A stretch of 64,000 nt of DNA, taken from positions 523,014-587,013 of the forward strand of contig JAQTTB010000001.1 of the NCBI GenBank assembly GCA_028710985.1. The letters are read 5' to 3'. The notes under the pieces were generated by a model, which saw only the letters and a program-made list of their open reading frames with translations, was not told the DNA's origin and made no database searches. This stretch comes from Patescibacteria group bacterium (GTDB lineage Bacteria > Patescibacteriota > Patescibacteriia > JAHJFT01). Positions 1 through 64,000 of this stretch are shown here, one piece after another. Positions within the stretch are counted from its first letter, which is position 1; each line of letters opens with the position of its first letter. The position numbers and the translations under genes were made by a program.

Positions 1-276
1 TACATCGTTATCGCGTTCTGCGTTCTTTGGGTGACGATTTTTCTCTGCTGGGTTATTTATTATGTCGCCATGATCTTGCGCCAGGCCCATAGCTTAATGA
101 ACGAGCTCAAAGAAAAAATGCAGGCCATTGACGACGCAATTCGCGGCGTCCGTGAAAAGATTGAGCATTCTTCGGTGCATCTCGCTCTGATTGCCGACGG
201 CGCACGCTATCTTGTTAAATATTTTACCGAGAATAAAGAATCTAAAAGAACAAAAAAGACAAAGATAGAAATATAA
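1..276 (+). CDS. Hypothetical membrane-anchored coiled-coil protein. It is probably 5-prime partial, because the reading frame is open from window position 1.
   Basis: Frame +1 is open from base 1 and encodes a hydrophobic N-terminal segment followed by a charged coiled-coil-like tail. No homology was recognised. Confidence 0.35.
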   Translation, partial: YIVIAFCVLWVTIFLCWVIYYVAMILRQAHSLMNELKEKMQAIDDAIRGVREKIEHSSVHLALIADGARYLVKYFTENKESKRTKKTKIEI

Positions 277-301
277 TAGGAGGGTCCGATGAAAAATAAT
301 T

Positions 302-3300
302 ATGAAATTCGTACACCTGCACACGCACTCCCATTATTCTCTTCTTGACGGTCTTGGAAAAATTCCCGCTTTGGTTAGTCGGGCCAAGGAGCTTGGTATG
401 CCGGCACTCGCACTAACCGATCATGGCGCCATGTACGGCGCTATTGAATTTTATACGACCTGCCGGAAAGAGGGAATTAAGCCGATTATCGGCGTCGAGG
501 CTTATGTTGCGCCGAACCGCCGCTTTGATAAGCGGCCCAGAATTGATGACGGCGCGTTCCATCTCGTTCTGCTTGCCGAAACGCTTGAGGGATACAAAAA
601 TCTTCTGCGGCTAACCTCAAAGGCATATCTTGAGGGATTTTATTATCGGCCGCGCATGGACAAAGAAATTTTGCGGGAGTATTCACGCGGAATAATTGCG
701 TCAACCGCTTGTCTGGGCGGTCAGATACCGCGCGCTCTTATGGCCGAACGCTTTGAAGACGCGGAGAACCTGGTTACCGAATATAAATCAATTTTCGGGG
801 CAGATAATTTTTTTCTTGAGCTTCAGGACCACCCCGAATTGCCGGAATACGAAATTTTAAATCCGCGCATCATGGATCTCGCCAAAGCGACCGGCACCCC
901 ACTTATCGCCACTAAAGACATTCATTACGTTTATCCCGACGATCGCCAGGCACAGGATCTGCTGACTTGCGTGCAGACCGGTAAGACCGTAAATGACACG
1001 GACCGCCTCAACATGGCCAACCATGACGCCTCGATGACATCGCCCGAGCACATGGCCGAGGCCTTTGCTCACGTTCCCGAAGCGATTGAGAATACCGTGA
1101 AAATCGCCGAGCGCTGCAATGTGGAAATTCCGCTCGGCGGCAACATTCTTCCGGTTTTTCACGTGCCGACCGGCGAATCCGACAACGCCTATCTGCGCCG
1201 TCTTTGCGAAAAGGGACTTGGGGATCGCTTTCCCGTCGCCGGACCGGAAATCCGCGAACGGCTTGAGTACGAGCTTAGCACTATTGAACGAATGGGTTTT
1301 GCCTCGTATTTCCTGATTGTTTCGGATTTTGTGAACTGGGCCAAGGATCGAGGCATTATGGTCGGCCCGGGCCGCGGCTCGGCCGCCGGTTCGATCGTAT
1401 CGTATGTTTTAAAAATTACCGACATCGATCCATTGCGCTACGGCCTGCTGTTTGAAAGATTTTTGAATCCGGACCGCATTTCCATGCCGGATATCGACCT
1501 TGATTTTGCCGATGACCGCCGCGGCGAGGTGATTGAGTACGTCGTGAAAAAATACGGCAGCGACAATGTCGCTGGAATCATTACCTTCGGGACAATGGCC
1601 TCGCGCGCTGCGGTGCGCGATGTTGGCCGCGTCCTCGGCTGGCCGTACGGAGAAGTTGATCGCATTGCCAAACTCATCCCGCCGCCGATTCAGGGTAAGC
1701 ATATTCCGCTCGTGAAATCAGTCAAGGAAAATCCCGAGCTCCGCGCTGTCTACGAGGGAGACGCGCGTGTCAAAGAGCTTCTCGATCTCTCCATGAAACT
1801 CGAGGGGACCGTGCGCCACGCGTCCCAGCACGCCTGCGGCATCGTTATTTCCGACAAGCCGCTCACTGAATATGTGCCTCTCCAGGCGGTGCCGGATGGC
1901 GACATTGATCGGGTTACTCAGTATTCGCTCCATCCGATTGAGGATATCGGTCTTCTGAAGATGGACTTCTTGGGGCTCGCGAACCTGACCATCATTCAGA
2001 ACGCGTTGGATATCATCGGCGCGGTTTATCACGAAAAAATTGATATCGAAAAAATTCCTCTGGATGATAAGAAGGCATTCGAACTTCTCGGTCGCGGCGA
2101 AACGACGGGTGTGTTTCAGCTTGAGTCAGACGGCATGAAACGCTACATCAAAGAGCTTAAACCCACGGAAATGGAAGATATTATCGCCATGGTTGCGCTC
2201 TACCGCCCGGGCCCGATGCAATGGATTGACAGTTTCATCCGGCGCAAGCACGGTAAGGAGCGGATTGAATATGAGCATCCGCTGATGGAGAACGCGCTCA
2301 AGAACACATACGGCATTCCGGTTTATCAAGAACAGGTCATGCAGGTTTCAAAAGATATGGCCGGGTTTACCGGCGGCGAGGCCGATACTCTGCGCAAGGC
2401 CATGGGAAAGAAGATTGCCGCGCTCATGAAGGAGATGAAGGATAAATTTATCAAGGGCGCGGTCAAGCAGGGCGTGGCGCGTGACAAAGCCGACAAGGTA
2501 TTTACGCGTCTTGAAGACTTCGCGGCATACGGTTTTAACAAGTCGCACGCCACCTGCTATGCCATGATCGCTTATCGCACCGCGTTTCTCAAGGCGCGTT
2601 ATCCCAATTGTTTTATGGCCGCGCTCATGAATTCCGATTCCCAGAATATCGACCGCATCACCATTGAAGTCGATGAGTGTCGCAAGATGGGGCTGGAGGT
2701 CCTGCCGCCGGATGTTAATGAGTCATTTGGAAAATTTGCCATTGTGCCTAATACCAATAAAATTCGCTGGGGCCTTTCGGCAATCAAAAATCTCGGTGAA
2801 GATATCGTTAAGACAATTGTTCACGAAAGAAAAGCGAACGGCAATTTCCGCGACCTTGAAGATTTTATTTCACGCATCAATACAAAGAATTTTAACAAAA
2901 AATCCCTGGAATCGCTTATCCGCTCCGGCGCGCTTGATTTGTTCGGCGAGCGGAACCAGCTTTTGCAGAATATCGAAATACTTTTGGAATTTCATCGTGG
3001 CATTCAGAAAGAGATTGAAAGCGGCCAGTCCAGTCTCTTTGCCGGGTCGCCCGAGGTCGGCCGGTCAAGGCTCACCCTGCGTCCTGTCCCCGCCGCGCCA
3101 AAGAGAGAGCGTCTGCAGTGGGAGAGAGAACTATTGGGCCTTTACGTCACTGAACATCCGTTTCGCGAGCTCGAGGAGGCGCTCGGTGATGCGATTACAA
3201 GGCTTTCTGAGCTTGCGCACCGGCGCGAGGGATTCGTGAAAATTGGCGGCGTGCTTACAACGATGAAAAAAATCCTGACGAGAAAAAATGAAACCATGCT

Positions 3301-3769
3301 GTTTGCAAGAATTGAGGACACATCCGGAGATATTGAACTTATTATTTTTCCCAATACCTACCGTGATTTTAGCGCCGTTTGGCAGGCGGATAACACGATA
3401 ATCGTTTCCGGAAAAATTTCGGACAAAGATGGGGAACCGAAAGTAATAGTGAACAGCGCCTGCTCCGCGGATAAGGAAAATTGCATGCAGGCGCTTTCCA
3501 TTCTGGAAAACGGCGCCGGCTGGGCGCCGTCCGCGGCTTCTCTTTCGCGCGCGGTGCAGATCGAGATCCCGGGGAGTGCCGCTGGCGAAACTATGGCCCG
3601 GCTCAAGGAGGTACTTCTTGCGTATCCGGGCGGAGAGCGGGTGCGGCTCATAATTGGCAGCGGATACGCGGCCAAAAAAATCGAGCCCGATATTCGCGTG
3701 GATTATTCCGCCGGGCTTGTCGAGGCGGTTGGCGGCCTGCTCGGGCCCGAGAGTATTCGCATGGCGTAG
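302..3769 (+). CDS. dnaE: DNA polymerase III alpha subunit
   Basis: 1155 aa. The N-terminal PHP domain reads HLHTHSHYSLLDG...LALTDHGAMYGAIEFY. Central polymerase motifs FERFLNPDRISMPDIDLDF and C-terminal OB-fold region are present. An AGGAGGG RBS lies upstream. Confidence 0.95.
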   Translation: MKFVHLHTHSHYSLLDGLGKIPALVSRAKELGMPALALTDHGAMYGAIEFYTTCRKEGIKPIIGVEAYVAPNRRFDKRPRIDDGAFHLVLLAETLEGYKNLLRLTSKAYLEGFYYRPRMDKEILREYSRGIIASTACLGGQIPRALMAERFEDAENLVTEYKSIFGADNFFLELQDHPELPEYEILNPRIMDLAKATGTPLIATKDIHYVYPDDRQAQDLLTCVQTGKTVNDTDRLNMANHDASMTSPEHMAEAFAHVPEAIENTVKIAERCNVEIPLGGNILPVFHVPTGESDNAYLRRLCEKGLGDRFPVAGPEIRERLEYELSTIERMGFASYFLIVSDFVNWAKDRGIMVGPGRGSAAGSIVSYVLKITDIDPLRYGLLFERFLNPDRISMPDIDLDFADDRRGEVIEYVVKKYGSDNVAGIITFGTMASRAAVRDVGRVLGWPYGEVDRIAKLIPPPIQGKHIPLVKSVKENPELRAVYEGDARVKELLDLSMKLEGTVRHASQHACGIVISDKPLTEYVPLQAVPDGDIDRVTQYSLHPIEDIGLLKMDFLGLANLTIIQNALDIIGAVYHEKIDIEKIPLDDKKAFELLGRGETTGVFQLESDGMKRYIKELKPTEMEDIIAMVALYRPGPMQWIDSFIRRKHGKERIEYEHPLMENALKNTYGIPVYQEQVMQVSKDMAGFTGGEADTLRKAMGKKIAALMKEMKDKFIKGAVKQGVARDKADKVFTRLEDFAAYGFNKSHATCYAMIAYRTAFLKARYPNCFMAALMNSDSQNIDRITIEVDECRKMGLEVLPPDVNESFGKFAIVPNTNKIRWGLSAIKNLGEDIVKTIVHERKANGNFRDLEDFISRINTKNFNKKSLESLIRSGALDLFGERNQLLQNIEILLEFHRGIQKEIESGQSSLFAGSPEVGRSRLTLRPVPAAPKRERLQWERELLGLYVTEHPFRELEEALGDAITRLSELAHRREGFVKIGGVLTTMKKILTRKNETMLFARIEDTSGDIELIIFPNTYRDFSAVWQADNTIIVSGKISDKDGEPKVIVNSACSADKENCMQALSILENGAGWAPSAASLSRAVQIEIPGSAAGETMARLKEVLLAYPGGERVRLIIGSGYAAKKIEPDIRVDYSAGLVEAVGGLLGPESIRMA

Positions 3770-3825
3770 GTGTTTTTTTAATGTAAAAATGGTATAATAT
3801 TACACACAAATAAAAACACAATTTT

Positions 3826-5019
3826 ATGATACAAGACACTCAAAAACGCCAGGTGACGCGTAAGCCAGTCGCCCATATCGTAAAACAGCGTCCGCCCGCG
3901 GTACGCCTGTACCGCCGGATTGCTATCAGTTTTTTGATTCTGACAATTTTATTACTCGCCTTGGTGGCCTATCTTTCATTCTCTAGCGCCCATATTAAGA
4001 TATTCACGGCCGCCGAAACTGCAAGCGCTGAGTTTGTGGCCGACATCGTCAAGGTGGCGAGCGCGCCTAATCAGGTTGAGGGTAGGATCGTTGAGCGAAT
4101 ATTTGAAAAATCAAAAGAATTTACGCCGTCGGGCGAAGGCAAGACAACGCCAGCCAAGGCCGGCGGGGAAGTAACCATTATTAATAAATATAATAAAGAT
4201 CAGGCGCTCATTGCGACGACGCGTCTTCAGGCGACGGACGGAAAAATTTTTCGTATCGATAAGAGCGTCGTTGTACCGGCCGGCGGCGAGATAAAGGCGA
4301 CTGCTCATGCCGACAAAGAGGGCGCGGAATATGAAATCGGGCCGTCTCATTTCATTATCCCCGGGCTCTGGGAAGGGTTGCGTGACAAGATCTATGCCGA
4401 ATCCGCTTCTCCGATGACCGGCGGAACCGTAACTTTGAAAGTAGTGAGCGCCGACGATCTCACTCGCGCCGAGTCGGAGCTTGCAAGTGAAATATTAGAG
4501 CAGGTCAAGGCCGATTTAATCAGCGAGAACGCGGATCCGCGTTTCTCCAAACCGGTTTTTTCAATTGAAACGTTGGAAAAAGTTTCAGACACAATTCCTG
4601 GGCAGGAGGCTGACAAATTCACAATCAAGCTTAAGGTCAAGGTTATTGCGGTTTTCTATAATGCCGAACAAATGGACGGCGTGATGGCGTCCAAACTAGA
4701 GGAGGCCATGGATAGTGATCACACGCTCGGTGACATCATGGAAGACAGTATTATCTTCACGATTGGCCGCTATGATTCATCAACCGGAATTGTTAATCTC
4801 GCAGTGAGCGCGTTCGGCGAGGCGCGCCTCAAAGAGAACAGCCGGCTTTTGGACAAGCGGAAAATTACCGGCCTTGGCGTGGATGACGCTAAAAAGTATC
4901 TTATGAGTTCGCCGTCAATTGAGAATGTCGAAATTTCCTCAAGCCCGTTCTGGCTCAAGCGCGTCCCGAATTTGGAAGATCATATTGAATATGAAATAAT
5001 TTATGGAGGGACTGAATAA
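3826..5019 (+). CDS. Hypothetical membrane-anchored protein with one N-terminal TM helix and an extracytoplasmic domain.
   Basis: 397-aa ORF with a single N-terminal hydrophobic helix (ISFLILTILLLALVAYLSF). No recognised domain. Confidence 0.5.
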   Translation: MIQDTQKRQVTRKPVAHIVKQRPPAVRLYRRIAISFLILTILLLALVAYLSFSSAHIKIFTAAETASAEFVADIVKVASAPNQVEGRIVERIFEKSKEFTPSGEGKTTPAKAGGEVTIINKYNKDQALIATTRLQATDGKIFRIDKSVVVPAGGEIKATAHADKEGAEYEIGPSHFIIPGLWEGLRDKIYAESASPMTGGTVTLKVVSADDLTRAESELASEILEQVKADLISENADPRFSKPVFSIETLEKVSDTIPGQEADKFTIKLKVKVIAVFYNAEQMDGVMASKLEEAMDSDHTLGDIMEDSIIFTIGRYDSSTGIVNLAVSAFGEARLKENSRLLDKRKITGLGVDDAKKYLMSSPSIENVEISSSPFWLKRVPNLEDHIEYEIIYGGTE

Positions 5020-5024
5020 AAATT

Positions 5025-6818
5025 ATGGAAAAACATGACAAATTAGAAATCATGCGCCATTCGGCCGCCCATGTCATGGCCGCGGCCGTACAAAAACTTT
5101 TTCCGGATGCCAAGTTCGGCATCGGTCCGGTAATTGAGTGCGGTTTTTATTATGATTTTGACATCAGAGAGAATCTCACGCCCGAACATTTGGAGAAGAT
5201 AGAGAAAGAGATGGAGAAGATTATTAAAGAAAAAATTGAGTTTGAGCGCGAGGAAATGGATATCGAATCAGCTATCAATCTGTTCAAAAAACTTGGCCAG
5301 GATTACAAAGTTGAGCTTCTCCGCGATATCAAAGAGAAGGGCACTACGAAATTCAAATCCAGCGAAGAGCAGGAGCTCGTGCAGGAAGGAGAAAAAATTT
5401 CAATTTACCGCACCGGCGATTTCGTTGATCTCTGCCGCGGCCCTCATGTCAAAAATACTGGTGAAATAAAAGTCTTCAAACTTCTGAATCTTGCCGGAGC
5501 CTATTGGCGCGGTTCGGAAAAGAACCCCATGCTCCAGCGCATTTACGCCACGGCCTGGGAAAAACAGAAAGATCTGGACGAGTATCTTCGCGTCCAGGAA
5601 GAGGCCACCAAGCGCGACCACCGCAAGCTCGGCAAAGAGCTGGATATTTTCATATTCAACGAAAACATCGGCAAGGGCCTGCCTCTCTTATTGCCGAACG
5701 GCCGCGTTCTACGCGATGAGATTCTTAAGCTCGAGCGCGAGATTGAAGACACAGTCGGCTTTGAAAGGGTCTGGACTCCGCAAATCGCGAAAAGTGATCT
5801 CTACAAGCTCACTGGTCACTGGGACCATTATCAAGACACCATGTTTCCAGCTTTCGGCATGGAGGACGAAACCTACGTGCTCCGGCCGATGAACTGCCCG
5901 CATCACTACATGATTTATAAAAACAAGCCGCACAGCTACCGCGAACTGCCGCTGCGCATCACCGAAGACGGAACCTGCTATCGTTTTGAAAAATCCGGTG
6001 AACTCGGCGGACTCGCGCGCGTGCGCTGCCTTACAATTGATGACGCCCACATTTTTATTATGCCGAGCCAGATTGAAGAAGAATACCCGCGCCTCATCGG
6101 CATGGCGAAAAAGATGTTTGATGCGTTCCAACTCAAAGACTATTATGTCCGGCTTTCCACGCACGATCCGGAGAACACGGAAAAATATATTTCCGACCAG
6201 AATACCTGGAACAAGGCCGAAGCCCTGCTGGAAAAAATCGTCAAAGCGAATAACATCAAGTATGTTATCGGCAAGGGCGAAGCCGCCTTCTACGGGCCAA
6301 AGCTCGATTTCATCGTTCACGACGCCATCGGCCGCGAATGGCAGATGTCCACGCTTCAGATCGATTTCTTCATGGCCGAGCGGCTTGGCATGACTTATAT
6401 TGATGATAAGGGACAAGACGCTTATCCCATCATCATTCACCGTGGGTTCACCGGTTCACTTGAGCGCACCATCGCCATGCTGATTGAGCATTTCAGCGGC
6501 GCTTTTCCGGTCTGGCTCGCACCGGTTCAGGTGAAACTCATACCGGTCGGAGCCGGGCACATTGATTTTTGCGCCGCTTTGCACAAAGAATTTTTATCCC
6601 TGGGCATTCGTTCGCGCGTTGATGATGCCAATGAAACCGTGGGCAATAAAATCCGCAAGGCGGAAAAAGAAAAAGTACCCTACATGCTCGTGGTCGGGGA
6701 TAAAGAAATGAGCGGAGAAGAAATGACCGTCCGCGTTCGGGGAGAAAAGGACCAGATCAAGATGGCCAAGCCGGAATTTACAGAAAAAATCCTCGGCGAG
6801 ATAAAGAACCGGACATAA
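5025..6818 (+). CDS. thrS: Threonyl-tRNA synthetase (short N-terminus)
   Basis: 597 aa. The N-terminal editing/second-additional-domain motif HSAAHVMAAAVQKLFP is followed by a class II aaRS core and a C-terminal anticodon-binding domain. Confidence 0.9.
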   Translation: MEKHDKLEIMRHSAAHVMAAAVQKLFPDAKFGIGPVIECGFYYDFDIRENLTPEHLEKIEKEMEKIIKEKIEFEREEMDIESAINLFKKLGQDYKVELLRDIKEKGTTKFKSSEEQELVQEGEKISIYRTGDFVDLCRGPHVKNTGEIKVFKLLNLAGAYWRGSEKNPMLQRIYATAWEKQKDLDEYLRVQEEATKRDHRKLGKELDIFIFNENIGKGLPLLLPNGRVLRDEILKLEREIEDTVGFERVWTPQIAKSDLYKLTGHWDHYQDTMFPAFGMEDETYVLRPMNCPHHYMIYKNKPHSYRELPLRITEDGTCYRFEKSGELGGLARVRCLTIDDAHIFIMPSQIEEEYPRLIGMAKKMFDAFQLKDYYVRLSTHDPENTEKYISDQNTWNKAEALLEKIVKANNIKYVIGKGEAAFYGPKLDFIVHDAIGREWQMSTLQIDFFMAERLGMTYIDDKGQDAYPIIIHRGFTGSLERTIAMLIEHFSGAFPVWLAPVQVKLIPVGAGHIDFCAALHKEFLSLGIRSRVDDANETVGNKIRKAEKEKVPYMLVVGDKEMSGEEMTVRVRGEKDQIKMAKPEFTEKILGEIKNRT

Positions 6819-6842
6819 ATTATAAGCGTGTAAAAATATTCT

Positions 6843-6922
6843 GTAGGGGCAGGCCTTGTGCCTGCCCTGTTTTAATGCCGTCTAAAATAGGCGACCGCAA
6901 GGGTCGCCCCTACAGCCTCTTG
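6843..6922. repeat. Composite palindromic element. It is bounded by CTGTAGGGGC / GCCCCTACAG inverted repeats and encloses two internal hairpins.
   Basis: Read directly: ctgtaggggcaggccttgtgcctgccc...ggcgaccgcaagggtcgcccctacag. It shares the GTAGGGGC motif with the palindromes at 26.6-28.5 kb. Confidence 0.5.
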
Positions 6923-6973
6923 ACATTTTGGCTAAATTATGGTAAATTGGCCTGTTCCGAATAGGAGGACGCC

Positions 6974-7381
6974 ATGGATTCTGTCAACTCGCCTCCGGTC
7001 GTGGATTCCGTATCTCCGGCTGATTTAGAAGACGGCATTGCCGAAGCCTCGCTCACCATAGTGCCCAAGACCGTGCCGGTCGCGGACCGCAAGCTCATTC
7101 TGGTGATTGACCGCGGCTTGGACAGTCTGCCGGTTTCCGAGCTTTCCAAGCTCGAGATCACGTTTGAGTTCCGGAGCCAGGTCCAGGATTTCCGCGTTAA
7201 GGAAGTCTGGGACGGCCTGCCCTACTACCTCGAGCTTGAACCCGTAGATGCGCCGCTTTACACGGCGCTGCTCGAGGATCCCAACTCAACCACCATGGTT
7301 CCGGAGATAATCTTCTCCCACCAGTGCGGGGAAATGTTCACCAAACCCAACAGCCGCTGTCATCGCGAACTTCTTGACTGA
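6974..7381 (+). CDS. Hypothetical protein
   Basis: 135-aa ORF with an AGGAGG RBS 6 nt upstream and a TTGACA-17-TAAATT promoter upstream. A terminator follows. Confidence 0.45.
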   Translation: MDSVNSPPVVDSVSPADLEDGIAEASLTIVPKTVPVADRKLILVIDRGLDSLPVSELSKLEITFEFRSQVQDFRVKEVWDGLPYYLELEPVDAPLYTALLEDPNSTTMVPEIIFSHQCGEMFTKPNSRCHRELLD

Positions 7382-7410
7382 ACCCACTCCGGGTTCGTCT
7401 TTTTTTAATC

Positions 7411-7446
7411 AAAAAACGCCCCGAGCTTATCGAGGGGCGTTTTTCA
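7411..7446. terminator. Bidirectional rho-independent terminator (aaacgccccgagcttatcgaggggcgttttt)
   Basis: A GC-rich perfect hairpin flanked by A-run and T-run, lying between convergent genes. Confidence 0.6.
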
Positions 7447-7454
7447 ATTTATAA

Positions 7455-8744
7455 TTAATGTACCAGCATCGCTCCGGCCGTGGAATCATCCTGCTTGGCC
7501 CGTTCCTGTGCCAGCTTGTCGGTCCGCACAATATTTTTAAGTTCCGGATACTGGTCCAGGCTCATTTTGCCCATGCGGATTTTTGATGCAACCACCAGCA
7601 TCTGGCTCATGCGGTTCGGATCGTCGGCGAATTTTTTGGCAATTTTCTCAATTTCGTCATCGAAAAGATTGTCATGAATGCCGTCGCTTGTTTCAAAAAA
7701 TACATCGCCTTTTTTCGCGTCTACGGTAAAGATTTGGGCCGCGGATTCAATGTCGGCCGCGCTCTTGGAACTGATGCCTGTGGTTTTTTCGCGGATCTCG
7801 TTGATGCTAAAGGTTGCTTTTTTTGCTCCGCCCTCTTCTGAAAAATACCCCTGCTTGATCACTCTTGGACCTTTCTCTAAGATGTCGCCAAGCACCATTT
7901 TTTTAATCGCGCCGGCCGATGGTTCAGGAAATTTTTGAGAAATAATATTATCCAGTTCTTCCAGGGTGTAGCGCGTGTCGGTTGACTGGTCATCCGGAAA
8001 AATTCCCTCGTCAATCAGAAACTGCGCCGGCGAACTGTCGCGGGTCAGGCGCTCCATCTTTCCGCCGCGGAGCCGCATCACCCGGCTGTCGCCCATGTGC
8101 GCGACTGTCACTTTTTCCTGGGGTTCTTTTTTACCAAAGCCCAGGATTCCTTTTTCGCCCGGCTGGGTCCAGCGGTGCATCATGCTGAAGGTCGCACCCA
8201 TCGCTTCAGCGCCGCGGCTTTTATCGGCCCTTAAGTCATCGCCGTGTAAGGCGGCAAAGGTCGCCATTTCTTTCTGTGAAGTAAACATGAGATTGCGCAG
8301 GCTTTCTTCAATGGTTTTTTGGTCGCCCTTGGCCGCGCTGTCGCGGAGTAGCGCGTCATGGCGCTTATAAAAATCTTTCACCGTGTCGCGGATAGTGTGC
8401 GAGGCTTCATAACCGCCCATTTGCCCGCCCATGCCGTCGGCCACCAGAACATAATTATCGCCGGCCGCGAGCGCGTCTTCGTTTTTTTCATGGTCGCCTT
8501 TCAAAGAATAAGCCGTGGCTTCGGCGGATTTTTCAATCTCCGGCGAGTTTTCGGCAATGCCAATGTCCTCGCGGATTTCTTCAATCTGCGCTTCTTCGGC
8601 CGCTCGGGCTTTGGCGCGCGCCGCTTCGGGCAGCGGGGGAGGCATTCTCCTCTTCGCGGCTTCGGGAATCGGCGGCGGGCCTTTCTTTTCAGCTTTAAAT
8701 TCCTGCGGACTATAGGATTCGAATTGTGCTCCGGTTTCCGGCAT
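7455..8744 (-). CDS. PP2C-family Ser/Thr protein phosphatase-like protein with a proline-rich N-terminus.
   Basis: 429 aa. Contains VADGMGGQMGGYEASH and HMGDSRVMRL motifs typical of PPM/PP2C catalytic domains. Confidence 0.55.
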   Translation of the reverse strand: MPETGAQFESYSPQEFKAEKKGPPPIPEAAKRRMPPPLPEAARAKARAAEEAQIEEIREDIGIAENSPEIEKSAEATAYSLKGDHEKNEDALAAGDNYVLVADGMGGQMGGYEASHTIRDTVKDFYKRHDALLRDSAAKGDQKTIEESLRNLMFTSQKEMATFAALHGDDLRADKSRGAEAMGATFSMMHRWTQPGEKGILGFGKKEPQEKVTVAHMGDSRVMRLRGGKMERLTRDSSPAQFLIDEGIFPDDQSTDTRYTLEELDNIISQKFPEPSAGAIKKMVLGDILEKGPRVIKQGYFSEEGGAKKATFSINEIREKTTGISSKSAADIESAAQIFTVDAKKGDVFFETSDGIHDNLFDDEIEKIAKKFADDPNRMSQMLVVASKIRMGKMSLDQYPELKNIVRTDKLAQERAKQDDSTAGAMLVH

Positions 8745-8805
8745 ATTGAAAATATATATTGATTATTACTACAATTTTAGCATATTTTAGGCAAAAAGTC
8801 AAGTC

Positions 8806-8834
8806 TTGAATTTTCTTTATTCCGGGGTTATAAT
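8806..8834 (+). promoter_or_regulatory. Sigma70-like promoter TTGAAT-17-TATAAT upstream of miaB
   Basis: Read directly: cttgaattttctttattccggggttataat. Confidence 0.35.
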
Positions 8835-8842
8835 CAAAATCC

Positions 8843-10180
8843 ATGACTAAACATTATCATCTCATTGCCCTGGGCTGTCAGATGAATAAATCCGATTCCG
8901 AGCGCGCTGCCGCGTTACTCGATAGTCTCGGCCTGACTCAAACTCTTCGTCCCGAAGAGGCGGATTTTATTTTGATAAATACCTGCTCGGTGCGCCAGTC
9001 GGCCGAAGACCGCGTTTATGGGCAGGTGAAGAAATTTAATAAATTAAAAATCAAAAAGCCGGGGCTCATCATTGGCGTTACCGGTTGTATGCCCGGCCGT
9101 GACAAAAGAGGGGAATTTTTTAAAAAAATGCCCGGTCTTGATTTGTATTTCCCAATTAGCGACTTGCCGCATCTTCCGGCCATGCTCCGTGCCCGGAATC
9201 CGGAAATCGGCATTCTGGAAGTTGATCCCGATTATCTCAAAATCGCGCCAAAGCATCAAAACAAGTTTAAAGCATTCATTACAATCGAGACCGGCTGTGA
9301 TAAGTACTGCGCTTACTGCGTCGTGCCGTTCGCGCGCGGCCCGGTGCGCCATCGGCTACTCAGTGACATTCTGGTTGAGGCGCGCGCTCTCGCCGCCGGC
9401 GGTTGTCTGGAAATCACCCTGCTCGGCCAGACCGTGAATAATTACATAGCCGCGGATGCGGAAAATTTTAATTCAAAAAATCCGTTCAAAGACAACTTTG
9501 CCGCTCTGCTTTGGGAGCTTAATCAAATTTCCGGGATTGAACGCATCCACTTTACCGCGGCGCATCCGAGCCACATGACCGATGAGGTGATTGCCGCGCT
9601 CGCGCTGCCGCGCCAGGCCAATTATCTCCATCTCCCGGTCCAGTCGGGGAGCAATTCGGTACTCGCGAGGATGAATCGACCATATACGCGCGAAGAGTAT
9701 ATAGAAATTATCAAAAAAGTCCGCAGCGCGCGGCCGGGGATTGCCATCGGTACGGATATCATTGTCGGATTTCCGGGCGAAACAGCCGAGGAATTTGAGG
9801 AGACTCTGAGTCTCTACCGTGAAATTGAGTTTGATATATCATACAACGCGATTTATTCGCCGCGGTCCGGCACGGCCGCGGTTAAAGCCTATGGAGACGA
9901 TGTCCCGCGCGAGGAAAAAGAGTGGCGTTGGCAGGAGCTGGAAAACACCATGCGCGAAATCACTCTGCGGAAGAATCAGGCATACGCCGGCCGCGAGGTT
10001 TCCGTGCTTGTGGATTCATGCGCCGCCGGCATTTGCCGCGGCAATTCAGCAGAAATGAAGCTGGTGAATTTTTCACACCTCGGGGATTTGACAGGCCAAA
10101 TCCGGCCTGTTATTATTGAAGTCCCTAAACTGTGGATTTTGGAAGGTAAATTGGCCCTCATTAATGATAAAAAAGAGTAA
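8843..10180 (+). CDS. miaB: tRNA-i6A37 methylthiotransferase (radical SAM)
   Basis: 445 aa. An N-terminal MTTase domain, a radical-SAM CxxxCxxC motif (CDKYCAYCVVPFARG) and a C-terminal TRAM domain are present. Confidence 0.9.
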   Translation: MTKHYHLIALGCQMNKSDSERAAALLDSLGLTQTLRPEEADFILINTCSVRQSAEDRVYGQVKKFNKLKIKKPGLIIGVTGCMPGRDKRGEFFKKMPGLDLYFPISDLPHLPAMLRARNPEIGILEVDPDYLKIAPKHQNKFKAFITIETGCDKYCAYCVVPFARGPVRHRLLSDILVEARALAAGGCLEITLLGQTVNNYIAADAENFNSKNPFKDNFAALLWELNQISGIERIHFTAAHPSHMTDEVIAALALPRQANYLHLPVQSGSNSVLARMNRPYTREEYIEIIKKVRSARPGIAIGTDIIVGFPGETAEEFEETLSLYREIEFDISYNAIYSPRSGTAAVKAYGDDVPREEKEWRWQELENTMREITLRKNQAYAGREVSVLVDSCAAGICRGNSAEMKLVNFSHLGDLTGQIRPVIIEVPKLWILEGKLALINDKKE

Positions 10181-11096
10181 TAAACTCGTTGCCGTGGTTG
10201 GCCCGACGGCCGGCGGCAAGACGACCTGGAGCCTTGAATTAGCCAAAAAATTCAACGGCGAGATTGTTAATGCTGACTCGCGGCAGATTTACCGTTGGAT
10301 GGACGTCGGCACGGCCAAGGAGCCGGGCCGCTGGCGCCGGGTCGGCGGGCGGCGCTTTTATGAGGTTCAGGGCGTGCCGCATTATCTGATTGATTTTCTT
10401 GAACCGAACCGCGACTTTAGCGTCGCCGAATTCCAGCGCCGCGCCATCCGCCGCATCCGCGAAATCCAGTCGCGCGGCAAACTCCCGATTTTGGTTGGCG
10501 GTACCGGTCTCTACATTAAAGCGGTAATTGACAACATGAAGATTCCCAAGGTTAAAGCGAACCAGAATCTGCGCAAAAGCCTTGAGACCAAAAGCAATGA
10601 AGAGCTTTGGAGCCTTCTCGGTCGCATGGATCCCGGCGCCCTTAAGGTGGTTGATCCACAGAACAAACGCCGCATCATCCGCGCGCTTGAAGTCTGCATT
10701 TTGACGGGCAAGCCCTTTTCCGAACAGCGGGCCATGGGTAATCCGATTTTTGATGCATTGCAAATCGGCGTGCGCGTTCCGCGGCCGCTGCTTTACGAAA
10801 GAATTGACCGGAGAGTTGACCGGATGGTTAGAGAAGGCCTGGTTCAGGAAATTCAAAACTTGCTCTCCCGCAATTTTAAATGGGGGGACCCCGGGCTTTC
10901 GGGTATCGGCTACCGGCAGATGGGATGCTACTTGCGGGGCGAATGCGAGCTCAGGGATGCGATCGGATTTCTGAAAAAAGATACCCGTCGATATTCAAAG
11001 CGTCAGGAGACCTGGTTCAAGCGCGATTCGCGCGTGAACTGGCTGGATAATTATAATCAGGCCAAAAAATTAGTCCAGGAATTTTTACAAAAATAA
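10164..11096 (+). CDS. miaA: tRNA dimethylallyltransferase
   Basis: The P-loop VVGPTAGGKT plus DSRQIYRWMDVGTAKE motif identifies it. The chosen ATG at 10164 overlaps the miaB stop by 17 nt. The ORF track begins earlier, at 10116. Confidence 0.9.
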   Translation: MIKKSNKLVAVVGPTAGGKTTWSLELAKKFNGEIVNADSRQIYRWMDVGTAKEPGRWRRVGGRRFYEVQGVPHYLIDFLEPNRDFSVAEFQRRAIRRIREIQSRGKLPILVGGTGLYIKAVIDNMKIPKVKANQNLRKSLETKSNEELWSLLGRMDPGALKVVDPQNKRRIIRALEVCILTGKPFSEQRAMGNPIFDALQIGVRVPRPLLYERIDRRVDRMVREGLVQEIQNLLSRNFKWGDPGLSGIGYRQMGCYLRGECELRDAIGFLKKDTRRYSKRQETWFKRDSRVNWLDNYNQAKKLVQEFLQK

Positions 11097-11099
11097 AAA

Positions 11100-11156
11100 T
11101 ATCGCCCGGTACGGGCGATATTTTTTTGTAGAGGTCGCATATATGTGACCTCTACA
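11100..11156. terminator. Two adjacent hairpins (atcgcccggtacgggcgat and agaggtcgcatatatgtgacctct) between convergent miaA and gatB.
   Basis: Both are perfect stems with flanking T runs. The second belongs to the GCATATATG-loop family. Confidence 0.5.
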
Positions 11157-12665
11157 TTATTTTTGTAAAAATTTTTCAAGCAGAACCTTCGTGATATTCG
11201 GATCCGCGGTTCCTTCGGATTTTATCATCACCTGGCCGACAAAAAATTGGATGAGCGCGGTTTTTCCGGCGCGGTAGGCCTCGGCCTTGTCCGGATTATC
11301 TTCAACTACCTGGCGGACGATTTGTTCAATTTCCGCTACGTCGCTCATCTGCCCGAGTTCGCGGTCCTCCATAATCTGGCTCGGATCCTGGCCGGTTTCA
11401 AGCATGGCTGCAAGAATTTTTTGCCCGGCGGCGCTGCCGACCTTATTCGCGTAAATTAGGCTCACGAATTCGGCGAAATTTTCCGGCGTGATTTTCAGAT
11501 TCTTGATGTCAATATTTTTATCCGCCATGGCGCCCGCGAGCTTGGAGCAGAGCCATCCGCCGACAAGTTTCGCGAGTTTATTCTTGTTCTTTTCGTAAAT
11601 TTCTTCGGACGTGCCGTCCAGGTCCGGAACCGACGCCAGCCATTCCTTGAGTTCGCTCACGGTGTTTTCCGCGTATTCGGCCCAGTCGAGGTCGCTCGTA
11701 AGAAACCGCGCGTTCTCGCCCGAAAATCCGTATTCATCCATGAATCTTTTTCTCTTGGCGGCCGGAAGCTCCGGCAGGGCGGATTTTGCGCGGGTAATCA
11801 TGTCGCCCAAATCAAGCGGGGGAATATCCGGTTCGGGAAAATAGCGGTAATCTTGCTCGGCTTCCTTGACGCGTTGTTCCACGGTTTCGCCCGCATCTTC
11901 GTCCCAGCCGCGGGTTGACTGCTGGCTCGGCGGCTTCCCCTGTCCCCAGAGTTTTTCCTGGCGCATGATTTCATATTCCAGTGCGCGTTCAACGGCCTTG
12001 AATGAATTCAGGTTTTTGATTTCGGTTTTCGGAAACAGAGTCTGCGTATCGGCCGGCCGCAAGCTTACATTGGCGTCGCAGCGCAGCTCGCCGCGCTCCA
12101 TGTCGGCGTTGGAAACTCCGAGATAGCGCATAATTGTGCGCAGCTCTTGCAAAAAAATTTTGGCTTCAAACGGAGTCGCGATGTCCGGCGCGGTCACGAT
12201 TTCAATGAGCGGGGTGCCGCCGCGGTTGTAATCAACCAGCGTGGCGTCTTTTTCATCGTGAAAAGATTTAGCCGCGTCTTCTTCAAGATGCACCCGGATG
12301 ATATTTATGCGGGCATAGTTGCGCGGTCCCTTCGGAATTTCGATTTCAAGATAGCCGTCCTTGGCGATCGGCATGTCGTATTGCGATATCTGGTAGCCTT
12401 TCGGCAGATCCGGATAGAAATAATTCTTGCGGTCGAATTTTGAACGTTCCTGGATCGTGCAGCCCAGGGCCGCCGCGGCGCGAATGCCGAATTCAATGGC
12501 CGTGGAATTCACCACCGGCAAAGCGCCCGGCTGGCCGGTGCAAACCGAACAGACCGCCGTATTAGCCGGAGTGCCGTCCGGCACATTGGCGCACGGACAG
12601 AACATCTTGGTTTTAGTCTTGAGCTGAACGTGTATTTCCAGCCCGATGACTGGCTGATATTGCAT
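11157..12665 (-). CDS. gatB: Asp/Glu-tRNA amidotransferase subunit B
   Basis: 502 aa. The N-terminus reads MQYQPVIGLEIHVQL...MFCPCAN, and a C-terminal GatB/YqeY domain is present. Confidence 0.9.
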   Translation of the reverse strand: MQYQPVIGLEIHVQLKTKTKMFCPCANVPDGTPANTAVCSVCTGQPGALPVVNSTAIEFGIRAAAALGCTIQERSKFDRKNYFYPDLPKGYQISQYDMPIAKDGYLEIEIPKGPRNYARINIIRVHLEEDAAKSFHDEKDATLVDYNRGGTPLIEIVTAPDIATPFEAKIFLQELRTIMRYLGVSNADMERGELRCDANVSLRPADTQTLFPKTEIKNLNSFKAVERALEYEIMRQEKLWGQGKPPSQQSTRGWDEDAGETVEQRVKEAEQDYRYFPEPDIPPLDLGDMITRAKSALPELPAAKRKRFMDEYGFSGENARFLTSDLDWAEYAENTVSELKEWLASVPDLDGTSEEIYEKNKNKLAKLVGGWLCSKLAGAMADKNIDIKNLKITPENFAEFVSLIYANKVGSAAGQKILAAMLETGQDPSQIMEDRELGQMSDVAEIEQIVRQVVEDNPDKAEAYRAGKTALIQFFVGQVMIKSEGTADPNITKVLLEKFLQK

Positions 12666-12703
12666 AAATCTTAATTCAGTTGATTCTGGTCCATTCGGCA
12701 GGC

Positions 12704-13435
12704 TCAGGGCATGCTTTTGAATTTCTTTAGTTCGATGTATAGAATAACGGAAATCGCGCCGGCGAGCGGCATTGCCGCCACATTAACTATTTGCGATATG
12801 AGATTACTGAGCCACGGTAGATACTGTCCCGAAGCAAATGCCTCCCATTGGCCGGTCGCCAGACCGACGAGCAGAAACAGGATCGCCGTCACGATGTAGA
12901 ATATAATCCCGTACACAAAGTAGCACGCCACGAGTCTCCAGAGCACGGCCCACCACTTGCCGGTGACGAGCTGTTTACTCTGTTTTAGAGCCGCGGTGCC
13001 GCGTGTTCCTTCCAGAACATTTATCACCGAACTGAAGGTGAACCAAACTGCAAAAATAATACCAGGAATAAGGAAGAGTAGTGTTCCGCCGAAAACCGCG
13101 AATCCGGTGAGGATTGAAACCCAAAGCAGGGGAATGATTTTTGTCCAAGCATTCTGGCTTATTGCCTTTACGTCATACTGCTCGCCGTCGTAAATTTTCG
13201 CGATTATCGCGGTCATGGTTGCAAAAACCCAGAGGCCGACAATCATCGTGCCAATTCCTGCCACGATTGCGAGAAGCATGCTCAAGATCCAGAGCTCCTG
13301 GGGGATAAGTACCACGAGAATCATCGCCACTGCCGGGATTAGGGACCAGACTGCGATTAGAATGAGCGTCTTAAAATTCGCAAAATATATGGACCAGCTT
13401 TTTTTTATAAGTTCGCCCGCGCCAATAAAGTTCAT
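12704..13435 (-). CDS. Hypothetical polytopic membrane protein
   Basis: 243 aa with about 6 predicted TM helices. No recognised motif. Confidence 0.5.
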   Translation of the reverse strand: MNFIGAGELIKKSWSIYFANFKTLILIAVWSLIPAVAMILVVLIPQELWILSMLLAIVAGIGTMIVGLWVFATMTAIIAKIYDGEQYDVKAISQNAWTKIIPLLWVSILTGFAVFGGTLLFLIPGIIFAVWFTFSSVINVLEGTRGTAALKQSKQLVTGKWWAVLWRLVACYFVYGIIFYIVTAILFLLVGLATGQWEAFASGQYLPWLSNLISQIVNVAAMPLAGAISVILYIELKKFKSMP

Positions 13436-13454
13436 AGATTTTGTTATTAAATTA

Positions 13455-14042
13455 TTAATTTATTAAATTATTGATAAGGCGCCAAACTTGTTCATGTATT
13501 TCGTCAATTGAACCGTTGGCGTTGATTTTTTTCCAGCCGTACTCTTCGCCGAGCTCAATATGAATCTGCCGGACCCGCTCCGTGAATTCATCGTCGGATT
13601 CATGCCGATGCTCTTTTTCAACACCCTGTATAAATCGTTCTCCGTTAAAGAGAATTCCCAGGTCTTCGCGCAGGAGATGGGAGTTCAGCCTTTGTAAAAA
13701 AGCCTTATCAACCCCCGCGCCGGCGCCCCAGGCGATACCGGTGCCGATATAGTCTTCAGCCACGATAATTATACCATCTTTGAGTTTCTGGCGCAGAACC
13801 GGTTCGTATTGCGTGCGGTTCAGCACTTGGATAATCTGGAACTCCCGCGACGTCAGCTCGTGCGGATTTCCGTTCCGCAGATAGTTATTCAAAATTCCGC
13901 CTGAGGGTTCAAGGTCGTAAATCGCGTACTTTAAATACTCGGCCGGTCGGCCCTCGGCGTTGAGCCGCTCCACCAGCTTCTTGGCCTGCAGAGTCTTTCC
14001 AAGATTATTGATGCCGTAGAAAACTATGAATTTGCCGGTCAT
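13455..14042 (-). CDS. Thymidylate-kinase-family P-loop kinase (putative)
   Basis: Carries the P-loop FYGINNLGKT and a segment IVAEDYIGTGIAWGAGAGVD that resembles the Tmk DRY...AYQG motif region. It is adjacent to the folA-thyA-dut genes. Confidence 0.5.
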   Translation of the reverse strand: MTGKFIVFYGINNLGKTLQAKKLVERLNAEGRPAEYLKYAIYDLEPSGGILNNYLRNGNPHELTSREFQIIQVLNRTQYEPVLRQKLKDGIIIVAEDYIGTGIAWGAGAGVDKAFLQRLNSHLLREDLGILFNGERFIQGVEKEHRHESDDEFTERVRQIHIELGEEYGWKKINANGSIDEIHEQVWRLINNLIN

Positions 14043-14047
14043 ATTAA

Positions 14048-14557
14048 TTATTTGATTACGGAATATCTCAATTGGATTGCGTTATCATCCAGTTTTTTAA
14101 TTTCCAAAAGCTTCAAGTTTATATCAACGTCCGCGCCGCGAAAAAGCGGCAGTCCCTCGCCGAAGATTTTCGGTTCAATCGTGAGCCAGATCTCGTCAAT
14201 CAGCCCGCTTTTCAAAAAAAGCCCGTTAATGGTCGCACCGCCGCCGATAATGGCGTTTGAAAATCCGCGCTTCTCGAGATCGGTGAGCAGCTCACGCGGT
14301 TCCCGATTGGTAAATTCAAGCGAGTCTGGAATATTTTTCGTGGCGTCGGGTTCGGGATTCATTACCACGTTCAGCCGGCCGGGGAGCGGCCGTCCGATGG
14401 TATCATAAGTCGTCTGCCCCATGATGATGACGCCGGCTTTTTTCGTTTCTTCAACAAAAATCTTTTTGTCCGCTTTGCTCGTCCAGGTCGCGGCATGGGC
14501 CGCGTGCTTGGCGATCTTGCCGTCAAGCGTAATCGCCATGAGGAGTATTGTTTTCAT
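14048..14557 (-). CDS. Dihydrofolate reductase family protein (RibD C-terminal-like DHFR)
   Basis: MKTILLMAITLDGKIA...GQTTYDTIGRPLPGR. The start is taken at an internal ATG, which leaves a 4-nt gap to the thyA stop. Confidence 0.7.
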   Translation of the reverse strand: MKTILLMAITLDGKIAKHAAHAATWTSKADKKIFVEETKKAGVIIMGQTTYDTIGRPLPGRLNVVMNPEPDATKNIPDSLEFTNREPRELLTDLEKRGFSNAIIGGGATINGLFLKSGLIDEIWLTIEPKIFGEGLPLFRGADVDINLKLLEIKKLDDNAIQLRYSVIK

Positions 14558-14561
14558 AAAT

Positions 14562-15434
14562 TCAGACCGCAATTTCAAATTTAATCGCCGGAAAGCTCTG
14601 ATAGTCCGCGAGTTTTGTATCGTCGTATTTCCAGTCAAAGATTGACGTGAAATTATCCGTTGCAATCCGCGGCAAGGGATACTGATTCGGATCGCGGCTG
14701 ATTTGTTCTTTTGCCCCATCCAGGTGGTTTACGTAGATGTGCGTGTCCGCCAAAAATCCCACCAGTTTTCCCTCGGCAAGTCCGGCCTCTTTGGCGAGAA
14801 GGTGCAGGAGCAGGGCATAGCTCGTGATATTAAAGGGCAGGCCGAGCATGGTGTCCACGGACCGCTGATTCCAAAGAAGATTCAGTTTATTATTGATGAC
14901 CGTCACCTGAAAAGAATAATGGCACGGCGGCAGAGCCATCTCGGCGATTTTTGACGGATTCCACGCGGAGACGATCATGCGCCGGTCATTGGGATTTTTT
15001 TTAAGCGTCTCTACGACCTGCTTGAGCTGATCCACTCCCTGGCCGGCATGGTCTTTGTCAAAACCGGCATAGTCGGCGTTAAAATGCCGCCACTGAAAGC
15101 CGTAAATCGGCCCGAGGTCGCGTTCGGCCGCCATCCGCGCCTTGGTTTCCGCGCCATGACCGTATGGCACCTTGGCGGGCGATGCCCATTCGTCCCAGAT
15201 ATGGTTATTGCGCTCCTGCAGCCATTGTTTGTCGGTCAGCCCCTTGATGAAAAATTCCAATTCGCTCGCAATGCACTTGAAGGGCATTTTTTTGGTAGTG
15301 AGCAGGGGAAAGCCCTTGCTCATATCATGTTCAAACATGGCGCCGGCAATGGCAATGGTATCCACGCCGGTGCGATTGGCTTTTCGTTCACCCTGATCAA
15401 GGATTTTTTTTACGATATCAATGTAGGCTTTCAT
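14562..15434 (-). CDS. thyA: Thymidylate synthase
   Basis: 290 aa. Reads MKAYIDIVKKILDQGERKANRTGVDT...FPLLTTKKM with a conserved C-terminal region. Confidence 0.92.
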   Translation of the reverse strand: MKAYIDIVKKILDQGERKANRTGVDTIAIAGAMFEHDMSKGFPLLTTKKMPFKCIASELEFFIKGLTDKQWLQERNNHIWDEWASPAKVPYGHGAETKARMAAERDLGPIYGFQWRHFNADYAGFDKDHAGQGVDQLKQVVETLKKNPNDRRMIVSAWNPSKIAEMALPPCHYSFQVTVINNKLNLLWNQRSVDTMLGLPFNITSYALLLHLLAKEAGLAEGKLVGFLADTHIYVNHLDGAKEQISRDPNQYPLPRIATDNFTSIFDWKYDDTKLADYQSFPAIKFEIAV

Positions 15435-15461
15435 ATTTTTCTACAAGCTACAAGCTAATTC

Positions 15462-15908
15462 CTACAAGCTGGTTTTATACCCGCCGGTCGACCCGAAACC
15501 GCCGCGGTTTGCGTTGTTCATTTCGTCGGTTTCCTCGAGCTCGGCCTTCTCGATTTTTACAAGCAGGCCCTGGGCGAGTCTTTCGCCGCGTTCAATTTTG
15601 GCGGTTTGGTTTTTAAAATTATAGAGCAGAACTTTGACCTCGTCTTCGGGTCCCCAATAGTCCTGGTCGAACACGCCGACCGAATTCGGGAGCATCAGGC
15701 CCTTTTTGCCGGGAAGGCTGGAACGGGCGATTATCAAAAATGCATAACCTTCGGGAACCCGGATTATCAGGTTCGCCGGCACCGGCACGATTTCACCCGG
15801 CGCGATTTCCGTATCAACTCGCGCGCATAAATCAAAAGCTACCGCGCCAGCGGTTTGATACTGGGGTAGCGGTAGCTCTTTATCAATTCTTTTTATTTTA
15901 ACTTTCAT
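15462..15908 (-). CDS. dut: dUTP diphosphatase
   Basis: The start is at the internal MKVKIKRIDKELPLPQYQTAGAVAFDL. Trimeric dUTPase motifs are present (GAVAFDL, ARSSL, GVFDQDYWG). Confidence 0.85.
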   Translation of the reverse strand: MKVKIKRIDKELPLPQYQTAGAVAFDLCARVDTEIAPGEIVPVPANLIIRVPEGYAFLIIARSSLPGKKGLMLPNSVGVFDQDYWGPEDEVKVLLYNFKNQTAKIERGERLAQGLLVKIEKAELEETDEMNNANRGGFGSTGGYKTSL

Positions 15909-16488
15909 TGATTTGGGAAATAATTTTTCGCGCGGCCGCGATGAGTTCTTCCATAGTGCTCTCATTTATGATTGTCCAGTCGGCCATGGCGATCGGCCCG
16001 CCCTTATCCAGATTCTCAATTTCCGCGTAGTCGCGCGACTCAGCGTCGTCGCGGGAGAATGACCGGAAAATCATTTTCGGATCCTCGCCGTGATGAGCGG
16101 CGCGGTTTTCAAGCCGCGCGTATCTTGTCTCCGGAGAAGCGTAAATGGCGATTACCTTGAGCGCTTCGCCGTATTTATTTTTAAACTCTTTGTATTCGGA
16201 CCACGAGTACAGGCCGTCCACGATGACATTGGCCTCCCGAAGAGCTTCATCAATCTTCGGAAAGTTCAAAACCGCGAATGCGGCCATGCCGTGCTTGGCG
16301 CGGAGTTCTTCGCGGATCGGGCGTTCGTTTTGCTCGCTCGGCTCCAGGCCGCGGCGCTTCACTTCGTCCAGTGTAATCTGTCCGAGCCGGACATACGCCC
16401 AGTTTTGTTTTTTAAATTCATCGGCAACCGCGGTTTTGCCCGCGCCGCACATGCCGACAAGTGCGATTATTTTTTTTGTCATATTCAT
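15898..16488 (-). CDS. P-loop nucleoside/nucleotide kinase (dNMP-kinase-like or CoaE-like fold)
   Basis: P-loop reads IALVGMCGAGKT. The exact substrate could not be assigned from sequence alone. It sits within the thymidylate cluster. Confidence 0.45.
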   Translation of the reverse strand: MNMTKKIIALVGMCGAGKTAVADEFKKQNWAYVRLGQITLDEVKRRGLEPSEQNERPIREELRAKHGMAAFAVLNFPKIDEALREANVIVDGLYSWSEYKEFKNKYGEALKVIAIYASPETRYARLENRAAHHGEDPKMIFRSFSRDDAESRDYAEIENLDKGGPIAMADWTIINESTMEELIAAARKIISQINES

Positions 16489-17033
16489 TCCGTGCGCAAT
16501 TGAACGCCGCCCTCTTTGGGATCCATGGTTTCTATCTCTTTCTGGTAAAGGCTTGCCAAAAAATTATTCACCTCTTTTTTCTCTTCATATATATCAACCT
16601 GAAGACCGGCGTCTTTAAGATATTGGATCGCCTGTTCGGCGCGGTAAATTTTCCCCAGAACAACGCGGCTGACGTGGCAGGCGACAATATATTTGCAGCA
16701 ATGCATGCAGGGGCTGTAGGTCGTATAGAGCGTCGTCCCCTCGGTGCTCGCGCCGGGAACAAGGGCGGCCTGAAGCAGGGCATTGTGTTCGCCGTGGATT
16801 GTGCGGATGCAGTGGCCTTCTTCTATGAGATGGCCGTCCGGGCCGTCGCAGTGCGGCAAGCCGGGAGGCGCGCCGTTATAGCCGGTTGAGATAATGCGGT
16901 TATTCTTCACAAGAACGGCGCCGGCGCGCAGCCGGTCGCAGGTGCTCCGGGTCGCGATAATCCGGGCAATTGCCATAAAATAGTCGTCCCATTTGGGCCG
17001 AAAATATTTTTCGTCGTTTTTTTGCTCCTCCAT
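16485..17033 (-). CDS. dCMP deaminase (cytidine/deoxycytidylate deaminase zinc-binding)
   Basis: Carries HAEHNALLQAA-like HxE and PCxxC zinc motifs (IHGEHNALL...SPCMHCCKYI). Confidence 0.85.
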   Translation of the reverse strand: MEEQKNDEKYFRPKWDDYFMAIARIIATRSTCDRLRAGAVLVKNNRIISTGYNGAPPGLPHCDGPDGHLIEEGHCIRTIHGEHNALLQAALVPGASTEGTTLYTTYSPCMHCCKYIVACHVSRVVLGKIYRAEQAIQYLKDAGLQVDIYEEKKEVNNFLASLYQKEIETMDPKEGGVQLRTE

Positions 17034-17045
17034 ATTCCGGAAAGT

Positions 17046-17726
17046 TTAAATTTCAAATTTAATGCCCGGGCCCATTGAAGTCGCGATGGTTGCGCTTTTT
17101 ACGTATTCTCCCTTTGAAGAGGGCGGTTTGACGCGCAATACCGCTTCAATGAGAGCGTTCAGGTTTTCAAGAAGCTTGGCCGAATCGAGCGACACCTTGC
17201 CGATGGTCTGATGCACGTTTGCGGTGGCATCGTTTTTGAATGTGATTTTGCCCCTCTTAATTTCTTCAATCATCTTTTTAACATTCGGGCCGACGGTATC
17301 GGTTTTGGGGTTCGGCATCAGGCCCTTGGGGCCGAGAATCTTTGCGATTTTCGCGAGTTTCGGCATCATGTCCGGAGTGGCGACCGCGACGTCAAAATCG
17401 ATCTTTTCGCTTTTTTTGATTTTTTCAATCATATCATCGCCGCCGATAATGTCGGCGCCGGCCGCTTTGGCTTCGGCTTCGCGGTCCGCGGCAACGAACG
17501 CGGCGACGCGGCGCTCCTTGCCGATTGAATGCGGAAAAATAATGGTGGAGCGAATCTGCTGTTCGCCCTTGGCCGGGTCGATGCCCAGCTGGAAGTGGGC
17601 CTCAACAGCAGCGTCGAATTTTACGGTTGAAGTTTTTTTCGCAAGTTCAATCGCCTCCGCTCGCGGATAGACCTTCTTGCGGTCAATTAATTTCTTGGCC
17701 TCCTCGTATCTTTTCGATCTTGGCAT
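17046..17726 (-). CDS. rplA: 50S ribosomal protein L1
   Basis: The start is at the internal MPRSKRYEEAKK...; classic L1 N-terminus and body. The ORF track extends to 17786. Confidence 0.9.
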   Translation of the reverse strand: MPRSKRYEEAKKLIDRKKVYPRAEAIELAKKTSTVKFDAAVEAHFQLGIDPAKGEQQIRSTIIFPHSIGKERRVAAFVAADREAEAKAAGADIIGGDDMIEKIKKSEKIDFDVAVATPDMMPKLAKIAKILGPKGLMPNPKTDTVGPNVKKMIEEIKRGKITFKNDATANVHQTIGKVSLDSAKLLENLNALIEAVLRVKPPSSKGEYVKSATIATSMGPGIKFEI

Positions 17727-17806
17727 ATTGTTTTCTCCGTGGTGCAAGCCCCCGATGCTCACTTGCGTTCGATCGGGGTCCCACAATAAGAATTAGTGAT
17801 TAAAAT

Positions 17807-18232
17807 TTATTCCTGGACCGTTACGCCCATCTGGCGCGCGGTGCCTTCGATAATCTTCATTGCCGCGTCAATATCGTGGGCATTGAGATCCGGCATTTTT
17901 TTCTCGGCGATTTCCTTCACTTGGGCGTGCGTGATTTTCCCGACTTTCTCCTGGAGCGGCTTGCCCGAACCCTTTTCGATTCCGGCCGCCTTTTTAATAA
18001 GTTCCGAAGCCGGCGGGGTCTTGGTGACAAAACTGAAAGTCGCGTCCTGGTAGACGGTAATAATCACGGGCACAACTTCGCCCATTTTGTCCTTGGTCGC
18101 GGCATTGAATTTGCTGCAGAAATCCTGGATATTCAAGCCGTGCTGGCCCAAGGCCGGGCCGACCGGCGGCGCCGGGTTTGCCTGGCCGCCCTTGAGCTGC
18201 AGCTTTATCTGCGTTTTTACTTTTTTTGCCAT
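17807..18232 (-). CDS. rplK: 50S ribosomal protein L11
   Basis: [35 protein letters not shown] (internal start). The ORF track extends to 18283. Confidence 0.9.
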
Positions 18233-18304
18233 ATTAAGATTATTAATTGGATGGCACTTACTAGAAGCTTGCCCTTTGCGCATTGAGCGGTTGGGGCAAT
18301 AAGT

Positions 18305-18386
18305 GCGGGTTGGTCGGTGAATCAGTGAATCAGTGGATCAGGATATTTGTCCCGATTAACCGGTCAACTGATTCACCGATTCACCG
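18305..18386. repeat. Inverted pair of tandem octamer repeats (cggtgaatcagtgaatcagtg ... ctgattcaccgattcaccg) that forms a long hairpin between nusG and rplK.
   Basis: Read directly. The same CGATTCAC tandem appears at 29297-29326. Confidence 0.5.
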
Positions 18387-18932
18387 TTATATTTTTTTAA
18401 TCTGCAAAAAGTCCAGTTCCACCGGAGTCTCGCGTCCGAACATATTGACCAGCACTTTGATCTTGCCGCGCGCTTCGTCCAGTTCGCTGACTTTTCCTTC
18501 GAATCCCTTGAACGGCCCGTCGACAATCTTGACCGGCGATCCGGCGGAAACATCAATCTTATACTGCGGCTCCTCAACGCCCATTCTTTTCTGTAGCGAT
18601 TTAACTTCGTCCTCGGAAAGGGGAGTCGGAACCGTGCCCGTGCCGATAAATCCGGTGACATTCGGGGTGTTGCGCACCATGTACCAGGAATCGTCCGTCA
18701 CGATCATCTCGACGAGAACATAGCCCGGAAAGATTTTCTCTTCCACGATGCGGCGCTTGCCGTTCTTGATTTTAATTTTTTTCTCTTTCGGAATCAGTAC
18801 GCCGAAGACCTTGTCTTCCATGTCGTACGACTCGATTCTCTTTTTAAGATTATCCATCACATTTTCTTCATATCCCGAATATGTGTGGATCGCATACCAG
18901 CGGCGTCCCCGCTGCAATACTTGCTTTGGCAT
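18387..18932 (-). CDS. nusG: Transcription termination/antitermination factor NusG
   Basis: The NGN domain reads RWYAIHTYSGYEENV, and a C-terminal KOW domain is present. Confidence 0.9.
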   Translation of the reverse strand: MPKQVLQRGRRWYAIHTYSGYEENVMDNLKKRIESYDMEDKVFGVLIPKEKKIKIKNGKRRIVEEKIFPGYVLVEMIVTDDSWYMVRNTPNVTGFIGTGTVPTPLSEDEVKSLQKRMGVEEPQYKIDVSAGSPVKIVDGPFKGFEGKVSELDEARGKIKVLVNMFGRETPVELDFLQIKKI

Positions 18933-18972
18933 ATGATAATATTCCTCCTAAGTTAAAAGAGCGATTTTTTAT

Positions 18973-19167
18973 TTAGCGGACGACCTGTTCCAACCCGAGG
19001 GTCAAAACATAATCGCATGCTCCTAAAAACACGGCAATTGCCAGGCTGATGCCGATCACGAGCATTGAATAGTGCGTAATTTCGGCACGGGTCGGCCAGG
19101 CGACTTTTTTTAGCTCGGCTTTTGAGGAGATGATGTACTCCACGATTTTATTTTCTTTCCAAGACAT
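18973..19167 (-). CDS. secE: Preprotein translocase subunit SecE
   Basis: 64 aa with a single C-terminal TM helix, in the conserved position upstream of nusG. Confidence 0.8.
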   Translation of the reverse strand: MSWKENKIVEYIISSKAELKKVAWPTRAEITHYSMLVIGISLAIAVFLGACDYVLTLGLEQVVR

Positions 19168-19242
19168 ATTTTTATCTTTAAAAAGCCCTGTTCGGGCTTA
19201 CGCTCACAATCATACAATATATATACAAATTTGGCAAGGTTT

Positions 19243-19278
19243 AAACGTAGTGACAAGTCGCGACTTGTCACTACGTTT
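19243..19278. terminator. Strong bidirectional hairpin aaacgtagtgacaagtcgcgacttgtcactacgttt
   Basis: A 15-bp perfect stem between convergent secE and gyrB. Confidence 0.6.
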
Positions 19279-19288
19279 GATTTTGCGA

Positions 19289-21364
<2,076 letters not shown>

Positions 21365-21465
21365 TTAACTTAATTTATGCCAATATTTTATCATTTTTTA
21401 TAGCAATTAGCAAGGTAAAATATCCGCTTGGAACAAGGCGAAAATTCTGATATAATTGACGCATT

Positions 21466-22338
21466 ATGGCAAACACAAATAGTTTTACCGAAGAAGAGCA
21501 GAAGCGCACGAAATTACTCGCCTTGAGCTATTGGTATGTCACGCACAAGGTCAAGCTGCGCCGCGTCGGGCTGGGCATCCTAATCGGCATGGCCGCAATT
21601 TTTTGGCTGTACGCTCTCTGGGGAGTGCTGGATCTTTTTGTAATATCATATTCAAGATATAAGGCCATGATGAATGACCTAACTTCAGGGCCGGCTTATT
21701 CGCAGGAATGGATTCGCGTCAACGCGCCGCGGCCGATCGATGCGGGTACGGCCCGGGTTTTCCCGAGCGGCGAAAAATTTGATTTTTTGGCTAAAATTAG
21801 CAATGAAAGCCCGATATTTTGGGCCGAATTCAACTATAAATTCACCTTCGCGGGCGGCGAAACCACCCGGCGCCACGGCTTTATCCTGCCGACCGAAGAA
21901 AAATGGCTGGCTGAATTGGCTTTTTCCGGCACGGCCCGACCCGAGAGCGCCAAGCTTGTTTTGGAAGACGTCGCTCGGCATCGACTAGATGCGCACGAGG
22001 TTCCGGATTATGGGGAATGGAAAAATGAACGCTTCAATTTCAAAATTACGGATATTGCGCAGGAATCCGCACTTTCGCTCGGAAAAGGTACGGTCATGAA
22101 AACAAAATTTACGGTGCAGAATCTCTCGGCATACGGATACCGGAGCGTGGGGTTTTACGTCATCGCTTACCGTGGCGCTACGCCGTCCGGAGTAAATTTT
22201 GTCGCATTGAGTGATTTTCGCTCCGGGGAAACCCGCGCGGTTGAAGTAAGCTGGTTTGACAGTTTGGCGCAGGTAAGTAAAATGGAGATTGCGCCCGAAG
22301 TCAATATTTTTGACGAGGGCAATTACCTGCCGCTCTAA
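21466..22338 (+). CDS. Hypothetical membrane-anchored protein
   Basis: 290 aa with one TM near the N-terminus. A TTGGAA-17-GATATAAT promoter lies upstream. It sits immediately upstream of ftsW/rodA. Confidence 0.5.
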   Translation: MANTNSFTEEEQKRTKLLALSYWYVTHKVKLRRVGLGILIGMAAIFWLYALWGVLDLFVISYSRYKAMMNDLTSGPAYSQEWIRVNAPRPIDAGTARVFPSGEKFDFLAKISNESPIFWAEFNYKFTFAGGETTRRHGFILPTEEKWLAELAFSGTARPESAKLVLEDVARHRLDAHEVPDYGEWKNERFNFKITDIAQESALSLGKGTVMKTKFTVQNLSAYGYRSVGFYVIAYRGATPSGVNFVALSDFRSGETRAVEVSWFDSLAQVSKMEIAPEVNIFDEGNYLPL

Positions 22339-23430
22339 ATGTTTGTAAAACTAAAAAATTTCGACTGGATTTTGTTTGCTGCGGTTTTTTTATTGTGCTG
22401 TATCGGCCTCGCGGCTATTTATTCGGTGGCGCTCTCTCAGCAGGAACCGGATTTTTTTAATTTCAAAAAACAACTGGCCGTGCTCGCAGTCGGAGTAATT
22501 GTTATTTTTTTCATCGCCGCGTCCAATTATCGGTTGCTTCGGAATTACCGTCGGTTAATTTATATCGGCGGCCTCGCGCTGCTTGCCGGCGTATTGCTTT
22601 TTGGACAAACCATCCGCGGCACGACCGGCTGGTTCTCAATCGGCCCGCTCAATTTTCAGCCCGTTGAGCTCGCCAAGATTTGTCTCCTCGTGCTCATGGC
22701 GAGTTATTTGAGCGAGCGGAGCGGCATACATTTTGGTTTTAAACAGCTCGTTGCGGTTTCGGCGCTTGGCGGCGCGTATATTCTGCTTGTCATGGGCCAG
22801 CCGGACCTTGGTTCCGCCATGGTGCTTTTTTCACTGTGGTTCGGCCTGCTTTTTTTCGGCAATACCCGGAAAAGATTTATCGCCCTGATACTTGTCGCAA
22901 TTATCATGGTCAGTATCTTTGGATGGTTTTTTGGACTCCAGGATTTTCAGCGCGACCGCGTGCTTACTTTTTTGGACCCGGAGCGCGATCCACTCGGTCA
23001 GGGATATAACGTAACTCAGGCCGTAATTGCAATTGGCGCCGGCGGATTTTTTGGTCGCGGCCTGGGCTTCGGCTCGCAGTCCCAGCTGAAATTCCTGCCT
23101 GAAAGCCAGACTGATTTTATTTTCGCGGTCGTTGCCGAAGAGCTTGGACTCGTCGGGGTCGCTCTCATGATCGGTCTTTTTTCCATCGTACTCTGGCGTC
23201 TCTTTAAAATCTGTGCTAGGTCGGGCGATGATTTCAGCCTTTTTTTGGCGCTCGGCATCATTATTCTGCTCGCGACGCAGATCGGAGTGAACATCGCCAT
23301 GAATCTCGGCTGGTTCCCGGTCACCGGCATCACTCTGCCCTTCTTGAGCTACGGCGCCAGTTCGCTTCTTACTTTTCTCTTGATGATCGGCATTGCCGAA
23401 AGCATCGCGGTGCATGAGGCGCCGCGCTAA
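22339..23430 (+). CDS. FtsW/RodA/SpoVE family peptidoglycan glycosyltransferase
   Basis: 363-aa polytopic protein carrying the characteristic SEDS motifs. Confidence 0.85.
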   Translation: MFVKLKNFDWILFAAVFLLCCIGLAAIYSVALSQQEPDFFNFKKQLAVLAVGVIVIFFIAASNYRLLRNYRRLIYIGGLALLAGVLLFGQTIRGTTGWFSIGPLNFQPVELAKICLLVLMASYLSERSGIHFGFKQLVAVSALGGAYILLVMGQPDLGSAMVLFSLWFGLLFFGNTRKRFIALILVAIIMVSIFGWFFGLQDFQRDRVLTFLDPERDPLGQGYNVTQAVIAIGAGGFFGRGLGFGSQSQLKFLPESQTDFIFAVVAEELGLVGVALMIGLFSIVLWRLFKICARSGDDFSLFLALGIIILLATQIGVNIAMNLGWFPVTGITLPFLSYGASSLLTFLLMIGIAESIAVHEAPR

Positions 23431-23468
23431 CCCTGTCGCAATCGTGCGCATTCTGCTATCATATACCT

Positions 23469-23804
23469 ATGTTTAATTTCAACAGCCAATTTTCCCTGCC
23501 GGAGAATCTGAAGATAATGGGCAATTGTCCGCTCTGCGGGAGCTCGACGCAAAAGCTTGAGGCGCGCGTTTTGCGCGAAACGACCGAGAATCAGCTCGTT
23601 CATCTTCATTGCGCCGCGTGCCTTGGATCCGTCATTGCGCTTTTTATGGCCTCCGGAGTCGGGGTTGCCTCGTACGGCCTGATTACGGACTTGAGCTACG
23701 ATGATGTACTTAAATTCCGCAATTCCGACGAGCTCACCCTGGACCATGTGATTCGCGCCCACGAAGAGGTTGATTCTCCGCAATTTTTGGCTAAGATTTC
23801 CTAA
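23469..23804 (+). CDS. Hypothetical zinc-ribbon protein
   Basis: CPLCGSS...HLHCAAC CxxC pairs. Its support is modest: a 111-aa ORF between two genes with its own upstream spacing. Confidence 0.4.
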   Translation: MFNFNSQFSLPENLKIMGNCPLCGSSTQKLEARVLRETTENQLVHLHCAACLGSVIALFMASGVGVASYGLITDLSYDDVLKFRNSDELTLDHVIRAHEEVDSPQFLAKIS

Positions 23805-23865
23805 TCTTGACAGCCGGAGCGGATTCTGGTTAAATATAGGCACATTTTAAATATTTTTAGAGAAT

Positions 23866-24594
23866 ATGACTGAACTCACTTTAAACGTTAATAAGCGCGC
23901 CGACGGTGCCGACAAGGCCAGGGCCCTGGTCCGCCAGAGTTTGGTTCCGGGCGTTGTCTACGGACACGGCATTGCGAACCAAAATATTGTTTTAGAAAAA
24001 AACGTGCTGGAAAAAATATATAAAGCGGCCGGCGAAGCAAAACTCATTGATCTTAAAATCGGCGATGATAAGCCGGTCAAGGTTTTGATACAGGATATTC
24101 AGAGAGAACCGGTGCATGATATGCCGATTCATGTTGATTTTCGCCAGGTGCGCATGGATGAAAAAATTATTGCCGACATGGTCATCAAATTCATCGGCGA
24201 GTCGGCGGCCGTCAAAGAACTCGGCGGCACGCTGGTTAAAAATTATTACACCCTGCAGGTTGAATGTATGCCGAGCGAGCTTTCCAATGAGATCGTTGTC
24301 GATATTTCAAATCTCAAAAATTTTGAGGACGTAATTCGGGTAAAGGATCTTGCAATACCGCCGTCAATCCATGTTTTGGATGAGCCGGAGCGCAGCATCG
24401 CGGTGGTTAAGCCGCCGATGACCGAAGCCGAGATTGCTGAACTTGAAAAAGCGCCGGCCGCCGGCGTTGATCAGGTTGAAGTTGCCGCCAAGGGCAAGGC
24501 CCCGGAAGAGGGTGAAGAAGGCGCCGAAGAAGCCGCTCCTGCGGCTGGTGCGAAACCCGAAAAAGAAGAGCCAAAAAAAGAGAAAAACAAATGA
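23866..24594 (+). CDS. rplY: 50S ribosomal protein L25 (general stress protein Ctc form)
   Basis: An N-terminal L25 beta-barrel, a C-terminal Ctc-type extension and an acidic Lys/Glu tail. A TTGACA-17-TTAAAT promoter lies upstream. Confidence 0.85.
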   Translation: MTELTLNVNKRADGADKARALVRQSLVPGVVYGHGIANQNIVLEKNVLEKIYKAAGEAKLIDLKIGDDKPVKVLIQDIQREPVHDMPIHVDFRQVRMDEKIIADMVIKFIGESAAVKELGGTLVKNYYTLQVECMPSELSNEIVVDISNLKNFEDVIRVKDLAIPPSIHVLDEPERSIAVVKPPMTEAEIAELEKAPAAGVDQVEVAAKGKAPEEGEEGAEEAAPAAGAKPEKEEPKKEKNK

Positions 24595-25691
24595 AAATCG
24601 CGATCCGTGAGTTAGCAAACAAAATTTTTAAACACGCCGAAGATTCGGGTGCGGAACGACGAAGAAAGTTACTTCTCGCCGCGCTTGCTCTCGGCGTTGT
24701 TTTAATTTGCGCCGCGTCAGTCGGGACATATCTCACGGTCGCTTCGCGCTATGCCACGCCCGCGGTTTCCGATGAGCCGTCCTCGGCAGTGGCTGCGGAT
24801 ACCGCGCCGAGAACAATTGACGGCGTGATGGCTGCGGCCGGCCGCACGAATCTTGTACCCATTGCCGCGATGATTGAAAACCACATTGAATCGCGGCCGC
24901 CGTCCGGCATCTCGCGCGCGAGCCTGGTATTCGAAGCCCCGGCCGAGGCGGGCATCACGCGGTTCTTGGCGATTTTTGACCAGGATTTTTCAAGCGATGA
25001 AGTCGGCCCGGTCCGTTCGGCGCGCGATTATTATCTTGACTGGGCGGCCGAGTTCGGTGCGCTGTACGCGCATTGCGGCGGCAGTCCGCTTGCTTTGCAG
25101 AAGATTCCGTCATATCCGATTTTTGACCTGAACGAATTTTACAACGGCCGTTTTTTCTGGCGCGATAACGAACGCACGGCGCCGCATAATGTTTATTCAA
25201 ATTCCGATTTGCTCCGCCAGGCGGTTGAGGCCAAAGAGATGGACGCGGTCGCGGCTTACGAATCATGGCGCTTTAAAGACGATCAGCCGTCCGCTGCGCC
25301 GTCAGCGAATGAAATTACAATTAATTTTTCCACGCCCGCATATCTCACGCGCTGGGTCTACGCGTCCGGTACCAATGAATATGTGAGATTCCACGGCGAA
25401 GTTCAGCATATAGAAAAAAACGGCGACGCCATTAAAGCCAAAAATATCGCCATTGTCGTCACCGAAGCCACGGTGATTGATTACGAGGGCCGTCTGAATC
25501 TCCGCACCCTCGGCAAGGGCAAGGCCTGGGTTTTCCGCGACGGCGGCGCGCTTGAGGCGACCTGGCAGAAAGACGATATTCAGGACCGCCTGCGCTTCTA
25601 TGATGTCACCGGCCGGGAGATTGAATTCAACCGCGGCGTGACGTGGGTGGAAGTGGCAACCGACGCCTCTAAAATAAAATACTCAAAATAA
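24591..25691 (+). CDS. DUF3048 (YerB-like) domain lipoprotein/secreted protein
   Basis: An N-terminal TM/signal is followed by NLVPIAAMIENHIESRPPSGISRASLVFEAPAEAGITRFLAIF, typical of DUF3048. Confidence 0.55.
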   Translation: MKIAIRELANKIFKHAEDSGAERRRKLLLAALALGVVLICAASVGTYLTVASRYATPAVSDEPSSAVAADTAPRTIDGVMAAAGRTNLVPIAAMIENHIESRPPSGISRASLVFEAPAEAGITRFLAIFDQDFSSDEVGPVRSARDYYLDWAAEFGALYAHCGGSPLALQKIPSYPIFDLNEFYNGRFFWRDNERTAPHNVYSNSDLLRQAVEAKEMDAVAAYESWRFKDDQPSAAPSANEITINFSTPAYLTRWVYASGTNEYVRFHGEVQHIEKNGDAIKAKNIAIVVTEATVIDYEGRLNLRTLGKGKAWVFRDGGALEATWQKDDIQDRLRFYDVTGREIEFNRGVTWVEVATDASKIKYSK

Positions 25692-25699
25692 AAAAATAA

Positions 25700-25738
25700 A
25701 TGTATGGGTCGCATATATGCGCCCCGTACATTTATTTT
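25700..25738. terminator. Terminator hairpin tgtatgggtcgcatatatgcgccccgtaca (GCATATATGCG-loop family)
   Basis: Flanked by an A-run and a T-run. The plus strand gives the better pairing (U-G wobble). Confidence 0.55.
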
Positions 25739-26583
25739 CCCCACCCAATTACTCTCACCCGTCCGCACATATCGTCATACGGTTTAATCCGGTCGCGCGG
25801 GCCGATAAATTTGATTATTTTTTTGCCCTGCTCGGGATCAATTTCGAAATATGACTGCATGGAGTTGAGATTTGGCAAAATTTTCCGAATCTCGTTGATT
25901 AGCCGTCCGTAATATTTAAGTCCGTCTTTGCCGCCGTCAAGCGCGGCGCGCGGCTCGTATTTTTTCACATCCGCGGGGCACTCGCGCCACACCGCGGTCG
26001 GAAGATAGGGGAGATTGGCCACGATCAAAATATTGGGATTCTTTTTCCAGAATTCAATCGGCAAAGCCTTGAGCAAATCGGATTTTATAAAATCAATCTT
26101 TGCGCCAAGTTTTTTCGCGTTTTGTCGCGCGGTCTTAAGCGCGGCCGCCGAATTATCAATCGCAATGACTTTTACGCGCGGCTTGTTTTTGGCAATCGCA
26201 ATGGCAAGCGCGCCCGAGCCGGTACCTACATCGATTACGGCTGCGCGCGGATGTTTATTCAAATACTTCAACGCCAGGCTCACAAGCATTTCGCTTTCCG
26301 GCCGTGGAATAAGAACCTTTTTATTCACGCCGATCTTGAGTTTGTAAAAATATTTTATGCCCGTGAGATAGGCGACTGGCTCATGCCTGGTGCGGCGCCG
26401 AATTAACTTGGTAAATCGCGCCAGCTCCGGTGCTCGCAATTCTCTGTCCCGGTGCGCGAACAAAAAAACCCGGTCGCGTCCGAGCGCGTGCGCCAATAGA
26501 ATTTCGGCATCGAGATCTGGTGAATCAATATGATTCTGTTGTAAAATTTTCATTGCCCTGGAAAGGGCTTGGGTGATGGTCAT
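25732..26583 (-). CDS. prmC: Release-factor glutamine N5-methyltransferase
   Basis: Carries the SAM-binding DVGTGSGALAIAIAK and the NLPY (NPPY-type) motif. Confidence 0.85.
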   Translation of the reverse strand: MTITQALSRAMKILQQNHIDSPDLDAEILLAHALGRDRVFLFAHRDRELRAPELARFTKLIRRRTRHEPVAYLTGIKYFYKLKIGVNKKVLIPRPESEMLVSLALKYLNKHPRAAVIDVGTGSGALAIAIAKNKPRVKVIAIDNSAAALKTARQNAKKLGAKIDFIKSDLLKALPIEFWKKNPNILIVANLPYLPTAVWRECPADVKKYEPRAALDGGKDGLKYYGRLINEIRKILPNLNSMQSYFEIDPEQGKKIIKFIGPRDRIKPYDDMCGRVRVIGWGK

Positions 26584-26616
26584 ATCGTTATCATATCATG
26601 TTTATTGCATCATTCG

Positions 26617-26644
26617 GTAGGGGCGTATTGCAATACGCCCCTAC
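26617..26644. repeat. Perfect 28-bp palindrome GTAGGGGCGTATTGCAATACGCCCCTAC
   Basis: Read directly. It is a member of the GTAGGGGCG palindrome family. Confidence 0.7.
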
Positions 26645-26776
26645 AAGACGACCGCGCATTGACAACCCGGCGCGATTTTGGTACAAATCAATATCCCGCC
26701 GGAATATTTCCGGCCGGAAAACCATGGGTAAGGCTGGCGTCGCAATGCGGCGTTGGTAGGCCCAAGGAGGAAAGAG

Positions 26777-27388
26777 ATGTCCGAAAAGAAAATGATGAGT
26801 CCGAGGCAACTTCGCGAGCTCATGGCCGTGGTCAGCCGGCACCTGTCTATTCATCTGCCGGCCAAGGTGGCGCAGAGCGTGATCGACAAGCCCGGCGATT
26901 TGGAGTTTGAGCTCTGCGAGCTCTTCTGGCGCATCGCCGAAGCGAACGAGAAGGCAAGAAGGGCGGTGGAAGCGAAGCACATCATCGACTGCGACGCCGA
27001 CCCCTATCTGCTCGGCCTCTTCACCGTGGAAGAGCACCGGAGAAGCGGTCAGTTGGAGTGGGACCCGGACAAGGTCGTTCTTTACCTTTCCGATTTGCAG
27101 AGGGGTCGTAGTGTTGTCCAGGGCCACGCGCTCCGCAAGGAACTCCAAAATCAGTCGGTTCTGAACGCCTGCGTCCTGGATTACCTGCTCGTTCATCCAA
27201 ACCTCATTCCCATCATGTGGATGAGGATGCGGGTCTACTTCTGGGGTACGATTTATTGCGATCGAGAAGGTGACCTCTGCGTTCGCGGCCTCTTCTGGGA
27301 AGACGAAAAAGGGTGGTTCTGGCGCTACAAGCATCTTTCGCACGATTTCTACCGCGACGACACCGCGGCGGTTTCTGCAAGCGTCTAG
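26777..27388 (+). CDS. Hypothetical protein (higher-GC orphan gene flanked by palindromic repeats)
   Basis: An AAGGAGG RBS lies 7 nt upstream of an ATG at 26777. A private terminator (acccgtttgcattaaattgcaacgggtctttttt) sits downstream. No recognisable domain. Confidence 0.5.
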   Translation: MSEKKMMSPRQLRELMAVVSRHLSIHLPAKVAQSVIDKPGDLEFELCELFWRIAEANEKARRAVEAKHIIDCDADPYLLGLFTVEEHRRSGQLEWDPDKVVLYLSDLQRGRSVVQGHALRKELQNQSVLNACVLDYLLVHPNLIPIMWMRMRVYFWGTIYCDREGDLCVRGLFWEDEKGWFWRYKHLSHDFYRDDTAAVSASV

Positions 27389-27621
27389 TAGCGGCGCATT
27401 GCAATACGCTGCTACGCGCCGACCCCCTGACCCGTTTGCATTAAATTGCAACGGGTCTTTTTTATTTAAATGCGAGTAGGGGCGGACCCCTGCGTCCGCC
27501 CTGTTCGTCGGGCGTCCGCCCCTACCATTTGTCGTCACCAACAAACGGCCGGTCGTCGATTTTCACCGCGTAGGGGCGAACGGCCGTTCGCCCCTACCGT
27601 TGATCCGTAATACGCCCCTAC
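27388..27621. repeat. Cluster of GTAGGGGCG-family palindromes. The members are a degenerate copy at 27388-27415, a split copy at 27476-27535, a perfect copy at 27570-27597 and a half-site at 27607-27621. An intrinsic terminator at 27430-27463 lies among them.
   Basis: Read directly; the sequences are given in the findings. Confidence 0.65.
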
Positions 27622-27645
27622 CGGCGCAACCCCAATTCATTCCAT

Positions 27646-27673
27646 TTGATTTTAGGGGGAGGTATGATACAAT
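27646..27673 (+). promoter_or_regulatory. Promoter TTGATT-16-TGaTACAAT (extended -10) for the 27702 paralog
   Basis: Read directly. It lies in the duplicated leader segment. Confidence 0.4.
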
Positions 27674-27701
27674 AATATCAATTTAAAATTAAATTAAAAT
27701 T

Positions 27702-28421
27702 ATGGACAAAATCAACCCATCCATGCCCGGCGAGGCAAAAAATATGTCCGCGGTCTGGATAATCGTCGCCATCGTAATCGTCGCCGTCGCGCTCGGCGGA
27801 TTAATGTATTATTTTCAAACCCTGTCGCAAGAAAAATTCGTTGCGCAGGAACAGGCGATTAATGATTTGCGCGAAGAACTTGGTCAGCCGACGGTCGTGG
27901 CTGAGGAAGGGGTGGAAGAGGAAGGTTCGGCCGAGGAAGAATATCTTACCTTTGAATCCGAACCAGTTTCTGTTTTACCCGAGATATTCTCGTTTGAATA
28001 TGCCAAAGGTTGGCATATTTATCATGAATATGATCATGGATGGGGCGAGGAAAAAGAAATTAGCAAAATATTAGTTTCGCCTGACCCGCTTCAGATTGCG
28101 CTTGACGCCGAATATTTACCTCAAGTTTATATTCTTGTCGATTTTGACTCCGTGGATACTCTTGATGAGTTCGTCGATCGGAAGTATGGAGATTCGGTGG
28201 AAACGAGTGAGGACGTAATAATTGCCAACTATCCCGGAAAAAAGATACACGTTGTAGATGACAAGATCAGCGGAGAAGATATTGAGGTTTATGCCTTCGT
28301 ATCCCCCAATGCCGCGTATTCTATTTATATTTATTATCCCGGCATAAAACAAGCAAGCATTGACCTCCCGGCAGAATATCAGCGCATCATTGATTCATTC
28401 AAGATTGAGTCAGGCAGTTAA
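27702..28421 (+). CDS. Membrane-anchored hypothetical protein, paralog A
   Basis: The N-terminal 60 aa are near-identical to the 28631 gene (MDKINPSMPGEAKNMSAVWIIVAIVIV...QTLSQEKFVAQEQAI). An acidic linker and a divergent C-terminal domain follow. Confidence 0.55.
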   Translation: MDKINPSMPGEAKNMSAVWIIVAIVIVAVALGGLMYYFQTLSQEKFVAQEQAINDLREELGQPTVVAEEGVEEEGSAEEEYLTFESEPVSVLPEIFSFEYAKGWHIYHEYDHGWGEEKEISKILVSPDPLQIALDAEYLPQVYILVDFDSVDTLDEFVDRKYGDSVETSEDVIIANYPGKKIHVVDDKISGEDIEVYAFVSPNAAYSIYIYYPGIKQASIDLPAEYQRIIDSFKIESGS

Positions 28422-28432
28422 TCGCACGATTC

Positions 28433-28465
28433 AAAAAAGGCCGCGCGTTTATTGCCGGCCTTTTT
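28433..28465 (+). terminator. Terminator aaaaaaggccgcgcgtttattgccggccttttt
   Basis: Hairpin followed by a T-run after the stop of the 27702 gene. Confidence 0.55.
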
Positions 28466-28475
28466 GAATATACGC

Positions 28476-28545
28476 GCAGGGGCGTATTGTCGCGTAGGGG
28501 CGAACGGCCGTTCGCCCCTACCGTTGATCCGCAATACGCCCCTAC
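28476..28545. repeat. Nested palindrome. The outer arms are gcaGGGGCGTATTG ... GCAATACGCCCCTAC. The perfect inner palindrome GTAGGGGCGAACGGCCGTTCGCCCCTAC (28494-28521) is inserted between them.
   Basis: Read directly. Confidence 0.65.
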
Positions 28546-28569
28546 CGGCGCAACCCCAATTCATTCCAT

Positions 28570-28600
28570 TTGATTTTATCCGGGGGGGGGGTGGTATAAT
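28570..28600 (+). promoter_or_regulatory. Promoter TTGATT-19-TGgTATAAT carrying a G10 homopolymer (28582-28591) in the spacer.
   Basis: Read directly. The homologous position in the 27646 promoter has G5. Confidence 0.45.
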
Positions 28601-28630
28601 GCAATCAATAATTAAATCATTAAAATACAT

Positions 28631-29233
28631 ATGGACAAACTAAATGCATCCATGCCCGGCGTGGCAAAAAATATGTCCGCGGTCTGGATTATCGTCGCTA
28701 TCATCATCGTTGCCGCAATTCTCGGCGGAATGATGTATTATTTTCAAACCCTGTCGCAAGAAAAATTCGTTGCGCAGGAAGAGGCGATTGAGGCTCTACG
28801 CGCCGAGTTAAGCGAACCGGCCGCTTCAACTGCGGTAGAAGAAGAGGAGGCGGTTGCGGGAGATCAGGCCAAAGTCGAAGCAATTGATGAGCTTCAATAT
28901 GAAAACGATTATTATGGATTCAGCCTGTCATTCCCAGAGACATGGAGGGGCTATTCCGTTTATCATGAAGCCAATTCAATACATTTTGGTTTCGCGGCGG
29001 AGAAAGATCTCATGGCGATAGAAGTGATGGATTTGGAGGATTGGAAGATAATGAAAAAAGAATTGGATCTTCCGGGCCATGAAGCCGATGCGCTCTATAG
29101 CGCAGCCTACAGGGGCGAGAATGATAATTTCGCATTCTTTGGATGGGCGGCCCAAGACACGGTAAACGATGAGTTTATTCTTTCCAGAAGGATGGAAGTA
29201 GGGTCAATAATTAAAACGTTTAAAGCGAAATAG
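28631..29233 (+). CDS. Membrane-anchored hypothetical protein, paralog B
   Basis: MDKLNASMPGVAKNMSAVWIIVAIIIV...QTLSQEKFVAQEEAI. Tandem paralog of the 27702 gene. Confidence 0.55.
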   Translation: MDKLNASMPGVAKNMSAVWIIVAIIIVAAILGGMMYYFQTLSQEKFVAQEEAIEALRAELSEPAASTAVEEEEAVAGDQAKVEAIDELQYENDYYGFSLSFPETWRGYSVYHEANSIHFGFAAEKDLMAIEVMDLEDWKIMKKELDLPGHEADALYSAAYRGENDNFAFFGWAAQDTVNDEFILSRRMEVGSIIKTFKAK

Positions 29234-29242
29234 TTAAATAAA

Positions 29243-29285
29243 AAATCGCCCCGACGTTCACTTCATTCAGTCGGGACGATTTTTA
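29243..29285 (-). terminator. prfA terminator (hairpin tcgtcccgac...gtcggggcga plus U-run on the minus strand)
   Basis: The G-U wobble is satisfied only on the minus strand. Confidence 0.5.
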
Positions 29286-29310
29286 TTTTCTCAGTTCCCG
29301 ATTCACCGAT

Positions 29311-30381
<1,071 letters not shown>

Positions 30382-30394
30382 AAAAATAAATAAT

Positions 30395-30545
30395 GGATAT
30401 CCGCTCGTCGTCATTCCGAGCGAAGCCCCGATCGCAATCGGGGCAAAGCCGAGGAATCCCTTTTCTTCAATCCAGCCAGTCTGATTAAAGAGATTCCTCC
30501 GCTCATCCCCCGCGTTGCGGGGGACTCGGTCGGAATGACGAGCGT
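30395..30545 (-). ncRNA. Unclassified structured intergenic element between rpmE and prfA. A long-range stem encloses three hairpins.
   Basis: The outer arms are cgctcgtcgtcattccgagcga and ctcggtcggaatgacgagcg. The inner hairpins are gccccgatcgcaatcggggc, gaggaatc...gattcctc and cccccgcgttgcggggg. The strand assignment is an assumption from the flanking genes. Confidence 0.3.
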
Positions 30546-30552
30546 TGTATTT

Positions 30553-30575
30553 AAAAATCCCCGCGCGGGGATTTT
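30553..30575 (-). terminator. rpmE terminator aatccccgcgcggggattttt (minus-strand sense)
   Basis: Perfect hairpin followed by a T-run immediately downstream of rpmE. Confidence 0.5.
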
Positions 30576-30633
30576 GTGGGCGAGTGTAAGGGCGATTCAC
30601 GAATCGCCCAAAAACCGCCCGGCTGTAATTCAG

Positions 30634-30915
30634 CTATTTCTTGGCGGATTTTTTGGCAGTGGCGCGCTTGGCGCGTTTTGCTTTTTTGCCCTGTCGCGCG
30701 GCCGCGCTCGCGGTCTTTGCCTTAACCTTGGCCTGGAATTTTTCCACGCGGCGGGCGGTGTCCACGAGTTTCTGTTTGCCGGTATAAAAAGGATGGCACG
30801 CCGAACAAAGCTCAACATTGATTTCCGGCACGGTCGCGCCGGTTGTAAAGCTGTTGCCGCACGCGCAGGTCACGCGCGCATTCGGATAATAAGTTGGATG
30901 AATATCTTTTTTCAT
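30634..30915 (-). CDS. rpmE: 50S ribosomal protein L31
   Basis: [10 protein letters not shown]...CxCG...[10 protein letters not shown], with a Lys-rich C-terminal extension. Confidence 0.85.
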
Positions 30916-31011
30916 AACAGCTCAAGTTTAGCATAAGCTAAATAATCATGCAAGTCTGGGTTTATAAAAAAAATCACCCCAAGAGACGGGGTGGAAAAGG
31001 CAGTTGATTGG

Positions 31012-31623
31012 CTAGGGAATAAGGGAGAGCAGCTTGAGCCACTCGGGCTTGATGGTGTCCGCGCCGGTGGGAAACTTGCCGGAGCGGATATTTCCGAGCG
31101 CCTGCTCAAGGCGCGACTTCGTGTTCTCCTCGCTCGCAAGCGTGTGCGTGCTCGGCAGTTTCTTTTTGAAGCCCATGAATTCCTCGTAGGCGGCATATAC
31201 CACGAACTTCGCGCCCTCGGGCTTGGCAACCGGGCTCGGTTCGCTGATCGTCATGCGCACGTAGCCGTACTGGTTATCATCAATGGCCTCGGAATCCATC
31301 CAGTGGCCGCTCCAGAACGGGCCGTCGCCTTCGCGCCGCAGGTAGTAGATGTAGAAATGCGACGATGAGTATATTTTGAAGAAAGCTATGAGGTCGTCTT
31401 CAATGAGCCCCTGGATGACCGAGTCCCCGTAGCGGTCTTTCAGGCCGCCGACGAAATATTTGTCCTCCGTATCGACGTAGAGCTGGCCCGCGAAGTCGAC
31501 GGGCGGATATACTCCTCCGTCATAATTGGCTTCGACGAACTTGCCGCTGACCAAACTTATTTTCAGCATGTTTTCCTCCTCGCTGAACAAAGAATATAAT
31601 GCATGAGGCGCGGTGTCAAGCAA
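31012..31623 (-). CDS. Hypothetical protein
   Basis: 203-aa ORF. The track start appears to be non-ATG; an internal ATG (MLKISLVSGKF) near 31569 is the more likely start. No recognised domain. Confidence 0.45.
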   Translation of the reverse strand: MLDTAPHALYSLFSEEENMLKISLVSGKFVEANYDGGVYPPVDFAGQLYVDTEDKYFVGGLKDRYGDSVIQGLIEDDLIAFFKIYSSSHFYIYYLRREGDGPFWSGHWMDSEAIDDNQYGYVRMTISEPSPVAKPEGAKFVVYAAYEEFMGFKKKLPSTHTLASEENTKSRLEQALGNIRSGKFPTGADTIKPEWLKLLSLIP

Positions 31624-31658
31624 TTGATTTTTGCCGCGTTTAGTATAAAATACTCAAC

Positions 31659-32675
31659 ATGTTCACCTCTGACTTTAACTACAATCTTCCGCAAGAACTC
31701 ATCGCCCAGTCGCCGGCCCGGCCGCGCGACAGCTCGCGGCTCATGGTTCTCGACCGAAAAACCGGCGCAATCGAGCACCAGCATTTTTATGATTTGCCGG
31801 AATTCCTGAAATCCGGCGATGTTTTGGTATTCAATGAAACCAAAGTTTTCAAGGCGCGGCTCATGGGAAAACTCGGCGGCCGTGAAATTGAAATATTTCT
31901 CTTGCGCGAGCGGGACGGATTATGGCAGGCGCTTGCCCGGCCGGCAAAATTACTTGAAACCGGAGCGGAAATTAATTTTCCGGGTGGTCTCGTCGCCACG
32001 GTCGCGGATAAAGATAGCCAGGGCATCGTGGCAATAAAGTTTAATTTGTCCGAAGACGAACTCATGGCCGCGATTTCGGAGATCGGCAAGGTGCCCACGC
32101 CGCCGTACATAAAAACTTTGGCCGAGCTCGAAGATTATCAGACCGTCTATGCCAAGAATACGGGTTCGGTCGCCGCGCCCACGGCCGGCTTTCATTTCAC
32201 TTCCGAACTTTTGGAAAAATTGAAAACCGCGGGCGTGTCCTTGGAATTTTTGACGCTTCATGTCGGGCTTGGCACATTCCGCCCGGTTCAATCCGAAAAT
32301 CTCGAAGACCACGAAATGCACGCCGAGTTTGTCGAGCTTGACGCCGAAACCGCGGATCGCATCAGCCGGGCGAAGCAGGAGGGGAGGCGAATAATCGCCA
32401 TCGGCACAACCACCACGCGGGCGCTTGAAGGCATTGCCGCTACAAATCACGGCGCGCTTAAAGAATTTCGCGGGGACATAAATATTTTTATCAAACCCGG
32501 TTTTGAATTCAAAATTATTGACGGGCTGATTACCAATTTTCATCTTCCCAAATCAACCCTGCTTGTTTTGGTCTCGGCCTTGGCCGGCCGCGAAAAAATT
32601 CTCGCCGCGTATCAAGAGGCAGTCAATCAAAAATATCGGTTTTATTCTTTCGGCGACGCCATGCTGATTACTTAG
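31659..32675 (+). CDS. queA: S-adenosylmethionine:tRNA ribosyltransferase-isomerase
   Basis: MFTSDFNYNLPQELIAQSPARPRDSSRLMVLDR; full-length QueA. Confidence 0.9.
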   Translation: MFTSDFNYNLPQELIAQSPARPRDSSRLMVLDRKTGAIEHQHFYDLPEFLKSGDVLVFNETKVFKARLMGKLGGREIEIFLLRERDGLWQALARPAKLLETGAEINFPGGLVATVADKDSQGIVAIKFNLSEDELMAAISEIGKVPTPPYIKTLAELEDYQTVYAKNTGSVAAPTAGFHFTSELLEKLKTAGVSLEFLTLHVGLGTFRPVQSENLEDHEMHAEFVELDAETADRISRAKQEGRRIIAIGTTTTRALEGIAATNHGALKEFRGDINIFIKPGFEFKIIDGLITNFHLPKSTLLVLVSALAGREKILAAYQEAVNQKYRFYSFGDAMLIT

Positions 32676-32723
32676 AGACCATGTCTTGCTAAATTCATCT
32701 TTTTCTGCTAACATTACCTAACT

Positions 32724-33761
32724 ATGCAAACCGTTGAATCCGTAACCATGGGCCATCCGGACAAGATCTGCGACCAGATTGCCGATTCAATTTTGGATGA
32801 ATATCTGCGTCGCGATCCGGACGCGCGCGTGGCGATTGAAGTTTTTGGCGGCCATGGCGCGTTGTTTATCGGCGGCGAGGTAACGAGCCGCGAATCTTTT
32901 GATATTTCAAATCTGGCGCTCTCGGTTTACCGCGACATCGGCTACCGCGACGCACTTGAACCGTTCGTAAATATCGAATCCCAGTCTCCGGAAATCGCGT
33001 CCGCGGTTGACGATGGCGGCGCCGGCGACCAGGGCATCATGTACGGTTATGCCACGCTCGAGACTCCGGAGTTTCTTCCGGCCGCCCTGGTCCATGCGCG
33101 CAACCTGACCCGCCGGCTTACCGACCTTTCGCGCAATCACCAGGATTTTTACTGGCTCGGGCCGGACGGCAAGTCGCAGGTCACGGTTCAGGCCGGCCGC
33201 GTTTCCCACGTGGTTGTTTCATCCCAGCACGCCGAGGACATGGAGCTCGCTGAAGTGCGTTCACAAATCAAACAACATGTCGTTACGCCGGTCATCGGAA
33301 ACATTGACGGCGCGGAAATTATCATTAACCCGGCCGGTCCGTTTACCCGCGCCGGATTCTCGGCCGACGCCGGACTCACTGGCCGCAAAATCATGGTTGA
33401 TACCTACGGCGGACTTTTGCCCGCCGGCGGCGGAGCTTTTTCCGGCAAGGACCCTTCCAAGGTTGATCGTTCGGCCGCGTATATGGCGCGTTTTGCCGCC
33501 AAGAACCTGGTGGCCAATGGTTTTGCCAAAAACTGCCTGGTTTCCGTGGCTTATGCCATCGGCCGGGCAGAGCCGGTCATGCTCGCGGCGCGCGACGGCA
33601 AAGGCAGGGACCTCACTGCGGTTCTCAAGGAAAAATTTGACTTCCGGCCAAAGGCAATTATTGAGCGCCTGGATCTCAAGCGCCCGATTTACCGCGACAC
33701 CGCGGCCAACGGCCATTTTGGCCGCGAAGGTTTGTCGTGGGAAGAGGTAGTTAATATTTAA
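32724..33761 (+). CDS. metK: S-adenosylmethionine synthetase (short form)
   Basis: Carries the GHPDKICDQIADSILDEYL N-terminal signature. It is 345 aa, shorter than the canonical MetK. Confidence 0.75.
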   Translation: MQTVESVTMGHPDKICDQIADSILDEYLRRDPDARVAIEVFGGHGALFIGGEVTSRESFDISNLALSVYRDIGYRDALEPFVNIESQSPEIASAVDDGGAGDQGIMYGYATLETPEFLPAALVHARNLTRRLTDLSRNHQDFYWLGPDGKSQVTVQAGRVSHVVVSSQHAEDMELAEVRSQIKQHVVTPVIGNIDGAEIIINPAGPFTRAGFSADAGLTGRKIMVDTYGGLLPAGGGAFSGKDPSKVDRSAAYMARFAAKNLVANGFAKNCLVSVAYAIGRAEPVMLAARDGKGRDLTAVLKEKFDFRPKAIIERLDLKRPIYRDTAANGHFGREGLSWEEVVNI

Positions 33762-33770
33762 TTTATATTT

Positions 33771-34388
33771 ATGCAAAAAGCTGCTATAATTTTTTTGATA
33801 TTCGGCGCCCTCGCGCTTTCCGGCTGCGGCGAGCCGGTTGAGTATAATATTCCAGAAAATAATAACGACACAACTATGCAAAATGCGCAGACGTATTTTT
33901 TTCCCGGCCGGCTCGCGGACGAAGAGATTAAAAACAAAGTCGTGGTTATCGGAACCGCCAAGGGCGACATCGCGTTCGAGCTTTATGCCGACGAAGCGCC
34001 GCTTACGGTTTCCAACTTTATTTATCTCGCCAAGGCGGGGTTTTATAACGATCTGACATTTCATCGCGTTGAGCCCGGATTCGTGGTCCAGGGCGGCGAT
34101 CCGTCCGGCAACGGCACCGGCGGCCCGGGCTACACCGTGCCCGCGGAAATCGTGCCGACCCTGAAACACGTGAAGGGCGCGGTCGCCATGGCGCGGCTTC
34201 CTGACCAGGTTAATCCGGAGAAAGCCTCAAGCGGCAGCCAATTTTACATAACTCTCGATGAAACGTCATTTCTCGACGGCCAGTATACGATTTTCGGTAA
34301 GGTGATTGACGGCATGGCCGTTGTTGAAAAAATTCAAATTGGCGACAAAATAACTTCGATTAAAATCCAGGACAAAGAATCTAATTAA
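33771..34388 (+). CDS. Cyclophilin-type peptidyl-prolyl cis-trans isomerase lipoprotein
   Basis: Lipobox LALSGC. Carries FHRVEPGFVVQGGDP...GTGGPGY cyclophilin motifs. Confidence 0.85.
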   Translation: MQKAAIIFLIFGALALSGCGEPVEYNIPENNNDTTMQNAQTYFFPGRLADEEIKNKVVVIGTAKGDIAFELYADEAPLTVSNFIYLAKAGFYNDLTFHRVEPGFVVQGGDPSGNGTGGPGYTVPAEIVPTLKHVKGAVAMARLPDQVNPEKASSGSQFYITLDETSFLDGQYTIFGKVIDGMAVVEKIQIGDKITSIKIQDKESN

Positions 34389-34390
34389 TT

Positions 34391-35572
34391 TTGCCCGACC
34401 TGCCTGCCGGCAGGCAGGTTCACCGTATGACCAAGAGGCCGCCATTTTTTAGCAAACCATCCAGGATCATTCTCTGGGTTGCGATTTGCGCGACTGTAAT
34501 TTTTTCAATTTATATTCTTGTCATGCCCAAGGGAAGTACGAAGCAGATCGAGCTCGTGAGCCTCCCAAAGAGAATGCCCACGCCCGAAGAGGTGCGTGGG
34601 ATTTATGTTACTTCGTTCATCGCCGCCCAGCCCGAATTGCGCCAGGAGCTCGTAAATCTCGTTGACCGTACCGACCTCAATACAATGGTTATTGATATCA
34701 AAGATGCCTTAGGCAACCTTGCGTTTGAACCGCGCCGGCCGACTTTCCGCGATATCGGACGCTCCGATATGCAGATAACCGATTTTAGCGAATGGCTTGC
34801 GGACTTGCATGACCGCGGCATCTATACGGTGGCGCGCATGCCGGTTTTTCAGGACGAGGCGCTGGCCCAGGTGCATCCCGAGTGGGCGATTCGCCGGCAG
34901 AGCGGCGGGGTCTGGCATGACTGGCAAGGCAAGGCCTGGATCGATCCGGGCTCCCAGGAAGCCTGGGAGTACATCGCCGACACGGCGCGTGAGGCCTATG
35001 ACCTTGGTTTTGATGAAGTGAATTTTGACTATATCCGCTTTCCTTCGGACGGGGATCTCTCGCAGATTGTATATACCTATCACCGCAACGATGAAAGACG
35101 CAAATATGTCACCATGGAGGAATTCTATGAATGGCTGGACTCGGAGTTGAACTATCTGCCGATCCCGTTGTCTGTCGATCTTTTCGGGCTAACGTATGTC
35201 AAACAGAATCAGGAAGACGATATGAATATCGGCCAGCGCATCGCCGATGCGATTGAACATTTTGAATATATCTGCCCCATGGTTTACGCGAGCCATTATC
35301 CGGCTGGATTTTTGGGATATGAAAACCCGGCGGAACATCCGTACGAAATCGTGAAAGACAGTCTGACTATCGGCGCGGAAATCATCCAGGAATACGGCGG
35401 CGATCCGCATCAGTCGCGGCCGTGGATTCAGGATTTTAACATGGGTGCGGATTACACGCCGGAAATGGTGCGCGGTCAGATTAATGCCGAGCGTGAAGTT
35501 GGTGCAAGTGGTTTCGTCGCCTGGAACGCGCGCAACATTTACTCCGAAGAGGCTTTTAAAAATCTTGAATAA
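34391..35572 (+). CDS. Putative glycoside-hydrolase-like TIM-barrel protein with an N-terminal TM anchor. It may correspond to the GHL10/DUF4015-type family.
   Basis: Single N-terminal TM; VRGIYVTSFIAAQPE...MVIDIKDALGNLAFEP. The family assignment is recalled, not searched. Confidence 0.35.
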   Translation: MPDLPAGRQVHRMTKRPPFFSKPSRIILWVAICATVIFSIYILVMPKGSTKQIELVSLPKRMPTPEEVRGIYVTSFIAAQPELRQELVNLVDRTDLNTMVIDIKDALGNLAFEPRRPTFRDIGRSDMQITDFSEWLADLHDRGIYTVARMPVFQDEALAQVHPEWAIRRQSGGVWHDWQGKAWIDPGSQEAWEYIADTAREAYDLGFDEVNFDYIRFPSDGDLSQIVYTYHRNDERRKYVTMEEFYEWLDSELNYLPIPLSVDLFGLTYVKQNQEDDMNIGQRIADAIEHFEYICPMVYASHYPAGFLGYENPAEHPYEIVKDSLTIGAEIIQEYGGDPHQSRPWIQDFNMGADYTPEMVRGQINAEREVGASGFVAWNARNIYSEEAFKNLE

Positions 35573-35573
35573 A

Positions 35574-35612
35574 AAAAGTACGGGTAGCATATATGCGACC
35601 CGTACTTTTTTT
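35574..35612. terminator. Bidirectional terminator gtacgggtagcatatatgcgacccgtac (GCATATATGCG-loop family)
   Basis: Lies between convergent genes and is flanked by an A-run and a T-run. Confidence 0.55.
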
Positions 35613-37233
35613 AATATAATTCTTCTTTTTTCTCTTTGAAGAAATTCACAAAATCTTCAAGCGATTCAATGAGCGCCTTGAACGGCGCTTCAATTATAAC
35701 GTCAAAGATAAATATAAAGAAGTTGATTTTTACGGATTTGAGCGACAGCCATCGGCCGAGCCGGACAATCGGCAAAAAGAGCAGGTCAAAAATCAAAGTT
35801 ATGATATTGCCGCTCGAGCGAATGACGATAAGTTCGTGCGCACTTTGCCGGATTCTGACCCCGAAAAAGCTGATTAAGCTCAGGAACACAATGAATATCG
35901 CGCCGCTCGCGATATTGAATTCAAGTCGGCGCAACCCGTAAATGATAAGTCCAAGGACTCCGACAAAAACCACGGCGTAGATAATATTAAAAATGAAAGT
36001 TACAATCGGGCTGCGGCGCACCACGGTTTGCATGACGATTTTCCCCTGCTCTTCGGGGCTCTTAAAAATTATTTCGCGTAAACCGTCAACGATTTTTTCC
36101 GTGTTCTTTTTGGAAGGAACACGCACCGTCGCGCCGAGGAAGAACATGAGGAGCGGCGGGAAGAGTACGTTTATAGTAACCGGAATGTAGCGGAATTCAT
36201 GGGCGATATAAATATCAAACGGTACCTCGAGGAGAACCGCAAGCACCATTTTTGTGAGAAAAATATAGATCACACTGCGCACCATGCTGCGGCGCAGTTT
36301 GCTCCGGGATTCGTGATAACGGCTGTCGCAGGATTTCCGTATTTCTGAAAAAAACGCTTCTTCCGGACGGAAGGCTGTGCGCGCGAGTTCCGGCTTCTCG
36401 AGGAGTACATCCCGCAGAATGTCGAAAAACACCGTATGCTGCCGGAAGATGCGCAACATTTTTTCGCCGACCGGTTTAACGGCGATGGATTCAATCATTT
36501 TTATTATTTTTTCAAATTCGCGTGCGTAATTTTCTAAATTCTGCTCGCTTGGGGATGACCATTCGGGCCACATCTTTCTTATCATTTCGTAGCGGATGAT
36601 GCCCATGTCGGCTTTCCAGAGAGAACGGAGGTTTGCCACAAAAAGGAGGTAGTCTTTTTCCAGCTCACTCACGCGCAGATCCACGAAATGAACTTTATTG
36701 CTGACCGTCTGCAGCATGAACTGGAGAAGCGCGCGTTCGCGGTCCTTGGGCAGGAGAAGATCCTCAATTTCCGCGGCCGCGGCGCTCCAGAGCCAGTCGA
36801 TATTGCTCCGGTTGTAGGCGCGCGGGTCGGTTTCATTGATTTTTTCTAAAAGAAAAAAATACTTGGAGAGCACCTGCTCTATTTCAAGTATCTTTGTTTC
36901 CGGCACCGTATTATTTTTAAGATATCCGCCGCGGATAAGTTCGTAGGTCAGCGGCCGCGCGATTTCCTGGGATTCAACCCCCGGATAGATGCGGCGTTTG
37001 AGTATCCTCTGGATTGCATTTTTCCGGAGCAGATGGTCGTCCTTATAGTCAACAATGTTGCGGAATCTTTCGTAGACATAGGCAAGCGCGCCGATGATTA
37101 CGTTCACCTGAATCTTTGCGGCACTGGGAGCCGATTCGCCGGCGTGCATTGCCCGTACGTATGAGCTTAAAAATTTTTCCACCAGGGGATATAACTTTAT
37201 GGCCGAGGTGTTTTGCTGATTTGGAATCATCAT
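35611..37233 (-). CDS. Large hypothetical protein with a C-terminal multi-TM region
   Basis: 540 aa. The N-terminal part is soluble and the C-terminal part has about 5 TM helices. No recognised motif. Confidence 0.5.
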   Translation of the reverse strand: MMIPNQQNTSAIKLYPLVEKFLSSYVRAMHAGESAPSAAKIQVNVIIGALAYVYERFRNIVDYKDDHLLRKNAIQRILKRRIYPGVESQEIARPLTYELIRGGYLKNNTVPETKILEIEQVLSKYFFLLEKINETDPRAYNRSNIDWLWSAAAAEIEDLLLPKDRERALLQFMLQTVSNKVHFVDLRVSELEKDYLLFVANLRSLWKADMGIIRYEMIRKMWPEWSSPSEQNLENYAREFEKIIKMIESIAVKPVGEKMLRIFRQHTVFFDILRDVLLEKPELARTAFRPEEAFFSEIRKSCDSRYHESRSKLRRSMVRSVIYIFLTKMVLAVLLEVPFDIYIAHEFRYIPVTINVLFPPLLMFFLGATVRVPSKKNTEKIVDGLREIIFKSPEEQGKIVMQTVVRRSPIVTFIFNIIYAVVFVGVLGLIIYGLRRLEFNIASGAIFIVFLSLISFFGVRIRQSAHELIVIRSSGNIITLIFDLLFLPIVRLGRWLSLKSVKINFFIFIFDVIIEAPFKALIESLEDFVNFFKEKKEELY

Positions 37234-37357
37234 ATTTTGCTTAAAATATAATCCAAATCCGGTCTTTTGTCAATTTAAGTTTTTAGCAGGTGACGATTTT
37301 GCCTTCGGTTAAAATATGTGATAAAATACATTCATAAAAAAATAATTTATTAATAAT

Positions 37358-37654
37358 ATGAGAAAGTTATTTGCATTGTTCACGGTATTCGCGCTCGTTG
37401 CTCTGATGGGCGCCGGCTGCGCTCTCTCAATTTCTCCGGAAGAGAAACCGGTGACCGTGCCGAGCGAAGAGGTGCCCGTGCCCACGGCCGATGAGATTGG
37501 CGAGGTAGATGTTGTCGAAGAAGGCGAGGCCGAAAGCGAGAAGAGCATCGACGAATTGATCGGGGAAGCAGATGGCTTAGAGGAAGAAGCCGCCGGTACT
37601 CTAAATGATCTGCAAAATATTGACGACTCGCAGGATAATAAAGTGAATTTATAA
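37358..37654 (+). CDS. Small acidic lipoprotein (lipobox LMGAGC)
   Basis: Signal peptide plus lipobox, followed by a Glu/Asp-rich low-complexity tail. Confidence 0.5.
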   Translation: MRKLFALFTVFALVALMGAGCALSISPEEKPVTVPSEEVPVPTADEIGEVDVVEEGEAESEKSIDELIGEADGLEEEAAGTLNDLQNIDDSQDNKVNL

Positions 37655-37658
37655 ATAT

Positions 37659-38345
37659 ATGAAAAATAAAATTATTTTCGGTTTCGCGCTCGCGGCCCTT
37701 TCCGCGACGATCGGTTTTTCCGCATTGGCGCTCACTCCGCTGGTCGATGAGCAGACCAAGCTCGACAGCTGGCGTACGCTCGGTCTTAATATGATTGAGA
37801 ATCGCCTCAGCGTTCTTTCTACGGCGGACACTCTTTTGTCTCAGGCCGCGCTTGTTTCCGACCGGGTAAAAGCCGACCTCTCGACCGAGATTCAAAATAA
37901 CGAAGCCAGCCTTAGTGCGCTCAAGGACGAGATCAGCGCCGAAACCGCACTTGACGCCATGAAGCAGAAAGTCGCTTCCATTGTTGAGCAATACCGAATT
38001 TACATCGTCGTGCTTCCCAAAACATATGGTTTCGCCACGGCGAGCCGTTTCCGCTCCCTTGAGGCCAAGGTGGATGTCTTAGCCGACAAGATTGAAGAAG
38101 AATCCGTGGATGACTCAAGTGAGGCAAAGTCGCTGATCGAGCAGGCGCGGAATCTCTTGGTTTTGGCTGAACAGAAAATTGATTTAGCGGAACAGAAATA
38201 CAGCGCCATGAGCGTGGAAAATTATCTGCAGGCCGCGGCATTGAATTTTGAAGCGCGTGCTTATCTCATTGAAGTAAAGGGCTATCTGCACGATGCCCTT
38301 GCCAAGGTAAAGCAGGCTGTGGACATACTAAAATCCGGCGAATAA
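37659..38345 (+). CDS. Secreted coiled-coil hypothetical protein
   Basis: Signal peptide followed by heptad-rich helical sequence. A terminator follows at 38355-38390. Confidence 0.5.
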   Translation: MKNKIIFGFALAALSATIGFSALALTPLVDEQTKLDSWRTLGLNMIENRLSVLSTADTLLSQAALVSDRVKADLSTEIQNNEASLSALKDEISAETALDAMKQKVASIVEQYRIYIVVLPKTYGFATASRFRSLEAKVDVLADKIEEESVDDSSEAKSLIEQARNLLVLAEQKIDLAEQKYSAMSVENYLQAAALNFEARAYLIEVKGYLHDALAKVKQAVDILKSGE

Positions 38346-38460
38346 TTAAATGAAAAATGCCCCGAGTCTATCGCGGGCATTTTTTTGTCGGCCGGGTGAT
38401 TGACATTTTTCCGCCGTTATGGTTAGGTTTAATCAGCACTTTGAGAAGGAGGGACGTTTC

Positions 38461-38946
38461 ATGGATCCGACAGAAAATCCGAAAAAGAATCCGGCAACCT
38501 GTCCGCACGCTTCGATGCATGAAATCACTTTCGGCAATATTTGCGACGATTGCGGTCTCGTCTTTCCGGGCGACGTGTTTCTCGACGAACTCCGTTGGGC
38601 CGTGGAAAATAATGCCACGCCGCCCTGCCCGGTTTGCGGCCAAGACCTTTCGCTGGTCGAGGATCAGGGAGGAGTCTTCGTCTGTGGCCACTGCAATAAT
38701 CGGACCGAATATCCCAAAGATATTGGCAAGATAATCCTCGCAATTAAAGACCCGTCTTTCAAAAGTCGCACATTCTACCCCCTCGTCGACCGCGTTCGCT
38801 TGCTCGCGAGGTGTCCCTATTGTGAGAAGGACAGGCTGGGACGCATCGCCGAGCTCGCGGTCAAGTGCTTGGATTGCGGACTGACGATCCGCCGTTGTCC
38901 AGACGGGGACGATCTAGTATTCGAGTTCTTCTTCTCCAGGAAATAA
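38461..38946 (+). CDS. Multi-CxxC zinc-ribbon hypothetical protein
   Basis: An AAGGAGG RBS precedes the ATG at 38461. There are four CxxC pairs: CPHAS...CDDCG, CPVCGQ...CGHCNN, CPYCEK...CLDCG. Confidence 0.45.
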   Translation: MDPTENPKKNPATCPHASMHEITFGNICDDCGLVFPGDVFLDELRWAVENNATPPCPVCGQDLSLVEDQGGVFVCGHCNNRTEYPKDIGKIILAIKDPSFKSRTFYPLVDRVRLLARCPYCEKDRLGRIAELAVKCLDCGLTIRRCPDGDDLVFEFFFSRK

Positions 38947-39046
38947 TCGAACAGCCGAACGGTCACCCCGATCGGCTGATTTTTTTTGCTAATAATGCCG
39001 AAAGTTGGTATAATATAATCAAATTAATTCAATAATAATCCACCTT

Positions 39047-39301
39047 ATGACGCAAAACATTCTTGATATTACATCCGGCGATTGGCTCGCTTTCAGCGGG
39101 GCATCCGTCCTGATGATTGTTCTCATCATCTGGGCTCTTTTCTGGAAGGGCTGGGCGCTTTGGCGCGCCGCGCGCAACGGGCACAAGATCTGGTACATCG
39201 CGCTATTAATTCTTAACACAGTCGGCATCCTGGAGATACTCTATATTTTTATCTGGGGAAAGTCCAAGAGCGAAAAGCCGGGCATTCCGCCGGCCGCATA
39301 A
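39047..39301 (+). CDS. Small 2-TM membrane protein, possibly of the PLD-nuclease N-terminal-domain type.
   Basis: A TTGCTA-17-TATAAT promoter lies upstream. The sequence IIWALFWKGWALW...ILEILYIFIWGK resembles PLDc_N. A terminator lies downstream. Confidence 0.4.
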   Translation: MTQNILDITSGDWLAFSGASVLMIVLIIWALFWKGWALWRAARNGHKIWYIALLILNTVGILEILYIFIWGKSKSEKPGIPPAA

Positions 39302-39385
39302 ATTAATAAATAAAATACCCTGAGTTTATCGAAGGGTATTTTTATTAAAAAAAGGCCGTCCCAAGGAGGGAGCGGCAGAGCGCGG

Positions 39386-39598
39386 TTAGCTGTGGATTCT
39401 TATCGCGATGTGCGACGGAATCGCCATGGCTAACCCGACGAGCATGACAAGGATCAGGAACCAGCGCGCTGTTTCCGGATCCACGAAGATGTAGGCGATA
39501 AATCCGCCGAATGTTGCGAAGATGCCTACAAACCGGATGGCATGGAGCAGTGCAGTCCGAGTACCTTCACTTCGCGACCTCGCATCCAGGTTGTTCAT
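39386..39598 (-). CDS. Small membrane protein (hypothetical)
   Basis: 70 aa with an AAGGAGG RBS on the minus strand and two hydrophobic helices. Confidence 0.4.
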   Translation of the reverse strand: MNNLDARSRSEGTRTALLHAIRFVGIFATFGGFIAYIFVDPETARWFLILVMLVGLAMAIPSHIAIRIHS

Positions 39599-39684
39599 TC
39601 CTACCTCCTTTTCTCGGACAAGGATAGAGGATACACTATTTTCGTATTTTTGTCAATCCTCCGGACAAATGGTAGAATTAAACC

Positions 39685-40551
39685 ATGTTTATTTATCTTA
39701 TCCAAATAGTCTGTTTCGTGCTCTTCGGCGTTCTGGCAGTAATCGCGCTGCGCCGCCGTGAGCTTTGGACTTTGTTCGTGGCGACGATTTACGCCGCTTT
39801 TTTTGAAAATCTCGACATCATCATTTCCCGCGGAGAGTTTGGCAGTTACACCTATGATCCCCATCTTATCCTCATCGTCATTCAAACCCCGCTTTTTGTC
39901 ATTCTGTCCTGGGGCATAATTTTTTACTCATCATTCCTGCTTGCGAAAGGGCTGACCCGAAAGTTTTGGATTCAGGCGCTCTCCGTGCCTCTTCTCGCAA
40001 CAATTATAGATTTGACCATGGATCCGGTGGCCACACGGCTTGGGTTGTGGTCATGGCAGGGCTATGGCGCGCACGACGGCATTCTCGGCGTGCCGCTCGC
40101 GAATTTCATGGGCTGGTATCTCGTAGTGTTTGCACTCATGATCACCTTGCGCCTTATCGGTCACATTGATTTTTTGGGACGAACGGGCCGCAATGTCATC
40201 ATGCCAATTTTTTCCTGCGGGCTTTTTTTTATTTTTTTCGCTGCGTTCAGTTTTACGGCCAATGCGTTCGGCCTGAATATTTCAAATCAGTTTAATTTTA
40301 TCCAATTTTTCTTTCCGCCGGTTGCGGCGGCTTGCATTATCGGTTGGATATTATTTCCGGGAAAAATCAGCATCAGTCGTAGCCATCTTTTTTGGATGTA
40401 TGCATCGCGTGGGCTTTTCTACATATTTTCGGTTTACGGATTAATCGCTCTGGGCTTCTGGAAAGAGCCGGTGTTCATTATTCTGCTGGTCTTCTCGCTG
40501 GTTATCGAAATCATTGCAGGTATAAAATTTAAAATAAATGCCAAGACTTAG
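39685..40551 (+). CDS. Polytopic membrane protein (hypothetical)
   Basis: 288 aa, about 8 TM helices. A TTGTCA-17-TAGAAT promoter ends only about 6 nt before the ATG, so the mRNA may be leaderless. Confidence 0.5.
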   Translation: MFIYLIQIVCFVLFGVLAVIALRRRELWTLFVATIYAAFFENLDIIISRGEFGSYTYDPHLILIVIQTPLFVILSWGIIFYSSFLLAKGLTRKFWIQALSVPLLATIIDLTMDPVATRLGLWSWQGYGAHDGILGVPLANFMGWYLVVFALMITLRLIGHIDFLGRTGRNVIMPIFSCGLFFIFFAAFSFTANAFGLNISNQFNFIQFFFPPVAAACIIGWILFPGKISISRSHLFWMYASRGLFYIFSVYGLIALGFWKEPVFIILLVFSLVIEIIAGIKFKINAKT

Positions 40552-41917
40552 CGCTTCACAGCTTTACAATTTTTCTCAGTGCCCCTACCGCGTCCACCTT
40601 GATATTTTCGGAGATGAGAAAGAGAAATCGCCGGAATCGGATTTCCTCGCCATGCTGATCGAGGAGGGCGTGCGTCATGAAAAAGACGCCATCGCTGAAA
40701 TGCCATTCTTAGAGGTGGAGGCGCGCGGCACGCTTACGGCACGAGCCGAAGTTACACGCGACCTGATGAAAAAGAAAACGCCCTGGATTTATCAGGGCGT
40801 GCTTCTGACTCGCACCATGGTCGGCATTCCTGATATTTTGGAATATACGGGCGGCCGGTATATCCCCGTGGAAATCAAGTCCGGTGCCGGTCTTAAGGAA
40901 GCGTATATCCAGCAAATCTGTTTTTACGATGAGTTGCTCGGCGAGCTTTTTGGACGTCGTTCGGGTCGCGGTAAAATAATAAATATCAAGAAAGAAATTT
41001 TGGAAGTGGACTGCAATGCCTCGCGTCGCGCCTTTCTTGATAACCTTGCCGCCCTTAAGAAAATCGCCTCGGGTGAAGAAGAGAGTGAGCTGGCCATCGG
41101 TTCGGATTGCAATAACTGCCACTGGAGAAAATTCTGCGAAGAAAAAGCGCGCGCCGAAGATGATCTTACTCTGATCCACGGTCTCGGCCGAGCGTTCAAA
41201 GAGGGGCTGAGGCAGGCCGGGATCAAAACCCAGGGCCAAGCCGCTAAGGTCGATCCGTCGCTCGCGCGCGAAATCCGGCGCCTCGGTCCGGCAAAGCTTG
41301 AAAAATTCCGCGAACAGGCTAAGGTGAACATTGCCGGCAAGATGATGGTTTTCGCGAGGCCCACGATGCGCTGCGCGCCCCTCGAGATATTCATCGATCT
41401 CGAAGGGGATCCGATGCTCGGGATAGACTACCTTATTGGTATGATCGTCCGAAAAAAGGGTAAGGAGCAGTATGTCAGCTTCGTTGCCCGCCGGCCCGAA
41501 GATGAGGCCGCGATGTGGGAGGAGTTCCTTAATTTCATGGCCGGCATCTCGGAAGATTACATTCTTTATCATTATCATAATTATGAAAAAGTGCATTTCA
41601 AGATGCTGTTCGAAAAATATGGCGGCGACGGAGAGCTTTATCATGAAATCGACTATGCGCTCGAGGATCTGAAGAGAACGATCGATAAATCAATGTATCT
41701 TCCGCTTACGCGCTATAGCCTCAAGTGCGTTGCGCGCCATTTGGGTTTTGAATGGCGCGCGGGAGAAGAGGCCGGAGGCGCAAATTCCATTATCTGGTAC
41801 GAGAAATATCTTGGGGATACTGAAAAGAATGCAGATTTGATGCAAAAAATTATTGACTACAATGCCGATGACTGCCGCGCGACCCGTGTGGTCAAAGACT
41901 GGCTTGAGAAAATTTGA
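40538..41917 (+). CDS. RecB-family nuclease of the TM0106/TIGR03491 type. It fuses a Cas4-like PD-(D/E)XK domain carrying a Cys cluster to an RNase H-like 3-prime-5-prime exonuclease domain.
   Basis: The N-terminus reads SQLYNFSQCPYRVHLD. A Cys cluster CNNCHWRKFC and a C-terminal region IDLEGDP...YHYHNYEK...DDCRAT are present. Confidence 0.6.
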   Translation: MPRLSASQLYNFSQCPYRVHLDIFGDEKEKSPESDFLAMLIEEGVRHEKDAIAEMPFLEVEARGTLTARAEVTRDLMKKKTPWIYQGVLLTRTMVGIPDILEYTGGRYIPVEIKSGAGLKEAYIQQICFYDELLGELFGRRSGRGKIINIKKEILEVDCNASRRAFLDNLAALKKIASGEEESELAIGSDCNNCHWRKFCEEKARAEDDLTLIHGLGRAFKEGLRQAGIKTQGQAAKVDPSLAREIRRLGPAKLEKFREQAKVNIAGKMMVFARPTMRCAPLEIFIDLEGDPMLGIDYLIGMIVRKKGKEQYVSFVARRPEDEAAMWEEFLNFMAGISEDYILYHYHNYEKVHFKMLFEKYGGDGELYHEIDYALEDLKRTIDKSMYLPLTRYSLKCVARHLGFEWRAGEEAGGANSIIWYEKYLGDTEKNADLMQKIIDYNADDCRATRVVKDWLEKI

Positions 41918-42705
41918 ATATGAAAAAAATCGTTATTGCAATTTTTGCCGTATTCCTGCTCTCGGTTGCTTTCTTGTACCGCGTGGAAATCCGGCAATGG
42001 TATGAAAATCGGACTCGGGAAGTCGTGCCGTCTCCGCGTTCGGCCGAGGAATTCTCTTACCCGGAAGAGAACGGCGCTTTTGCCAATGTTCTGCCCGACG
42101 CGGCATCCATGACCGCGAGCGGCGGTTTGCCGGATGAATTCAATCTCGACGTGCCGTTTACATCCCAGGCGCCGCTCAAGGAGTGGGATGAAACCCATGA
42201 GGAGTCCTGCGAAGAAGCGTCGGTTATTATGGTTGATTATTTTTATAAAAATAATCAATTCACCAGTCCGGAACAGGCGGATGAAGCAATATTGAAATTC
42301 ATTGATTACGAAAAAACATTTCTGGGATTTTTTGAGAGCACCACGGCTGACGAACTGGCGCGCGTCGTTGAATCGTACTATGATTATGATGTCGATTTGA
42401 TTTATGATTTTTCGGTGGACAATGTAAAACAGGCGGTGCGCCGCGGCTATCCGGTGATTGTTCCGGCCGCTGGCCGGGTTTTGGATAATCCGCACTTTCA
42501 GGATCCGGGTCCCATTTACCACATGCTGGTTATCAAGGGCTGGAAAGGGGATTCCTTCATCACAAATGATCCTGGAACCCAGTTCGGCGCCGATTGGCTT
42601 TACACCTTCGATCATCTGATGGAATCGGCCCATGATTGGAACGGAGGAAATGTGGAACAAGGGAAGAGAGTCATGCTCATCGTAAAACCGCGTGTAAACA
42701 ATTAA
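41914..42705 (+). CDS. C39-like cysteine peptidase domain protein (Peptidase_C39_2-like), membrane-anchored
   Basis: An N-terminal TM is followed by VPFTSQAPLKEWDETHEESCEEASVIMV, which fits the Gln...Cys pattern of C39-like domains. Confidence 0.5.
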   Translation: MNMKKIVIAIFAVFLLSVAFLYRVEIRQWYENRTREVVPSPRSAEEFSYPEENGAFANVLPDAASMTASGGLPDEFNLDVPFTSQAPLKEWDETHEESCEEASVIMVDYFYKNNQFTSPEQADEAILKFIDYEKTFLGFFESTTADELARVVESYYDYDVDLIYDFSVDNVKQAVRRGYPVIVPAAGRVLDNPHFQDPGPIYHMLVIKGWKGDSFITNDPGTQFGADWLYTFDHLMESAHDWNGGNVEQGKRVMLIVKPRVNN

Positions 42706-42715
42706 TAGAATATAT

Positions 42716-43150
42716 ATGATATCACTTTCTTACGGATTTATTGCCGGTGGCATCGGCGGCATTGTCATGGCCATACTAATTCATCTTGCACCGCTTATTG
42801 CAAGCAAAAAATATTTACCCGATATTGATAAGTACTTTTTTCTCGGCCGTCATTTTTCGGCTCGCGAAGTCCATCTCTTTGGAATTTTTATTCAGCTCGC
42901 CTTGAGTGTAATTTTCGGCGGGATATATATTCTACTCGTTGATCAAAAAATAATATTTCATGATTTTCACTATGTGTCCATTCTTTTTTACGGCGTACTT
43001 GTCTGGCTCGCCAAGGGGGCGATTCTCACCCCGCTCCTCGGGGCCGGGTTCTTCGGCGCCAAGCAGGGAAAATACGTCTGGCTGGAAATGTTTATAATCC
43101 ATCAAATTTACGCCCTGGTTTTCTGGCTGGCGGTCAATTTATACGTCTGA
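42716..43150 (+). CDS. Small 4-TM membrane protein (hypothetical)
   Basis: 144 aa with four hydrophobic helices. Confidence 0.45.
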   Translation: MISLSYGFIAGGIGGIVMAILIHLAPLIASKKYLPDIDKYFFLGRHFSAREVHLFGIFIQLALSVIFGGIYILLVDQKIIFHDFHYVSILFYGVLVWLAKGAILTPLLGAGFFGAKQGKYVWLEMFIIHQIYALVFWLAVNLYV

Positions 43151-43199
43151 GTTATCCACAGAACCCGGTCCCTTTACTTGGAAAATATAGGCTGGTATA

Positions 43200-43508
43200 A
43201 TATATTTAGCCGTAAGGAGTGGTGATACGCTCTCTATGGCGATAGTTCGGGAAAACAAAATCTCACCATCCGGTGAGATTTTGCTTTCTAGAGTGTCGTC
43301 GCTTGACAGTTTTTCGCTTGTATTGTAATATATTGTTATCAATTTAATTTTTGCCGAAGATAACGGGGGTTTCAGCCAGAGGCTGAGGCTTAAAACCACA
43401 CCCCGTCGAGGTGAAATTCCGGCCTGACACTACTTTTAGGTCATGGACTCGGACCTCGTTATCTGCGGCAAAACCGCAGTTTATTTTTTACCCAAAGGTC
43501 GCAACTAT
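43200..43508 (+). promoter_or_regulatory. rplJ promoter (TTGACA-17-TAATAT at about 43303-43333) plus a long structured 5-prime leader, the likely L10(L12) autoregulatory leader.
   Basis: About 200 nt of untranslated, hairpin-rich sequence directly upstream of rplJ. The role is inferred from the known L10-leader mechanism. Confidence 0.4.
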
Positions 43509-44033
43509 ATGCCAAAAACAAGAGTACAGAAAGAAAATACCGTTTCCGACTTGGTCGACAAATTCAGCCGCACCAAGTCAGTGGTTTTTGCCGATTTTCA
43601 GGGGCTCAAAATGCCGGAAATCGACGAATTGCGCAACCAATGCCTAAAGCAGGGCATTTCTTACTCAGTCGCCAAAAAGACCCTGGTGCGCATCGCGCTT
43701 GAGAAAGCGGGCGTCAAAGAGATTGATCCAAAGTCAATTGAAGGTTCGCTCGCCACGGTTTTTGGATTTGAGGATGAGGTCGCGCCTGCAAAATTGCTCG
43801 CCACCTTCTCCAGAGCGCACGAGGCGCTCAAGATTAAAGCCGGCATACTTGAAGGCCGGCTCATTCCGTTCGAAGAAGTAATGAAGCTTTCTAAGATACC
43901 GTCAAGGCTTGAGCTTTATGCCATGCTCGTTCGTACCATGAATGGACCGGTTTCCGGATTCGCCAATGTTCTTGCTGGAAATCTGCGGAAATTTATGTAC
44001 GCATTAAACGCAATCAAAGAATCTAAATCATAA
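43509..44033 (+). CDS. rplJ: 50S ribosomal protein L10
   Basis: The internal start [33 protein letters not shown] gives 174 aa. The ORF track starts at 43443. Confidence 0.85.
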
Positions 44034-44047
44034 ATAATTTTAAAAAT

Positions 44048-44452
44048 ATGGCAGAAGAGAAAAAAGACGTCGTGGTTCCGGAAAAATTCAAGAAGCTCGT
44101 TGAGGAAGTTGAAAAAATGAGCGTACTTGATCTCTCGGAACTCGTTAGCATTCTTGAGGATAAATTCGGCGTTTCGGCCGCCGCTCCGGCAGTTGCCGTT
44201 GCCGCCGCCGCTCCAGTCGCCGCCGAAGCCGCCGATGAAAAGACCGAGTTCAATCTTGAACTCCTTGAAGCCGGCGCCAACAAGATCAACGTGATTAAGG
44301 TGGTTCGTGAAGTCACGGGTTTAGGCCTCGCCGATGCCAAGGCCATCGTTGACAGCGCACCGAAGATAGTGAAAGAAGCCATGCCAAAGGCTGATGCCGA
44401 AGCCGCCAAAAAGAAGATTGAGGAAGCCGGCGGAAAAGCAGCTCTCAAATAA
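44048..44452 (+). CDS. rplL: 50S ribosomal protein L7/L12
   Basis: An Ala-rich hinge and a C-terminal domain [28 protein letters not shown]. Confidence 0.9.
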
Positions 44453-44465
44453 TTGGTTACAAAAT

Positions 44466-44506
44466 AAAAAAAGAACGGCCGTGTAATTATGCGGCCGTTC
44501 TTTTGA
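44466..44506. terminator. Terminator/palindrome aaaataaaaaaagaacggccg-tgtaattatg-cggccgttctttt. It is the left copy of a pair.
   Basis: Read directly. Its 21-nt left arm is identical to the one at 46296. Confidence 0.6.
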
Positions 44507-44554
44507 TTTTTTTAAAAAAAGAGGCATCGCGTTTGCGATGCCCGAGCGGCGTAG

Positions 44555-45460
44555 TTAAATACCGAGTTTTCTTAATGCCCTCAGTCCGTTAAAGCGGTCG
44601 ACGAGCTTGGTTTCAGTGCGGTTGTGCGGAGCACAGTATTCGGTCGCCCCCCAGAAAGCGCCCATCATGCCAGCGGCCTGGGCAAAATTTGCACGGCCGC
44701 GTTTGACCGAGTACAGGCGGCCGCGTATCTTGCGCAGATAGTGCCGCGGGATAAAGATGCGGCTGGTCTTATCCATGGCAATGCCGTTGATGACCACCGG
44801 AGCCTTTTGGATGTCGCGGACAATGGATTTCTTATGGTTGATCTGGAATCCAGCCGCGAGAATGATGCGCCGTATCATCTGCCGCTTTCTTTTGCCGATC
44901 GGTTCAGTCGCCGAAAAGGTCAGGTCGTCGAGATAGCGCGTATAGATGATGCCGTGGCGCCGGCAGAATTCGCCGAGCGGCCGGTCAAGAAGTTCGCCGG
45001 CATAGCGGTTGGCAAGATCCGGCGAAGCCGGCGCGCCGGTTGCGAGCCCACCCTCGTCTGCTATGCAGTACTTATTAAGAAAGGCGAGAAGCCCTGTCTC
45101 GTCCTCCATCAGCCGTTCGTCAAGATTCATGAGTATCCCGGCGAGCCGCTCGGCGTCCACGCTCGGATAGAAATTGTGGATGTCGGTGAGGTAGAAAAAG
45201 CGGTTGCCGCGGTGCCGGAGCACATTTTTCTTGGGGGATGAGCCGCGCATCGCGCCGGTGGCGTGCGGCAGGGGATGGTGCTCGAGAAGGTGGCGCCGCA
45301 AGTAAAAGATTAGCCCGCGGTGGACCTGGCGCATCGCGTTATTTGGCGCGTAGAGCGTGCGCATTTTTACGGTCTTCGCTACCGGATTTACGTCTCTGTA
45401 GGTAAATTTGTTGAACCCCGGAGTCCCATCTATGTTTTTCAGAATTATATCAAAGAGCAT
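44555..45460 (-). CDS. Retron-type reverse transcriptase
   Basis: An internal ATG at 45460 carries a TAAGGAGGG RBS. The motifs match the order seen in retron Ec86 RT: KMRTLYAPNNAMRQVHRGL, LTDIHNFYPSV, LATGAPASPDLANRY, GIIYTRYLDDLTFS (YxDD), FQINHKKS and VVINGIAM. The length is about 300 aa. The ORF-track N-terminal extension to 45880 reads through non-coding repeats. Confidence 0.8.
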   Translation of the reverse strand: MLFDIILKNIDGTPGFNKFTYRDVNPVAKTVKMRTLYAPNNAMRQVHRGLIFYLRRHLLEHHPLPHATGAMRGSSPKKNVLRHRGNRFFYLTDIHNFYPSVDAERLAGILMNLDERLMEDETGLLAFLNKYCIADEGGLATGAPASPDLANRYAGELLDRPLGEFCRRHGIIYTRYLDDLTFSATEPIGKRKRQMIRRIILAAGFQINHKKSIVRDIQKAPVVINGIAMDKTSRIFIPRHYLRKIRGRLYSVKRGRANFAQAAGMMGAFWGATEYCAPHNRTETKLVDRFNGLRALRKLGI

Positions 45461-45537
45461 GGCGCCCTCCTTATAGATTTTTGTGTAGGTTGATTTTAGT
45501 ACAGCGCCGAATAAAATGCAAGTAAATTTTTTTGGTA

Positions 45538-45900
45538 TAAAAAACGCATCAAACCAGGGGTTTGACGCGAAGGGAGAAACCCGATTTTCATCGGGCAGTG
45601 AATTCACAGCGGCGGGTTGGCCAAGTTCGTTGCCCGATTCTGGGTTCTGCGGACAACGATCAAGAGAACAGACTTTGCCGCTGAGGCTTCGATGCAGGGC
45701 CGAAACGGCAGCGCCGAGGCCGCAGGCCGGGGCGCCCTCTGTGCCGAAAGAAGAAGAGAAGGGGCGGATACTATGGCAATTTCCGTTTCCGGAAATCCCG
45801 CTGGCGCACCTTGATGCGCCAACCCTCGTGGGCAAGAGCACTTTGGCGTCCAGCCAGAACCAGGAAACCGTCTTGGCCAACCCGGACTGGACTTGGCTTT
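45538..45900 (-). ncRNA. Structured non-coding RNA unit 1, a candidate retron msr-msd-like RNA
   Basis: a1/a2-like long-range complement gggttggccaag (45613-45624) / cttggccaaccc (45872-45883). Hairpin cccga-N-tcggg. A terminal hairpin gcatcaaa...tttgacgc next to an A/T run. Homologous to unit 2 with compensatory changes. Confidence 0.4.
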
Positions 45901-45911
45901 ATCCTATCATA

Positions 45912-46295
45912 AACAAAAAAACGCATCAAACCAGGGGGTTTGATGCGAAGAGAGAGAGTCCCGACTCGGTCGGGAAGAAAGTGCAGCGGCGGGTTTGAGT
46001 CATTGTCCGCAAGGGACTTTCCGGGCATGGGAGCTTGCCGCTGAAGATACCCGTGGCGTCCGAGGGCACTGAACAACGGGCCGAATCAGCCACTGCGGCC
46101 GCTGATCCGCCTCATGCAGATACCAACGGGAGCGCTTCGGGTTGCCCAGGGGCGATGGGGTACTGTTCAAAGCCCTGGTTTAACCCTTTGGCGCACCTGA
46201 AATGCGCCAAGACGATGAGCACCGAGGATCTCACCCGGAATGAACTAGCTCAAACCCAGCCAAGGTGGCTATGAAGAGGGTAGCATAAAATTCAA
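45912..46295 (-). ncRNA. Structured non-coding RNA unit 2, tandem paralog of unit 1
   Basis: a1/a2-like complement cgggtttgag (45992-46001) / ctcaaaccc (46250-46258). Hairpin cccgac-tcg-gtcggg. Terminal hairpin gcatcaaa...tttgatgc followed by an A/T run. Confidence 0.4.
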
Positions 46296-46336
46296 AATAA
46301 AAAAAGAACGGCCGCGATATCGTGGGCCGTTCTTTT
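46296..46336. terminator. Terminator/palindrome aaaataaaaaaagaacggccg-cgatatcgtg-ggccgttctttttt. It is the right copy of the pair.
   Basis: Read directly. Confidence 0.6.
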
Positions 46337-48574
46337 TTATTCGCTGAATCCGAAATTCCAGACGCCGTTGTCGGCCAGCACCCAGATTTGGCGTGCCGTG
46401 CGATCGATGTAAAAACTTTTTATATTCTGCAGGTCGTTCAGGAGGTATTGAGTTTTGAGTTTACCGTCCTTGGCCAGTACTACAACACGTTTTCCGGCCG
46501 GGTCAAGAATAAATATATTGTCCGTACCCTCGGTCGTCCAAATTTGCGTCGCGCCCGTCAGCGCGGGATCAATGGTCGTAGCCGACCAGGATTGTTTTTC
46601 ACCGGTATAGAATTTATAAATTTCACCATTTGATTTCAGGGCGTAAATCGAGCCGTCAATCGTAATGGCGACTGCGTCCGAAAGATTGACATTCGCAGTT
46701 TTAATCCAGGCCGCGCCGGCCGCGAGCCCGGAATCGGGCGAGCGGTGCTGCTTAAATATTTGGTTCGCCGTGGTGTCCAAGACATAAATATTTGAATTCC
46801 AGCCGGCCGCGTCAATAAAGCTCTTTTGTTCGGCCGCGGCGGCGAGGGGAACGTCCCTCCACGAAAGTCCGGCCACGTCAATTTCCGAAGCCCCTGGGCG
46901 CTGGTCGAAAACCAAATATGAATTATCGCCGGATTTGTAAATCGCGGTAATGCTTTGTATATCCGCATTTTCCCAGTCAACTTCCTGCCAGGCATTCGCG
47001 TCGTCGCGCCAGACATAAAGTTCTTTTGCCCCGGAAAGAATCAAAGTTTTATCGGCGTTTCGCAGGAGATAACGAAAGTTAATCGTCTGGCCTTCGGCGC
47101 TGAGCGGCATGTCGGCGACTTTCTCTAAATCGTTTGGAATGACTTCATGGCGGAGCTCTTGGCGTAAAATATCAATTTGGGCGAGAAGTCCCTGTTTGAT
47201 TTCGCGCTGATCGCGCTTTGCTTCCGGTAGCGACTGGATTGCGGATAGCGCTTGGCTCACAAGCTCACGCGTGCGTTCCTCGTCGCCGTAGATCAGGGTA
47301 CTCTCGGCCTCGTCTTTTATTTGAGTGATCTCAATCACTTTATTATTATAAACCGCCTCGTCTTCGCGTGCATGTTTCCGATAGTTGAGATAAATCAGGC
47401 TCCATGCAAAAAGTAGCACCAGGATAAGGGCGATGATAAAAACCGATTTATTTTTCTTGCCGAGATGGCTGAACCAGCCGACCGAGCGGTCTCCGGTTTC
47501 CTGGGCATCGCTCTTATAGCTCGCGATGGTTTCGGCGCGTTTGCCGTGGAAGTTCGTAATGATAAAAAATAAGTTTTTGAAGAAGCGGCCGGTGATGCCG
47601 ATTGCGCGGAGCGTGATGGCACCGATCCAAATAAAGAATTTGGCAATGCTCCGGGGGAGTTCGCGCGGGGTTGGAGCGATTTTTTCCTCATATTTCGGGC
47701 CGCGTATTGGTATCAGTCGTGAAATTACCGCAGTGAGCCCAGCCCAAATCTTTGAGGCAAACCCAGTGCCGCCGCCTAAAAGATATCGGTCGGTTTCCGC
47801 GGTAGTCGCCTTAAGATGCTCAAGCGAACCTCGGAAATTCTTCGGTGCCGCCGCTTCGGTGCCGACCGGGATAAGTTCTTCATAATGCTGGATGATAATG
47901 GCCGTATATCCGCCGCGCAGACTGCCGTGCAAAAGTTCATTGCGCAGATATTCGACGGATTCGACCGGTTTTTTCGCGGTTACAATCGGCAACAGCCGTT
48001 CTTCGGGGAAGGCTTCGGCCAGTTCGGAGTTTGAGATTATTATGGCATCCCCGCTTTGGATGGAGCCGTACATTACATTTTCAAAAATTTTAACGGGATT
48101 AAAATTATCCGGATCGGATTGAACGTTCTTCGTAAGATCAAAAACGCGGTAACCTTTGCCATCCTGCTTCTGGAAAAACATCATTTTATTCTGGCCGATC
48201 GCGGAGAACGAAAGGTCCGTGCCGGAGCAAGCGGCGATTAAGATATTCAATTTCTTAAGATCCACCGGATTGGATTCTTTGGAGATAAAATCCGTGATAT
48301 TTTTATTGGTCGCCTGTAGGGATTTTTCAAACTCCGCGCCAAAGTCAATGCCATGCTCTTCCTGATAAAATTTTTCAATGCCGTCGATAAAGTTTTCGGT
48401 CAAACGTTCGTAGGCTGGATGGATGGAGTCGATTTTAATAATGCCAAAAATAGATCCGCCTTCATGCGCCGCACCCGGTGGAATTTCAAAATTAAAAACG
48501 CGGTTAATGCATTGGCGGTTCGTTGCGCTTTCTAGGAAAAGCTCGTTTATGAGTATCTCCGGCTTCTTTGACAT
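46337..48574 (-). CDS. Large hypothetical membrane protein. It has an N-terminal cytoplasmic domain, a central TM helix and a C-terminal extracytoplasmic beta-rich domain.
   Basis: 745 aa. The central helix is SVFIIALILVLLFAWSLIYLNY. No confident domain assignment. Confidence 0.5.
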   Translation of the reverse strand: MSKKPEILINELFLESATNRQCINRVFNFEIPPGAAHEGGSIFGIIKIDSIHPAYERLTENFIDGIEKFYQEEHGIDFGAEFEKSLQATNKNITDFISKESNPVDLKKLNILIAACSGTDLSFSAIGQNKMMFFQKQDGKGYRVFDLTKNVQSDPDNFNPVKIFENVMYGSIQSGDAIIISNSELAEAFPEERLLPIVTAKKPVESVEYLRNELLHGSLRGGYTAIIIQHYEELIPVGTEAAAPKNFRGSLEHLKATTAETDRYLLGGGTGFASKIWAGLTAVISRLIPIRGPKYEEKIAPTPRELPRSIAKFFIWIGAITLRAIGITGRFFKNLFFIITNFHGKRAETIASYKSDAQETGDRSVGWFSHLGKKNKSVFIIALILVLLFAWSLIYLNYRKHAREDEAVYNNKVIEITQIKDEAESTLIYGDEERTRELVSQALSAIQSLPEAKRDQREIKQGLLAQIDILRQELRHEVIPNDLEKVADMPLSAEGQTINFRYLLRNADKTLILSGAKELYVWRDDANAWQEVDWENADIQSITAIYKSGDNSYLVFDQRPGASEIDVAGLSWRDVPLAAAAEQKSFIDAAGWNSNIYVLDTTANQIFKQHRSPDSGLAAGAAWIKTANVNLSDAVAITIDGSIYALKSNGEIYKFYTGEKQSWSATTIDPALTGATQIWTTEGTDNIFILDPAGKRVVVLAKDGKLKTQYLLNDLQNIKSFYIDRTARQIWVLADNGVWNFGFSE

Positions 48575-48638
48575 AGGGATTCGTGAGTATTATACTGTAT
48601 TATACAACAATGGTTATTTTTAGAAAAGGTCAACGAAT

Positions 48639-49232
48639 ATGCTTGAACAACTCTTTGGTTCACATACCCGGGCGCGCCTGCTAAATTTGTTTTTGCGCAA
48701 TTCGGACAAGTCTTTTTTTGTCCGCGAAATTACCCGGAAAATCCAGTCCCAGATCAATTCGGTACGGCGCGAATTGCGCAATCTGGAGGATGTCGGTTTG
48801 CTTACCTCCACCGAGATGCAGGATGCCGAAGGTAGGGCGCTCCCCAAAACCGCCAAGCGATTTTACCGCGTGAATAAAGATTTTGTTCTGTATCAGGAAT
48901 TGCAGGCCTTGATTTTAAAATCCCAACTCCTGCTCCAGCGTGATCTGCAAAGAAAAATTGATGAACTTGGCACGATCAGTTATTTGGCGCTCACCGGTTC
49001 ATTCCTCGGGCGCGAGGATATGCCGATTGACGTGTTTATTGTCGGACGAATCAGCGGTGAAAAGCTCGCCCGCCTCATCAAAAAGTTTGAAAAATCTTTG
49101 GGCGAAGAAATCAATTATACCGCCATGACGCTCAAAGAATTTAATTATCGCCGTCAACTCACGGATAAATTTCTTTTCTCCATACTCGAGGGTCCCAAGA
49201 TTGTTCTCATTGATAAACTGGAAGTTAGCTAA
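48639..49232 (+). CDS. Putative winged-helix transcriptional regulator
   Basis: The N-terminal HTH-like segment is RARLLNLFLRNSDKSFFVREITRKIQSQINSVRRELRNLEDVGLL. Confidence 0.4.
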   Translation: MLEQLFGSHTRARLLNLFLRNSDKSFFVREITRKIQSQINSVRRELRNLEDVGLLTSTEMQDAEGRALPKTAKRFYRVNKDFVLYQELQALILKSQLLLQRDLQRKIDELGTISYLALTGSFLGREDMPIDVFIVGRISGEKLARLIKKFEKSLGEEINYTAMTLKEFNYRRQLTDKFLFSILEGPKIVLIDKLEVS

Positions 49233-49234
49233 AT

Positions 49235-49651
49235 ATGTTTCTTTTCATTGACATGACACCGGAAAAAGGGTTCGGGCTCGCGCTGGGGAAGCCCGAAGCG
49301 ACAGGACCTCTTTTTTTAATGCGCGAGGGCTTTGATGCACCGGCCGAGGACCTGCTCGGTATCATTGATAAATTTTTTAAAAAAAATAAAGTGCTTGTCG
49401 CGGAACTCGCCGGCATCGCGCTCGCTGGCGGCCGTTCGTTTACTCAAACGCGCACTGCTGCATCGGTTGCGAACACAATCGGATTTTTCATGGATATCCC
49501 GGTCGCGGTTATCACCGCACCGGACGTCACCGAGGGTGTGCGGGCGCTTCGCGGAAAATCGGGATTTGTCCCGGCCCGGCCGGTCTATTCGGCCAAACCG
49601 AATATTACCCGGCCAAAATCCCGCAAACTGAAAATAAAACATCGGCCATGA
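49235..49651 (+). CDS. TsaB/YeaZ-like protein, N-terminal domain only
   Basis: MFLFIDMT...ELAGIALAGGRSFTQTRTAASVANTIGFFMDIPV resembles the TsaB actin-like fold core. Confidence 0.45.
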   Translation: MFLFIDMTPEKGFGLALGKPEATGPLFLMREGFDAPAEDLLGIIDKFFKKNKVLVAELAGIALAGGRSFTQTRTAASVANTIGFFMDIPVAVITAPDVTEGVRALRGKSGFVPARPVYSAKPNITRPKSRKLKIKHRP

Positions 49652-51126
49652 GCGAAAAAATCGAAAAAAAATTGCTGGAAATGTTTCCCGGCGCGCTCGT
49701 CTGGCTCACTTTGATCTTGGGCCTGATATTTTCCTTTACGCGTCCGCTTTGGGTTATATATTTCATTATTCTTTTTGATTTATTCTGGGTGCTTAGGCTT
49801 TTATATTTCATTTTTTATCTTCTTACCTCATGGAGGCGGTATCGCCGAGATATTAAAATTGACTGGGTCAGCCGGCTTGGTAATAAAGAATCCTGGGATA
49901 AATACTATCATTTTATTTTCTTGCCCACGTATGAAGAGCCGTTGGAGGTTTTGGAAAATACGTTTAGCGCCCTCTGCGAAGTAAATTATCCGCTTGATCG
50001 GTTTGTGGTTATTCTGGGCGGCGAGGCCCGCGAGCGCGAGAATTTTTTGGCGCGCGCGCGGATTATCCAGGAAAAATATGCCGCGAGATTCCACAAGATG
50101 ATTATTACAGTGCATGCGCTCGCGGACGATGAGGTGCCGGGCAAGGGATCGAATCTCAACTGCATGGGTCGCGAGGTTAAGAAGTTCATCGATGATAGCG
50201 GCCTGGCGTACGAGAATATCATCGTTTCGTCATTTGACGTTGATACCGTCACGCATCCGCAGTATTTTGCCTGCCTTACATATTTATATATGACCACGCC
50301 GGCTCCGACCCGTTCGTCATTTCAGCCGGTTGCGCTTTTTGGTAACAATATCTGGGAAGCGCGTTCAATCGTCCGCGTTTCGTCTTTCGGCACGACCTTC
50401 TGGCTCCTGGGCGAGCTTGCGCGGCCGGATCGGCTATGGACGTTCGCGTCGCACAGTATGAGTTTTAAAATGCTTGTGGATGTTGGTTTTTGGCAGAAGG
50501 ATATTGTCACCGAAGATTCGCGTATATTTCTGCAGGGACTCACCCAGTATCATGGCGATTATCGCGTGGTGCCGATTTTTTTGCCGGTTTCCATGGATGC
50601 GGTTTCCGGAGCTAGCTTCTGGGAGGCGCTTGCGAATCTTTATAAACAGCAGCGGCGTTGGGCATGGGGAGTTGAGCATCTGCCATATCTTTTTATGAAA
50701 TTCCGGCGCGACCGGCTCATGCCGCTTCGCACCAAGATTAAATTTCTCTGGAATCACATTGAGGGAATGTATACTTGGGCCGTGGCGCCAATTTTGATTT
50801 TTGTGCTTGGTTATTTGCCGCTCATTGTCGGCCGCGAGCAGGCCGCGACCAGCGCCCTGTTTCAGAACGCGCCGTACACCCTTGAGACCCTGATGCGCAT
50901 CGCTACGATCGGCGTTTTTGTTTCGGCGATTCTTAGCCTGGTCCTGCTTCCGCCACGACCCAAGTTTTATCCGCGCCACCGGTATTTAATCATGATTCTG
51001 CAGTGGGTTCTCCTTCCTATTACTATTACCCTGTTTGGTTCCCTACCAGCGATTGACGCGCAGACGCGACTCATGCTCGGCGGCCGCTTCCGCCTCGGAT
51101 TTAACGTTACTCAGAAAAAAAGATAA
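49648..51126 (+). CDS. Membrane-integrated family-2 glycosyltransferase with a QxxRW motif (processive, cellulose-synthase-like)
   Basis: N-terminal TMs, a DxD (SSFDVDT), QQRRWAWG and C-terminal TMs. Confidence 0.7.
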   Translation: MSEKIEKKLLEMFPGALVWLTLILGLIFSFTRPLWVIYFIILFDLFWVLRLLYFIFYLLTSWRRYRRDIKIDWVSRLGNKESWDKYYHFIFLPTYEEPLEVLENTFSALCEVNYPLDRFVVILGGEARERENFLARARIIQEKYAARFHKMIITVHALADDEVPGKGSNLNCMGREVKKFIDDSGLAYENIIVSSFDVDTVTHPQYFACLTYLYMTTPAPTRSSFQPVALFGNNIWEARSIVRVSSFGTTFWLLGELARPDRLWTFASHSMSFKMLVDVGFWQKDIVTEDSRIFLQGLTQYHGDYRVVPIFLPVSMDAVSGASFWEALANLYKQQRRWAWGVEHLPYLFMKFRRDRLMPLRTKIKFLWNHIEGMYTWAVAPILIFVLGYLPLIVGREQAATSALFQNAPYTLETLMRIATIGVFVSAILSLVLLPPRPKFYPRHRYLIMILQWVLLPITITLFGSLPAIDAQTRLMLGGRFRLGFNVTQKKR

Positions 51127-51127
51127 T

Positions 51128-52225
51128 ATGGCTCGAATATCCATAAATATTGTCACCTGGAACGGCATGCGCTATCTTCCCGAGGCGCTTGAGTCGATTT
51201 CTAATCAGACATTCCAGGATATTGAAATAGTGATAATTGATAATGGTTCAACCGACGGCACGGTTGAATATATCCGCGATAATTTTACCGGAATTACGCT
51301 TCTACGGAATATGCGCAACCTCGGTTTCGCGCATGGCCACAATCAGGGAATCCGCTTGGTGCTGAACCGATGGCAGAATCAGGATTTGGAAAATAGTTTC
51401 ATTCTCGTTACTAATCAAGATATTATTTTGCGTAAGGATTTTTTGGAAAAAATGATTTCCGTCGCCGAGACGGCGCCGCGCGCGGCGAGTTTTGGCGGAA
51501 AGTTGTTTAAGGCGTTTTTTGCTACAGCTGAAGATAATATCGAAGACAGCATCAAGTCGGATACGCTCGATTCCACTGGCCTCCGGTGCTTTAGATCGCA
51601 CCGTTTCGTGGACAGGGGGGCTGGTGAGCGCGATCAGGGGCAGTATGATGCCGAGAGGGAGGTTTTCGGTGTATCCGGGGCGATTATGATGCTGCGCGCT
51701 TCGGCACTCGCGAGTGTGAGATATAAAGATGAGTTTTTTGATGAAAATTATTTTGCGTATAAAGAGGATGTCGATCTTGCCTGGCGTTTGCGCTTGGCGG
51801 GATGGGGGAGCCTGTATGTTCCCGAAGCGATCGCTCATCATTACCGCGGCGCCTACTCGGCCGAACGCGCCGGATGGATGGAGACCTGGCGCAGCCGTAA
51901 GAGCCGCTCGATGATTGTCAAATTAAATTCGTACGTCAATCATTACCTGACGATTATAAAAAACGCGCATATCCGCAATATCATCCTGCGCCTCCCGTGG
52001 ATTATTGCCTACGAGCTTAAAAAAAATATTTATTTATTTTTTCTTGAGCCTCGGGTTTTCTGGAAAGGGCTTTTTAAACTTTCCGTGAAGCTTCCGGACG
52101 CGCTCCGTAAGAGAAAATTCATCCTTTCCCGCGCCATGCCTACCGGCCCGCTTCGCCATAGCTTCAGCGAGGCGAGCAGGCAGGCCGCGGCGCGCCCGGC
52201 GGAGATAAGAAAATGGTTCAAGTAA
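51128..52225 (+). CDS. Family-2 glycosyltransferase
   Basis: ISINIVTWNGMRYLPEALESISNQTFQDIEIVIIDNGSTDGT. The start is at an internal ATG; the ORF track begins at 51035. Confidence 0.75.
   Translation: MARISINIVTWNGMRYLPEALESISNQTFQDIEIVIIDNGSTDGTVEYIRDNFTGITLLRNMRNLGFAHGHNQGIRLVLNRWQNQDLENSFILVTNQDIILRKDFLEKMISVAETAPRAASFGGKLFKAFFATAEDNIEDSIKSDTLDSTGLRCFRSHRFVDRGAGERDQGQYDAEREVFGVSGAIMMLRASALASVRYKDEFFDENYFAYKEDVDLAWRLRLAGWGSLYVPEAIAHHYRGAYSAERAGWMETWRSRKSRSMIVKLNSYVNHYLTIIKNAHIRNIILRLPWIIAYELKKNIYLFFLEPRVFWKGLFKLSVKLPDALRKRKFILSRAMPTGPLRHSFSEASRQAAARPAEIRKWFK
52137..52190. repeat. 52-bp repeat copy inside the 3-prime coding region of the GT2 gene. It is the inverted copy of 59833-59884.
   Basis: The reverse complement reads cggcctgcctgctcgcctcgctgaagctatggcgaagcgggccggtaggcatggc. 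That matches 59833-59884 with 2 mismatches. Confidence 0.7.
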
Positions 52226-52229
52226 AAAT

Positions 52230-53021
52230 ATGGACGTCAGTATAATCATCCTAAATTACAAAAGTTCCGGTTTGGCGCGCCAGTGCATTAAAAGCATTGT
52301 TGCAGCTGCGCCGAAACTTGAGTATGAAATTATTGTCGTTGATAACAATTCTCACGACGGCATTGGGAGAATGCTTCGCGAGCAGTTCCCGCAAGTAAAA
52401 TTTATTCAGTCCAGCCGCAACGCCGGCTTTGCCGCGGGCAATAACATCGGCCTGCGCGTCGCCACCGGACGCTATGCCATGATCGTGAATCCGGACATTA
52501 TTGTGAATCCCGGAACCCTGGAGGAAATGGTAAAAGAAATGGATGCCCATCCCGAAATCGGCTTGCTCGCGCCGCAGCTCCTAAATCCCGACAAAACAAT
52601 TCAGTATTCATGCTATCGTCTTCCGACATTCGGCATACCGTTTTATCGCCGCACGCCGCTCGGTCTCACACCTCGCGGTAAGCGCATGATCCGCTCGTAT
52701 CTTATGGCCGAATGGGACCATGCCGCTCCGCGCGAGATTGATTGGTGCGTCGCCGCCTGCATCATGGTTCGGCGAAGCGCCGTTGAGTGCGTTGGTTATT
52801 TTGACGAAAGATATTTTATGTATTTTGAAGACGCCGACTGGTGCCGTCGGTTTCATCAAGCCGGATTCAGGGTAGTATATTTTCCACGTGCAAAAATGTT
52901 TCATTATCACATCCGTCAGTCCGCTGATGTGCCGTGGTTCATGGGATTATTTCAAAAAATAAGCCGCATCCATATGGCAAGCGCGTTAAAATATTTCTGG
53001 AAGTGGAAGGGCAAGGAATAA
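52230..53021 (+). CDS. Family-2 glycosyltransferase
   Basis: VSIIILNYKSSGLARQCIKSIV...EIIVVDNNSHDG. Confidence 0.75.
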   Translation: MDVSIIILNYKSSGLARQCIKSIVAAAPKLEYEIIVVDNNSHDGIGRMLREQFPQVKFIQSSRNAGFAAGNNIGLRVATGRYAMIVNPDIIVNPGTLEEMVKEMDAHPEIGLLAPQLLNPDKTIQYSCYRLPTFGIPFYRRTPLGLTPRGKRMIRSYLMAEWDHAAPREIDWCVAACIMVRRSAVECVGYFDERYFMYFEDADWCRRFHQAGFRVVYFPRAKMFHYHIRQSADVPWFMGLFQKISRIHMASALKYFWKWKGKE

Positions 53022-53038
53022 ATATTTAAAATAAAAAA

Positions 53039-55078
53039 ATGTACGAGTATCCAACAAATTTTGTCGCGCAGGCTCCGAGTGAAGTTCGTAATGTCCGGGT
53101 CGGCCGGCCGAAGTGGCCGTATATCGGAGCGGTGCTTTTGATTATTATCGTTGTATTGGTAATCGCCGCCGTGCCCTACGCCCTGCTTGCCAACAATATT
53201 TACAACGAGGCTCTTGCCGGAAAGGCAAATTTAGAAGAAGCGCAGAATTACGCCGTGGCGCTTAAATTTGACGGCGCCCGCGAGCAGATCGACGACGCGG
53301 TTGGGCACTTTATATCGGCGCGCCGGAGCTTTATTCCGTTCAAAATTTTTATTTGGATGCCGTGGATCGGAAGGCAGATTAAAGCCGTGGACAGTCTTTT
53401 GGAAACCGGAGTTGAAACATCCGAAGCGGTCGGCGACCTTCTCGAGGTCGGTGAAGAAATTTATAAAGTTTTTGAATTGTCCGAAGAAATCAAGGCGGAC
53501 ATTAAGCCCGAAATATCCGGCGGCGTCCGGTTCATTGATCTTGACCGCGAAACAAAAAGAGAAATTTTGAAAAAATTATACGAGTCGGGTCCGCGCATCC
53601 AGGAAGCGCTCGTCCGCATCGACCTCGCCATATCGAGCTTCAGCCGTATTCCGCAGGACGATTTGGCCAAGCCGCTCCGCGACGCCATCGCGCCGTTTGC
53701 CGACAAGCTTCCGGAATTCAAGAAACAGCTGACGCTCGCCGTGCCGCTCGTAAAGATTCTGCCCGAACTCGCCGGTTATCCCGAACCGAAAAATTATCTT
53801 ATACTATTATCCAACAACGCCGAGCTCCGGCCGGCTGGCGGATTTCTTGGCACTTATGGAATATTTAAGGTCGCGGACGGTGAAATTCTGGACCTCTCGA
53901 CCCACGATGTGTACGCGCTTGACCGCCAGGCCGAATCTTTTTTGCGCGTGGATCCGCCGCCGCCGCTCGTGAAATATCTCAAGGTGAACAACTGGTATAT
54001 GCGCGACGCCAACTGGTCGCCGGATTTTGCTGCGTCGGCGCAGAAGGTTCTTTGGTTTTATTCCGAAGAGGCGCGCGGGGTTGCCACCCGCCGCGGTTCG
54101 CCGCTCCCCGAAGCGCCGCTTATAAATTTTAACGGCGTGATTTCCGTGAACCCGACCGTAGTTGCGGACATTCTTTCTATCATCGGCCCGATTACGATTG
54201 AAAATCAAACATTTAATTCTGAGAATTTTATTGATTCGCTCGAGTATCAGGTTGAAGTTGCTTTTCTTTCCGACGGCACCCCGCGCAGTCAGCGAAAAGA
54301 AATTATTAGCCTGCTTTCGGCGGAGATAATTGATAAATTATTTTCACTCCCGGCTGTGAAATGGATAGATGTTCTACGCGAGGCAGAACGTGGGCTGGAA
54401 GAGCGGGAAATTATTGTTTATGAAAACGACCCCGATATTCAGGAATCGCTTGAATTCCAAAATTGGGCCGGACGCGTCCGGTCGACTGACGGAGATTTCC
54501 TGAAAGTCGTTGACGCCAATCTCGCGAGTCTTAAAACCGATCCGTACGTTGAGCGTCAAATCAAATACGAATCTTGGTTTGAGGAGGACGGCGCTCTCAT
54601 GGCCCGGGTGAATATTCATTATAAAAACACAGCCGGCTTCAGCTGGAAGACGACGCGTTATCGCACTTATACCCGCGTCTACGCGCCCGAGGGAAGTGAG
54701 TTGGTTTCCGTTACCGGCAGTCTCAGGGATGATAAACTCGCCAATCCCGGTCTTGAGCCCGGCACGCCGGACGAATATAACGAGCTCGGCAAAACGGTTT
54801 TTGGCGCCTTCACCGCCATTGAGCCCGGAGCCCAGGGCGATCTTGTCTTCACCTACAAACTGCCCGAGTCGGTCAGCGCAATGATAAAGAACGGAGATTA
54901 TAATCTTTACGTTGAAAAACAGGCCGGAGCGGTGGCTTATGGCTTGACTTTGTCCCTGAATTTTGATAAAAACTTAAAGCAAGCCGAACCGGCAGAGCTT
55001 GAATCGCACTGGGGAGACCGGAGTTATAATCTTGAGACCGACCTTAGGGTCGATCGCACCGTCAATATAAAATTCTAA
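53039..55078 (+). CDS. DUF4012-like large membrane-anchored protein
   Basis: N-terminal TM followed by a long extracytoplasmic region. The DUF4012 assignment is recalled from similar gene neighbourhoods in glycan clusters, not searched. Confidence 0.45.
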   Translation: MYEYPTNFVAQAPSEVRNVRVGRPKWPYIGAVLLIIIVVLVIAAVPYALLANNIYNEALAGKANLEEAQNYAVALKFDGAREQIDDAVGHFISARRSFIPFKIFIWMPWIGRQIKAVDSLLETGVETSEAVGDLLEVGEEIYKVFELSEEIKADIKPEISGGVRFIDLDRETKREILKKLYESGPRIQEALVRIDLAISSFSRIPQDDLAKPLRDAIAPFADKLPEFKKQLTLAVPLVKILPELAGYPEPKNYLILLSNNAELRPAGGFLGTYGIFKVADGEILDLSTHDVYALDRQAESFLRVDPPPPLVKYLKVNNWYMRDANWSPDFAASAQKVLWFYSEEARGVATRRGSPLPEAPLINFNGVISVNPTVVADILSIIGPITIENQTFNSENFIDSLEYQVEVAFLSDGTPRSQRKEIISLLSAEIIDKLFSLPAVKWIDVLREAERGLEEREIIVYENDPDIQESLEFQNWAGRVRSTDGDFLKVVDANLASLKTDPYVERQIKYESWFEEDGALMARVNIHYKNTAGFSWKTTRYRTYTRVYAPEGSELVSVTGSLRDDKLANPGLEPGTPDEYNELGKTVFGAFTAIEPGAQGDLVFTYKLPESVSAMIKNGDYNLYVEKQAGAVAYGLTLSLNFDKNLKQAEPAELESHWGDRSYNLETDLRVDRTVNIKF

Positions 55079-55081
55079 ATT

Positions 55082-56086
55082 ATGTGGGTTAAAAAAATCG
55101 GCATTGATCTCGGAACAGCAACCGTGCTTGTCTACGTTCCAAAACGCGGCATCATTTTGAATGAGCCGTCGGTTGTTGCGATTTCCACGATTGATAAAAA
55201 AGTTCTGGCCGTGGGTCGCGAAGCGAAAGACATGCTCGGCCGCACGCCGGATTCAATCATTGCGCGCCGTCCCTTGAAAGACGGCGTAATTGCCGATTAT
55301 CGCACTACCGAAGCGATGCTTAAATATTTCATTAACAAGGCGCTGGGTGGCATGCGTCTTTTTCGTCCCGAGGTTATGGTCGCGGTTCCGGGCGGCATTA
55401 CCTCAACCGAGCGCCGCGCCGTGATTGACGCGGCCATCGCCGCCGGCGCCAAAGCGGCCTACATCATCAAAGAACCGATTGTCGCGGCCATCGGCGCCGA
55501 TATTCCGATTGGCAGCGCGTCCGGCCACATGGTTGTTGACATCGGCGGCGGCACCGCCGAGATTGCCGTAATCTCTTTGGGCGGAATCGTGGCTTCTGAA
55601 TCGGTGCGCATCGGCGGCACGAAGTTCGATCTCGCCATCATGGAGCACGTACGCCGCAAATACGGTCTCGCCATCGGCGAGCGCACGGCCGAAGAAGTAA
55701 AAATCAATATTGGCTCGGCCATGTATATGGAAAATAAATTGACCATGGAAGTAAAAGGCCGCGACATGATGACCGGATTGCCGCGCATCATCACCATCAC
55801 TTCGGACGATATTACCGATGCGATTCAAAATGAACTTGACGGTATCATTGACGCCATCAAAGACGTTTTGCAAAAAACCCCGCCCGAACTTTCGGCCGAT
55901 GTCATGGACAAGGGCATGATTTTGACCGGCGGTTCAGCCCTGCTTCGCAATCTTGGCCAACTTTTCCGCGAAGCAACCGGCGTGTCCGCCTACGTAGCGG
56001 ATGAGCCCCAGCTCTGCGTGGCAAAGGGCACCGGCATCGCGCTTGAAAATCTTGAATCCTACAAGCGTTCTATTTTTTCCGGATAA
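55082..56086 (+). CDS. mreB: Rod-shape-determining actin homolog MreB
   Basis: IGIDLGTATVLVYV...VAVPGGITSTERRAV...VVDIGGGTAEIAVISLGG. Confidence 0.9.
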   Translation: MWVKKIGIDLGTATVLVYVPKRGIILNEPSVVAISTIDKKVLAVGREAKDMLGRTPDSIIARRPLKDGVIADYRTTEAMLKYFINKALGGMRLFRPEVMVAVPGGITSTERRAVIDAAIAAGAKAAYIIKEPIVAAIGADIPIGSASGHMVVDIGGGTAEIAVISLGGIVASESVRIGGTKFDLAIMEHVRRKYGLAIGERTAEEVKINIGSAMYMENKLTMEVKGRDMMTGLPRIITITSDDITDAIQNELDGIIDAIKDVLQKTPPELSADVMDKGMILTGGSALLRNLGQLFREATGVSAYVADEPQLCVAKGTGIALENLESYKRSIFSG

Positions 56087-56095
56087 AAATTTATT

Positions 56096-57223
56096 ATGAT
56101 CATTGGGATTGAGGCGGCTCGTCCGAACCGGCCGCAAAAAACCGGCACCGAATGGTACGGTTACCACGTGATTCAGGAAATTAAAAAAATCGCCGATCCT
56201 TCGGATCGGTTTATTTTATATACAAATGATCCTCTCCGTTCCGGCCTTGAGATAATGCCCAATGCGAACTGGCGCGAGAAGCGGCTCGGCTGGCCGATTC
56301 CGAAGTTTTGGACCCAGGGCCGCCTGTCGCTCGAGATGCTCGTAAATTCGCCGGATGCGGTTTTTATACCCGCGCATGCCATGCCAATTATTCATGTCAA
56401 GAATACGGTGGTCACTCTGCATGACGTTGGTTTTGAAAGATTTCCCGAGCTTTATTCCCGCGCCGATCTCTGGTACCACCGTTGGTCCGCGAAATTCATC
56501 ATCCGCCATGCCGCGAAAATTATCACGGTTTCAAATTTTTCAAAAAACGAACTCGTTGAGCTTTATGGCGCTCCGGCGGAAAAAATCTTTGTTACGCATC
56601 TGGGCTACGATGCCGAACGCTATCGGGTTATTGAGCCGGCCGAGGTGGAAAAAGTTTTACTGAAGCATAGAATCAAAACGCCGTATATTTTTTATATCGG
56701 CCGCCTGGAGCGCAAAAAAAATATTCCGCTGCTTATTGAAGCCTTCGGACGCTTTAAGCAAAAGAATCAAAACGACTCGCACTCGCTCGTTCTGGTCGGT
56801 CGGCCGGGATTTGATTATGAAAAAATTCAGGAAAATATAAAAAAATTCAATCTTGAACAATGGGTAATCCAAACCGGCTGGGTGGGGGAGGATAGTATCC
56901 CGTATTTTTACAACGGCGCGGCGGCGTTTGTTTTTCCGAGCCGTTACGAAGGCTTCGGCATCCCGCTCATTGAAGCAATGGCCTGCGGCACGCCGATTCT
57001 CGCGTCGCGCGCCGGGTCCATTCCCGAAGTTGCGGCCGATGCGGCGTTGTATTTTGAAACCGAGAGTGCGGATTCGCTCATCGCGGGCATGGAAAATATT
57101 CTGAACAATCAGGAGTTGCGCGGCTGTCTCCGCGCCGCCGGCTTGGCCCGCTGCCAAAATTTTTCCTGGGCTCGTACCGCCCGTCAGACTTTGGAAATTT
57201 TGAAATCAAATTCTAGATTCTAG
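56096..57223 (+). CDS. Family-4 (GT-B) glycosyltransferase
   Basis: FPSRYEGFGIPLIEAMACGTPILASRAGSIPEV with EX7E-type motifs. Confidence 0.8.
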   Translation: MIIGIEAARPNRPQKTGTEWYGYHVIQEIKKIADPSDRFILYTNDPLRSGLEIMPNANWREKRLGWPIPKFWTQGRLSLEMLVNSPDAVFIPAHAMPIIHVKNTVVTLHDVGFERFPELYSRADLWYHRWSAKFIIRHAAKIITVSNFSKNELVELYGAPAEKIFVTHLGYDAERYRVIEPAEVEKVLLKHRIKTPYIFYIGRLERKKNIPLLIEAFGRFKQKNQNDSHSLVLVGRPGFDYEKIQENIKKFNLEQWVIQTGWVGEDSIPYFYNGAAAFVFPSRYEGFGIPLIEAMACGTPILASRAGSIPEVAADAALYFETESADSLIAGMENILNNQELRGCLRAAGLARCQNFSWARTARQTLEILKSNSRF

Positions 57224-57244
57224 CTTCTAGATTCTAGATTCTCC
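57209..57244. repeat. Tandem heptamer (TTCTAGA) x about 5 that straddles the GT4 stop codon. A terminator tccccgcaaggggatttttt follows.
   Basis: Read directly: ttctagattctagcttctagattctagattct. Confidence 0.55.
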
Positions 57245-57297
57245 GCCGCCTCCCCGCAAGGGGATTTTTTGTGTTATAATGTTGACATAATTTCAAT

Positions 57298-58065
57298 ATG
57301 ATTGAACAGGAGTTGCAAAAATTTGGCTTAAGCCAAAAAGAAATTAAGGTCTACCTTTCTTCGCTCCAGAGCGGTCCGCGCTCGGCGCAGGAGATTTCGC
57401 GCGTTGCCGGCGTCAACCGTGTCACGTGCTATGTCATCCTTGAATCCCTAAAGGGATACGGCTTGGTTACCCAGGTGGACGGGGAACGGGGCCGGCTTTT
57501 TGCCGCGGAAAATCCGGCGAATATCATAAGATTTTTGGAATCCCGCGAAAGAGAAATCCAGGATGTGAAGGCCAGGGTGCACCGCGCTATGCCTGAACTC
57601 ATGGCGATATTCAACGGCTTAGGCGATAAGCCGCTCATCCGTTTCCTTGACGGCATTGAAGGCATTGAGGTTATCCAGCGGGAGGTTTTTGAAAAAGATG
57701 TCAAAAACATTGACAGCATCGCCTGCCTGGATGCGGCGTTTGAACATATTGATCCCTACGAGTTCACCGAATATCGTGAGAACATGATCGCCAAGAAAAT
57801 TACCGGACGGACAATCTACACTTCAAAAAAATATACAACCGAATATCTGCCCGACGGATATGAAAAATGCCAGGAATTGCGCCGCCTGCCGTTTGAAAAA
57901 TTTAATTTTCCCGCCGAAATCTGGATTGCGGATAATTTCGCCGCCATTTTCAGCTTTCAGGGCAAGCCGGCGGTTATCGCGATTGAGCATCCTGCCATTA
58001 TTGCCGCAATGAAAACCTGGTTTGAGCTCGCGTGGGAAGCGGCCGCGCACCACGCCCAGCAATAA
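57298..58065 (+). CDS. TrmB-family transcriptional regulator-like protein
   Basis: FGLSQKEIKVYLSSLQSGPRSAQEISRVAGVNRVTCYVILESLKGYGLV N-terminal wHTH. Paralog of the 60072 gene. Confidence 0.55.
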   Translation: MIEQELQKFGLSQKEIKVYLSSLQSGPRSAQEISRVAGVNRVTCYVILESLKGYGLVTQVDGERGRLFAAENPANIIRFLESREREIQDVKARVHRAMPELMAIFNGLGDKPLIRFLDGIEGIEVIQREVFEKDVKNIDSIACLDAAFEHIDPYEFTEYRENMIAKKITGRTIYTSKKYTTEYLPDGYEKCQELRRLPFEKFNFPAEIWIADNFAAIFSFQGKPAVIAIEHPAIIAAMKTWFELAWEAAAHHAQQ

Positions 58066-58087
58066 ATTAAAGAAAACATTTTTAAAT

Positions 58088-60067
58088 ATGGCGTTTAAAA
58101 ATCTTTTTGAGCCGATAATGATCGGCTCGCTCAAATTAAAAAATCGTTTGGTCCTGCCACCCATGGTGCGAAACTGGGCAACCGAACGCGGCGAGGTGAC
58201 CGACCGATTGGTGGATCATTATGCCGCCCTCGCTCGCGGCGGTACGGCCATGCTGATTCTTGAGGCGATCTATGTTTCGCCCGAGGGTCGCGGCTTTACT
58301 TATCAGATGGGCATCGATAATGATGCCTTGGTTCCGGGACTAAAAAAATTAGTTGATGCCGCGCATCAATATGGCGCGGCAATCGGGCCGCAGCTATATC
58401 ATGCCGGCCGCCAGACAAACTCAAAAACTATCAGCCAGCCGCCGGTCGCGCCTTCGCCCATCCCGTGCCCGGTTCAGCGGGAAATGCCGCGCGAACTCTC
58501 GGCCGAGGAAATTTCCGAAATTGAAAACGCCTTCGCCGCGGCCGCCCTGCGCGCCAAGGGAGCGGGATTTGATTTTGTTGAAGTGCACGGTGCGCACGGT
58601 TATCTCATTACGCAATTTTTATCCGCGTATTCAAACAAAAGAAAAGACGCGTACGGCGGCGATCTTGAAGGCCGCATGGCATTTTTAAAAAATATCATTA
58701 AAAAAATTAGAGCTGCGGTTGGCCCGGATTATCCCGTGACCGTGCGGCTTTCGGGTGAGGAGCGCGTTCCCGGCGGTCTCACCATTGACGACACGAAAAA
58801 AATCGTCAAAGAGCTGGAAAAACTCGGCATTGACGCGGTGCACATTTCCGTCGGCAATTACGGAAGCTTTGCCGAGGGACTCATGATTCCGACCATGGCC
58901 GCGCCGACCGGAGCGCTGGTATATCTCGCCGAACAGGTGAAGAAATCAACCAGGCTGCCGGTAATCGCGGTCGGAAAAATCAACACCCCCGAACTCGCTG
59001 AAGAAATTATTGCGAACGGCCAGGCCGATATGGTTGCCCTCGGCCGGGAGCTTATGGCCGATCCGGAATGGCCGAACAAGGTGCGCGATGGCCGCGCCGA
59101 TGAGATTCAGCGGTGCATTGCCTGCAACCAGGGATGCATTGACCGGCTGTTTGCCGGGCTTGATACTCAGTGCGTGGTCAATCCGCTTTTCGGGCGCGAA
59201 CGCGAATTCGCGGTTACCCCGGCGGCTGATTTAAAAAAAATCATGGTGATCGGCGGCGGTCCGGCGGGCATGCAGGCCGCGATTGTCGCCAAGAAACGCG
59301 GACATGGAGTTGCGATTTATGAACAAGGAAGCGAACTTGGCGGCGCTTTGCTTTTTGCGCAGAAACCGCCGCATCGCGAGGGCATCGCCTGGCTGGTTAA
59401 GGATTTTATCGCTCAAATACACGAACTCGGCATTGAGGAAAATTTCAATACCGAAGTGACGCCCGAACTTGTCGCCGAGGTCAAACCCGACGCGATTATT
59501 ATCGCCACCGGCTCGGAGTGTGCCCTTCCTCCGATTCCGGGAGTAAATCTGCCGAACGTGATGTCGCCGCGCGATGTTCTTTCCGGCCAGGTCAGAGTTG
59601 GAAATAGTGTTATCGTCGCTGGCGGCGGCTGTGTCGGCGCCGAGGTAGCCGAATATTTGGTCGAGCGCGGACATAAAGTGAAAATTGTGGAAATGAGAGA
59701 GGCGATTGTCAGCGATCTTGGATTTGCGGACGGCGTTCAGCTGCGCGCCCGTTTGGAAAAACTTGGCGTTGAAATTTTTACAAAAACAAAAATTCTTGAA
59801 ATAAAAAAAGACGGTATTGTGATTGAGCGCGAAGGCCTGCCTGCTCGCCTCGCTGAAGCTGTGGCGAAGCGGGCCGGTAGGCAGGGCAAACGCGATGAAA
59901 TCGGTGGCGAGAGTCTGGTGCTTTGCCTCGGCTCAAAATCGGTTAATGATCTCGAAAAATTGCTCGTCGGAGCCGCGTCCGAAATCGTGGTTGTCGGCGA
60001 CGCCGTGGAACCGCGGCGTATTCTTGAAGCGGTCTACGAAGGCTATGCCGCCGGATTAAATATTTAA
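58088..60067 (+). CDS. Old-Yellow-Enzyme-family NADH:flavin oxidoreductase. It is fused to a pyridine-nucleotide-disulfide-oxidoreductase-like domain (2,4-dienoyl-CoA-reductase-like architecture).
   Basis: The N-terminal TIM barrel reads LKNRLVLPPMVRNWATERGEVTD...HGAHGYLITQFLS. The C-terminal Rossmann region reads MVIGGGPAGMQAA...VAGGGCVGAEVAE. The start is at an internal ATG; the ORF track begins at 58022. Confidence 0.8.
   Translation: MAFKNLFEPIMIGSLKLKNRLVLPPMVRNWATERGEVTDRLVDHYAALARGGTAMLILEAIYVSPEGRGFTYQMGIDNDALVPGLKKLVDAAHQYGAAIGPQLYHAGRQTNSKTISQPPVAPSPIPCPVQREMPRELSAEEISEIENAFAAAALRAKGAGFDFVEVHGAHGYLITQFLSAYSNKRKDAYGGDLEGRMAFLKNIIKKIRAAVGPDYPVTVRLSGEERVPGGLTIDDTKKIVKELEKLGIDAVHISVGNYGSFAEGLMIPTMAAPTGALVYLAEQVKKSTRLPVIAVGKINTPELAEEIIANGQADMVALGRELMADPEWPNKVRDGRADEIQRCIACNQGCIDRLFAGLDTQCVVNPLFGREREFAVTPAADLKKIMVIGGGPAGMQAAIVAKKRGHGVAIYEQGSELGGALLFAQKPPHREGIAWLVKDFIAQIHELGIEENFNTEVTPELVAEVKPDAIIIATGSECALPPIPGVNLPNVMSPRDVLSGQVRVGNSVIVAGGGCVGAEVAEYLVERGHKVKIVEMREAIVSDLGFADGVQLRARLEKLGVEIFTKTKILEIKKDGIVIEREGLPARLAEAVAKRAGRQGKRDEIGGESLVLCLGSKSVNDLEKLLVGAASEIVVVGDAVEPRRILEAVYEGYAAGLNI
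59833..59884. repeat. 52-bp repeat copy inside the OYE-family gene (it encodes ...GLPARLAEAVAKRAGRQG...).
   Basis: Read directly: ggcctgcctgctcgcctcgctgaagctgtggcgaagcgggccggtaggcagg. Confidence 0.7.
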
Positions 60068-60071
60068 AAAT

Positions 60072-60836
60072 ATGAAACTTGAAAAAACATTGAACAAGCT
60101 CGGACTCTCGGACAAGGAAGCGCGCGTCTACCTCGCCGCGCTTGAACTCGGGCCCGAGGCCGTGCAGGAGATTGCCAAAAAATCCGGCGTCAACCGCGCC
60201 ACCACTTACGTGATGATTGAGTCGCTCATCCGGCGCGGGCTCATGAGCTCATACGAGCAGGGGAAAAAACGGCTTTTCGCGCCAGAAGAACCCAACCGGC
60301 TTTTTAACTCTCTGAAATCCGCGGAGCAGGAAATTGAAGAAAGACAAAGCGCGCTTAAGTCAATCATGCCCGATCTTCTCGCCATTTGCGCTGGCGCCGA
60401 AAACAAGCCGCGCATCAGATTATTTGAGGGCTACGAAGGCATCATCTCCATAAAACAAGATATTCAGGAATCGGGAACTGATTATATGGATAACATACTT
60501 GATATGGATGAATTCAAAAGAATATTTTCTGGCCATGAGTTTGATGAGCAGAATAAAAAATTTTTTAAAAGTAAATTAAACTATCGCTGCATTTTAACCT
60601 CCGGTCCGCTGGAACAAGAAATATTAGAAAAGTTTAAAGTGTTTTCTGGCATCAGATTCTTGGAAAGAGGAAAATTTTTTTTCCCGGGAGAGATCGGGAT
60701 GTACGCAAACAAGTCCGCGTTCCTAACTTATCGCGGCACCATGATCGGCGTAATAATTGAAAGTGCGGAAATCAATCAAATGCTTCGGGCCATGTTCAGC
60801 ATGCTTTGGGAGATGAATATTGGCGAAAAATTATAA
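60072..60836 (+). CDS. TrmB-family transcriptional regulator-like protein (paralog)
   Basis: LGLSDKEARVYLAALELGPEAVQEIAKKSGVNRATTYVMIESLIRRGLM. Confidence 0.55.
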   Translation: MKLEKTLNKLGLSDKEARVYLAALELGPEAVQEIAKKSGVNRATTYVMIESLIRRGLMSSYEQGKKRLFAPEEPNRLFNSLKSAEQEIEERQSALKSIMPDLLAICAGAENKPRIRLFEGYEGIISIKQDIQESGTDYMDNILDMDEFKRIFSGHEFDEQNKKFFKSKLNYRCILTSGPLEQEILEKFKVFSGIRFLERGKFFFPGEIGMYANKSAFLTYRGTMIGVIIESAEINQMLRAMFSMLWEMNIGEKL

Positions 60837-60965
60837 AAAAAGACACCGACCGAGTACCGGTGGTGCCGTGCATATCCCCCAATTTATTGAGATTCCTCCC
60901 GAATTTTTCTTCTGAACTTTATGTTAAGGCTTGAAAGCTTGCCGTTTACGTTATATGCGGCATCG

Positions 60966-61343
60966 TTAGCCACCCCAGCCGCAATTGCAGTGCCGGACCG
61001 CGGACTTGCGCCAGCGGCGCATGTATGGCGTCTTCCAGCCCTTGAGGACCGGATCGTCCGCCGCCTGAAACGCGCTCTCCATGAGCGCGATTTTGTTTAC
61101 TTCGGTCGCAGAGGCACCGCGTGCCCTGCCCGGCATGTTGTTTGCATTCTCCCTTGGGAGAGCGGCAAACTCCGGACAAAGCAGTACGTCATCGCACTTA
61201 CTCGCCAGCCGCTCTCCCTCGGATCCGTGTGGAACCCTGGAAAGTGACTTTGCTTCTCGGAAAAACTCGCTGATTGGCTGCTTCAGTACGCTTGCCATCA
61301 TTCTGTTTTCCGTGAGCACGAGTTTGCGCGATAGACTTGGCAT
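60966..61343 (-). CDS. Hypothetical protein
   Basis: 125-aa ORF with an AAGGAGG RBS 7 nt upstream on the minus strand. It is preferred over the overlapping plus-strand ORF at 60921-61247, which lacks an RBS. Confidence 0.4.
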   Translation of the reverse strand: MPSLSRKLVLTENRMMASVLKQPISEFFREAKSLSRVPHGSEGERLASKCDDVLLCPEFAALPRENANNMPGRARGASATEVNKIALMESAFQAADDPVLKGWKTPYMRRWRKSAVRHCNCGWGG

Positions 61344-62464
61344 GATATTCCTCCTTGAGCACGGTTTAGAATTAACTGGCCTGCATTGATGATTTGGACC
61401 TTATAATTGGTTTTGTTCTTGGCCGCGAATCGCCAATATCCGGTTTACCCCACAAGGGGAACCGGCCACTATATCACAAGATTTCACGCTTGTCAATGGA
61501 GGGGGGGATGTGTTAAAAAAGCGGACATCTTGTCCGCATTTTTTGTTCGTAAATCGGTAAATTGATTTGAATTTTAGATAATTCTGTCAGCAACTCTTGA
61601 CAAATTCCGCAGAGCGTACTAATGTTCAAGGTTCGTTGCGAAAATAATATTTTCAGGGTTGTGTAAATAAGTTTGAAGTAAAAATATTACGGGAGGGGAT
61701 TGAGGGCCAATCTCGCAAATCCTACTTATCTACACCATTGTGAAAATTTTGTCAAGCGATTGACAGATTAATCACGCGTAGAGGAGAAAGATAAGAATGC
61801 CTTGGTATATCTCGTAGTGCCGGGGCGTTTTTGTATTGTAGTAGATGATTGTGGACTTGTATAAAACGAAAACAGACCCAGAAGGGATCTGTCAGGAAAT
61901 TAAGCACTTGAAATGATTTATTGGTTCATTTCAGACCAGGACAGCTTTCCGCCTCACCACTTGTCTTCCCACGGCATGGAAAGACACCAGGTGACTGATG
62001 GGGGCTTGATCGTGTCTAGATCGTGTTTTGTGGCTCCTTAGGCCACGCCTTTTACCTGAATCCGCTCATGTCCTCTTGTCCTCCTTGGCTGATCGAAGTC
62101 CGAGAGCATCGTAGCACTAGCACAACATGCCCATATAATATCACATTTTGGCACTTTTGTCAAGAGACTGCCAGCCCGCAGCAAAGCTGCGGGCAATTTT
62201 AAGTTGTAAATTTTAAATTTTAATTCAAGCCCCAATTTCTAAATTTTTAATAACAAAATGTCGCGTCGCTGCTTGTTTGAAGAATTTTGAATTTATAATT
62301 TAAAATTGAATTATAATTTAAAATTAAAAAAGTCCTCATTTTGCATTACGCGCAAAAGAGGACCGGCACCCAATTCTTATATTAACAAACAATTTATTAG
62401 CATAAGGATTGTGAGCGCTTTTTGACAGAATGTCGAGGCGCGCTCGAGAATACCTCGGAAGGAG

Positions 62465-63682
62465 CTAGTGAACGAACGGGTCCCAGTCGTTGTCATCGCT
62501 GCCGCCGCACCAATCTGCCTCATAATCGTCTCGATCGTGATCCGGGCAGACCGAGAAGTAATGGGGGCCGAGTTGGGGTTCGGGCGTGCAGCGTTCCGAG
62601 GTTGTGGTCTTGCCTGCGACCCGCAAGTCGTTGAGGTTCAGAAGCCCGAACTGGACTTCGCCGCTATAAAGACCTATATAGATCCTTACCTTCAGGTATG
62701 GATTGTCGATTTCCGGCATCGTTATATTCTCGAAAACGAAACCGCCATCATCTTCTTGGGCTACGTTTCCGAGAAAGGCATCTACCGACATGCCGTCTCT
62801 GACGCCATGCGCCCAAAGGATTGCGACAATTCCTGCGGGGCCTCCGCTTATCGGGATCGGTGTTTCGCCGCGCGTCTGATGCACGGCCAACCGTTCGATC
62901 GTATCACCCGGTTCCAGATTGGTTGTGGCAAAGGAAAGCAAGTATTCATCCGGACTCTCCATATACCACAGCGTGGGGGATTCGGGAACGCATGAGTAGA
63001 TCAGCTCGAGGCCGATCGCCACCTGGCCTTCGGGAACCCCGTCCTCGAATGGGCAAAAGCCCGATTCGCCTGGGCAGTTGTGTTCGCACACACCCTCGTC
63101 GATCTCGCCGTCACAGTCGTTGTCGTGGATGAGGTCGCATACTTCTTCAGCGCCCGGATGGATGTCGGCGCGATGATCGTTGCAGTCGTCGCCATTCGTC
63201 ACGTACCCCGGGGGCATCTCGGTGGCCGGACAGTGTAGAGAAGTGCTGGTGCTGTCCACTCCGCCGAACCCGTCGCCGTCTTCGTCAAAGAATATCAGGA
63301 CGCGGTCGATCTGGTCATGGACGCACGCGCCGTCGAAGCCGCACACGTCCATGGTGCACAGATCGCCGTCGTCGCAGTCCAGGTGACTCTCGCAGGACGG
63401 GGAGCAGAGGGGGTCCTCGCTCGGTGTCTGTACGCACGCGCCGCTCTCGCAGCTACCTATAGTGCACGGATCTTCGTCCATGCAGTCCGAGTCTTCGTCG
63501 CATTCCAGACAATCCGGAATCGCGAAGTGCTGGCACTCGGCCACGGAGTCGCACACATCGCTGGTGCACGGGTCACCGTCGTCGCAGTCGGTTGAGCACT
63601 CGATCGGATCGCCGTCGACCCTATCCGTTCCGTAGCATCCCATGAGCATCGCGGCCACGAACAGTATTACGATATTCCTCAT
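62465..63682 (-). CDS. Secreted Cys/Asp-rich repeat lipoprotein. It carries MopE-like / putative metal-binding DxDxDG-Cys repeat motifs.
   Basis: Lipobox LMGC. Repeated DCDDGDPCTSDVC, DCMDEDPCTIGSC, DCDDGDLCTMDVC and CNDHRADIHPGAEEVCDLIHDNDCDGEIDEG. A GGGAGG RBS and a terminator gtcctc...gaggac plus T-run lie downstream at about 62330-62365. Confidence 0.6.
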   Translation of the reverse strand: MRNIVILFVAAMLMGCYGTDRVDGDPIECSTDCDDGDPCTSDVCDSVAECQHFAIPDCLECDEDSDCMDEDPCTIGSCESGACVQTPSEDPLCSPSCESHLDCDDGDLCTMDVCGFDGACVHDQIDRVLIFFDEDGDGFGGVDSTSTSLHCPATEMPPGYVTNGDDCNDHRADIHPGAEEVCDLIHDNDCDGEIDEGVCEHNCPGESGFCPFEDGVPEGQVAIGLELIYSCVPESPTLWYMESPDEYLLSFATTNLEPGDTIERLAVHQTRGETPIPISGGPAGIVAILWAHGVRDGMSVDAFLGNVAQEDDGGFVFENITMPEIDNPYLKVRIYIGLYSGEVQFGLLNLNDLRVAGKTTTSERCTPEPQLGPHYFSVCPDHDRDDYEADWCGGSDDNDWDPFVH

Positions 63683-63821
63683 CTCATCCTCCCGCCTCCG
63701 ACACCGTCGGAGGACTTGTTGCGTTGTTTAGGAACACCTGGACCGACAAATTTTTTATCAGCTCGGGTGTTGGCTGAATTAGATTCAGCCAAGAAAATGT
63801 TGAAGGAGCATCTCTCACCAT

Positions 63822-64000
63822 GCCGACGGGGTGATGACGATGTAGCTGACGAACTTGCCGTCGTACTCCTTGGCCAGGTAGGCCGTTAGAGCACTCGCCA
63901 CATTCCCATCGGGCTGGAACTGCACATCCAGCGCTATGTGTCTCTTCGTTCCGTCGAGTTCTACGTAGTTAGCGATCACTTTTATCTCTCGAGCGTTGAG
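63822..64000 (-). CDS. 3-prime end of a hypothetical gene that continues beyond the window
   Basis: An open minus-strand frame from the window edge to a TGA at 63822 (...VITPSAW*). The frame is open from 64000 to that stop, so no start codon lies within the window. Confidence 0.3.

What the first reader, a model, noticed from the sequence alone, without database searches (positions are those of the whole stretch)
26617..28545. Family of 28-bp GTAGGGGCG...CGCCCCTAC palindromes with self-nested copies
At least eight copies or half-copies of a palindrome with conserved GTAGGGGCG / CGCCCCTAC termini occur between 26.6 and 28.6 kb, plus a composite relative at 6843-6922. There are two perfect variants: GTAGGGGCGTATTGCAATACGCCCCTAC, and GTAGGGGCGAACGGCCGTTCGCCCCTAC, which occurs twice.

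At 28476-28545 the second variant sits exactly in the centre of a copy of the first, whose two arms are thereby separated. At 27476-27535 another copy is split by a 24-nt insert.

Self-targeted nested insertion of this kind is the signature of mobile palindromic elements (REP, BIME or MITE-like) rather than of simple operator sites. No RAYT-type HUH transposase gene is visible nearby.
Basis: seen in the sequence. Interest (0 to 1): 0.6.

Follow-up and report, generated by a model that had tools for sequence, protein, structure and literature searches.

The report
Double-foot REP palindromes in a Patescibacteria genome
The GTAGGGGCG...CGCCCCTAC palindromes are real and belong to an already described class of small repeated hairpin elements ("double-foot" REPs, partnered with RAYT transposases). 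Here they sit in a 2.7-kb gene island that splits the prfA-prmC operon of a tiny candidate-phyla bacterium.

Summary
There are three perfect 28-bp palindromes GTAGGGGCG-N10-CGCCCCTAC (0 expected by chance), one degenerate copy, three half copies and two composites.

They match the "double-foot" REPs described by Quentin et al. 2018: a 5' GT[AG]G, a 3' C[TC]AC and three G-C pairs at the base of the stem. That paper ties them to TnpA_REP/RAYT subclass 2.4 (Bertels Group 4).

I confirmed the link directly. The pattern occurs in at least 120 genome loci from more than 20 phyla. 14 RAYT-like genes in those and in metagenome loci carry one of these palindromes in frame, just after the HUH motif. Often the same variant also flanks the gene. 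Both variants seen in the window have such partner genes elsewhere.

An HMM search found no RAYT in the 64-kb window. The rest of the source genome could not be searched.

Three syntenic relatives have prfA and prmC adjacent and no palindromes, so window 26584-29310 is a lineage-specific insertion. A fourth relative carries the same REP variant at other sites, and a third variant in frame inside prmC.

The "nested" copy is real but was unique among 425 elements examined.

Verdict: a new member of a known kind, of modest interest.

The parts
26617..26644 (.). Perfect double-foot REP, variant 1 (GTAGGGGCG TATTGCAATA CGCCCCTAC). It lies 33 nt upstream of the prmC start, at the left edge of the island.
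   Evidence: The ssDNA fold is -13.5 kcal/mol, z -6.6. A Logan contig carrying the identical prmC ends 1 nt beyond this palindrome.
27388..27415 (.). Degenerate variant-1 copy (GTAGCGGCGCATTGCAATACGCTGCTAC). It overlaps the last base of the p203 stop codon.
   Evidence: 81% identity over 37 nt to the 26617 copy, 24 of 28 over the palindrome itself. Pair 5/24 is changed on both sides, and pair 6/23 is G-T. The predicted DNA hairpin is weak (z -0.97).
27476..27525 (.). Composite element: a one-foot REP (GTAG-GGGCGGAC-CCCTGC-GTCCGCCC) followed by a second 3' arm with its foot (GTCCGCCCCTAC). This looks like a partly deleted inverted dimer.
   Evidence: pair I12. Fold -18.1 kcal/mol, z -3.9.
27570..27597 (.). 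Perfect double-foot REP, variant 2 (inner AACGGCCGTT).
27608..27621 (.). Right half of variant 1 (TAATACGCCCCTAC, 13 of 14 bases match). No left half is present.
28476..28545 (.). Nested structure: left half of variant 1 (28476-28489, GCAGGGGCGTATTG), TCGC, perfect variant 2 (28494-28521), CGTTGATCCG, then right half of variant 1 (28532-28545).
   Evidence: pair I16. It folds as a hairpin within a hairpin, -30.8 kcal/mol, z -5.7. It is the only REP-in-REP case among 425 double-foot elements.
27567..27654 (+). 88-nt module containing REPs. It is duplicated at 28491-28578 (99% identity), just upstream of the promoter-like sites of the paralogous genes p239 and p200.
   Evidence: family D2; the coding regions are only 87% identical, family D1. 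A promoter-like site lies at 27646-27673.
6843..6913 (.). Inverted dimer of two different one-foot GTAG REPs, with the GTAG ends outside (REPIN-like, or 'HH' dimer). It lies between thrS and the next gene.
   Evidence: Fold -22.1 kcal/mol, z -4.9.
26584..29310 (+). Lineage-specific island between prmC (25732-26583, minus strand) and prfA (stop codon at 29311, minus strand). It holds all the clustered REPs and three plus-strand genes: p203 (26777-27388), p239 (27702-28421) and p200 (28631-29233).
   Evidence: Three syntenic relatives have prfA and prmC 15-39 nt apart, the same flanking genes and no GTAGGG palindromes.
19247..19274 (.). Possible relative: a 28-bp perfect palindrome with GTAG/CTAC feet but no GGG stem base (GTAGTGACAAGTCGCGACTTGTCACTAC). 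It is intergenic, between an unannotated 64-aa ORF (18973-19167, minus strand) and gyrB.
   Evidence: z -8.2. This variant was not found in any fetched locus.

Best explanation
These are repetitive extragenic palindromes (REPs) of the 'double-foot' type.

**Structure.** Each is a 28-bp palindrome whose ends read GTAG...CTAC and whose stem starts with three G-C pairs. When the DNA is single-stranded, for example at a replication fork, or when it is transcribed, either strand folds into the same hairpin. That hairpin has a 12-bp stem with a GTAG at its 5' base.

**Partner enzyme.** This hairpin-plus-GTAG is the substrate form recognised by REP-associated HUH tyrosine transposases (RAYT/TnpA_REP). 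The partner clade here is subclass 2.4, also called Group 4. These enzymes cut and rejoin single-stranded DNA next to the hairpin. Such activity would spread copies into intergenic DNA and sometimes in frame into genes. It would also leave inverted dimers, half copies and the occasional nested copy.

**Setting in this genome.** In this Patescibacteria genome the elements cluster in a 2.7-kb island that has been inserted between prfA and prmC. A further dimer lies at 6.8 kb.

**Shown:** the sequences, their folding, the family's distribution, its physical association with RAYT genes in other genomes, and presence/absence differences among related genomes.

**Inferred:** that a RAYT acts, or once acted, on these copies in this particular genome, and the cleavage chemistry, which is taken from work on E. 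coli TnpA_REP.
For: **1. Anatomy.** The elements have GTAG and CTAC feet, a GGG/CCC stem base and perfect 14+14 symmetry. Their ssDNA hairpins are far more stable than shuffles. This matches the 'double foot' REPs of subclass 2.4 in Quentin et al. 2018 (PMC6006769).

**2. Family behaviour.**
- The pattern is present in at least 120 genome loci from more than 20 phyla.
- The inner 10 nt vary (62 variants), yet pairs 1-3 are complementary in 98% of instances and the central pairs in 83-88%.

**3. RAYT link.**
- A search seeded with E. coli RayT, followed by jackhmmer, found RAYT-like genes in 3 of 120 genome loci and 11 of 120 metagenome loci. No other protein family recurs in more than 5 of the 120 genome loci.
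- In 13 of these 14 genes the palindrome lies in frame just after the MPNHxHG (HUH) motif.
- The same variant also flanks the gene in L011, L113, L142 and L234.
- L234 carries both of the window's variants.
- NCBIfam REP_Tyr_transpos scores E 2.9e-16. Homologues are annotated RayT and carry PF01797.

**4. Mobility among relatives.**
- Three syntenic genomes lack both the island and the REPs.
- Contig L215 has the same L25-DUF3048-prmC gene order. It has variant 2 between DUF3048 and prmC, and another double-foot REP in frame inside prmC. The window has a REP at neither site.

**5. Partial copies elsewhere.** Partial arm duplications like the window's half copies recur in other genomes.

**6. 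Copy number.** Low copy numbers fit Group 4, whose flanking 16-mers occur about 14 times per replicon (PMC5581495).
Against: - No RAYT gene or fragment is present in the 64-kb window. An HMM built from 120 homologues, run against the six-frame translation, gave a best E of 0.69. The remaining roughly 680 kb of the source contig could not be searched.
- None of the named top RAYT homologues comes from Patescibacteria.
- Only three or four sites occur in 64 kb, and most copies sit in one island. High copy number in this genome is therefore not shown.
- The L011 RAYT-like protein scores below the curated cut-offs: NCBIfam 59.7 against 80 bits, Pfam 19-22 against 23 bits.
- No biochemical data exist for subclass 2.4 enzymes acting on double-foot REPs, as far as I could find.
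Confidence: 0.82

Rival explanations
1. Fossil or orphan REPs. The elements belong to the REP family but are no longer mobile in this genome. They arrived with the inserted island, or were left behind by a RAYT that has since been lost. Any present role would be structural, for example hairpins that protect mRNA 3' ends or insulate neighbouring genes.
For: - No RAYT is present in the window.
- Most copies lie in one lineage-specific island.
- One copy is degenerate and several are halves.
- The copies sit between what look by eye like intrinsic terminators (27430-27465, 28436-28466) and the next promoter-like site.
- Roles for REPs in 3' UTRs are known in E. coli (abstracts listed).
Against: - Three copies are still perfect 28-mers, and the 88-nt module is 99% identical while the adjacent coding sequence is only 87% identical. 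Both points argue for recent copying.
- A related contig has the same variant at other sites.
- This rival differs from the main explanation only in whether the elements are active now.
Confidence: 0.25
2. Cassette boundaries. The REPs are the recombination or cleavage sites through which the three accessory genes were captured and inserted between prfA and prmC. In this reading a REP-gene-REP unit moves in the same way as a RAYT gene flanked by REPs.
For: - Each of the three island genes is preceded by REPs.
- p203 is bracketed by two variant-1 copies whose similarity extends 6 nt beyond the palindrome (34-nt inverted pair, 85% complementary, pair I1).
- The island is absent from three syntenic relatives.
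Against: - REPs prefer intergenic DNA in any case.
- Homologues of p203 in other genomes are not flanked by REPs.
- No REP lies at the right edge of the island.
- No second copy of any REP-gene-REP unit was found.
Confidence: 0.1
3. Operator array. The palindromes are binding sites for a dimeric transcription factor that regulates the island genes.
For: The sites are perfect dyad symmetries located just upstream of promoter-like sites of paralogous genes.
Against: - The inner 10 bp differ between copies yet stay self-complementary. A protein that reads only the outer 9-mers would not require that.
- Identical 28-mers occur in hundreds of unrelated contexts in more than 20 phyla, and inside RAYT genes.
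- No regulator gene lies in the island.
Confidence: 0.03
4. DGR accessory hairpin. p203 belongs to a family of proteins that diversity-generating retroelements (DGRs) mutate. On this reading, the palindrome at its stop codon would be the hairpin that marks the target of mutagenic homing.
For: - Homologues of p203 lie next to bAvd and reverse transcriptase genes.
- Those homologues show variable-region/template-repeat pairs in which 24 of 24 mismatches fall at template adenines.
- They also have a short hairpin directly after the stop codon.
Against: - No template repeat for p203 exists in the window.
- The hairpins in the homologues are unrelated in sequence.
- The other palindromes are not next to any variable region.
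- No reverse transcriptase or Avd gene is enriched near the 120 genome loci.
Confidence: 0.03

Closest known systems
'Double-foot' REPs of TnpA_REP subclass 2.4 (Quentin et al. 2018, PMC6006769), equivalent to RAYT Group 4 (Bertels et al. 2017, PMC5581495)
   Same: - 5' GTAG and 3' CTAC feet.
- Three G-C pairs at the base of the stem.
- A long stem.
- Scattered distribution over many phyla.
- Moderate copy number.
[quoted passage not shown]
   Different: - The host is a Patescibacteria (CPR) genome, a group not mentioned in that paper (0 occurrences of the name).
- No partner RAYT was found in the 64 kb available.
GTAG-tagged REP superfamily (Di Nocera et al. 2013, PMC3733652), including the E. 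coli REP/BIME elements and the Stenotrophomonas SMAG elements
   Same: - A GTAG tetranucleotide next to a GC-rich hairpin.
- Intergenic location.
- Dimers with the GTAG ends outside (6843-6913).
- Clustering.
- Sub-families that differ by complementary stem changes.
   Different: In those families the GTAG is unpaired and present at one end only, and the loops are usually not self-complementary. Here most copies carry the tag on both strands and are symmetric through the centre.
REPINs (Bertels and Rainey 2011, PMC3116915)
   Same: Two inverted REPs with a short spacer that can fold into one long hairpin. The element at 6843-6913 has this structure.
   Different: - The two halves at 6843-6913 have different stems.
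- Only one copy is seen.
- REPINs are tied to RAYT Groups 2 and 3 in Proteobacteria and occur in hundreds of copies.
IS200/IS605 transposon ends (IS608, ISDra2)
   Same: Subterminal hairpins in single-stranded DNA are recognised by a Y1 HUH enzyme, and there are no target-site duplications.
   Different: Those elements carry their own transposase between two different ends. The 28-bp palindromes carry nothing.

Membership tests
Double-foot REP (TnpA_REP subclass 2.4 / RAYT Group 4) | [quoted passage not shown] | tested here: met
   The definition is from PMC6006769.
Double-foot REP (TnpA_REP subclass 2.4 / RAYT Group 4) | Base of the stem formed by three consecutive G-C pairs | tested here: met
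   GTAG-GGG...CCC-CTAC is present in every perfect copy, in the halves and in the composites. It is not present in the 19247 palindrome, nor in the degenerate copy at 27388, whose stem base reads CGG.
Double-foot REP (TnpA_REP subclass 2.4 / RAYT Group 4) | A partner tnpA_REP gene flanked by, or containing, the same REP | tested here: inconclusive
   Met in other genomes for both variants: L011 and L234 for variant 1; L142, L234 and eight further loci for variant 2. Not met within the window. The rest of the source genome could not be searched.
GTAG-tagged REP superfamily | A 20-40 bp palindrome that forms a stable stem-loop, tagged with GTAG | tested here: met
GTAG-tagged REP superfamily | Many dispersed extragenic copies in one genome | tested here: inconclusive
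   All copies in the window are extragenic, and at least two separate sites exist in 64 kb (6.8 kb and 26.6-28.5 kb). The genome-wide count is not available. An independent assembly breaks at the palindrome.
GTAG-tagged REP superfamily | Occurrence as inverted dimers or clusters | tested here: met
   The inverted dimer at 6843-6913 and the cluster at 27388-27621.
MITE (derived from a DDE-transposase insertion sequence) | Terminal inverted repeats around an internal sequence, flanked by target-site duplications | tested here: not met
   The whole element is the palindrome. Flanks of 22 copies in other genomes show no direct repeats.
DGR target-recognition hairpin | A hairpin directly downstream of a variable region that has a matching template repeat | tested here: not met
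   No template repeat for p203 in the window.
Known structured RNA families (Rfam) | A match to a curated covariance model | tested here: not met
   No hits at gathering score anywhere in the window.

The most novel reading that the evidence does not exclude
The source genome may truly lack a RAYT. In that case its REPs, which are identical base for base to copies in at least seven other phyla, were either acquired horizontally or mobilised in trans. The REP-gene-REP arrangement of the island would then mark a route by which accessory surface-protein genes, including a DGR-type variable protein, are captured into the core operons of ultra-small CPR genomes.
Probability: 0.1. Interest if true: 0.65.

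Novelty: new member of a known kind. Interest (0 to 1): 0.33.

Why it matters
- It assigns a conspicuous repeat to a described family, so the locus need not be treated as an unknown regulatory array.
- It extends that family to a Patescibacteria genome of under 1 Mb, where repeated and mobile DNA is expected to be scarce.
- It shows that the repeats accompany a lineage-specific island that splits the normally fused prfA-prmC pair.
- It gives clean comparative examples of REP gain, including an in-frame insertion in prmC of a relative.
- Exactly the same 28-mers in at least seven phyla raises the question of how these elements and their RAYTs move between lineages.

Tried and rejected
- **p203 as the transposase.** It is flanked by two palindromes, but it has no Pfam hit. 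Its homologues are DGR variable proteins.
- **RAYT remnants near the palindromes.** tblastn found only the peptide encoded by the palindrome itself.
- **A gene family recurring next to the palindromes in 120 genome loci.** All-against-all clustering found none in more than 5 loci. The RAYT genes appeared only with a seeded profile search.
- **A template repeat for p203.** None was found by BLAST or by an adenine-tolerant sliding comparison.
- **Rfam and tRNA scans of the window.** Nothing was found.
- **Nested insertion as a general property.** It occurs in 1 of 425 elements.
- **Dissemination of the 88-nt module.** Only the REP part has matches elsewhere.
- **Literature search for the literal sequence.** The listed top hits were unrelated papers.
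- **Elhai et al. 2008 on small cyanobacterial repeats.** The paper is not held in the library.
- **Terminator scan.** The tool did not call the two terminators I see by eye at 27430-27465 and 28436-28466. They remain visual calls only.
Full report
**1. The observation**

The pattern GTAGGGGCG-N10-CGCCCCTAC matches perfectly at 26617-26644, 27570-27597 and 28494-28521. No match occurred in any of 100 shuffles. The 9-mer GTAGGGGCG occurs 11 times against 0.26 expected.

Reading the sequence and the repeat tables adds the following members:
- A degenerate copy at 27388-27415, with a compensatory change at pair 5/24.
- A right half of variant 1 at 27608-27621.
- A left half at 28476-28489 and a right half at 28532-28545. 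Together they bracket a perfect variant 2.
- A composite at 27476-27525.
- An inverted pair of two one-foot GTAG hairpins at 6843-6913.

As single-stranded DNA, all but the degenerate copy fold far better than shuffled controls, with z from -3.8 to -6.6.

- The insert in the nested copy is 42 nt, not 28.
- The 'split' copy ends at 27525, has 26 nt between its arms, and those 26 nt contain a duplicate of the 3' arm.
- 27567-27654 and 28491-28578 are one 88-nt module duplicated at 99% identity, while the adjacent coding regions are 87% identical. Several of the 'copies' are therefore not independent.

**2. Setting**

The source is a Patescibacteria MAG. The protein p203 is identical to an NCBI entry, 'PHW53_02645, Patescibacteria group bacterium', on a contig of 744,538 bp.

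The clustered palindromes lie between prmC (25732-26583, minus strand) and prfA (from 29311, minus strand; Pfam assignments). Three plus-strand genes share that interval: p203, p239 and p200.

Three related genomes, with PrmC 54-55% identical, have exactly the same gene order from gyrB to DUF4015. In them prfA and prmC are 15-39 nt apart, and there is no GTAGGG palindrome in 12.8 kb. Window 26584-29310 is therefore a lineage-specific insertion that splits the prfA-prmC pair.

An independent Logan assembly of the identical prmC stops 1 nt beyond the first palindrome. That is what happens when an assembler meets a repeat.

**3. The family outside this genome**

These come from more than 20 phyla:
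- Chloroflexota, Cyanobacteriota, Planctomycetota and Omnitrophota.
- Bacteroidota and its relatives, Acidobacteriota and Gemmatimonadota.
- Deltaproteobacterial lineages, Gammaproteobacteria and Alphaproteobacteria.
- Nitrospinota, Latescibacterota, Binatia, Atribacterota, Bipolaricaulota and Calditrichota.
- Spirochaetota, Armatimonadota and Clostridia.
- The CPR group Kuenenbacteria.

Among 127 instances the inner 10 nt take 62 forms. Pairs 1-3 are complementary in 98% of instances and the two central pairs in 83-88%.

The exact variant-1 28-mer recurs in nine genomes from at least seven phyla. Variant 2 alone is found in at least 120 metagenome contigs. The generic pattern occurs in 111 stretches of viral contigs.

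**4. What they are**

All-against-all clustering of neighbouring ORFs found no recurrent family. A search seeded with E. coli RayT, followed by jackhmmer, did find something. RAYT-like genes were present in L011 (Salinibacteraceae), L113 (Arenimonas) and L069 (Calditrichaceae).

In all three genes the 28-bp palindrome lies in frame directly after the HUH motif (MPNHxHG). In L011 and L113 a second copy with the same inner sequence lies just upstream of the gene.

Among the 120 variant-2 metagenome loci, 11 carry such a gene. Ten have the palindrome inside it, encoding VGANGRSPL. L142 has it upstream, inside and downstream. L234 has both of the window's variants upstream. None of the 111 viral loci has such a gene.

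The L011 protein matches NCBIfam REP_Tyr_transpos at E 2.9e-16, which is below the curated cut-off. It matches Pfam Y1_Tnp only weakly. The L234 protein has about 8,000 homologues at E below 1e-10. Several of those that carry a source name are called 'REP element-mobilizing transposase RayT', and many have PF01797.

This is a described situation. Quentin et al. 2018 report that TnpA_REP subclass 2.4 is associated with 'double foot' REPs. These have a 5' GT[AG]G, a 3' C[TC]AC and three G-C pairs at the stem base. [quoted passage not shown] The authors equate it with Group 4 of Bertels et al. 2017. Group 4 is found in 61 species of 17 classes, with flanking 16-mers present only about 14 times per replicon (PMC5581495).

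The wider GTAG-tagged REP superfamily, with its dimers and clusters, is described by Di Nocera et al. 2013 (PMC3733652). The window's elements meet every structural criterion.

**5. Mobility**

Besides the empty sites in three relatives, contig L215 is informative. It has the same L25-DUF3048-prmC order, at 41-45% protein identity to the window's genes.
- It carries variant 2 in the 37-nt gap between the stops of DUF3048 and prmC.
- It carries another double-foot REP (inner GAGAGGCCTC) in frame inside prmC. This adds RRGERPLAPT at a position where the window and two of the syntenic relatives (L360, L361) have a six-residue gap in the alignment.
- The window has no element at either site.

Extra arms next to a full element recur in other genomes: L143, L246, L248, L156 and L162. 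The window's half copies fit that pattern.

By contrast, a REP nested in the centre of another REP was seen only in the window, among 425 double-foot elements. Three other elements sit in the centre of an unrelated inverted repeat.

Quentin et al. suggest that a double foot can arise by central deletion of an inverted dimer. The window contains what looks like each stage:
- A full heterodimer at 6843-6913.
- A partly deleted dimer at 27476-27525.
- Perfect 28-mers.

**6. What could not be shown**

No RAYT is present in the window. An HMM built from 120 homologues and run without filters against the six-frame translation gave a best E of 0.69, while the positive controls scored 1e-35 to 1e-72. 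tblastn found no fragments. The other roughly 680 kb of the source contig were out of reach. Whether these copies are active or fossil remains open.

**7. Rivals**

- An operator array is unlikely. The inner sequence varies yet stays self-complementary, and the same 28-mers occur in hundreds of unrelated contexts.
- A DGR role was considered because p203 belongs to a DGR variable-protein family. However, there is no template repeat in the window, and the relatives use unrelated hairpins.
- A cassette-boundary role is compatible with the layout of the island but has no direct support.

**8. Verdict**

The elements are a new member, in Patescibacteria, of a known kind. Interest is modest.

Noticed in passing
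window 26777-27388 (p203); loci L124 6001-7099 and L126 4564-5615: p203 belongs to a Patescibacteria protein family that is a target of diversity-generating retroelements (DGRs). Homologues lie next to bAvd and reverse transcriptase genes. They have a C-terminal variable region with a template repeat about 350 nt downstream of the stop codon (24 of 24 mismatches at template adenines in L124). The window holds no template repeat for p203.
   Followed up: yes
window 44558-45880 (minus strand), 45530-45630, 45907-46007, 44460-44504, 46293-46336: A reverse transcriptase gene (RVT_1, E 4e-10) is preceded by two copies of an ~80-nt element. Both copies share a conserved hairpin (CGCATCAAACC...GGTTTGAYGCG) and the motif GCAGCGGCGGGTT. 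The whole unit is bracketed by 45-nt hairpin repeats. No Avd gene and no template/variable repeat pair was seen. It could be a retron-like or other RT-with-ncRNA unit.
   Followed up: partly
window 19247-19274: A 28-bp perfect palindrome with GTAG/CTAC feet but a different stem and no GGG base (GTAGTGACAAGTCGCGACTTGTCACTAC). The pairing extends to 36 bp. It lies between an unannotated 64-aa ORF (18973-19167, minus strand) and gyrB. No copy was found in any fetched locus.
   Followed up: partly
loci L001-L120 (127 instances of the pattern): The palindromes are symmetric through the centre. The central dinucleotide is GC (60 instances) or AT (50), and almost never CG (0) or TA (2). A hairpin constraint alone does not explain either the central symmetry or this purine-pyrimidine bias.
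   Followed up: partly
L215 2835-2862, inside prmC (2282-3205, minus strand): A double-foot REP is inserted in frame in the release-factor methyltransferase gene of a related bacterium. It adds RRGERPLAPT in a loop before the GTGSG motif.
   Followed up: yes
L248 1951-2667 (minus strand): A RAYT-like gene whose variable loop holds three tandem half-REP units (encoding VGANKKN three times) before the full REP (VGANGRSPL). This shows that partial REP duplications accumulate inside the transposase gene itself.
   Followed up: partly
L153 1196, L217 253, L237 286: Variant 2 sits in the centre of an unrelated inverted repeat (GGACTTACGCA...TGCGTAAGTCC) in three metagenome contigs. This suggests that the centres of other hairpin-forming repeats can receive REPs.
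   Followed up: no
window 29298-29325: An 8-nt unit (CCGATTCA) is repeated three and a half times across the stop codon of prfA, at the right edge of the island. It lies next to a hairpin at 29247-29280 shared by the convergent genes p200 and prfA.
   Followed up: no
window 27702-28421 and 28631-29233: p239 and p200 are paralogues that share only the N-terminal ~58 residues, which include a run of hydrophobic residues, at 87% nucleotide identity. Their C-terminal parts are unrelated. Neither has a Pfam family above threshold.
   Followed up: partly

What the first reader, a model, noticed from the sequence alone, without database searches (positions are those of the whole stretch)
27570..29233. 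Tandem paralogous membrane-anchored genes with duplicated structured leaders, and a G10 tract in one promoter spacer
The genes at 27702-28421 and 28631-29233 share a near-identical first 60 codons (TM anchor plus QTLSQEKFVAQE) and then diverge completely. They also share about 110 bp of upstream sequence that contains the GTAGGGGCG palindromes and a TTGATT -35.

In the second copy the -35/-10 spacer holds an uninterrupted G10 run (28582-28591), which gives a 19-nt spacer with an extended TGgTATAAT -10. The first copy has G5 at the homologous position.

Homopolymeric G tracts in promoter spacers are classic slipped-strand phase-variation switches. Variable C-terminal domains on a constant anchor suggest surface-exposed variable proteins.
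Basis: seen in the sequence. Interest (0 to 1): 0.55.

Follow-up and report, generated by a model that had tools for sequence, protein, structure and literature searches.

The report
Paralogous membrane genes, G10 promoter tract
Two neighbouring genes of an uncultured Patescibacteria genome encode membrane-anchored outward-facing proteins that share a copied front end, and one has an unusually long run of ten G's inside its promoter; this could act as a mutational expression dial, but the available data cannot test that.

Summary
The sequence facts hold. Genes 27702-28421 and 28631-29233 share a copied 5' module. It has an 88-nt upstream block (1 mismatch), a diverged core promoter and about 60 codons (87% nt identity). 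After that, similarity is almost lost.

G10 (28582-28591) is the only G/C run of 8 or more in 64 kb (about 0.005 expected). It sits between TTGATT and TGgTATAAT and gives a 19-nt spacer. Six other TG-extended promoters in the window use 17 nt.

Two parts of the interpretation need correction.
- The palindromes lie upstream of the -35, not in a leader. The predicted 5' UTRs are short and unstructured.
- The palindromes are generic GTAG-headed REP-like elements. The same 28-mer occurs in at least 120 loci from about 15 phyla.

Gene 2 belongs to a widespread family, at least partly from Patescibacteria, built as TM anchor, linker and a ~115-aa extracytoplasmic domain. Tandem arrays with a common anchor and different ectodomains recur elsewhere, so this architecture is ordinary.

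Phase variation through the G tract is plausible, as in porA, but untested. Only this one MAG carries the genes, and no reads or related strains were available. An extended -10 may also make the -35 partly dispensable.

Verdict: a real, modestly interesting candidate and a new member of a known kind.

The parts
26617..26644 (.). Intact 28-nt GTAG-headed palindrome, type A (GTAGGGGCGTATTGCAATACGCCCCTAC). It forms the left edge of the islet.
26753..27388 (+). Orphan ORF; the likely true start is ATG 26777, after AAGGAGG. It is bracketed by type-A palindromes and matches no known family.
   Evidence: (I1)
27388..27415 (.). Degenerate type-A palindrome (GTAGCGGCGCATTGCAATACGCTGCTAC)
27429..27463 (+). 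Intrinsic terminator of the upstream ORF (hairpin followed by a T run)
   Evidence: -17.5 kcal/mol, z -5.95
27476..27525 (.). Long GTAGGGGCG...CGCCCCTAC palindrome, type C
27570..27597 (.). 28-nt perfect palindrome, type B (GTAGGGGCGAACGGCCGTTCGCCCCTAC), copy 1
27608..27621 (.). Right half of a type-A palindrome (TAATACGCCCCTAC). The left half is missing in copy 1.
27646..27673 (+). Promoter of gene 1: TTGATT, 16-nt spacer (containing GGGGGAGG), TGaTACAAT
27702..28421 (+). Gene 1 (MDD4995336.1, PHW53_02650), 239 aa: TM anchor, acidic linker and an orphan ectodomain
28429..28469 (.). Terminator hairpin flanked by A and T runs. It insulates gene 2 from gene 1.
   Evidence: I16; -21 kcal/mol, z -4.46
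28476..28545 (.). Nested palindromes. Type-A halves lie at 28476-28489 and 28532-28545. They are split at their centre by a 42-nt insert that carries type-B copy 2 (28494-28521).
   Evidence: I17; -50.3 kcal/mol, z -6.2
28570..28575 (+). -35 hexamer TTGATT of gene 2
28582..28591 (+). G10 homopolymer in the promoter spacer; candidate slippage tract
28592..28600 (+). Extended -10 TGgTATAAT of gene 2; the hexamer starts 36 nt before the ATG
28631..29233 (+). Gene 2 (MDD4995337.1, PHW53_02655), 200 aa: TM anchor (about residues 17-37) continuing as a helix to residue 61, acidic linker, and a ~115-aa conserved extracytoplasmic domain
29241..29284 (+). Terminator hairpin after gene 2
   Evidence: -18.5 kcal/mol, z -5.1

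Best explanation
**Shown.** A 2.7-kb islet on the + strand lies between prfA and prmC. It holds three separately terminated transcription units and is packed with GTAG-headed REP-like palindromes.

Genes 1 and 2 are tandem paralogs. Gene 2 belongs to a widespread family, at least partly from Patescibacteria, of N-in/C-out membrane-anchored proteins with a ~115-aa extracytoplasmic domain. Gene 1 keeps the anchor but has an orphan ectodomain.

**Inferred.** The shared 5' module (REP remnant, promoter and about 60 codons) arose by partial duplication or gene conversion. Its left breakpoint is at the edge of the 28-nt palindrome. Copy 2 keeps the complete nested palindrome, so it is probably the donor.

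**Mechanism I commit to (inferred).** Gene 2 is transcribed from TTGATT-N19-TGgTATAAT. The organism's promoters use TTG-N17-TGnTAnAAT, so G10 places the -35 two bases out of register and gene 2 is probably in a low-expression state now.

A run of ten G's is intrinsically prone to slipped-strand gain or loss. G8 would restore the 17-nt optimum. The tract would therefore act as a heritable, reversible dial on expression of one exported protein, in the manner of the porA poly-G promoter. Because the -10 is perfect and TG-extended, I expect graded modulation rather than a clean on/off switch.

The palindromes are bystander REP-type elements, possibly involved in the recombination. They are not part of the switch.
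For: - **Outlier tract.** G10 is the only G/C run of 8 or more in 64 kb, with about 0.005 expected.
- **Local promoter norm.** Six other gene-proximal TG-extended -10 elements in the window have TTG exactly 17 nt upstream, with the -10 hexamer starting 12-38 nt before the ATG. Copy 1 has 16 and copy 2 has 19.
- **Independent transcription.** Terminator hairpins follow each of the three genes, so gene 2 needs its own promoter.
- **Assembly quality.** Nine of 13 A8/T8 runs, and 53 of 81 runs of 7 or more, lie inside intact ORFs. This argues that the assembly handles homopolymers well.
- **Gene 2 is intact and constrained.** It matches the family profile at 2e-48 over its full length, and dN/dS is about 0.26-0.29 in the shared part.
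- **Exported product.** The tail has net positive charge, a TM helix follows, and then an acidic linker. The AF2 model reaches pLDDT 84. Several relatives carry a lipobox Cys in place of the anchor.
- **Precedent.** A poly-G tract in the porA -35/-10 spacer changes transcription with each 1-nt change (review PMC3899988).
Against: - Only one assembly exists and no reads were available. No other genome or metagenome carries these genes, so tract-length polymorphism is unobserved.
- Two TG-extended -10 promoters in the window (3793 and 57275) have no -35 at all. The -35 may therefore be dispensable and spacer length may matter little.
- MAFFT places the 3-nt length difference between the paralog spacers in a TCC indel, not in the G run.
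- Five loci of four family relatives examined show no G/C tract of 8 or more; the one G7, in L131, lies about 2.2 kb downstream of the family gene.
- The promoters are consensus-based assignments. No transcription start site data exist.
Confidence: 0.42

Rival explanations
1. The G tract has no selected function. It is a chance or recent slippage expansion of a G-rich spacer (GGGGGAGG in the paralog). Gene 2 is driven mainly by its perfect TG-extended -10, so tract length barely affects expression. The locus is then simply two diverged tandem paralogs.
For: - Extended -10 promoters without any -35 exist in the same window.
- The paralog's spacer is also G-rich, so the tract may have grown from it.
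- No comparable tract lies upstream of the family genes in the relatives examined.
- Tandem anchor-sharing paralogs are common without any repeat tract.
Against: - A G10 run is about 200-fold rarer than expected from the window's own run-length decay.
- It falls exactly in the 19 nt where length matters.
- Six of eight other TG-extended promoters keep TTG at exactly 17 nt, which suggests the -35 is used.
Confidence: 0.35
2. The tract length is an assembly or sequencing artefact (a homopolymer miscall). The real spacer is a different length, for example G8, which would give an optimal 17 nt.
For: - A 744-kb contig might come from long-read data, which miscalls long homopolymers.
- Non-coding homopolymers are not protected by frame checks.
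Against: - Nine of 13 A8/T8 runs, and 53 of 81 runs of 7 or more, sit in unbroken ORFs. Homopolymer calling therefore looks sound up to 8 nt.
- An error of one or two bases would still leave an exceptional tract of 8 or more G's in the spacer.
Confidence: 0.1
3. One reading: the duplicated palindromes are regulatory sites (operator or leader structures) that co-regulate the two paralogs.
For: - The 88-nt block with the palindromes is 99% identical. The adjacent coding sequence is 87% identical and the core promoter about 60%. Something, either constraint or recent conversion, keeps the block identical.
- The structures are very stable.
Against: - The identical 28-mer occurs in at least 120 loci of about 15 phyla with unrelated flanks.
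- Other members of the class flank the unrelated upstream ORF.
- The palindromes lie upstream of the -35, and the predicted UTRs are unstructured.
- Centres vary but remain self-complementary, as in REP families.
Confidence: 0.1

Closest known systems
Neisseria meningitidis porA promoter poly-G tract (homopolymer in the -35/-10 spacer)
   Same: A G homopolymer lies between the -35 and -10 of a gene for an envelope protein. In porA, one-base gains or losses change transcription (PMC3899988). Here G10 gives a 19-nt spacer and G8 would give the local 17-nt optimum.
   Different: - No length polymorphism or expression data exist here.
- The promoter has a perfect TG-extended -10, so a graded effect is expected.
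- The host is an uncultured Patescibacteria MAG, not a pathogen.
Mycoplasma hyorhinis vlp family (from my own knowledge; only mentioned in PMC3899988)
   Same: Clustered paralogs share a conserved 5' region, promoter and N-terminal membrane-targeting sequence, and have divergent external parts. A homopolymer in the promoter spacer controls each gene.
   Different: - There are only two genes here, and only one has a long tract.
- The anchor is a TM helix, not a lipoprotein signal.
- There is no C-terminal tandem-repeat region.
GTAG-tagged REP superfamily (Di Nocera et al. 2013, PMC3733652)
   Same: - Both have a GTAG head, a GC-rich stem-loop of 20-40 bp and an intergenic location.
- Both form dimers and insert inside other palindromes.
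- The superfamily is reported in Cyanobacteria, Chloroflexi and PVC, the phyla where the exact 28-mer was found.
   Different: - Here both arms carry the tag, giving a perfect 28-nt palindrome.
- Copy number in this genome is unknown.
- No RAYT was looked for.
- The sequence is identical across about 15 phyla.
Pfam PsbP_2 (PF18933) and PsbP-like extracytoplasmic domains
   Same: Eleven of 40 relatives of gene 2 weakly match the first ~70 positions of PsbP_2, which cover the signal or anchor plus the 'Y.N..YGFS..P..W' strand.
   Different: - Gene 2 itself has no Pfam hit at E up to 1.
- Matches cover only about 1/3 of the profile.
- Foldseek against the PDB finds nothing significant.
- The domain is effectively uncharacterised.
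Tandem anchor-sharing arrays in other Patescibacteria-type contigs (L129; a cluster member of its P0006 gene is annotated Candidatus Kuenenbacteria)
   Same: Three consecutive genes each have a similar TM anchor (…IGGG.Y…) and different ectodomains, separated by ~300-nt spacers.
   Different: There is no G/C homopolymer, no GTAGGGGCG palindrome and no near-identical 5' module.

Membership tests
Homopolymer-driven promoter phase or volume variation (contingency locus) | Uninterrupted homopolymer long enough to slip (about 8 nt or more) | tested here: met
   G10 at 28582-28591; the only G/C run of 8 or more in 64 kb
Homopolymer-driven promoter phase or volume variation (contingency locus) | The tract lies between the -35 and -10, so its length sets the spacer | tested here: met
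   TTGATT-N19-TGgTATAAT. The assignment is by consensus only, but it matches the window's own TTG-N17-TGnTAnAAT pattern and the usual -10-to-ATG distance
Homopolymer-driven promoter phase or volume variation (contingency locus) | Tract-length polymorphism within a population or between strains | not testable with these tools
   No reads were available, and no second genome or contig carries these genes
Homopolymer-driven promoter phase or volume variation (contingency locus) | Expression changes with tract length | not testable with these tools
   Needs reporter assays, in-vitro transcription or metatranscriptomes
Homopolymer-driven promoter phase or volume variation (contingency locus) | The controlled gene encodes a surface or envelope product | tested here: met
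   Predicted N-in/C-out bitopic protein. Relatives carry either a TM anchor or a lipobox
GTAG-tagged REP elements | Terminal GTAG tag next to a GC-rich stem-loop of 20-40 bp | tested here: met
   GTAGGGGCG-N10-CGCCCCTAC. The centres vary but remain self-complementary
GTAG-tagged REP elements | Many dispersed copies in the genome | tested here: inconclusive
   Five full copies (one degenerate) and three half copies occur in the window, but 10 of the 11 nine-mers lie within 2 kb. The rest of the 744-kb contig could not be read
GTAG-tagged REP elements | A cognate RAYT (Y1 transposase) in the genome | not tested
   About 15 of the 66 window ORFs were scanned against Pfam, and none was a Y1 transposase
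Pfam PsbP_2 (PF18933) | Score above the gathering threshold over the domain | tested here: not met
   Genes 1 and 2 have no hit at E up to 1. Relatives match only profile positions about 3-69 of 184, and mostly below the cut-off
TM-anchored 'YGFSLTFPxTW...IIxTF' domain family (unnamed; defined here from the hits) | Full-length match to the family profile with the anchor, linker and domain architecture | tested here: met
   Gene 2 matches at 2e-48 over profile positions 5-188. Gene 1 matches only the anchor, linker and first strand, at 1.7e-08
Mycoplasma Vlp-type variable lipoprotein system | Lipoprotein signal peptide and a repetitive C-terminal region | tested here: not met
   Neither gene has a lipobox Cys, and neither has tandem repeats in its C-terminal half

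The most novel reading that the evidence does not exclude
The G10 tract is a genuine slipped-strand contingency switch. It would let an ultrasmall, probably episymbiotic Patescibacteria cell vary the level of one exposed membrane-anchored protein. This would be the first repeat-mediated phase-variable promoter described in the Candidate Phyla Radiation. Only four papers in the searched library mention both terms, and none appears to be a study of phase variation in Patescibacteria, judging from titles and abstracts.
Probability: 0.3. Interest if true: 0.55.

Novelty: new member of a known kind. Interest (0 to 1): 0.38.

Why it matters
Patescibacteria live attached to other cells with tiny genomes and few known regulators. 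A hypermutable promoter would be a cheap way to diversify their surface, and this has not been documented for them.

The locus gives a concrete target that can be checked against reads: one tract with a predicted optimum at G8.

It also shows how GTAG-type palindromes sit at the breakpoints of a partial gene duplication. The same 28-mer is shared across many phyla, which bears on how REP-like elements spread.

Tried and rejected
- **Strain comparison of the tract.**
  - Exact-protein look-ups found nothing.
  - Three word-based protein searches found only the two genes themselves; the third, run with the family alignment, added only distant relatives.
  - A metagenome scan with anchor peptides gave no confirmed relative.
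  - A degenerate DNA scan of viral contigs gave nothing.
  - The second metagenome scan, with PrmC, gave only a 29%-identical unrelated methyltransferase locus, so it could not show an 'empty site' between prfA and prmC.
- **Structure of gene 1.** Single-sequence AF2 failed (pLDDT 43), and no homologs exist to build an alignment.
- **RNA families.** Rfam found none in the region or the window, so a riboswitch or leader reading is dropped.
- **Other protein libraries.** PHROGs and NCBIfam gave no hits for the islet proteins.
- **Upstream mini-ORF reading.** I considered that the G-rich element is a Shine-Dalgarno for an upstream mini-ORF. I rejected it because the mini-ORFs are not conserved between the copies (3 against 14 codons), the spacing is poor, and no promoter lies upstream.
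- **G-quadruplex reading.** Rejected because a single run cannot supply four separate G-tracts.
- **Literature.** Searches for the palindrome sequence found no microbial description.
Full report
**1. Observation**

The region reads as described. Two + strand ORFs lie at 27702-28421 (239 aa) and 28631-29233 (200 aa).

BLASTP gives 50% identity over 139 residues, almost all of it in the first 60 residues. At the DNA level the duplication is a mosaic:
- an 88-nt upstream block, 27567-27654 against 28491-28578, with one mismatch;
- a 47-52 nt core promoter and 5' UTR that is much more diverged and carries indels;
- 173 nt of coding sequence at 87% identity, with dS about 0.29-0.50, dN/dS about 0.26-0.29 and one 48-nt identical run;
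- essentially unalignable sequence after that.

G10 sits at 28582-28591 between TTGATT (28570-28575) and TGgTATAAT (28592-28600), which gives a 19-nt spacer. Copy 1 has GGGGGAGG and TTGATT-16-TGaTACAAT.

G10 is the only G/C run of 8 or more in the 64 kb. Each extra base cuts run frequency about 5.7-fold, which predicts about 0.005 runs of 10 or more. No run of 10 or more occurs in 0.9 Mb of unrelated loci. The module occurs only twice in the window.

**2. What the genes are**

Both proteins exist in public data only as MDD4995336.1 and MDD4995337.1 (PHW53_02650 and PHW53_02655) of one Patescibacteria MAG, on a 744,538-bp contig.

A full HMMER search with protein 2 found 176 relatives at E of 0.001 or better. 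They share one architecture:
- a short polar tail;
- one TM helix, often ending in ..GG.Y;
- a coiled or acidic linker;
- a ~115-aa domain with the signature Y.N..YGFSLTFPxTW.GY … F..I..TK.QW … YLGEN..YVF … AQD … II.TF.

Several members replace the anchor with a lipobox Cys, so the domain is extracytoplasmic. One relative is annotated as Candidatus Kuenenbacteria.

Eleven of 40 members weakly hit Pfam PsbP_2, but only over its first ~70 positions. Protein 2 itself has no Pfam hit.

With the family alignment, AF2 gives a confident model (pLDDT 84). It has a helix at 17-61, a disordered acidic linker and a β-rich globular domain at 83-200. Foldseek against the PDB finds nothing significant.

Protein 1 keeps the anchor and linker, plus faint traces of the first strand and the terminal II.SFK motif. 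Otherwise its ectodomain is an orphan, and single-sequence AF2 failed.

A contig encoding the relative P0006, whose 90%-identity cluster includes the Kuenenbacteria entry, carries three consecutive genes with similar anchors and three different ectodomains. 'Constant anchor, different ectodomain, in tandem' is therefore a recurrent and ordinary layout in this family.

**3. Surroundings**

The two genes and an upstream orphan ORF (26753/26777-27388) form a 2.7-kb + strand islet. It lies between prfA (29311-30381, -) and prmC (25732-26583, -), with rpmE, queA and metK beyond. From general knowledge, prfA and prmC are usually adjacent, so the islet looks like an insertion. I could not obtain a related genome to show an empty site.

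Each of the three genes is followed by a strong terminator hairpin, with z-scores of -4.5 to -6. Gene 2 must therefore use its own promoter.

**4. The palindromes**

Ten of the 11 GTAGGGGCG nine-mers in the window lie inside this islet. They form 28-nt perfect palindromes with constant arms and variable, self-complementary centres. The centres here are TATTGCAATA and AACGGCCGTT; other loci have AATGGCCATT, AGGCATGCCT and more.

They lie upstream of the -35 elements. The predicted 5' UTRs are about 21-24 nt, A/U-rich and unstructured, at -3.3 and -3.7 kcal/mol with z above 0. 'Structured leaders' is therefore a misnomer.

The exact 28-mer GTAGGGGCGAACGGCCGTTCGCCCCTAC was found in at least 120 loci before the scan hit its limit. 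The loci come from about 15 phyla and have unrelated flanks. Only one hit came from 2.9 million viral contigs.

These features match the GTAG-tagged REP superfamily, which is described in Proteobacteria, Cyanobacteria, Chloroflexi and PVC. That description includes dimers nested inside other palindromes (PMC3733652).

In copy 2 the 28-mer and its short flanks (42 nt) sit exactly at the centre of another palindrome of the same class (28476-28489 | 28532-28545). An intact version of that host palindrome is at 26617-26644. The whole structure folds at -50 kcal/mol. Copy 1 retains only the inner palindrome and the right half.

The left edge of the duplicated block therefore coincides with the palindrome edge. 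This suggests, by inference, that copy 2 was the donor and that recombination was palindrome-associated.

**5. The promoter and the G tract**

I surveyed -10-like hexamers upstream of the window's genes.
- Six gene-proximal TG-extended -10 elements (8779-, 21390-, 21451+, 37322+, 39009+, 39673+) all have TTG exactly 17 nt upstream. Their -10 hexamers start 12-38 nt before the ATG.
- Two others (3793 and 57275) have no -35.
- Copy 1 (16 nt, hexamer starting 34 nt before the ATG) and copy 2 (19 nt, 36 nt before the ATG) fit the pattern except for spacer length.
- Shine-Dalgarno use is low genome-wide (about 16 of 66 genes), so its absence here is normal.

With G8 the spacer would be the local optimum of 17. 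With G10 the -35 is two bases out of register.

Homopolymer calling in the assembly looks reliable. Nine of 13 A8/T8 runs, and 53 of 81 runs of 7 or more, lie within intact ORFs.

The known precedent is the poly-G tract in the porA -35/-10 spacer, where single-base changes alter transcription. Similar cases are known in H. influenzae hif, B. pertussis and M. hyorhinis (PMC3899988).

**6. Weighing**

For a functional slippage dial:
- the tract is extremely rare;
- it is placed exactly where length matters;
- the 17-nt rule holds locally;
- gene 2 is an insulated transcription unit;
- its product is exported.

Against it:
- no polymorphism data of any kind exist;
- the perfect extended -10 may make the -35 partly dispensable;
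- the alignment attributes the length difference between the paralogs to a TCC indel;
- the relatives examined have no tract upstream of their family genes.

I put the variable-promoter reading at about 0.4, a functionless tract at about 0.35 and an assembly miscall at about 0.1. The idea that the palindromes are gene-specific regulatory sites gets about 0.1.

**7. Novelty**

The mechanism, if real, is a known kind in a lineage where it has not been reported. Only four papers in the searched library mention both phase variation and Patescibacteria, and none appears to be a study of phase variation in Patescibacteria, judging from titles and abstracts.

The paralog architecture and the REP-like palindromes are ordinary. 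Overall interest is modest. The claim is directly checkable from the source reads.

Noticed in passing
window 27570-27597 and 28494-28521; loci L001-L120, L132: The exact 28-nt palindrome GTAGGGGCGAACGGCCGTTCGCCCCTAC occurs in at least 120 loci (the scan hit its limit) from about 15 phyla, including Cyanobacteria, Chloroflexi, Nitrospirae, Planctomycetes, WOR-3, Omnitrophota, Bacteroidota and Spirochaetes. The flanks are unrelated, and only 1 hit came from 2.9 M viral contigs. Identity at this level across phyla is odd even for GTAG-type REPs. No paper in the library contains the sequence.
   Followed up: partly
window 28476-28545 (compare 26617-26644): One palindrome is inserted exactly at the centre of another of the same class. 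The host halves are GCAGGGGCGTATTG | CAATACGCCCCTAC, and the insert is 42 nt. In several cyanobacterial loci (L005, L018, L030, L035, L039, L043) the same 28-mer also sits at the centre of a larger inverted repeat.
   Followed up: partly
window 26584-29310: A 2.7-kb + strand islet holding three orphan or poorly characterised genes separates prfA from prmC, which are normally neighbours. It contains 10 of the window's 11 GTAGGGGCG nine-mers. No related genome was found that could show the uninterrupted state.
   Followed up: partly
window 26617-27415: An orphan ORF is bracketed by two 28-nt palindromes of the same class in a REP-gene-REP arrangement. Its likely start is ATG 26777, after a strong AAGGAGG, which is unusual in this SD-poor genome. 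It has no Pfam, PHROG or NCBIfam hit, and the exact protein from the TTG start is not in the protein collection.
   Followed up: partly
window 29298-29325 and 18317-18386: Perfect 8-nt tandem repeats (CCGATTCA x3.5) overlap the 3' end of prfA. The same unit occurs in reverse orientation (GTGAATCA x3.1), along with CCGATTAA x4.4, just downstream of the 3' end of another minus-strand gene. Their function is unknown.
   Followed up: no
window, whole (e.g. 8779, 21390, 21451, 37322, 39009, 39673): The organism's promoters appear to follow TTG-N17-TGnTAnAAT, with the -10 hexamer starting mostly about 30-38 nt before the start codon and A/U-rich leaders. Only about a quarter of genes have a Shine-Dalgarno-like motif.
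   Followed up: partly
L129 4001-6461 (also L130, 98.8% identical): A contig encoding P0006, whose 90%-identity cluster includes a Candidatus Kuenenbacteria protein, has three tandem genes with similar TM anchors and three different ectodomains: the family domain, a Cys-rich domain and a PsbP-like-start domain. The ~300-nt spacers share short motifs.
   Followed up: partly
window 61344-62464: A 1.1-kb stretch has no ORF of 70 aa or more and contains the window's only other G run of 7 or more (G7 at 61501-61507). It also has AT-rich tandem repeats (62195-62330) and no Rfam match.
   Followed up: no
L081 1326-1334: In a Chloroflexi MAG a G9 run directly abuts the same 28-nt palindrome (…GGGGGGGGGTAGGGGCGAACGG…). 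This may be coincidence.
   Followed up: no

What the first reader, a model, noticed from the sequence alone, without database searches (positions are those of the whole stretch)
44466..46336. RT-ncRNA cassette bracketed by near-identical terminator-like palindromes
The 1.8-kb block holding the RT and both ncRNA units is flanked by two palindromic elements. They share an identical 21-nt left arm, AAAATAAAAAAAGAACGGCCG, and a matching right arm, (C/G)GGCCGTTCTTTT. Only the 10-nt loops differ.

The left copy doubles as the rplL terminator. The right copy is the terminator of the 745-aa membrane-protein gene.

Direct repeats of this kind around a defence-type cassette suggest one of two things. 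The cassette may have inserted into, or recombined between, copies of a genome-wide terminator/REP-like element. Alternatively it may be a mobile hotspot. The GAACGGCCGTTC core also recurs in the GTAGGGGCGAACGGCCGTTCGCCCCTAC palindromes elsewhere in the window.
Basis: seen in the sequence. Interest (0 to 1): 0.6.

Follow-up and report, generated by a model that had tools for sequence, protein, structure and literature searches.

The report
Duplicated terminator flanks inserted RT cassette
The two near-identical palindromes are two copies of the ordinary two-way transcription terminator that related bacteria carry once between rplL and a conserved 745-aa gene; a 1.8-kb retron-like reverse-transcriptase-plus-RNA cassette was inserted there and the terminator was duplicated, a scar also found around several related cassettes.

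Summary
A 22-nt exact repeat plus a matching second arm forms two hairpins, at 44460-44504 and 46293-46336. They bracket a 1788-bp block and have no other copy in the 64-kb window.

The block holds a 301-aa retron-clade RT and two diverged 377-nt structured ncRNA genes. All three lie on the minus strand and each has its own terminator.

Five related Patescibacteria lineages have rplL directly convergent with the 745-aa gene. Only 54-58 bp lie between them, containing one bidirectional terminator. So the cassette is an insertion, and the native terminator is now present twice.

The same signature recurs around the RT family. Locus-specific direct repeats of 24-145 nt, usually a terminator hairpin, flank 5 of 46 other loci. 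None of 86 control positions shows this.

Repeat length and content vary. One locus carries hitch-hiking host gene fragments. No recombinase or conserved element ends are present. I therefore read the repeats as a recombination or repair scar of acquisition at a palindrome, not as REP elements or a transposase footprint. An RT-driven route is not excluded.

The copies differ almost only in their loops. The genome-wide copy number could not be measured.

The parts
44048..44452 (+). rplL (ribosomal protein L7/L12), the left flanking gene, convergent on the cassette
   Evidence: Pfam Ribosomal_L12 at 4e-25 and Ribosomal_L12_N at 2e-16.
44460..44504 (.). Left copy of the duplicated bidirectional terminator, next to rplL. 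The hairpin is 44469-44504, with an A-tract before it and a T-tract after it.
   Evidence: RNA fold is -24.1 kcal/mol on the rplL-sense strand, where G.U pairs close the loop, and -20.4 on the other strand.
44513..44543 (-). The RT gene's own intrinsic terminator: GGCATCGC-AAAC-GCGATGCC followed by a T7 run
   Evidence: Terminator scan, 9 pairs of which 6 are G-C, T-run tail; sequence read.
44555..45460 (-). 301-aa retron-clade reverse transcriptase with a YLDD catalytic box
   Evidence: Pfam RVT_1 at 1.6e-10. PADLOC retron RT models reach 1.6e-34. NCBIfam retron_St85_RT scores 116 bits, below its cutoff of 235. The best solved structures are all retron RTs, led by Ec86 at 2e-19.
45539..45915 (-). 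ncRNA unit 1, nearer the RT. It is a 377-nt structured RNA that ends in its own terminator (45545-45569 plus T6).
   Evidence: Fold -157 kcal/mol, z -4.2, with a long closing stem. Terminator. Aligns to unit 2 with conserved hairpins and compensatory changes.
45916..46292 (-). ncRNA unit 2, farther from the RT. It is a diverged paralogue of unit 1 and ends in its own terminator (45922-45947 plus T7).
   Evidence: Fold -148.5 kcal/mol, z -3.8. Alignment. Terminator. No Rfam family matches.
46293..46336 (.). Right copy of the duplicated bidirectional terminator, next to the 745-aa gene. The hairpin is 46300-46338 and overlaps that gene's stop codon.
   Evidence: RNA fold is -23 to -24 kcal/mol on both strands.
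46337..48574 (-). Conserved 745-aa gene with no Pfam family, the right flanking gene. It is transcribed towards the cassette.
   Evidence: ORF and translation. Homologues at 53-61% identity lie in conserved synteny with rplL.

Best explanation
What it is: the two palindromes are two copies of one ordinary intrinsic, bidirectional transcription terminator. That terminator ancestrally sat alone in the roughly 52-bp spacer between the convergent genes rplL and the 745-aa gene.

What happened: in this lineage a 1788-bp block (44505-46292) was acquired at that palindrome. The block carries two structured ncRNA genes and a retron-clade RT, each with its own terminator. The whole ~45-bp terminator ended up on both sides of the block.

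What the copies do now (inferred from position and fold): the right copy stops 745-aa-gene transcripts before they run into the ncRNA genes. The left copy stops the highly expressed rplL operon from reading antisense into the RT, and it backs up the RT's own terminator. Both copies are therefore kept under selection.

How the duplication arose (inferred, not shown): I commit to a DNA-level recombination or repair event at the palindrome during acquisition of foreign DNA. Candidate routes are one-sided homologous anchoring with an illegitimate second junction, or a break at the hairpin tip followed by copying of the palindrome on both ends. I favour this over a transposase, an integrase or a REP system.

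Why the loops differ (inferred): the centre of a palindrome is the only weakly constrained part and is known to be mutation-prone.
For: Shown:
- The repeat is real and unique in the window.
- Five related lineages (745-aa homologues at 53-61% identity; loci L002/L003, L004, L186/L187, L188/L189, L190) have rplL directly convergent with the 745-aa gene. The spacer is 54-58 bp and holds a single A-tract/stem/T-tract hairpin. No RT is present.
- Removing one repeat plus the block rebuilds a 52-nt spacer of the same layout. The tail TTTTTTTATTTTG resembles the orthologous tails TTTTTTATTTTTT, TTTTTTTATTGGG, TTTTTTGTTTTG and TTTTTTGTTTG. L004 shares AAAAAAGAAC. The repeated sequence is therefore native and target-derived.
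- There is no recombinase or transposase in the block or in the syntenic neighbourhood. No group II intron or other known RNA family is present.
- Block GC is 56-58% against 45-50% in the flanks.

Family level:
- Among RT relatives at 40-51% identity, locus-specific direct repeats flank the RT-plus-ncRNA block in L125 (30 nt hairpin), L155 (33 nt hairpin), L169 (24 nt), L156/L157 (145 nt, terminator plus leader) and L152 (118 nt of the miaA 5' end). L136 (19 nt hairpin) is borderline.
- That is 5 of 46 loci against 0 of 86 control positions in Patescibacteria DNA, P = 0.004.

For a recombination scar rather than transposition:
- Repeat length ranges from 19 to 145 nt and content varies.
- The block ends share no conserved termini.
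- In L152 the block carries a truncated DUF1653 gene fragment, and the repeat is mosaic: 24 nt with only synonymous differences, then 87 identical nt. Relatives have DUF1653-miaA or ParB-miaA with no RT.
- In L156 the same repeat also flanks a non-RT (UbiA-family) gene.
Against: - The empty sites come from distant relatives (at most 61% protein identity), so the exact pre-insertion sequence and the age of the event are unknown.
- About 85% of family loci show no flanking repeat. The duplication is therefore not an obligatory product of however these cassettes arrive, or else it decays.
- The control set is pseudo-elements in core DNA, not other accessory genes. The enrichment may reflect 'recent insertion' in general rather than anything about this RT.
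- In the window the repeat boundaries coincide almost exactly with the palindrome. A structure-specific enzymatic mechanism would predict that, and a generic recombination accident explains it less naturally.
- Loops differ at about half their positions while 35 arm and tract positions are identical. Simple drift after an in-place duplication does not explain this well.
- The genome-wide copy number of the hairpin was not obtained.
- Terminator function is inferred from sequence only.
Confidence: 0.7

Rival explanations
1. Att-like or Campbell-type integration. A circular form of the cassette carried its own copy of the terminator, taken from a previous related host. It recombined with the resident terminator through host homologous or Xer-type recombination. 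This left hybrid left and right copies whose loops differ because they come from two alleles.
For: The arms are identical but the loops are very different, as expected for two alleles joined in a shared core. The L152 repeat is mosaic: one segment differs only by synonymous changes, as if it evolved inside a functional miaA elsewhere, and it is followed by 87 identical nt. Direct repeats of 22-145 nt could also support excision.
Against: No integrase is present in or near any block examined. The L152 block carries a truncated foreign gene fragment, which fits a linear chromosomal fragment better than a defined circular element. No conserved core sequence is shared between loci. The first duplication would still need a separate explanation.
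Confidence: 0.15
2. A self-mobile retroelement. The RT, with its ncRNA, inserts a cDNA copy of the cassette at terminator hairpins, for example using a stalled replication fork or the 3' end of a terminated transcript. The whole hairpin is duplicated as a long target-site duplication.
For: Flanking duplications are enriched around this RT family. In four to five loci the duplicated unit is essentially a whole terminator hairpin. In the window the upstream junction lies 9 nt beyond the extended stem, roughly where a terminated transcript would end. Variable-length target duplications are typical of target-primed reverse transcription (general knowledge).
Against: The 301-aa RT has no endonuclease or integrase domain. 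Every family member seen is single-copy, in a different context, and at most 51% identical to the window RT, so there are no recent bursts. The three modules have separate terminators, so one full-length RNA template is unlikely. Block ends extend 9-25 nt beyond the last terminator's T-run. L152 carries host gene fragments, and in L156 a non-RT gene is flanked by the same repeat. Most loci lack repeats.
Confidence: 0.1
3. Copies of a dispersed REP-like or terminator repeat family, or a recombination hotspot. The cassette simply sits between two members of the family.
For: The genome does hold other palindrome families: GTAGGGGCG...CCCCTAC at 26.6-28.5 kb, and terminators with shared loops. The genome-wide count could not be made.
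Against: There is no third copy in 64 kb (about 9% of the 744-kb contig) at up to 3 mismatches. The relatives' sites hold one hairpin and no alternative cargo. The tail is orthologous to the relatives' terminators. The hairpin core occurs singly, never paired and never with the 21-mer, in 120 unrelated genomes, so it is a generic terminator stem.
Confidence: 0.04
4. Chance or convergent similarity of two independent terminators, or an assembly artefact.
For: Terminators in this genome share a common style: A-tract, short GC stem, 10-12-nt loop, T-tract.
Against: A 22-nt exact identity that includes the irregular A-tract has an expected count of 0.01. A second assembly is identical over 15.8 kb. 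None of 120 genomes with the same stem core shares the 21-mer.
Confidence: 0.01

Closest known systems
Retron-Eco5 (Ec107) insertion between pyrE and ttk in E. coli
   Same: A stand-alone retron (RT plus ncRNA) with no integrase or prophage context sits at a palindromic intergenic sequence between conserved genes. Strains with an empty site are known (review PMC6868368; it cites Herzer et al. 1992).
   Different: Ec107 replaces the 34-bp palindrome. Here the palindrome is kept and duplicated on both sides. This RT family is from Patescibacteria and has a ~300-nt ncRNA (two copies in the window) transcribed separately from the RT.
Bidirectional intrinsic (rho-independent) terminators between convergent genes
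   Same: An A-tract, a GC-rich stem and a T-tract lie in the short spacer between two convergent stop codons. Folds are stable on both strands. Relatives carry the orthologous single copy.
   Different: The terminator is present twice as a direct repeat 1.8 kb apart.
Homology-facilitated illegitimate recombination and 'minimal mobile elements' in naturally transformable bacteria (recalled from the literature on Acinetobacter, Streptococcus and Neisseria; not checked here)
   Same: Accessory DNA without mobility genes lies between conserved genes. Junctions are locus-specific. L152 shows one homologous junction and one illegitimate junction, with carried-over donor gene fragments.
   Different: Duplication of the anchor, and duplication limited to a hairpin, are not the usual reported outcome. 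Competence and the transfer route are not shown for this organism.
Bacterial class C group II introns, which insert just after terminator hairpins (recalled knowledge)
   Same: An RT-encoding element is associated with intrinsic terminators.
   Different: No ribozyme is detected. The RT is of the retron clade and lacks a maturase or endonuclease domain. IIC introns do not duplicate the hairpin.
attL/attR repeats of integrative elements, and target-site duplications of transposons
   Same: Direct repeats of target-derived sequence bracket inserted DNA.
   Different: There is no integrase or transposase, no terminal inverted repeats and no fixed repeat length. The repeat sequence differs at every locus.

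Membership tests
Intrinsic bidirectional terminator | GC-rich stem-loop with an upstream A-tract and a downstream T-tract, stable as RNA on both strands | tested here: met
   Stems of 13-14 perfect pairs. Folds of -20 to -24 kcal/mol, z -5 to -6, on both strands.
Intrinsic bidirectional terminator | Located directly after the stop codons of the genes it serves, and conserved in position in relatives | tested here: met
   7 nt after the rplL stop, and overlapping the 745-aa gene's stop. A single hairpin occupies the same spacer in 5 lineages.
Intrinsic bidirectional terminator | Transcripts actually end there | not testable with these tools
   This needs Term-seq or RNA-seq of the organism.
REP / REPIN-like dispersed palindrome family | Many copies dispersed in intergenic regions of the genome | tested here: not met
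   Only the two copies in 64 kb at up to 3 mismatches. The whole-genome count was not obtained, so this holds for about 9% of the 744-kb contig.
REP / REPIN-like dispersed palindrome family | An associated RAYT (IS200/IS605-like) transposase | not tested
   Only genes near the cassette were scanned. None is a transposase.
Transposon target-site duplication | An element-encoded transposase, defined (often inverted-repeat) ends, and a fixed short duplication length | tested here: not met
   No transposase is present. Block ends are not conserved between loci. Repeats range from 19 to 145 nt.
Integrative element att sites | An integrase in the element and an identical core shared by attL and attR | tested here: not met
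   An identical 22-nt core exists, but no integrase lies in the 1.8-kb block or its neighbourhood.
Group II intron (class C) at a terminator | Ribozyme domains and an RT with a maturase (X) domain | tested here: not met
   No Rfam group II hit even at E up to 5. TIGR04416 scores 22 bits against a cutoff of 300.
Retron (for the cassette inside the repeats) | RT belonging to the retron clade | tested here: met
   The best PADLOC, NCBIfam and PDB matches are all retron RTs (1.6e-34; 116 bits; Ec86 at 2e-19). The score is below NCBIfam's retron_St85 cutoff, so this is a distinct subfamily.
Retron (for the cassette inside the repeats) | An adjacent msr-msd ncRNA closed by inverted repeats (a1/a2), with a branching G | tested here: inconclusive
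   Structured ~300-nt domains with a long closing stem and a conserved AACCC..GCUG 3' motif occur in the window units and in relatives. The ncRNA is much longer than known msr-msd, is separately terminated, and has no Rfam match. The priming G was not identified.
Retron (for the cassette inside the repeats) | Production of msDNA and an associated effector protein | tested here: not met
   The window block contains no effector gene. L169 has an HD-domain gene. msDNA production cannot be tested here.

The most novel reading that the evidence does not exclude
The Patescibacteria RT-plus-ncRNA cassettes are autonomous retroelements, or elements that depend on a host nuclease. They home to intrinsic-terminator hairpins and duplicate the entire hairpin on insertion. 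That would be the first mobility mechanism shown for a retron-clade RT, and a new kind of structure-directed target duplication.
Probability: 0.1. Interest if true: 0.85.

Novelty: new variant of a known kind. Interest (0 to 1): 0.45.

Why it matters
How retrons and other stand-alone defence-type RT cassettes move between genomes is unresolved. They encode no mobility functions, and only anecdotal insertion sites are known, such as Ec107.

This locus offers a clean before-and-after pair: five empty sites against one filled site in a highly conserved ribosomal-protein neighbourhood of a minimal genome. It also gives a small series of related cassettes that carry long, locus-specific duplications of host terminators.

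That yields concrete junction sequences to test. The candidates are recombination at palindromes, one-sided homologous capture, or RT-dependent insertion.

It also shows a practical point for annotation. A pair of 'REP-like' palindromes may simply be one native terminator duplicated by an insertion.

Tried and rejected
1. A genome-wide count of the hairpin was attempted with the single genome-contig scan, using the pattern AAGAACGGCC N6-16 GGCCGTTCTT. It was useful only as a calibration: the stem core is a generic terminator stem, it is always single, and it never carries the 21-mer.
2. The exact protein look-up of the 301-aa RT failed because the deposited gene call is longer. The 745-aa gene was used instead.
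3. nhmmer with the two ncRNA units against all RT loci found no sequence-level homologues. Only the architecture is shared.
4. The RT family was sought in viral contigs. Only a 27%-identical RT turned up, so there is no phage vehicle.
5. The 21-mer was sought in viral contigs. The single hit lies inside a coding region without a hairpin, so it is chance.
6. A more sensitive search for degenerate flanking repeats, limited to the intergenic gaps next to each RT, added no new positive loci. Three extra RT loci (L191, L193, L195) also lack repeats.
7. I tested whether one loop is the reverse complement of the other, which would indicate a flipped palindrome. This was rejected by inspection for all pairs. 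In L155, the one pair where the loop base does change to its complement (G to C), the asymmetric flanks are in direct orientation.
8. I tested whether miaA N-termini of relatives reveal which L152 copy is foreign. This was inconclusive: MQKLIVIL is common among relatives, and MNNHK was not seen among the 40 best-scoring homologues whose N-termini were printed.
9. The link between the hairpin and the GTAGGGGCG palindromes was rejected.
10. Literature searches for retrons in Patescibacteria/CPR, or for terminator-duplicating RT elements, found nothing relevant.
Full report
**Observation.** The 21-mer AAAATAAAAAAAGAACGGCCG occurs exactly twice on the + strand, at 44461 and 46294. Shuffles give an expected count of 0.01, and allowing 3 mismatches adds no further site. 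The identity is 22 nt once the preceding C is counted. The full repeat units are 44460-44504 and 46293-46336.

Each unit is a hairpin with an A-tract before it and a T-tract after it. The left hairpin has a 13-bp stem and 10-nt loop; the right has a 14-bp stem and 11-nt loop. Both are stable as RNA on both strands, at -20 to -24 kcal/mol with z about -5 to -6. All differences between the copies lie in or next to the loop. A second, independent assembly is identical over 15.8 kb.

**What lies between the copies.** The 1788-bp block (44505-46292) is read on the minus strand. It contains three modules:
- ncRNA unit 2 (46292-45916) and ncRNA unit 1 (45915-45539). These are 377-nt paralogues with conserved hairpins, compensatory changes and long closing stems (z about -4). 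Each ends in its own hairpin plus T-run.
- A 301-aa RT (45460-44555) with its own terminator (44543-44522 plus T7).

The RT is of the retron clade by several measures:
- PADLOC retron models reach 1.6e-34.
- NCBIfam retron_St85_RT scores 116 bits, below its cutoff of 235.
- All the best solved structures are retron RTs, led by Ec86 at 2e-19.

No Rfam family matches the RNAs, and no group II ribozyme is present. The block is GC-richer than its flanks, 56-58% against 45-50%. The host is a Patescibacteria MAG.

**Empty sites.** The 745-aa gene has homologues at 53-61% identity. I fetched five distinct lineages (L002/L003, L004, L186/L187, L188/L189, L190). In all of them the gene is directly convergent with rplL. 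The neighbourhood is syntenic, and the spacer is 54-58 bp with one A-tract/stem/T-tract hairpin.

Deleting the block plus one repeat from the window leaves a 52-nt spacer of the same design. The window's tail TTTTTTTATTTTG resembles the tails of the orthologous terminators, and L004 shares AAAAAAGAAC. The repeated sequence is therefore the native terminator of this site, now present twice. It was not brought in by the element. None of the relatives carries other cargo at the site, so it is not a general hotspot.

**Not a REP family.** No third copy exists in the 64-kb window. Each had one copy and none had the 21-mer. This shows the stem is a generic terminator stem, but it left the genome-wide count for this MAG undone.

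The GTAGGGGCGAACGGCCGTTCGCCCCTAC palindromes belong to a different repeat. It heads a tandemly duplicated leader-plus-gene unit inserted between prfA and prmC. The shared 12-mer is at chance level.

**The RT family.** About 65 homologues at 40-51% identity exist, mostly in Patescibacteria metagenomes, with a wide gap to the nearest named retron family. No phage copies were found.

I tested 46 further independent loci. Significant direct repeats, with one copy upstream and one downstream of the RT-plus-ncRNA block, occur in five:
- L125: 30-nt hairpin.
- L155: 33-nt hairpin.
- L169: 24 nt.
- L156/L157: 145 nt, comprising a terminator hairpin, leader and RBS, present three times.
- L152: 118 nt of the 5' end of miaA.

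L136 (19-nt hairpin) is borderline. No such repeat appeared at 86 control positions in Patescibacteria DNA, giving P = 0.004. The repeat sequences are different at every locus. About 85% of loci have none, even in a more sensitive search.

The ncRNA architecture is shared across the family: a long closing stem GGGUU.../...AACCC, followed by GCUG. The RNA can lie upstream or downstream of the RT.

**What the related loci say about mechanism.**
- L152: the upstream repeat is a truncated miaA (39 codons) sitting in the native position. It is followed by a truncated DUF1653 gene fragment, then the ncRNA region, the RT, and a complete miaA. The first 24 nt of the repeat differ by synonymous changes only, and the next 87 nt are identical. 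Relatives have DUF1653-miaA or ParB-miaA without an RT. This looks like a chromosomal segment from another lineage captured through one homologous junction (miaA) and one illegitimate junction, with duplication of the anchor.
- L156: the same 145-nt repeat also brackets a UbiA-family gene.
- Block ends share no motif across loci, and no recombinase is present.

Together these points favour a recombination or repair scar over a transposase, an integrase or a defined retroelement end. In the window, L125, L136 and L155 the duplicated unit is almost exactly the palindrome. That suggests the hairpin itself directs where the break or the copying stops. This step is inference.

**Loops.** In all five hairpin pairs the copies differ in the loop. 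Combined P is about 2e-4 that this is a random placement of the differences. In the window about half of the loop positions differ while 35 arm and tract positions are identical. Three of the changes are C/T or G/A transitions.

The left copy's loop forms G.U pairs only on the rplL-sense strand, giving -24.1 against -20.4 kcal/mol. Possible reasons, none tested here, are:
- the loop is the only unconstrained part;
- palindrome centres are mutation-prone;
- interrupting the repeat protects the cassette from deletion;
- the two copies stem from two alleles.

**How it works now (inferred from position and fold).** The right copy ends 745-aa-gene transcripts before the ncRNA genes. The left copy ends rplL transcripts, prevents antisense transcription into the RT, and backs up the RT's own terminator. 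The cassette is thus an insulated three-promoter, three-terminator island.

**Comparison with known systems.** The closest precedent is Retron-Eco5 (Ec107), which replaces a 34-bp palindromic intergenic sequence and has no associated mobility genes. Eco1 and Eco2 replace about 180 bp next to a terminator (PMC6868368). Here the palindrome is duplicated, not replaced.

The locus fails the defining tests for REP families, transposon target duplications, integrase att sites and group IIC introns (see the membership table). The RT is of the retron clade. The long, separately terminated, duplicated ncRNA and the lack of an effector gene keep the cassette from being filed as a typical retron.

**Verdict.** The palindromes themselves are ordinary: one native bidirectional terminator, duplicated. 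The insertion reading is well supported. The REP, hotspot and GTAGGGGCG readings are not.

The modest novelty is a recurrent, locus-specific duplication of terminators and other targets around a Patescibacteria retron-like RT family. This gives testable junctions for the open question of how such cassettes are acquired. Main caveats:
- the relatives are distant;
- the positive fraction in the family is a minority;
- the controls are not matched to accessory genes;
- no genome-wide count was obtained;
- there are no expression data.

Noticed in passing
window 25732-30600: prfA (29311-30600, minus) and prmC (25732-26583, minus), usually adjacent, are separated by a ~2.7-kb insert on the other strand. 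The insert holds an ORF at about 26778-27388 and two paralogous genes (27702-28421, 28631-29233). Each paralogue is preceded by a 99%-identical 88-nt leader that starts with the perfect 28-nt palindrome GTAGGGGCGAACGGCCGTTCGCCCCTAC. Related palindromes lie at 26617, 27388 and about 27476.
   Followed up: partly
window 7412-7444, 38353-38384, 39312-39342: Three terminator-like hairpins have different stems but nearly the same 11-nt loop, GAG(C/T)(T/C)TATCG(A/C). This is the opposite pattern to the rplL pair. The right rplL-site copy has a similar ..GATATCG.. loop. It may be a conserved loop motif or a protein-binding site.
   Followed up: no
L152 5311-7115: The RT block lies between a truncated miaA (39 codons, in the native position) and a full miaA. 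A DUF1653 gene fragment (5432-5575) is carried along. The repeat is mosaic: 24 nt with synonymous-only differences, then 87 identical nt. Relatives L196 and L197 lack the RT.
   Followed up: yes
L156 33-2757 (same element in L157): A 145-nt unit (terminator hairpin, leader and RBS) is present three times. It brackets a UbiA-family gene and, separately, the RT-plus-ncRNA block. The RT start codon uses the repeat's RBS. The third copy has a different hairpin loop (GATA versus AACA).
   Followed up: partly
L169 4110-7333: The block between the flanking 24-nt repeats holds a 521-aa HD-domain gene divergent from the RT. This is a possible effector partner that the window cassette lacks.
   Followed up: no
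window 45539-46292; L125 731-1075; L155 7030-7399: The ncRNAs of this RT family share an architecture: a ~250-300-nt multi-branched domain closed by a long stem GGGUU.../...AACCC, followed by ..GCUG, a small hairpin and a terminator. They share no detectable sequence homology. The RNA lies upstream of the RT in some loci and downstream in others. No Rfam family matches.
   Followed up: partly
window 44469-44504: The left hairpin copy is asymmetric. Its loop closes through G.U pairs only on the rplL-sense strand (-24.1 against -20.4 kcal/mol). This hints that the two copies have specialised for one direction each since the duplication.
   Followed up: partly
window 11095-11156: Two different perfect palindromes (14-bp and 10-bp stems) sit back to back between two convergent ORFs, 10116-11096 on the plus strand and 11157-12665 on the minus strand.
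   Followed up: no
L198 4706-4726 (IMG/VR contig): The only exact 21-mer match in viral contigs lies inside a 760-aa ORF with no hairpin. It is a chance match.
   Followed up: yes
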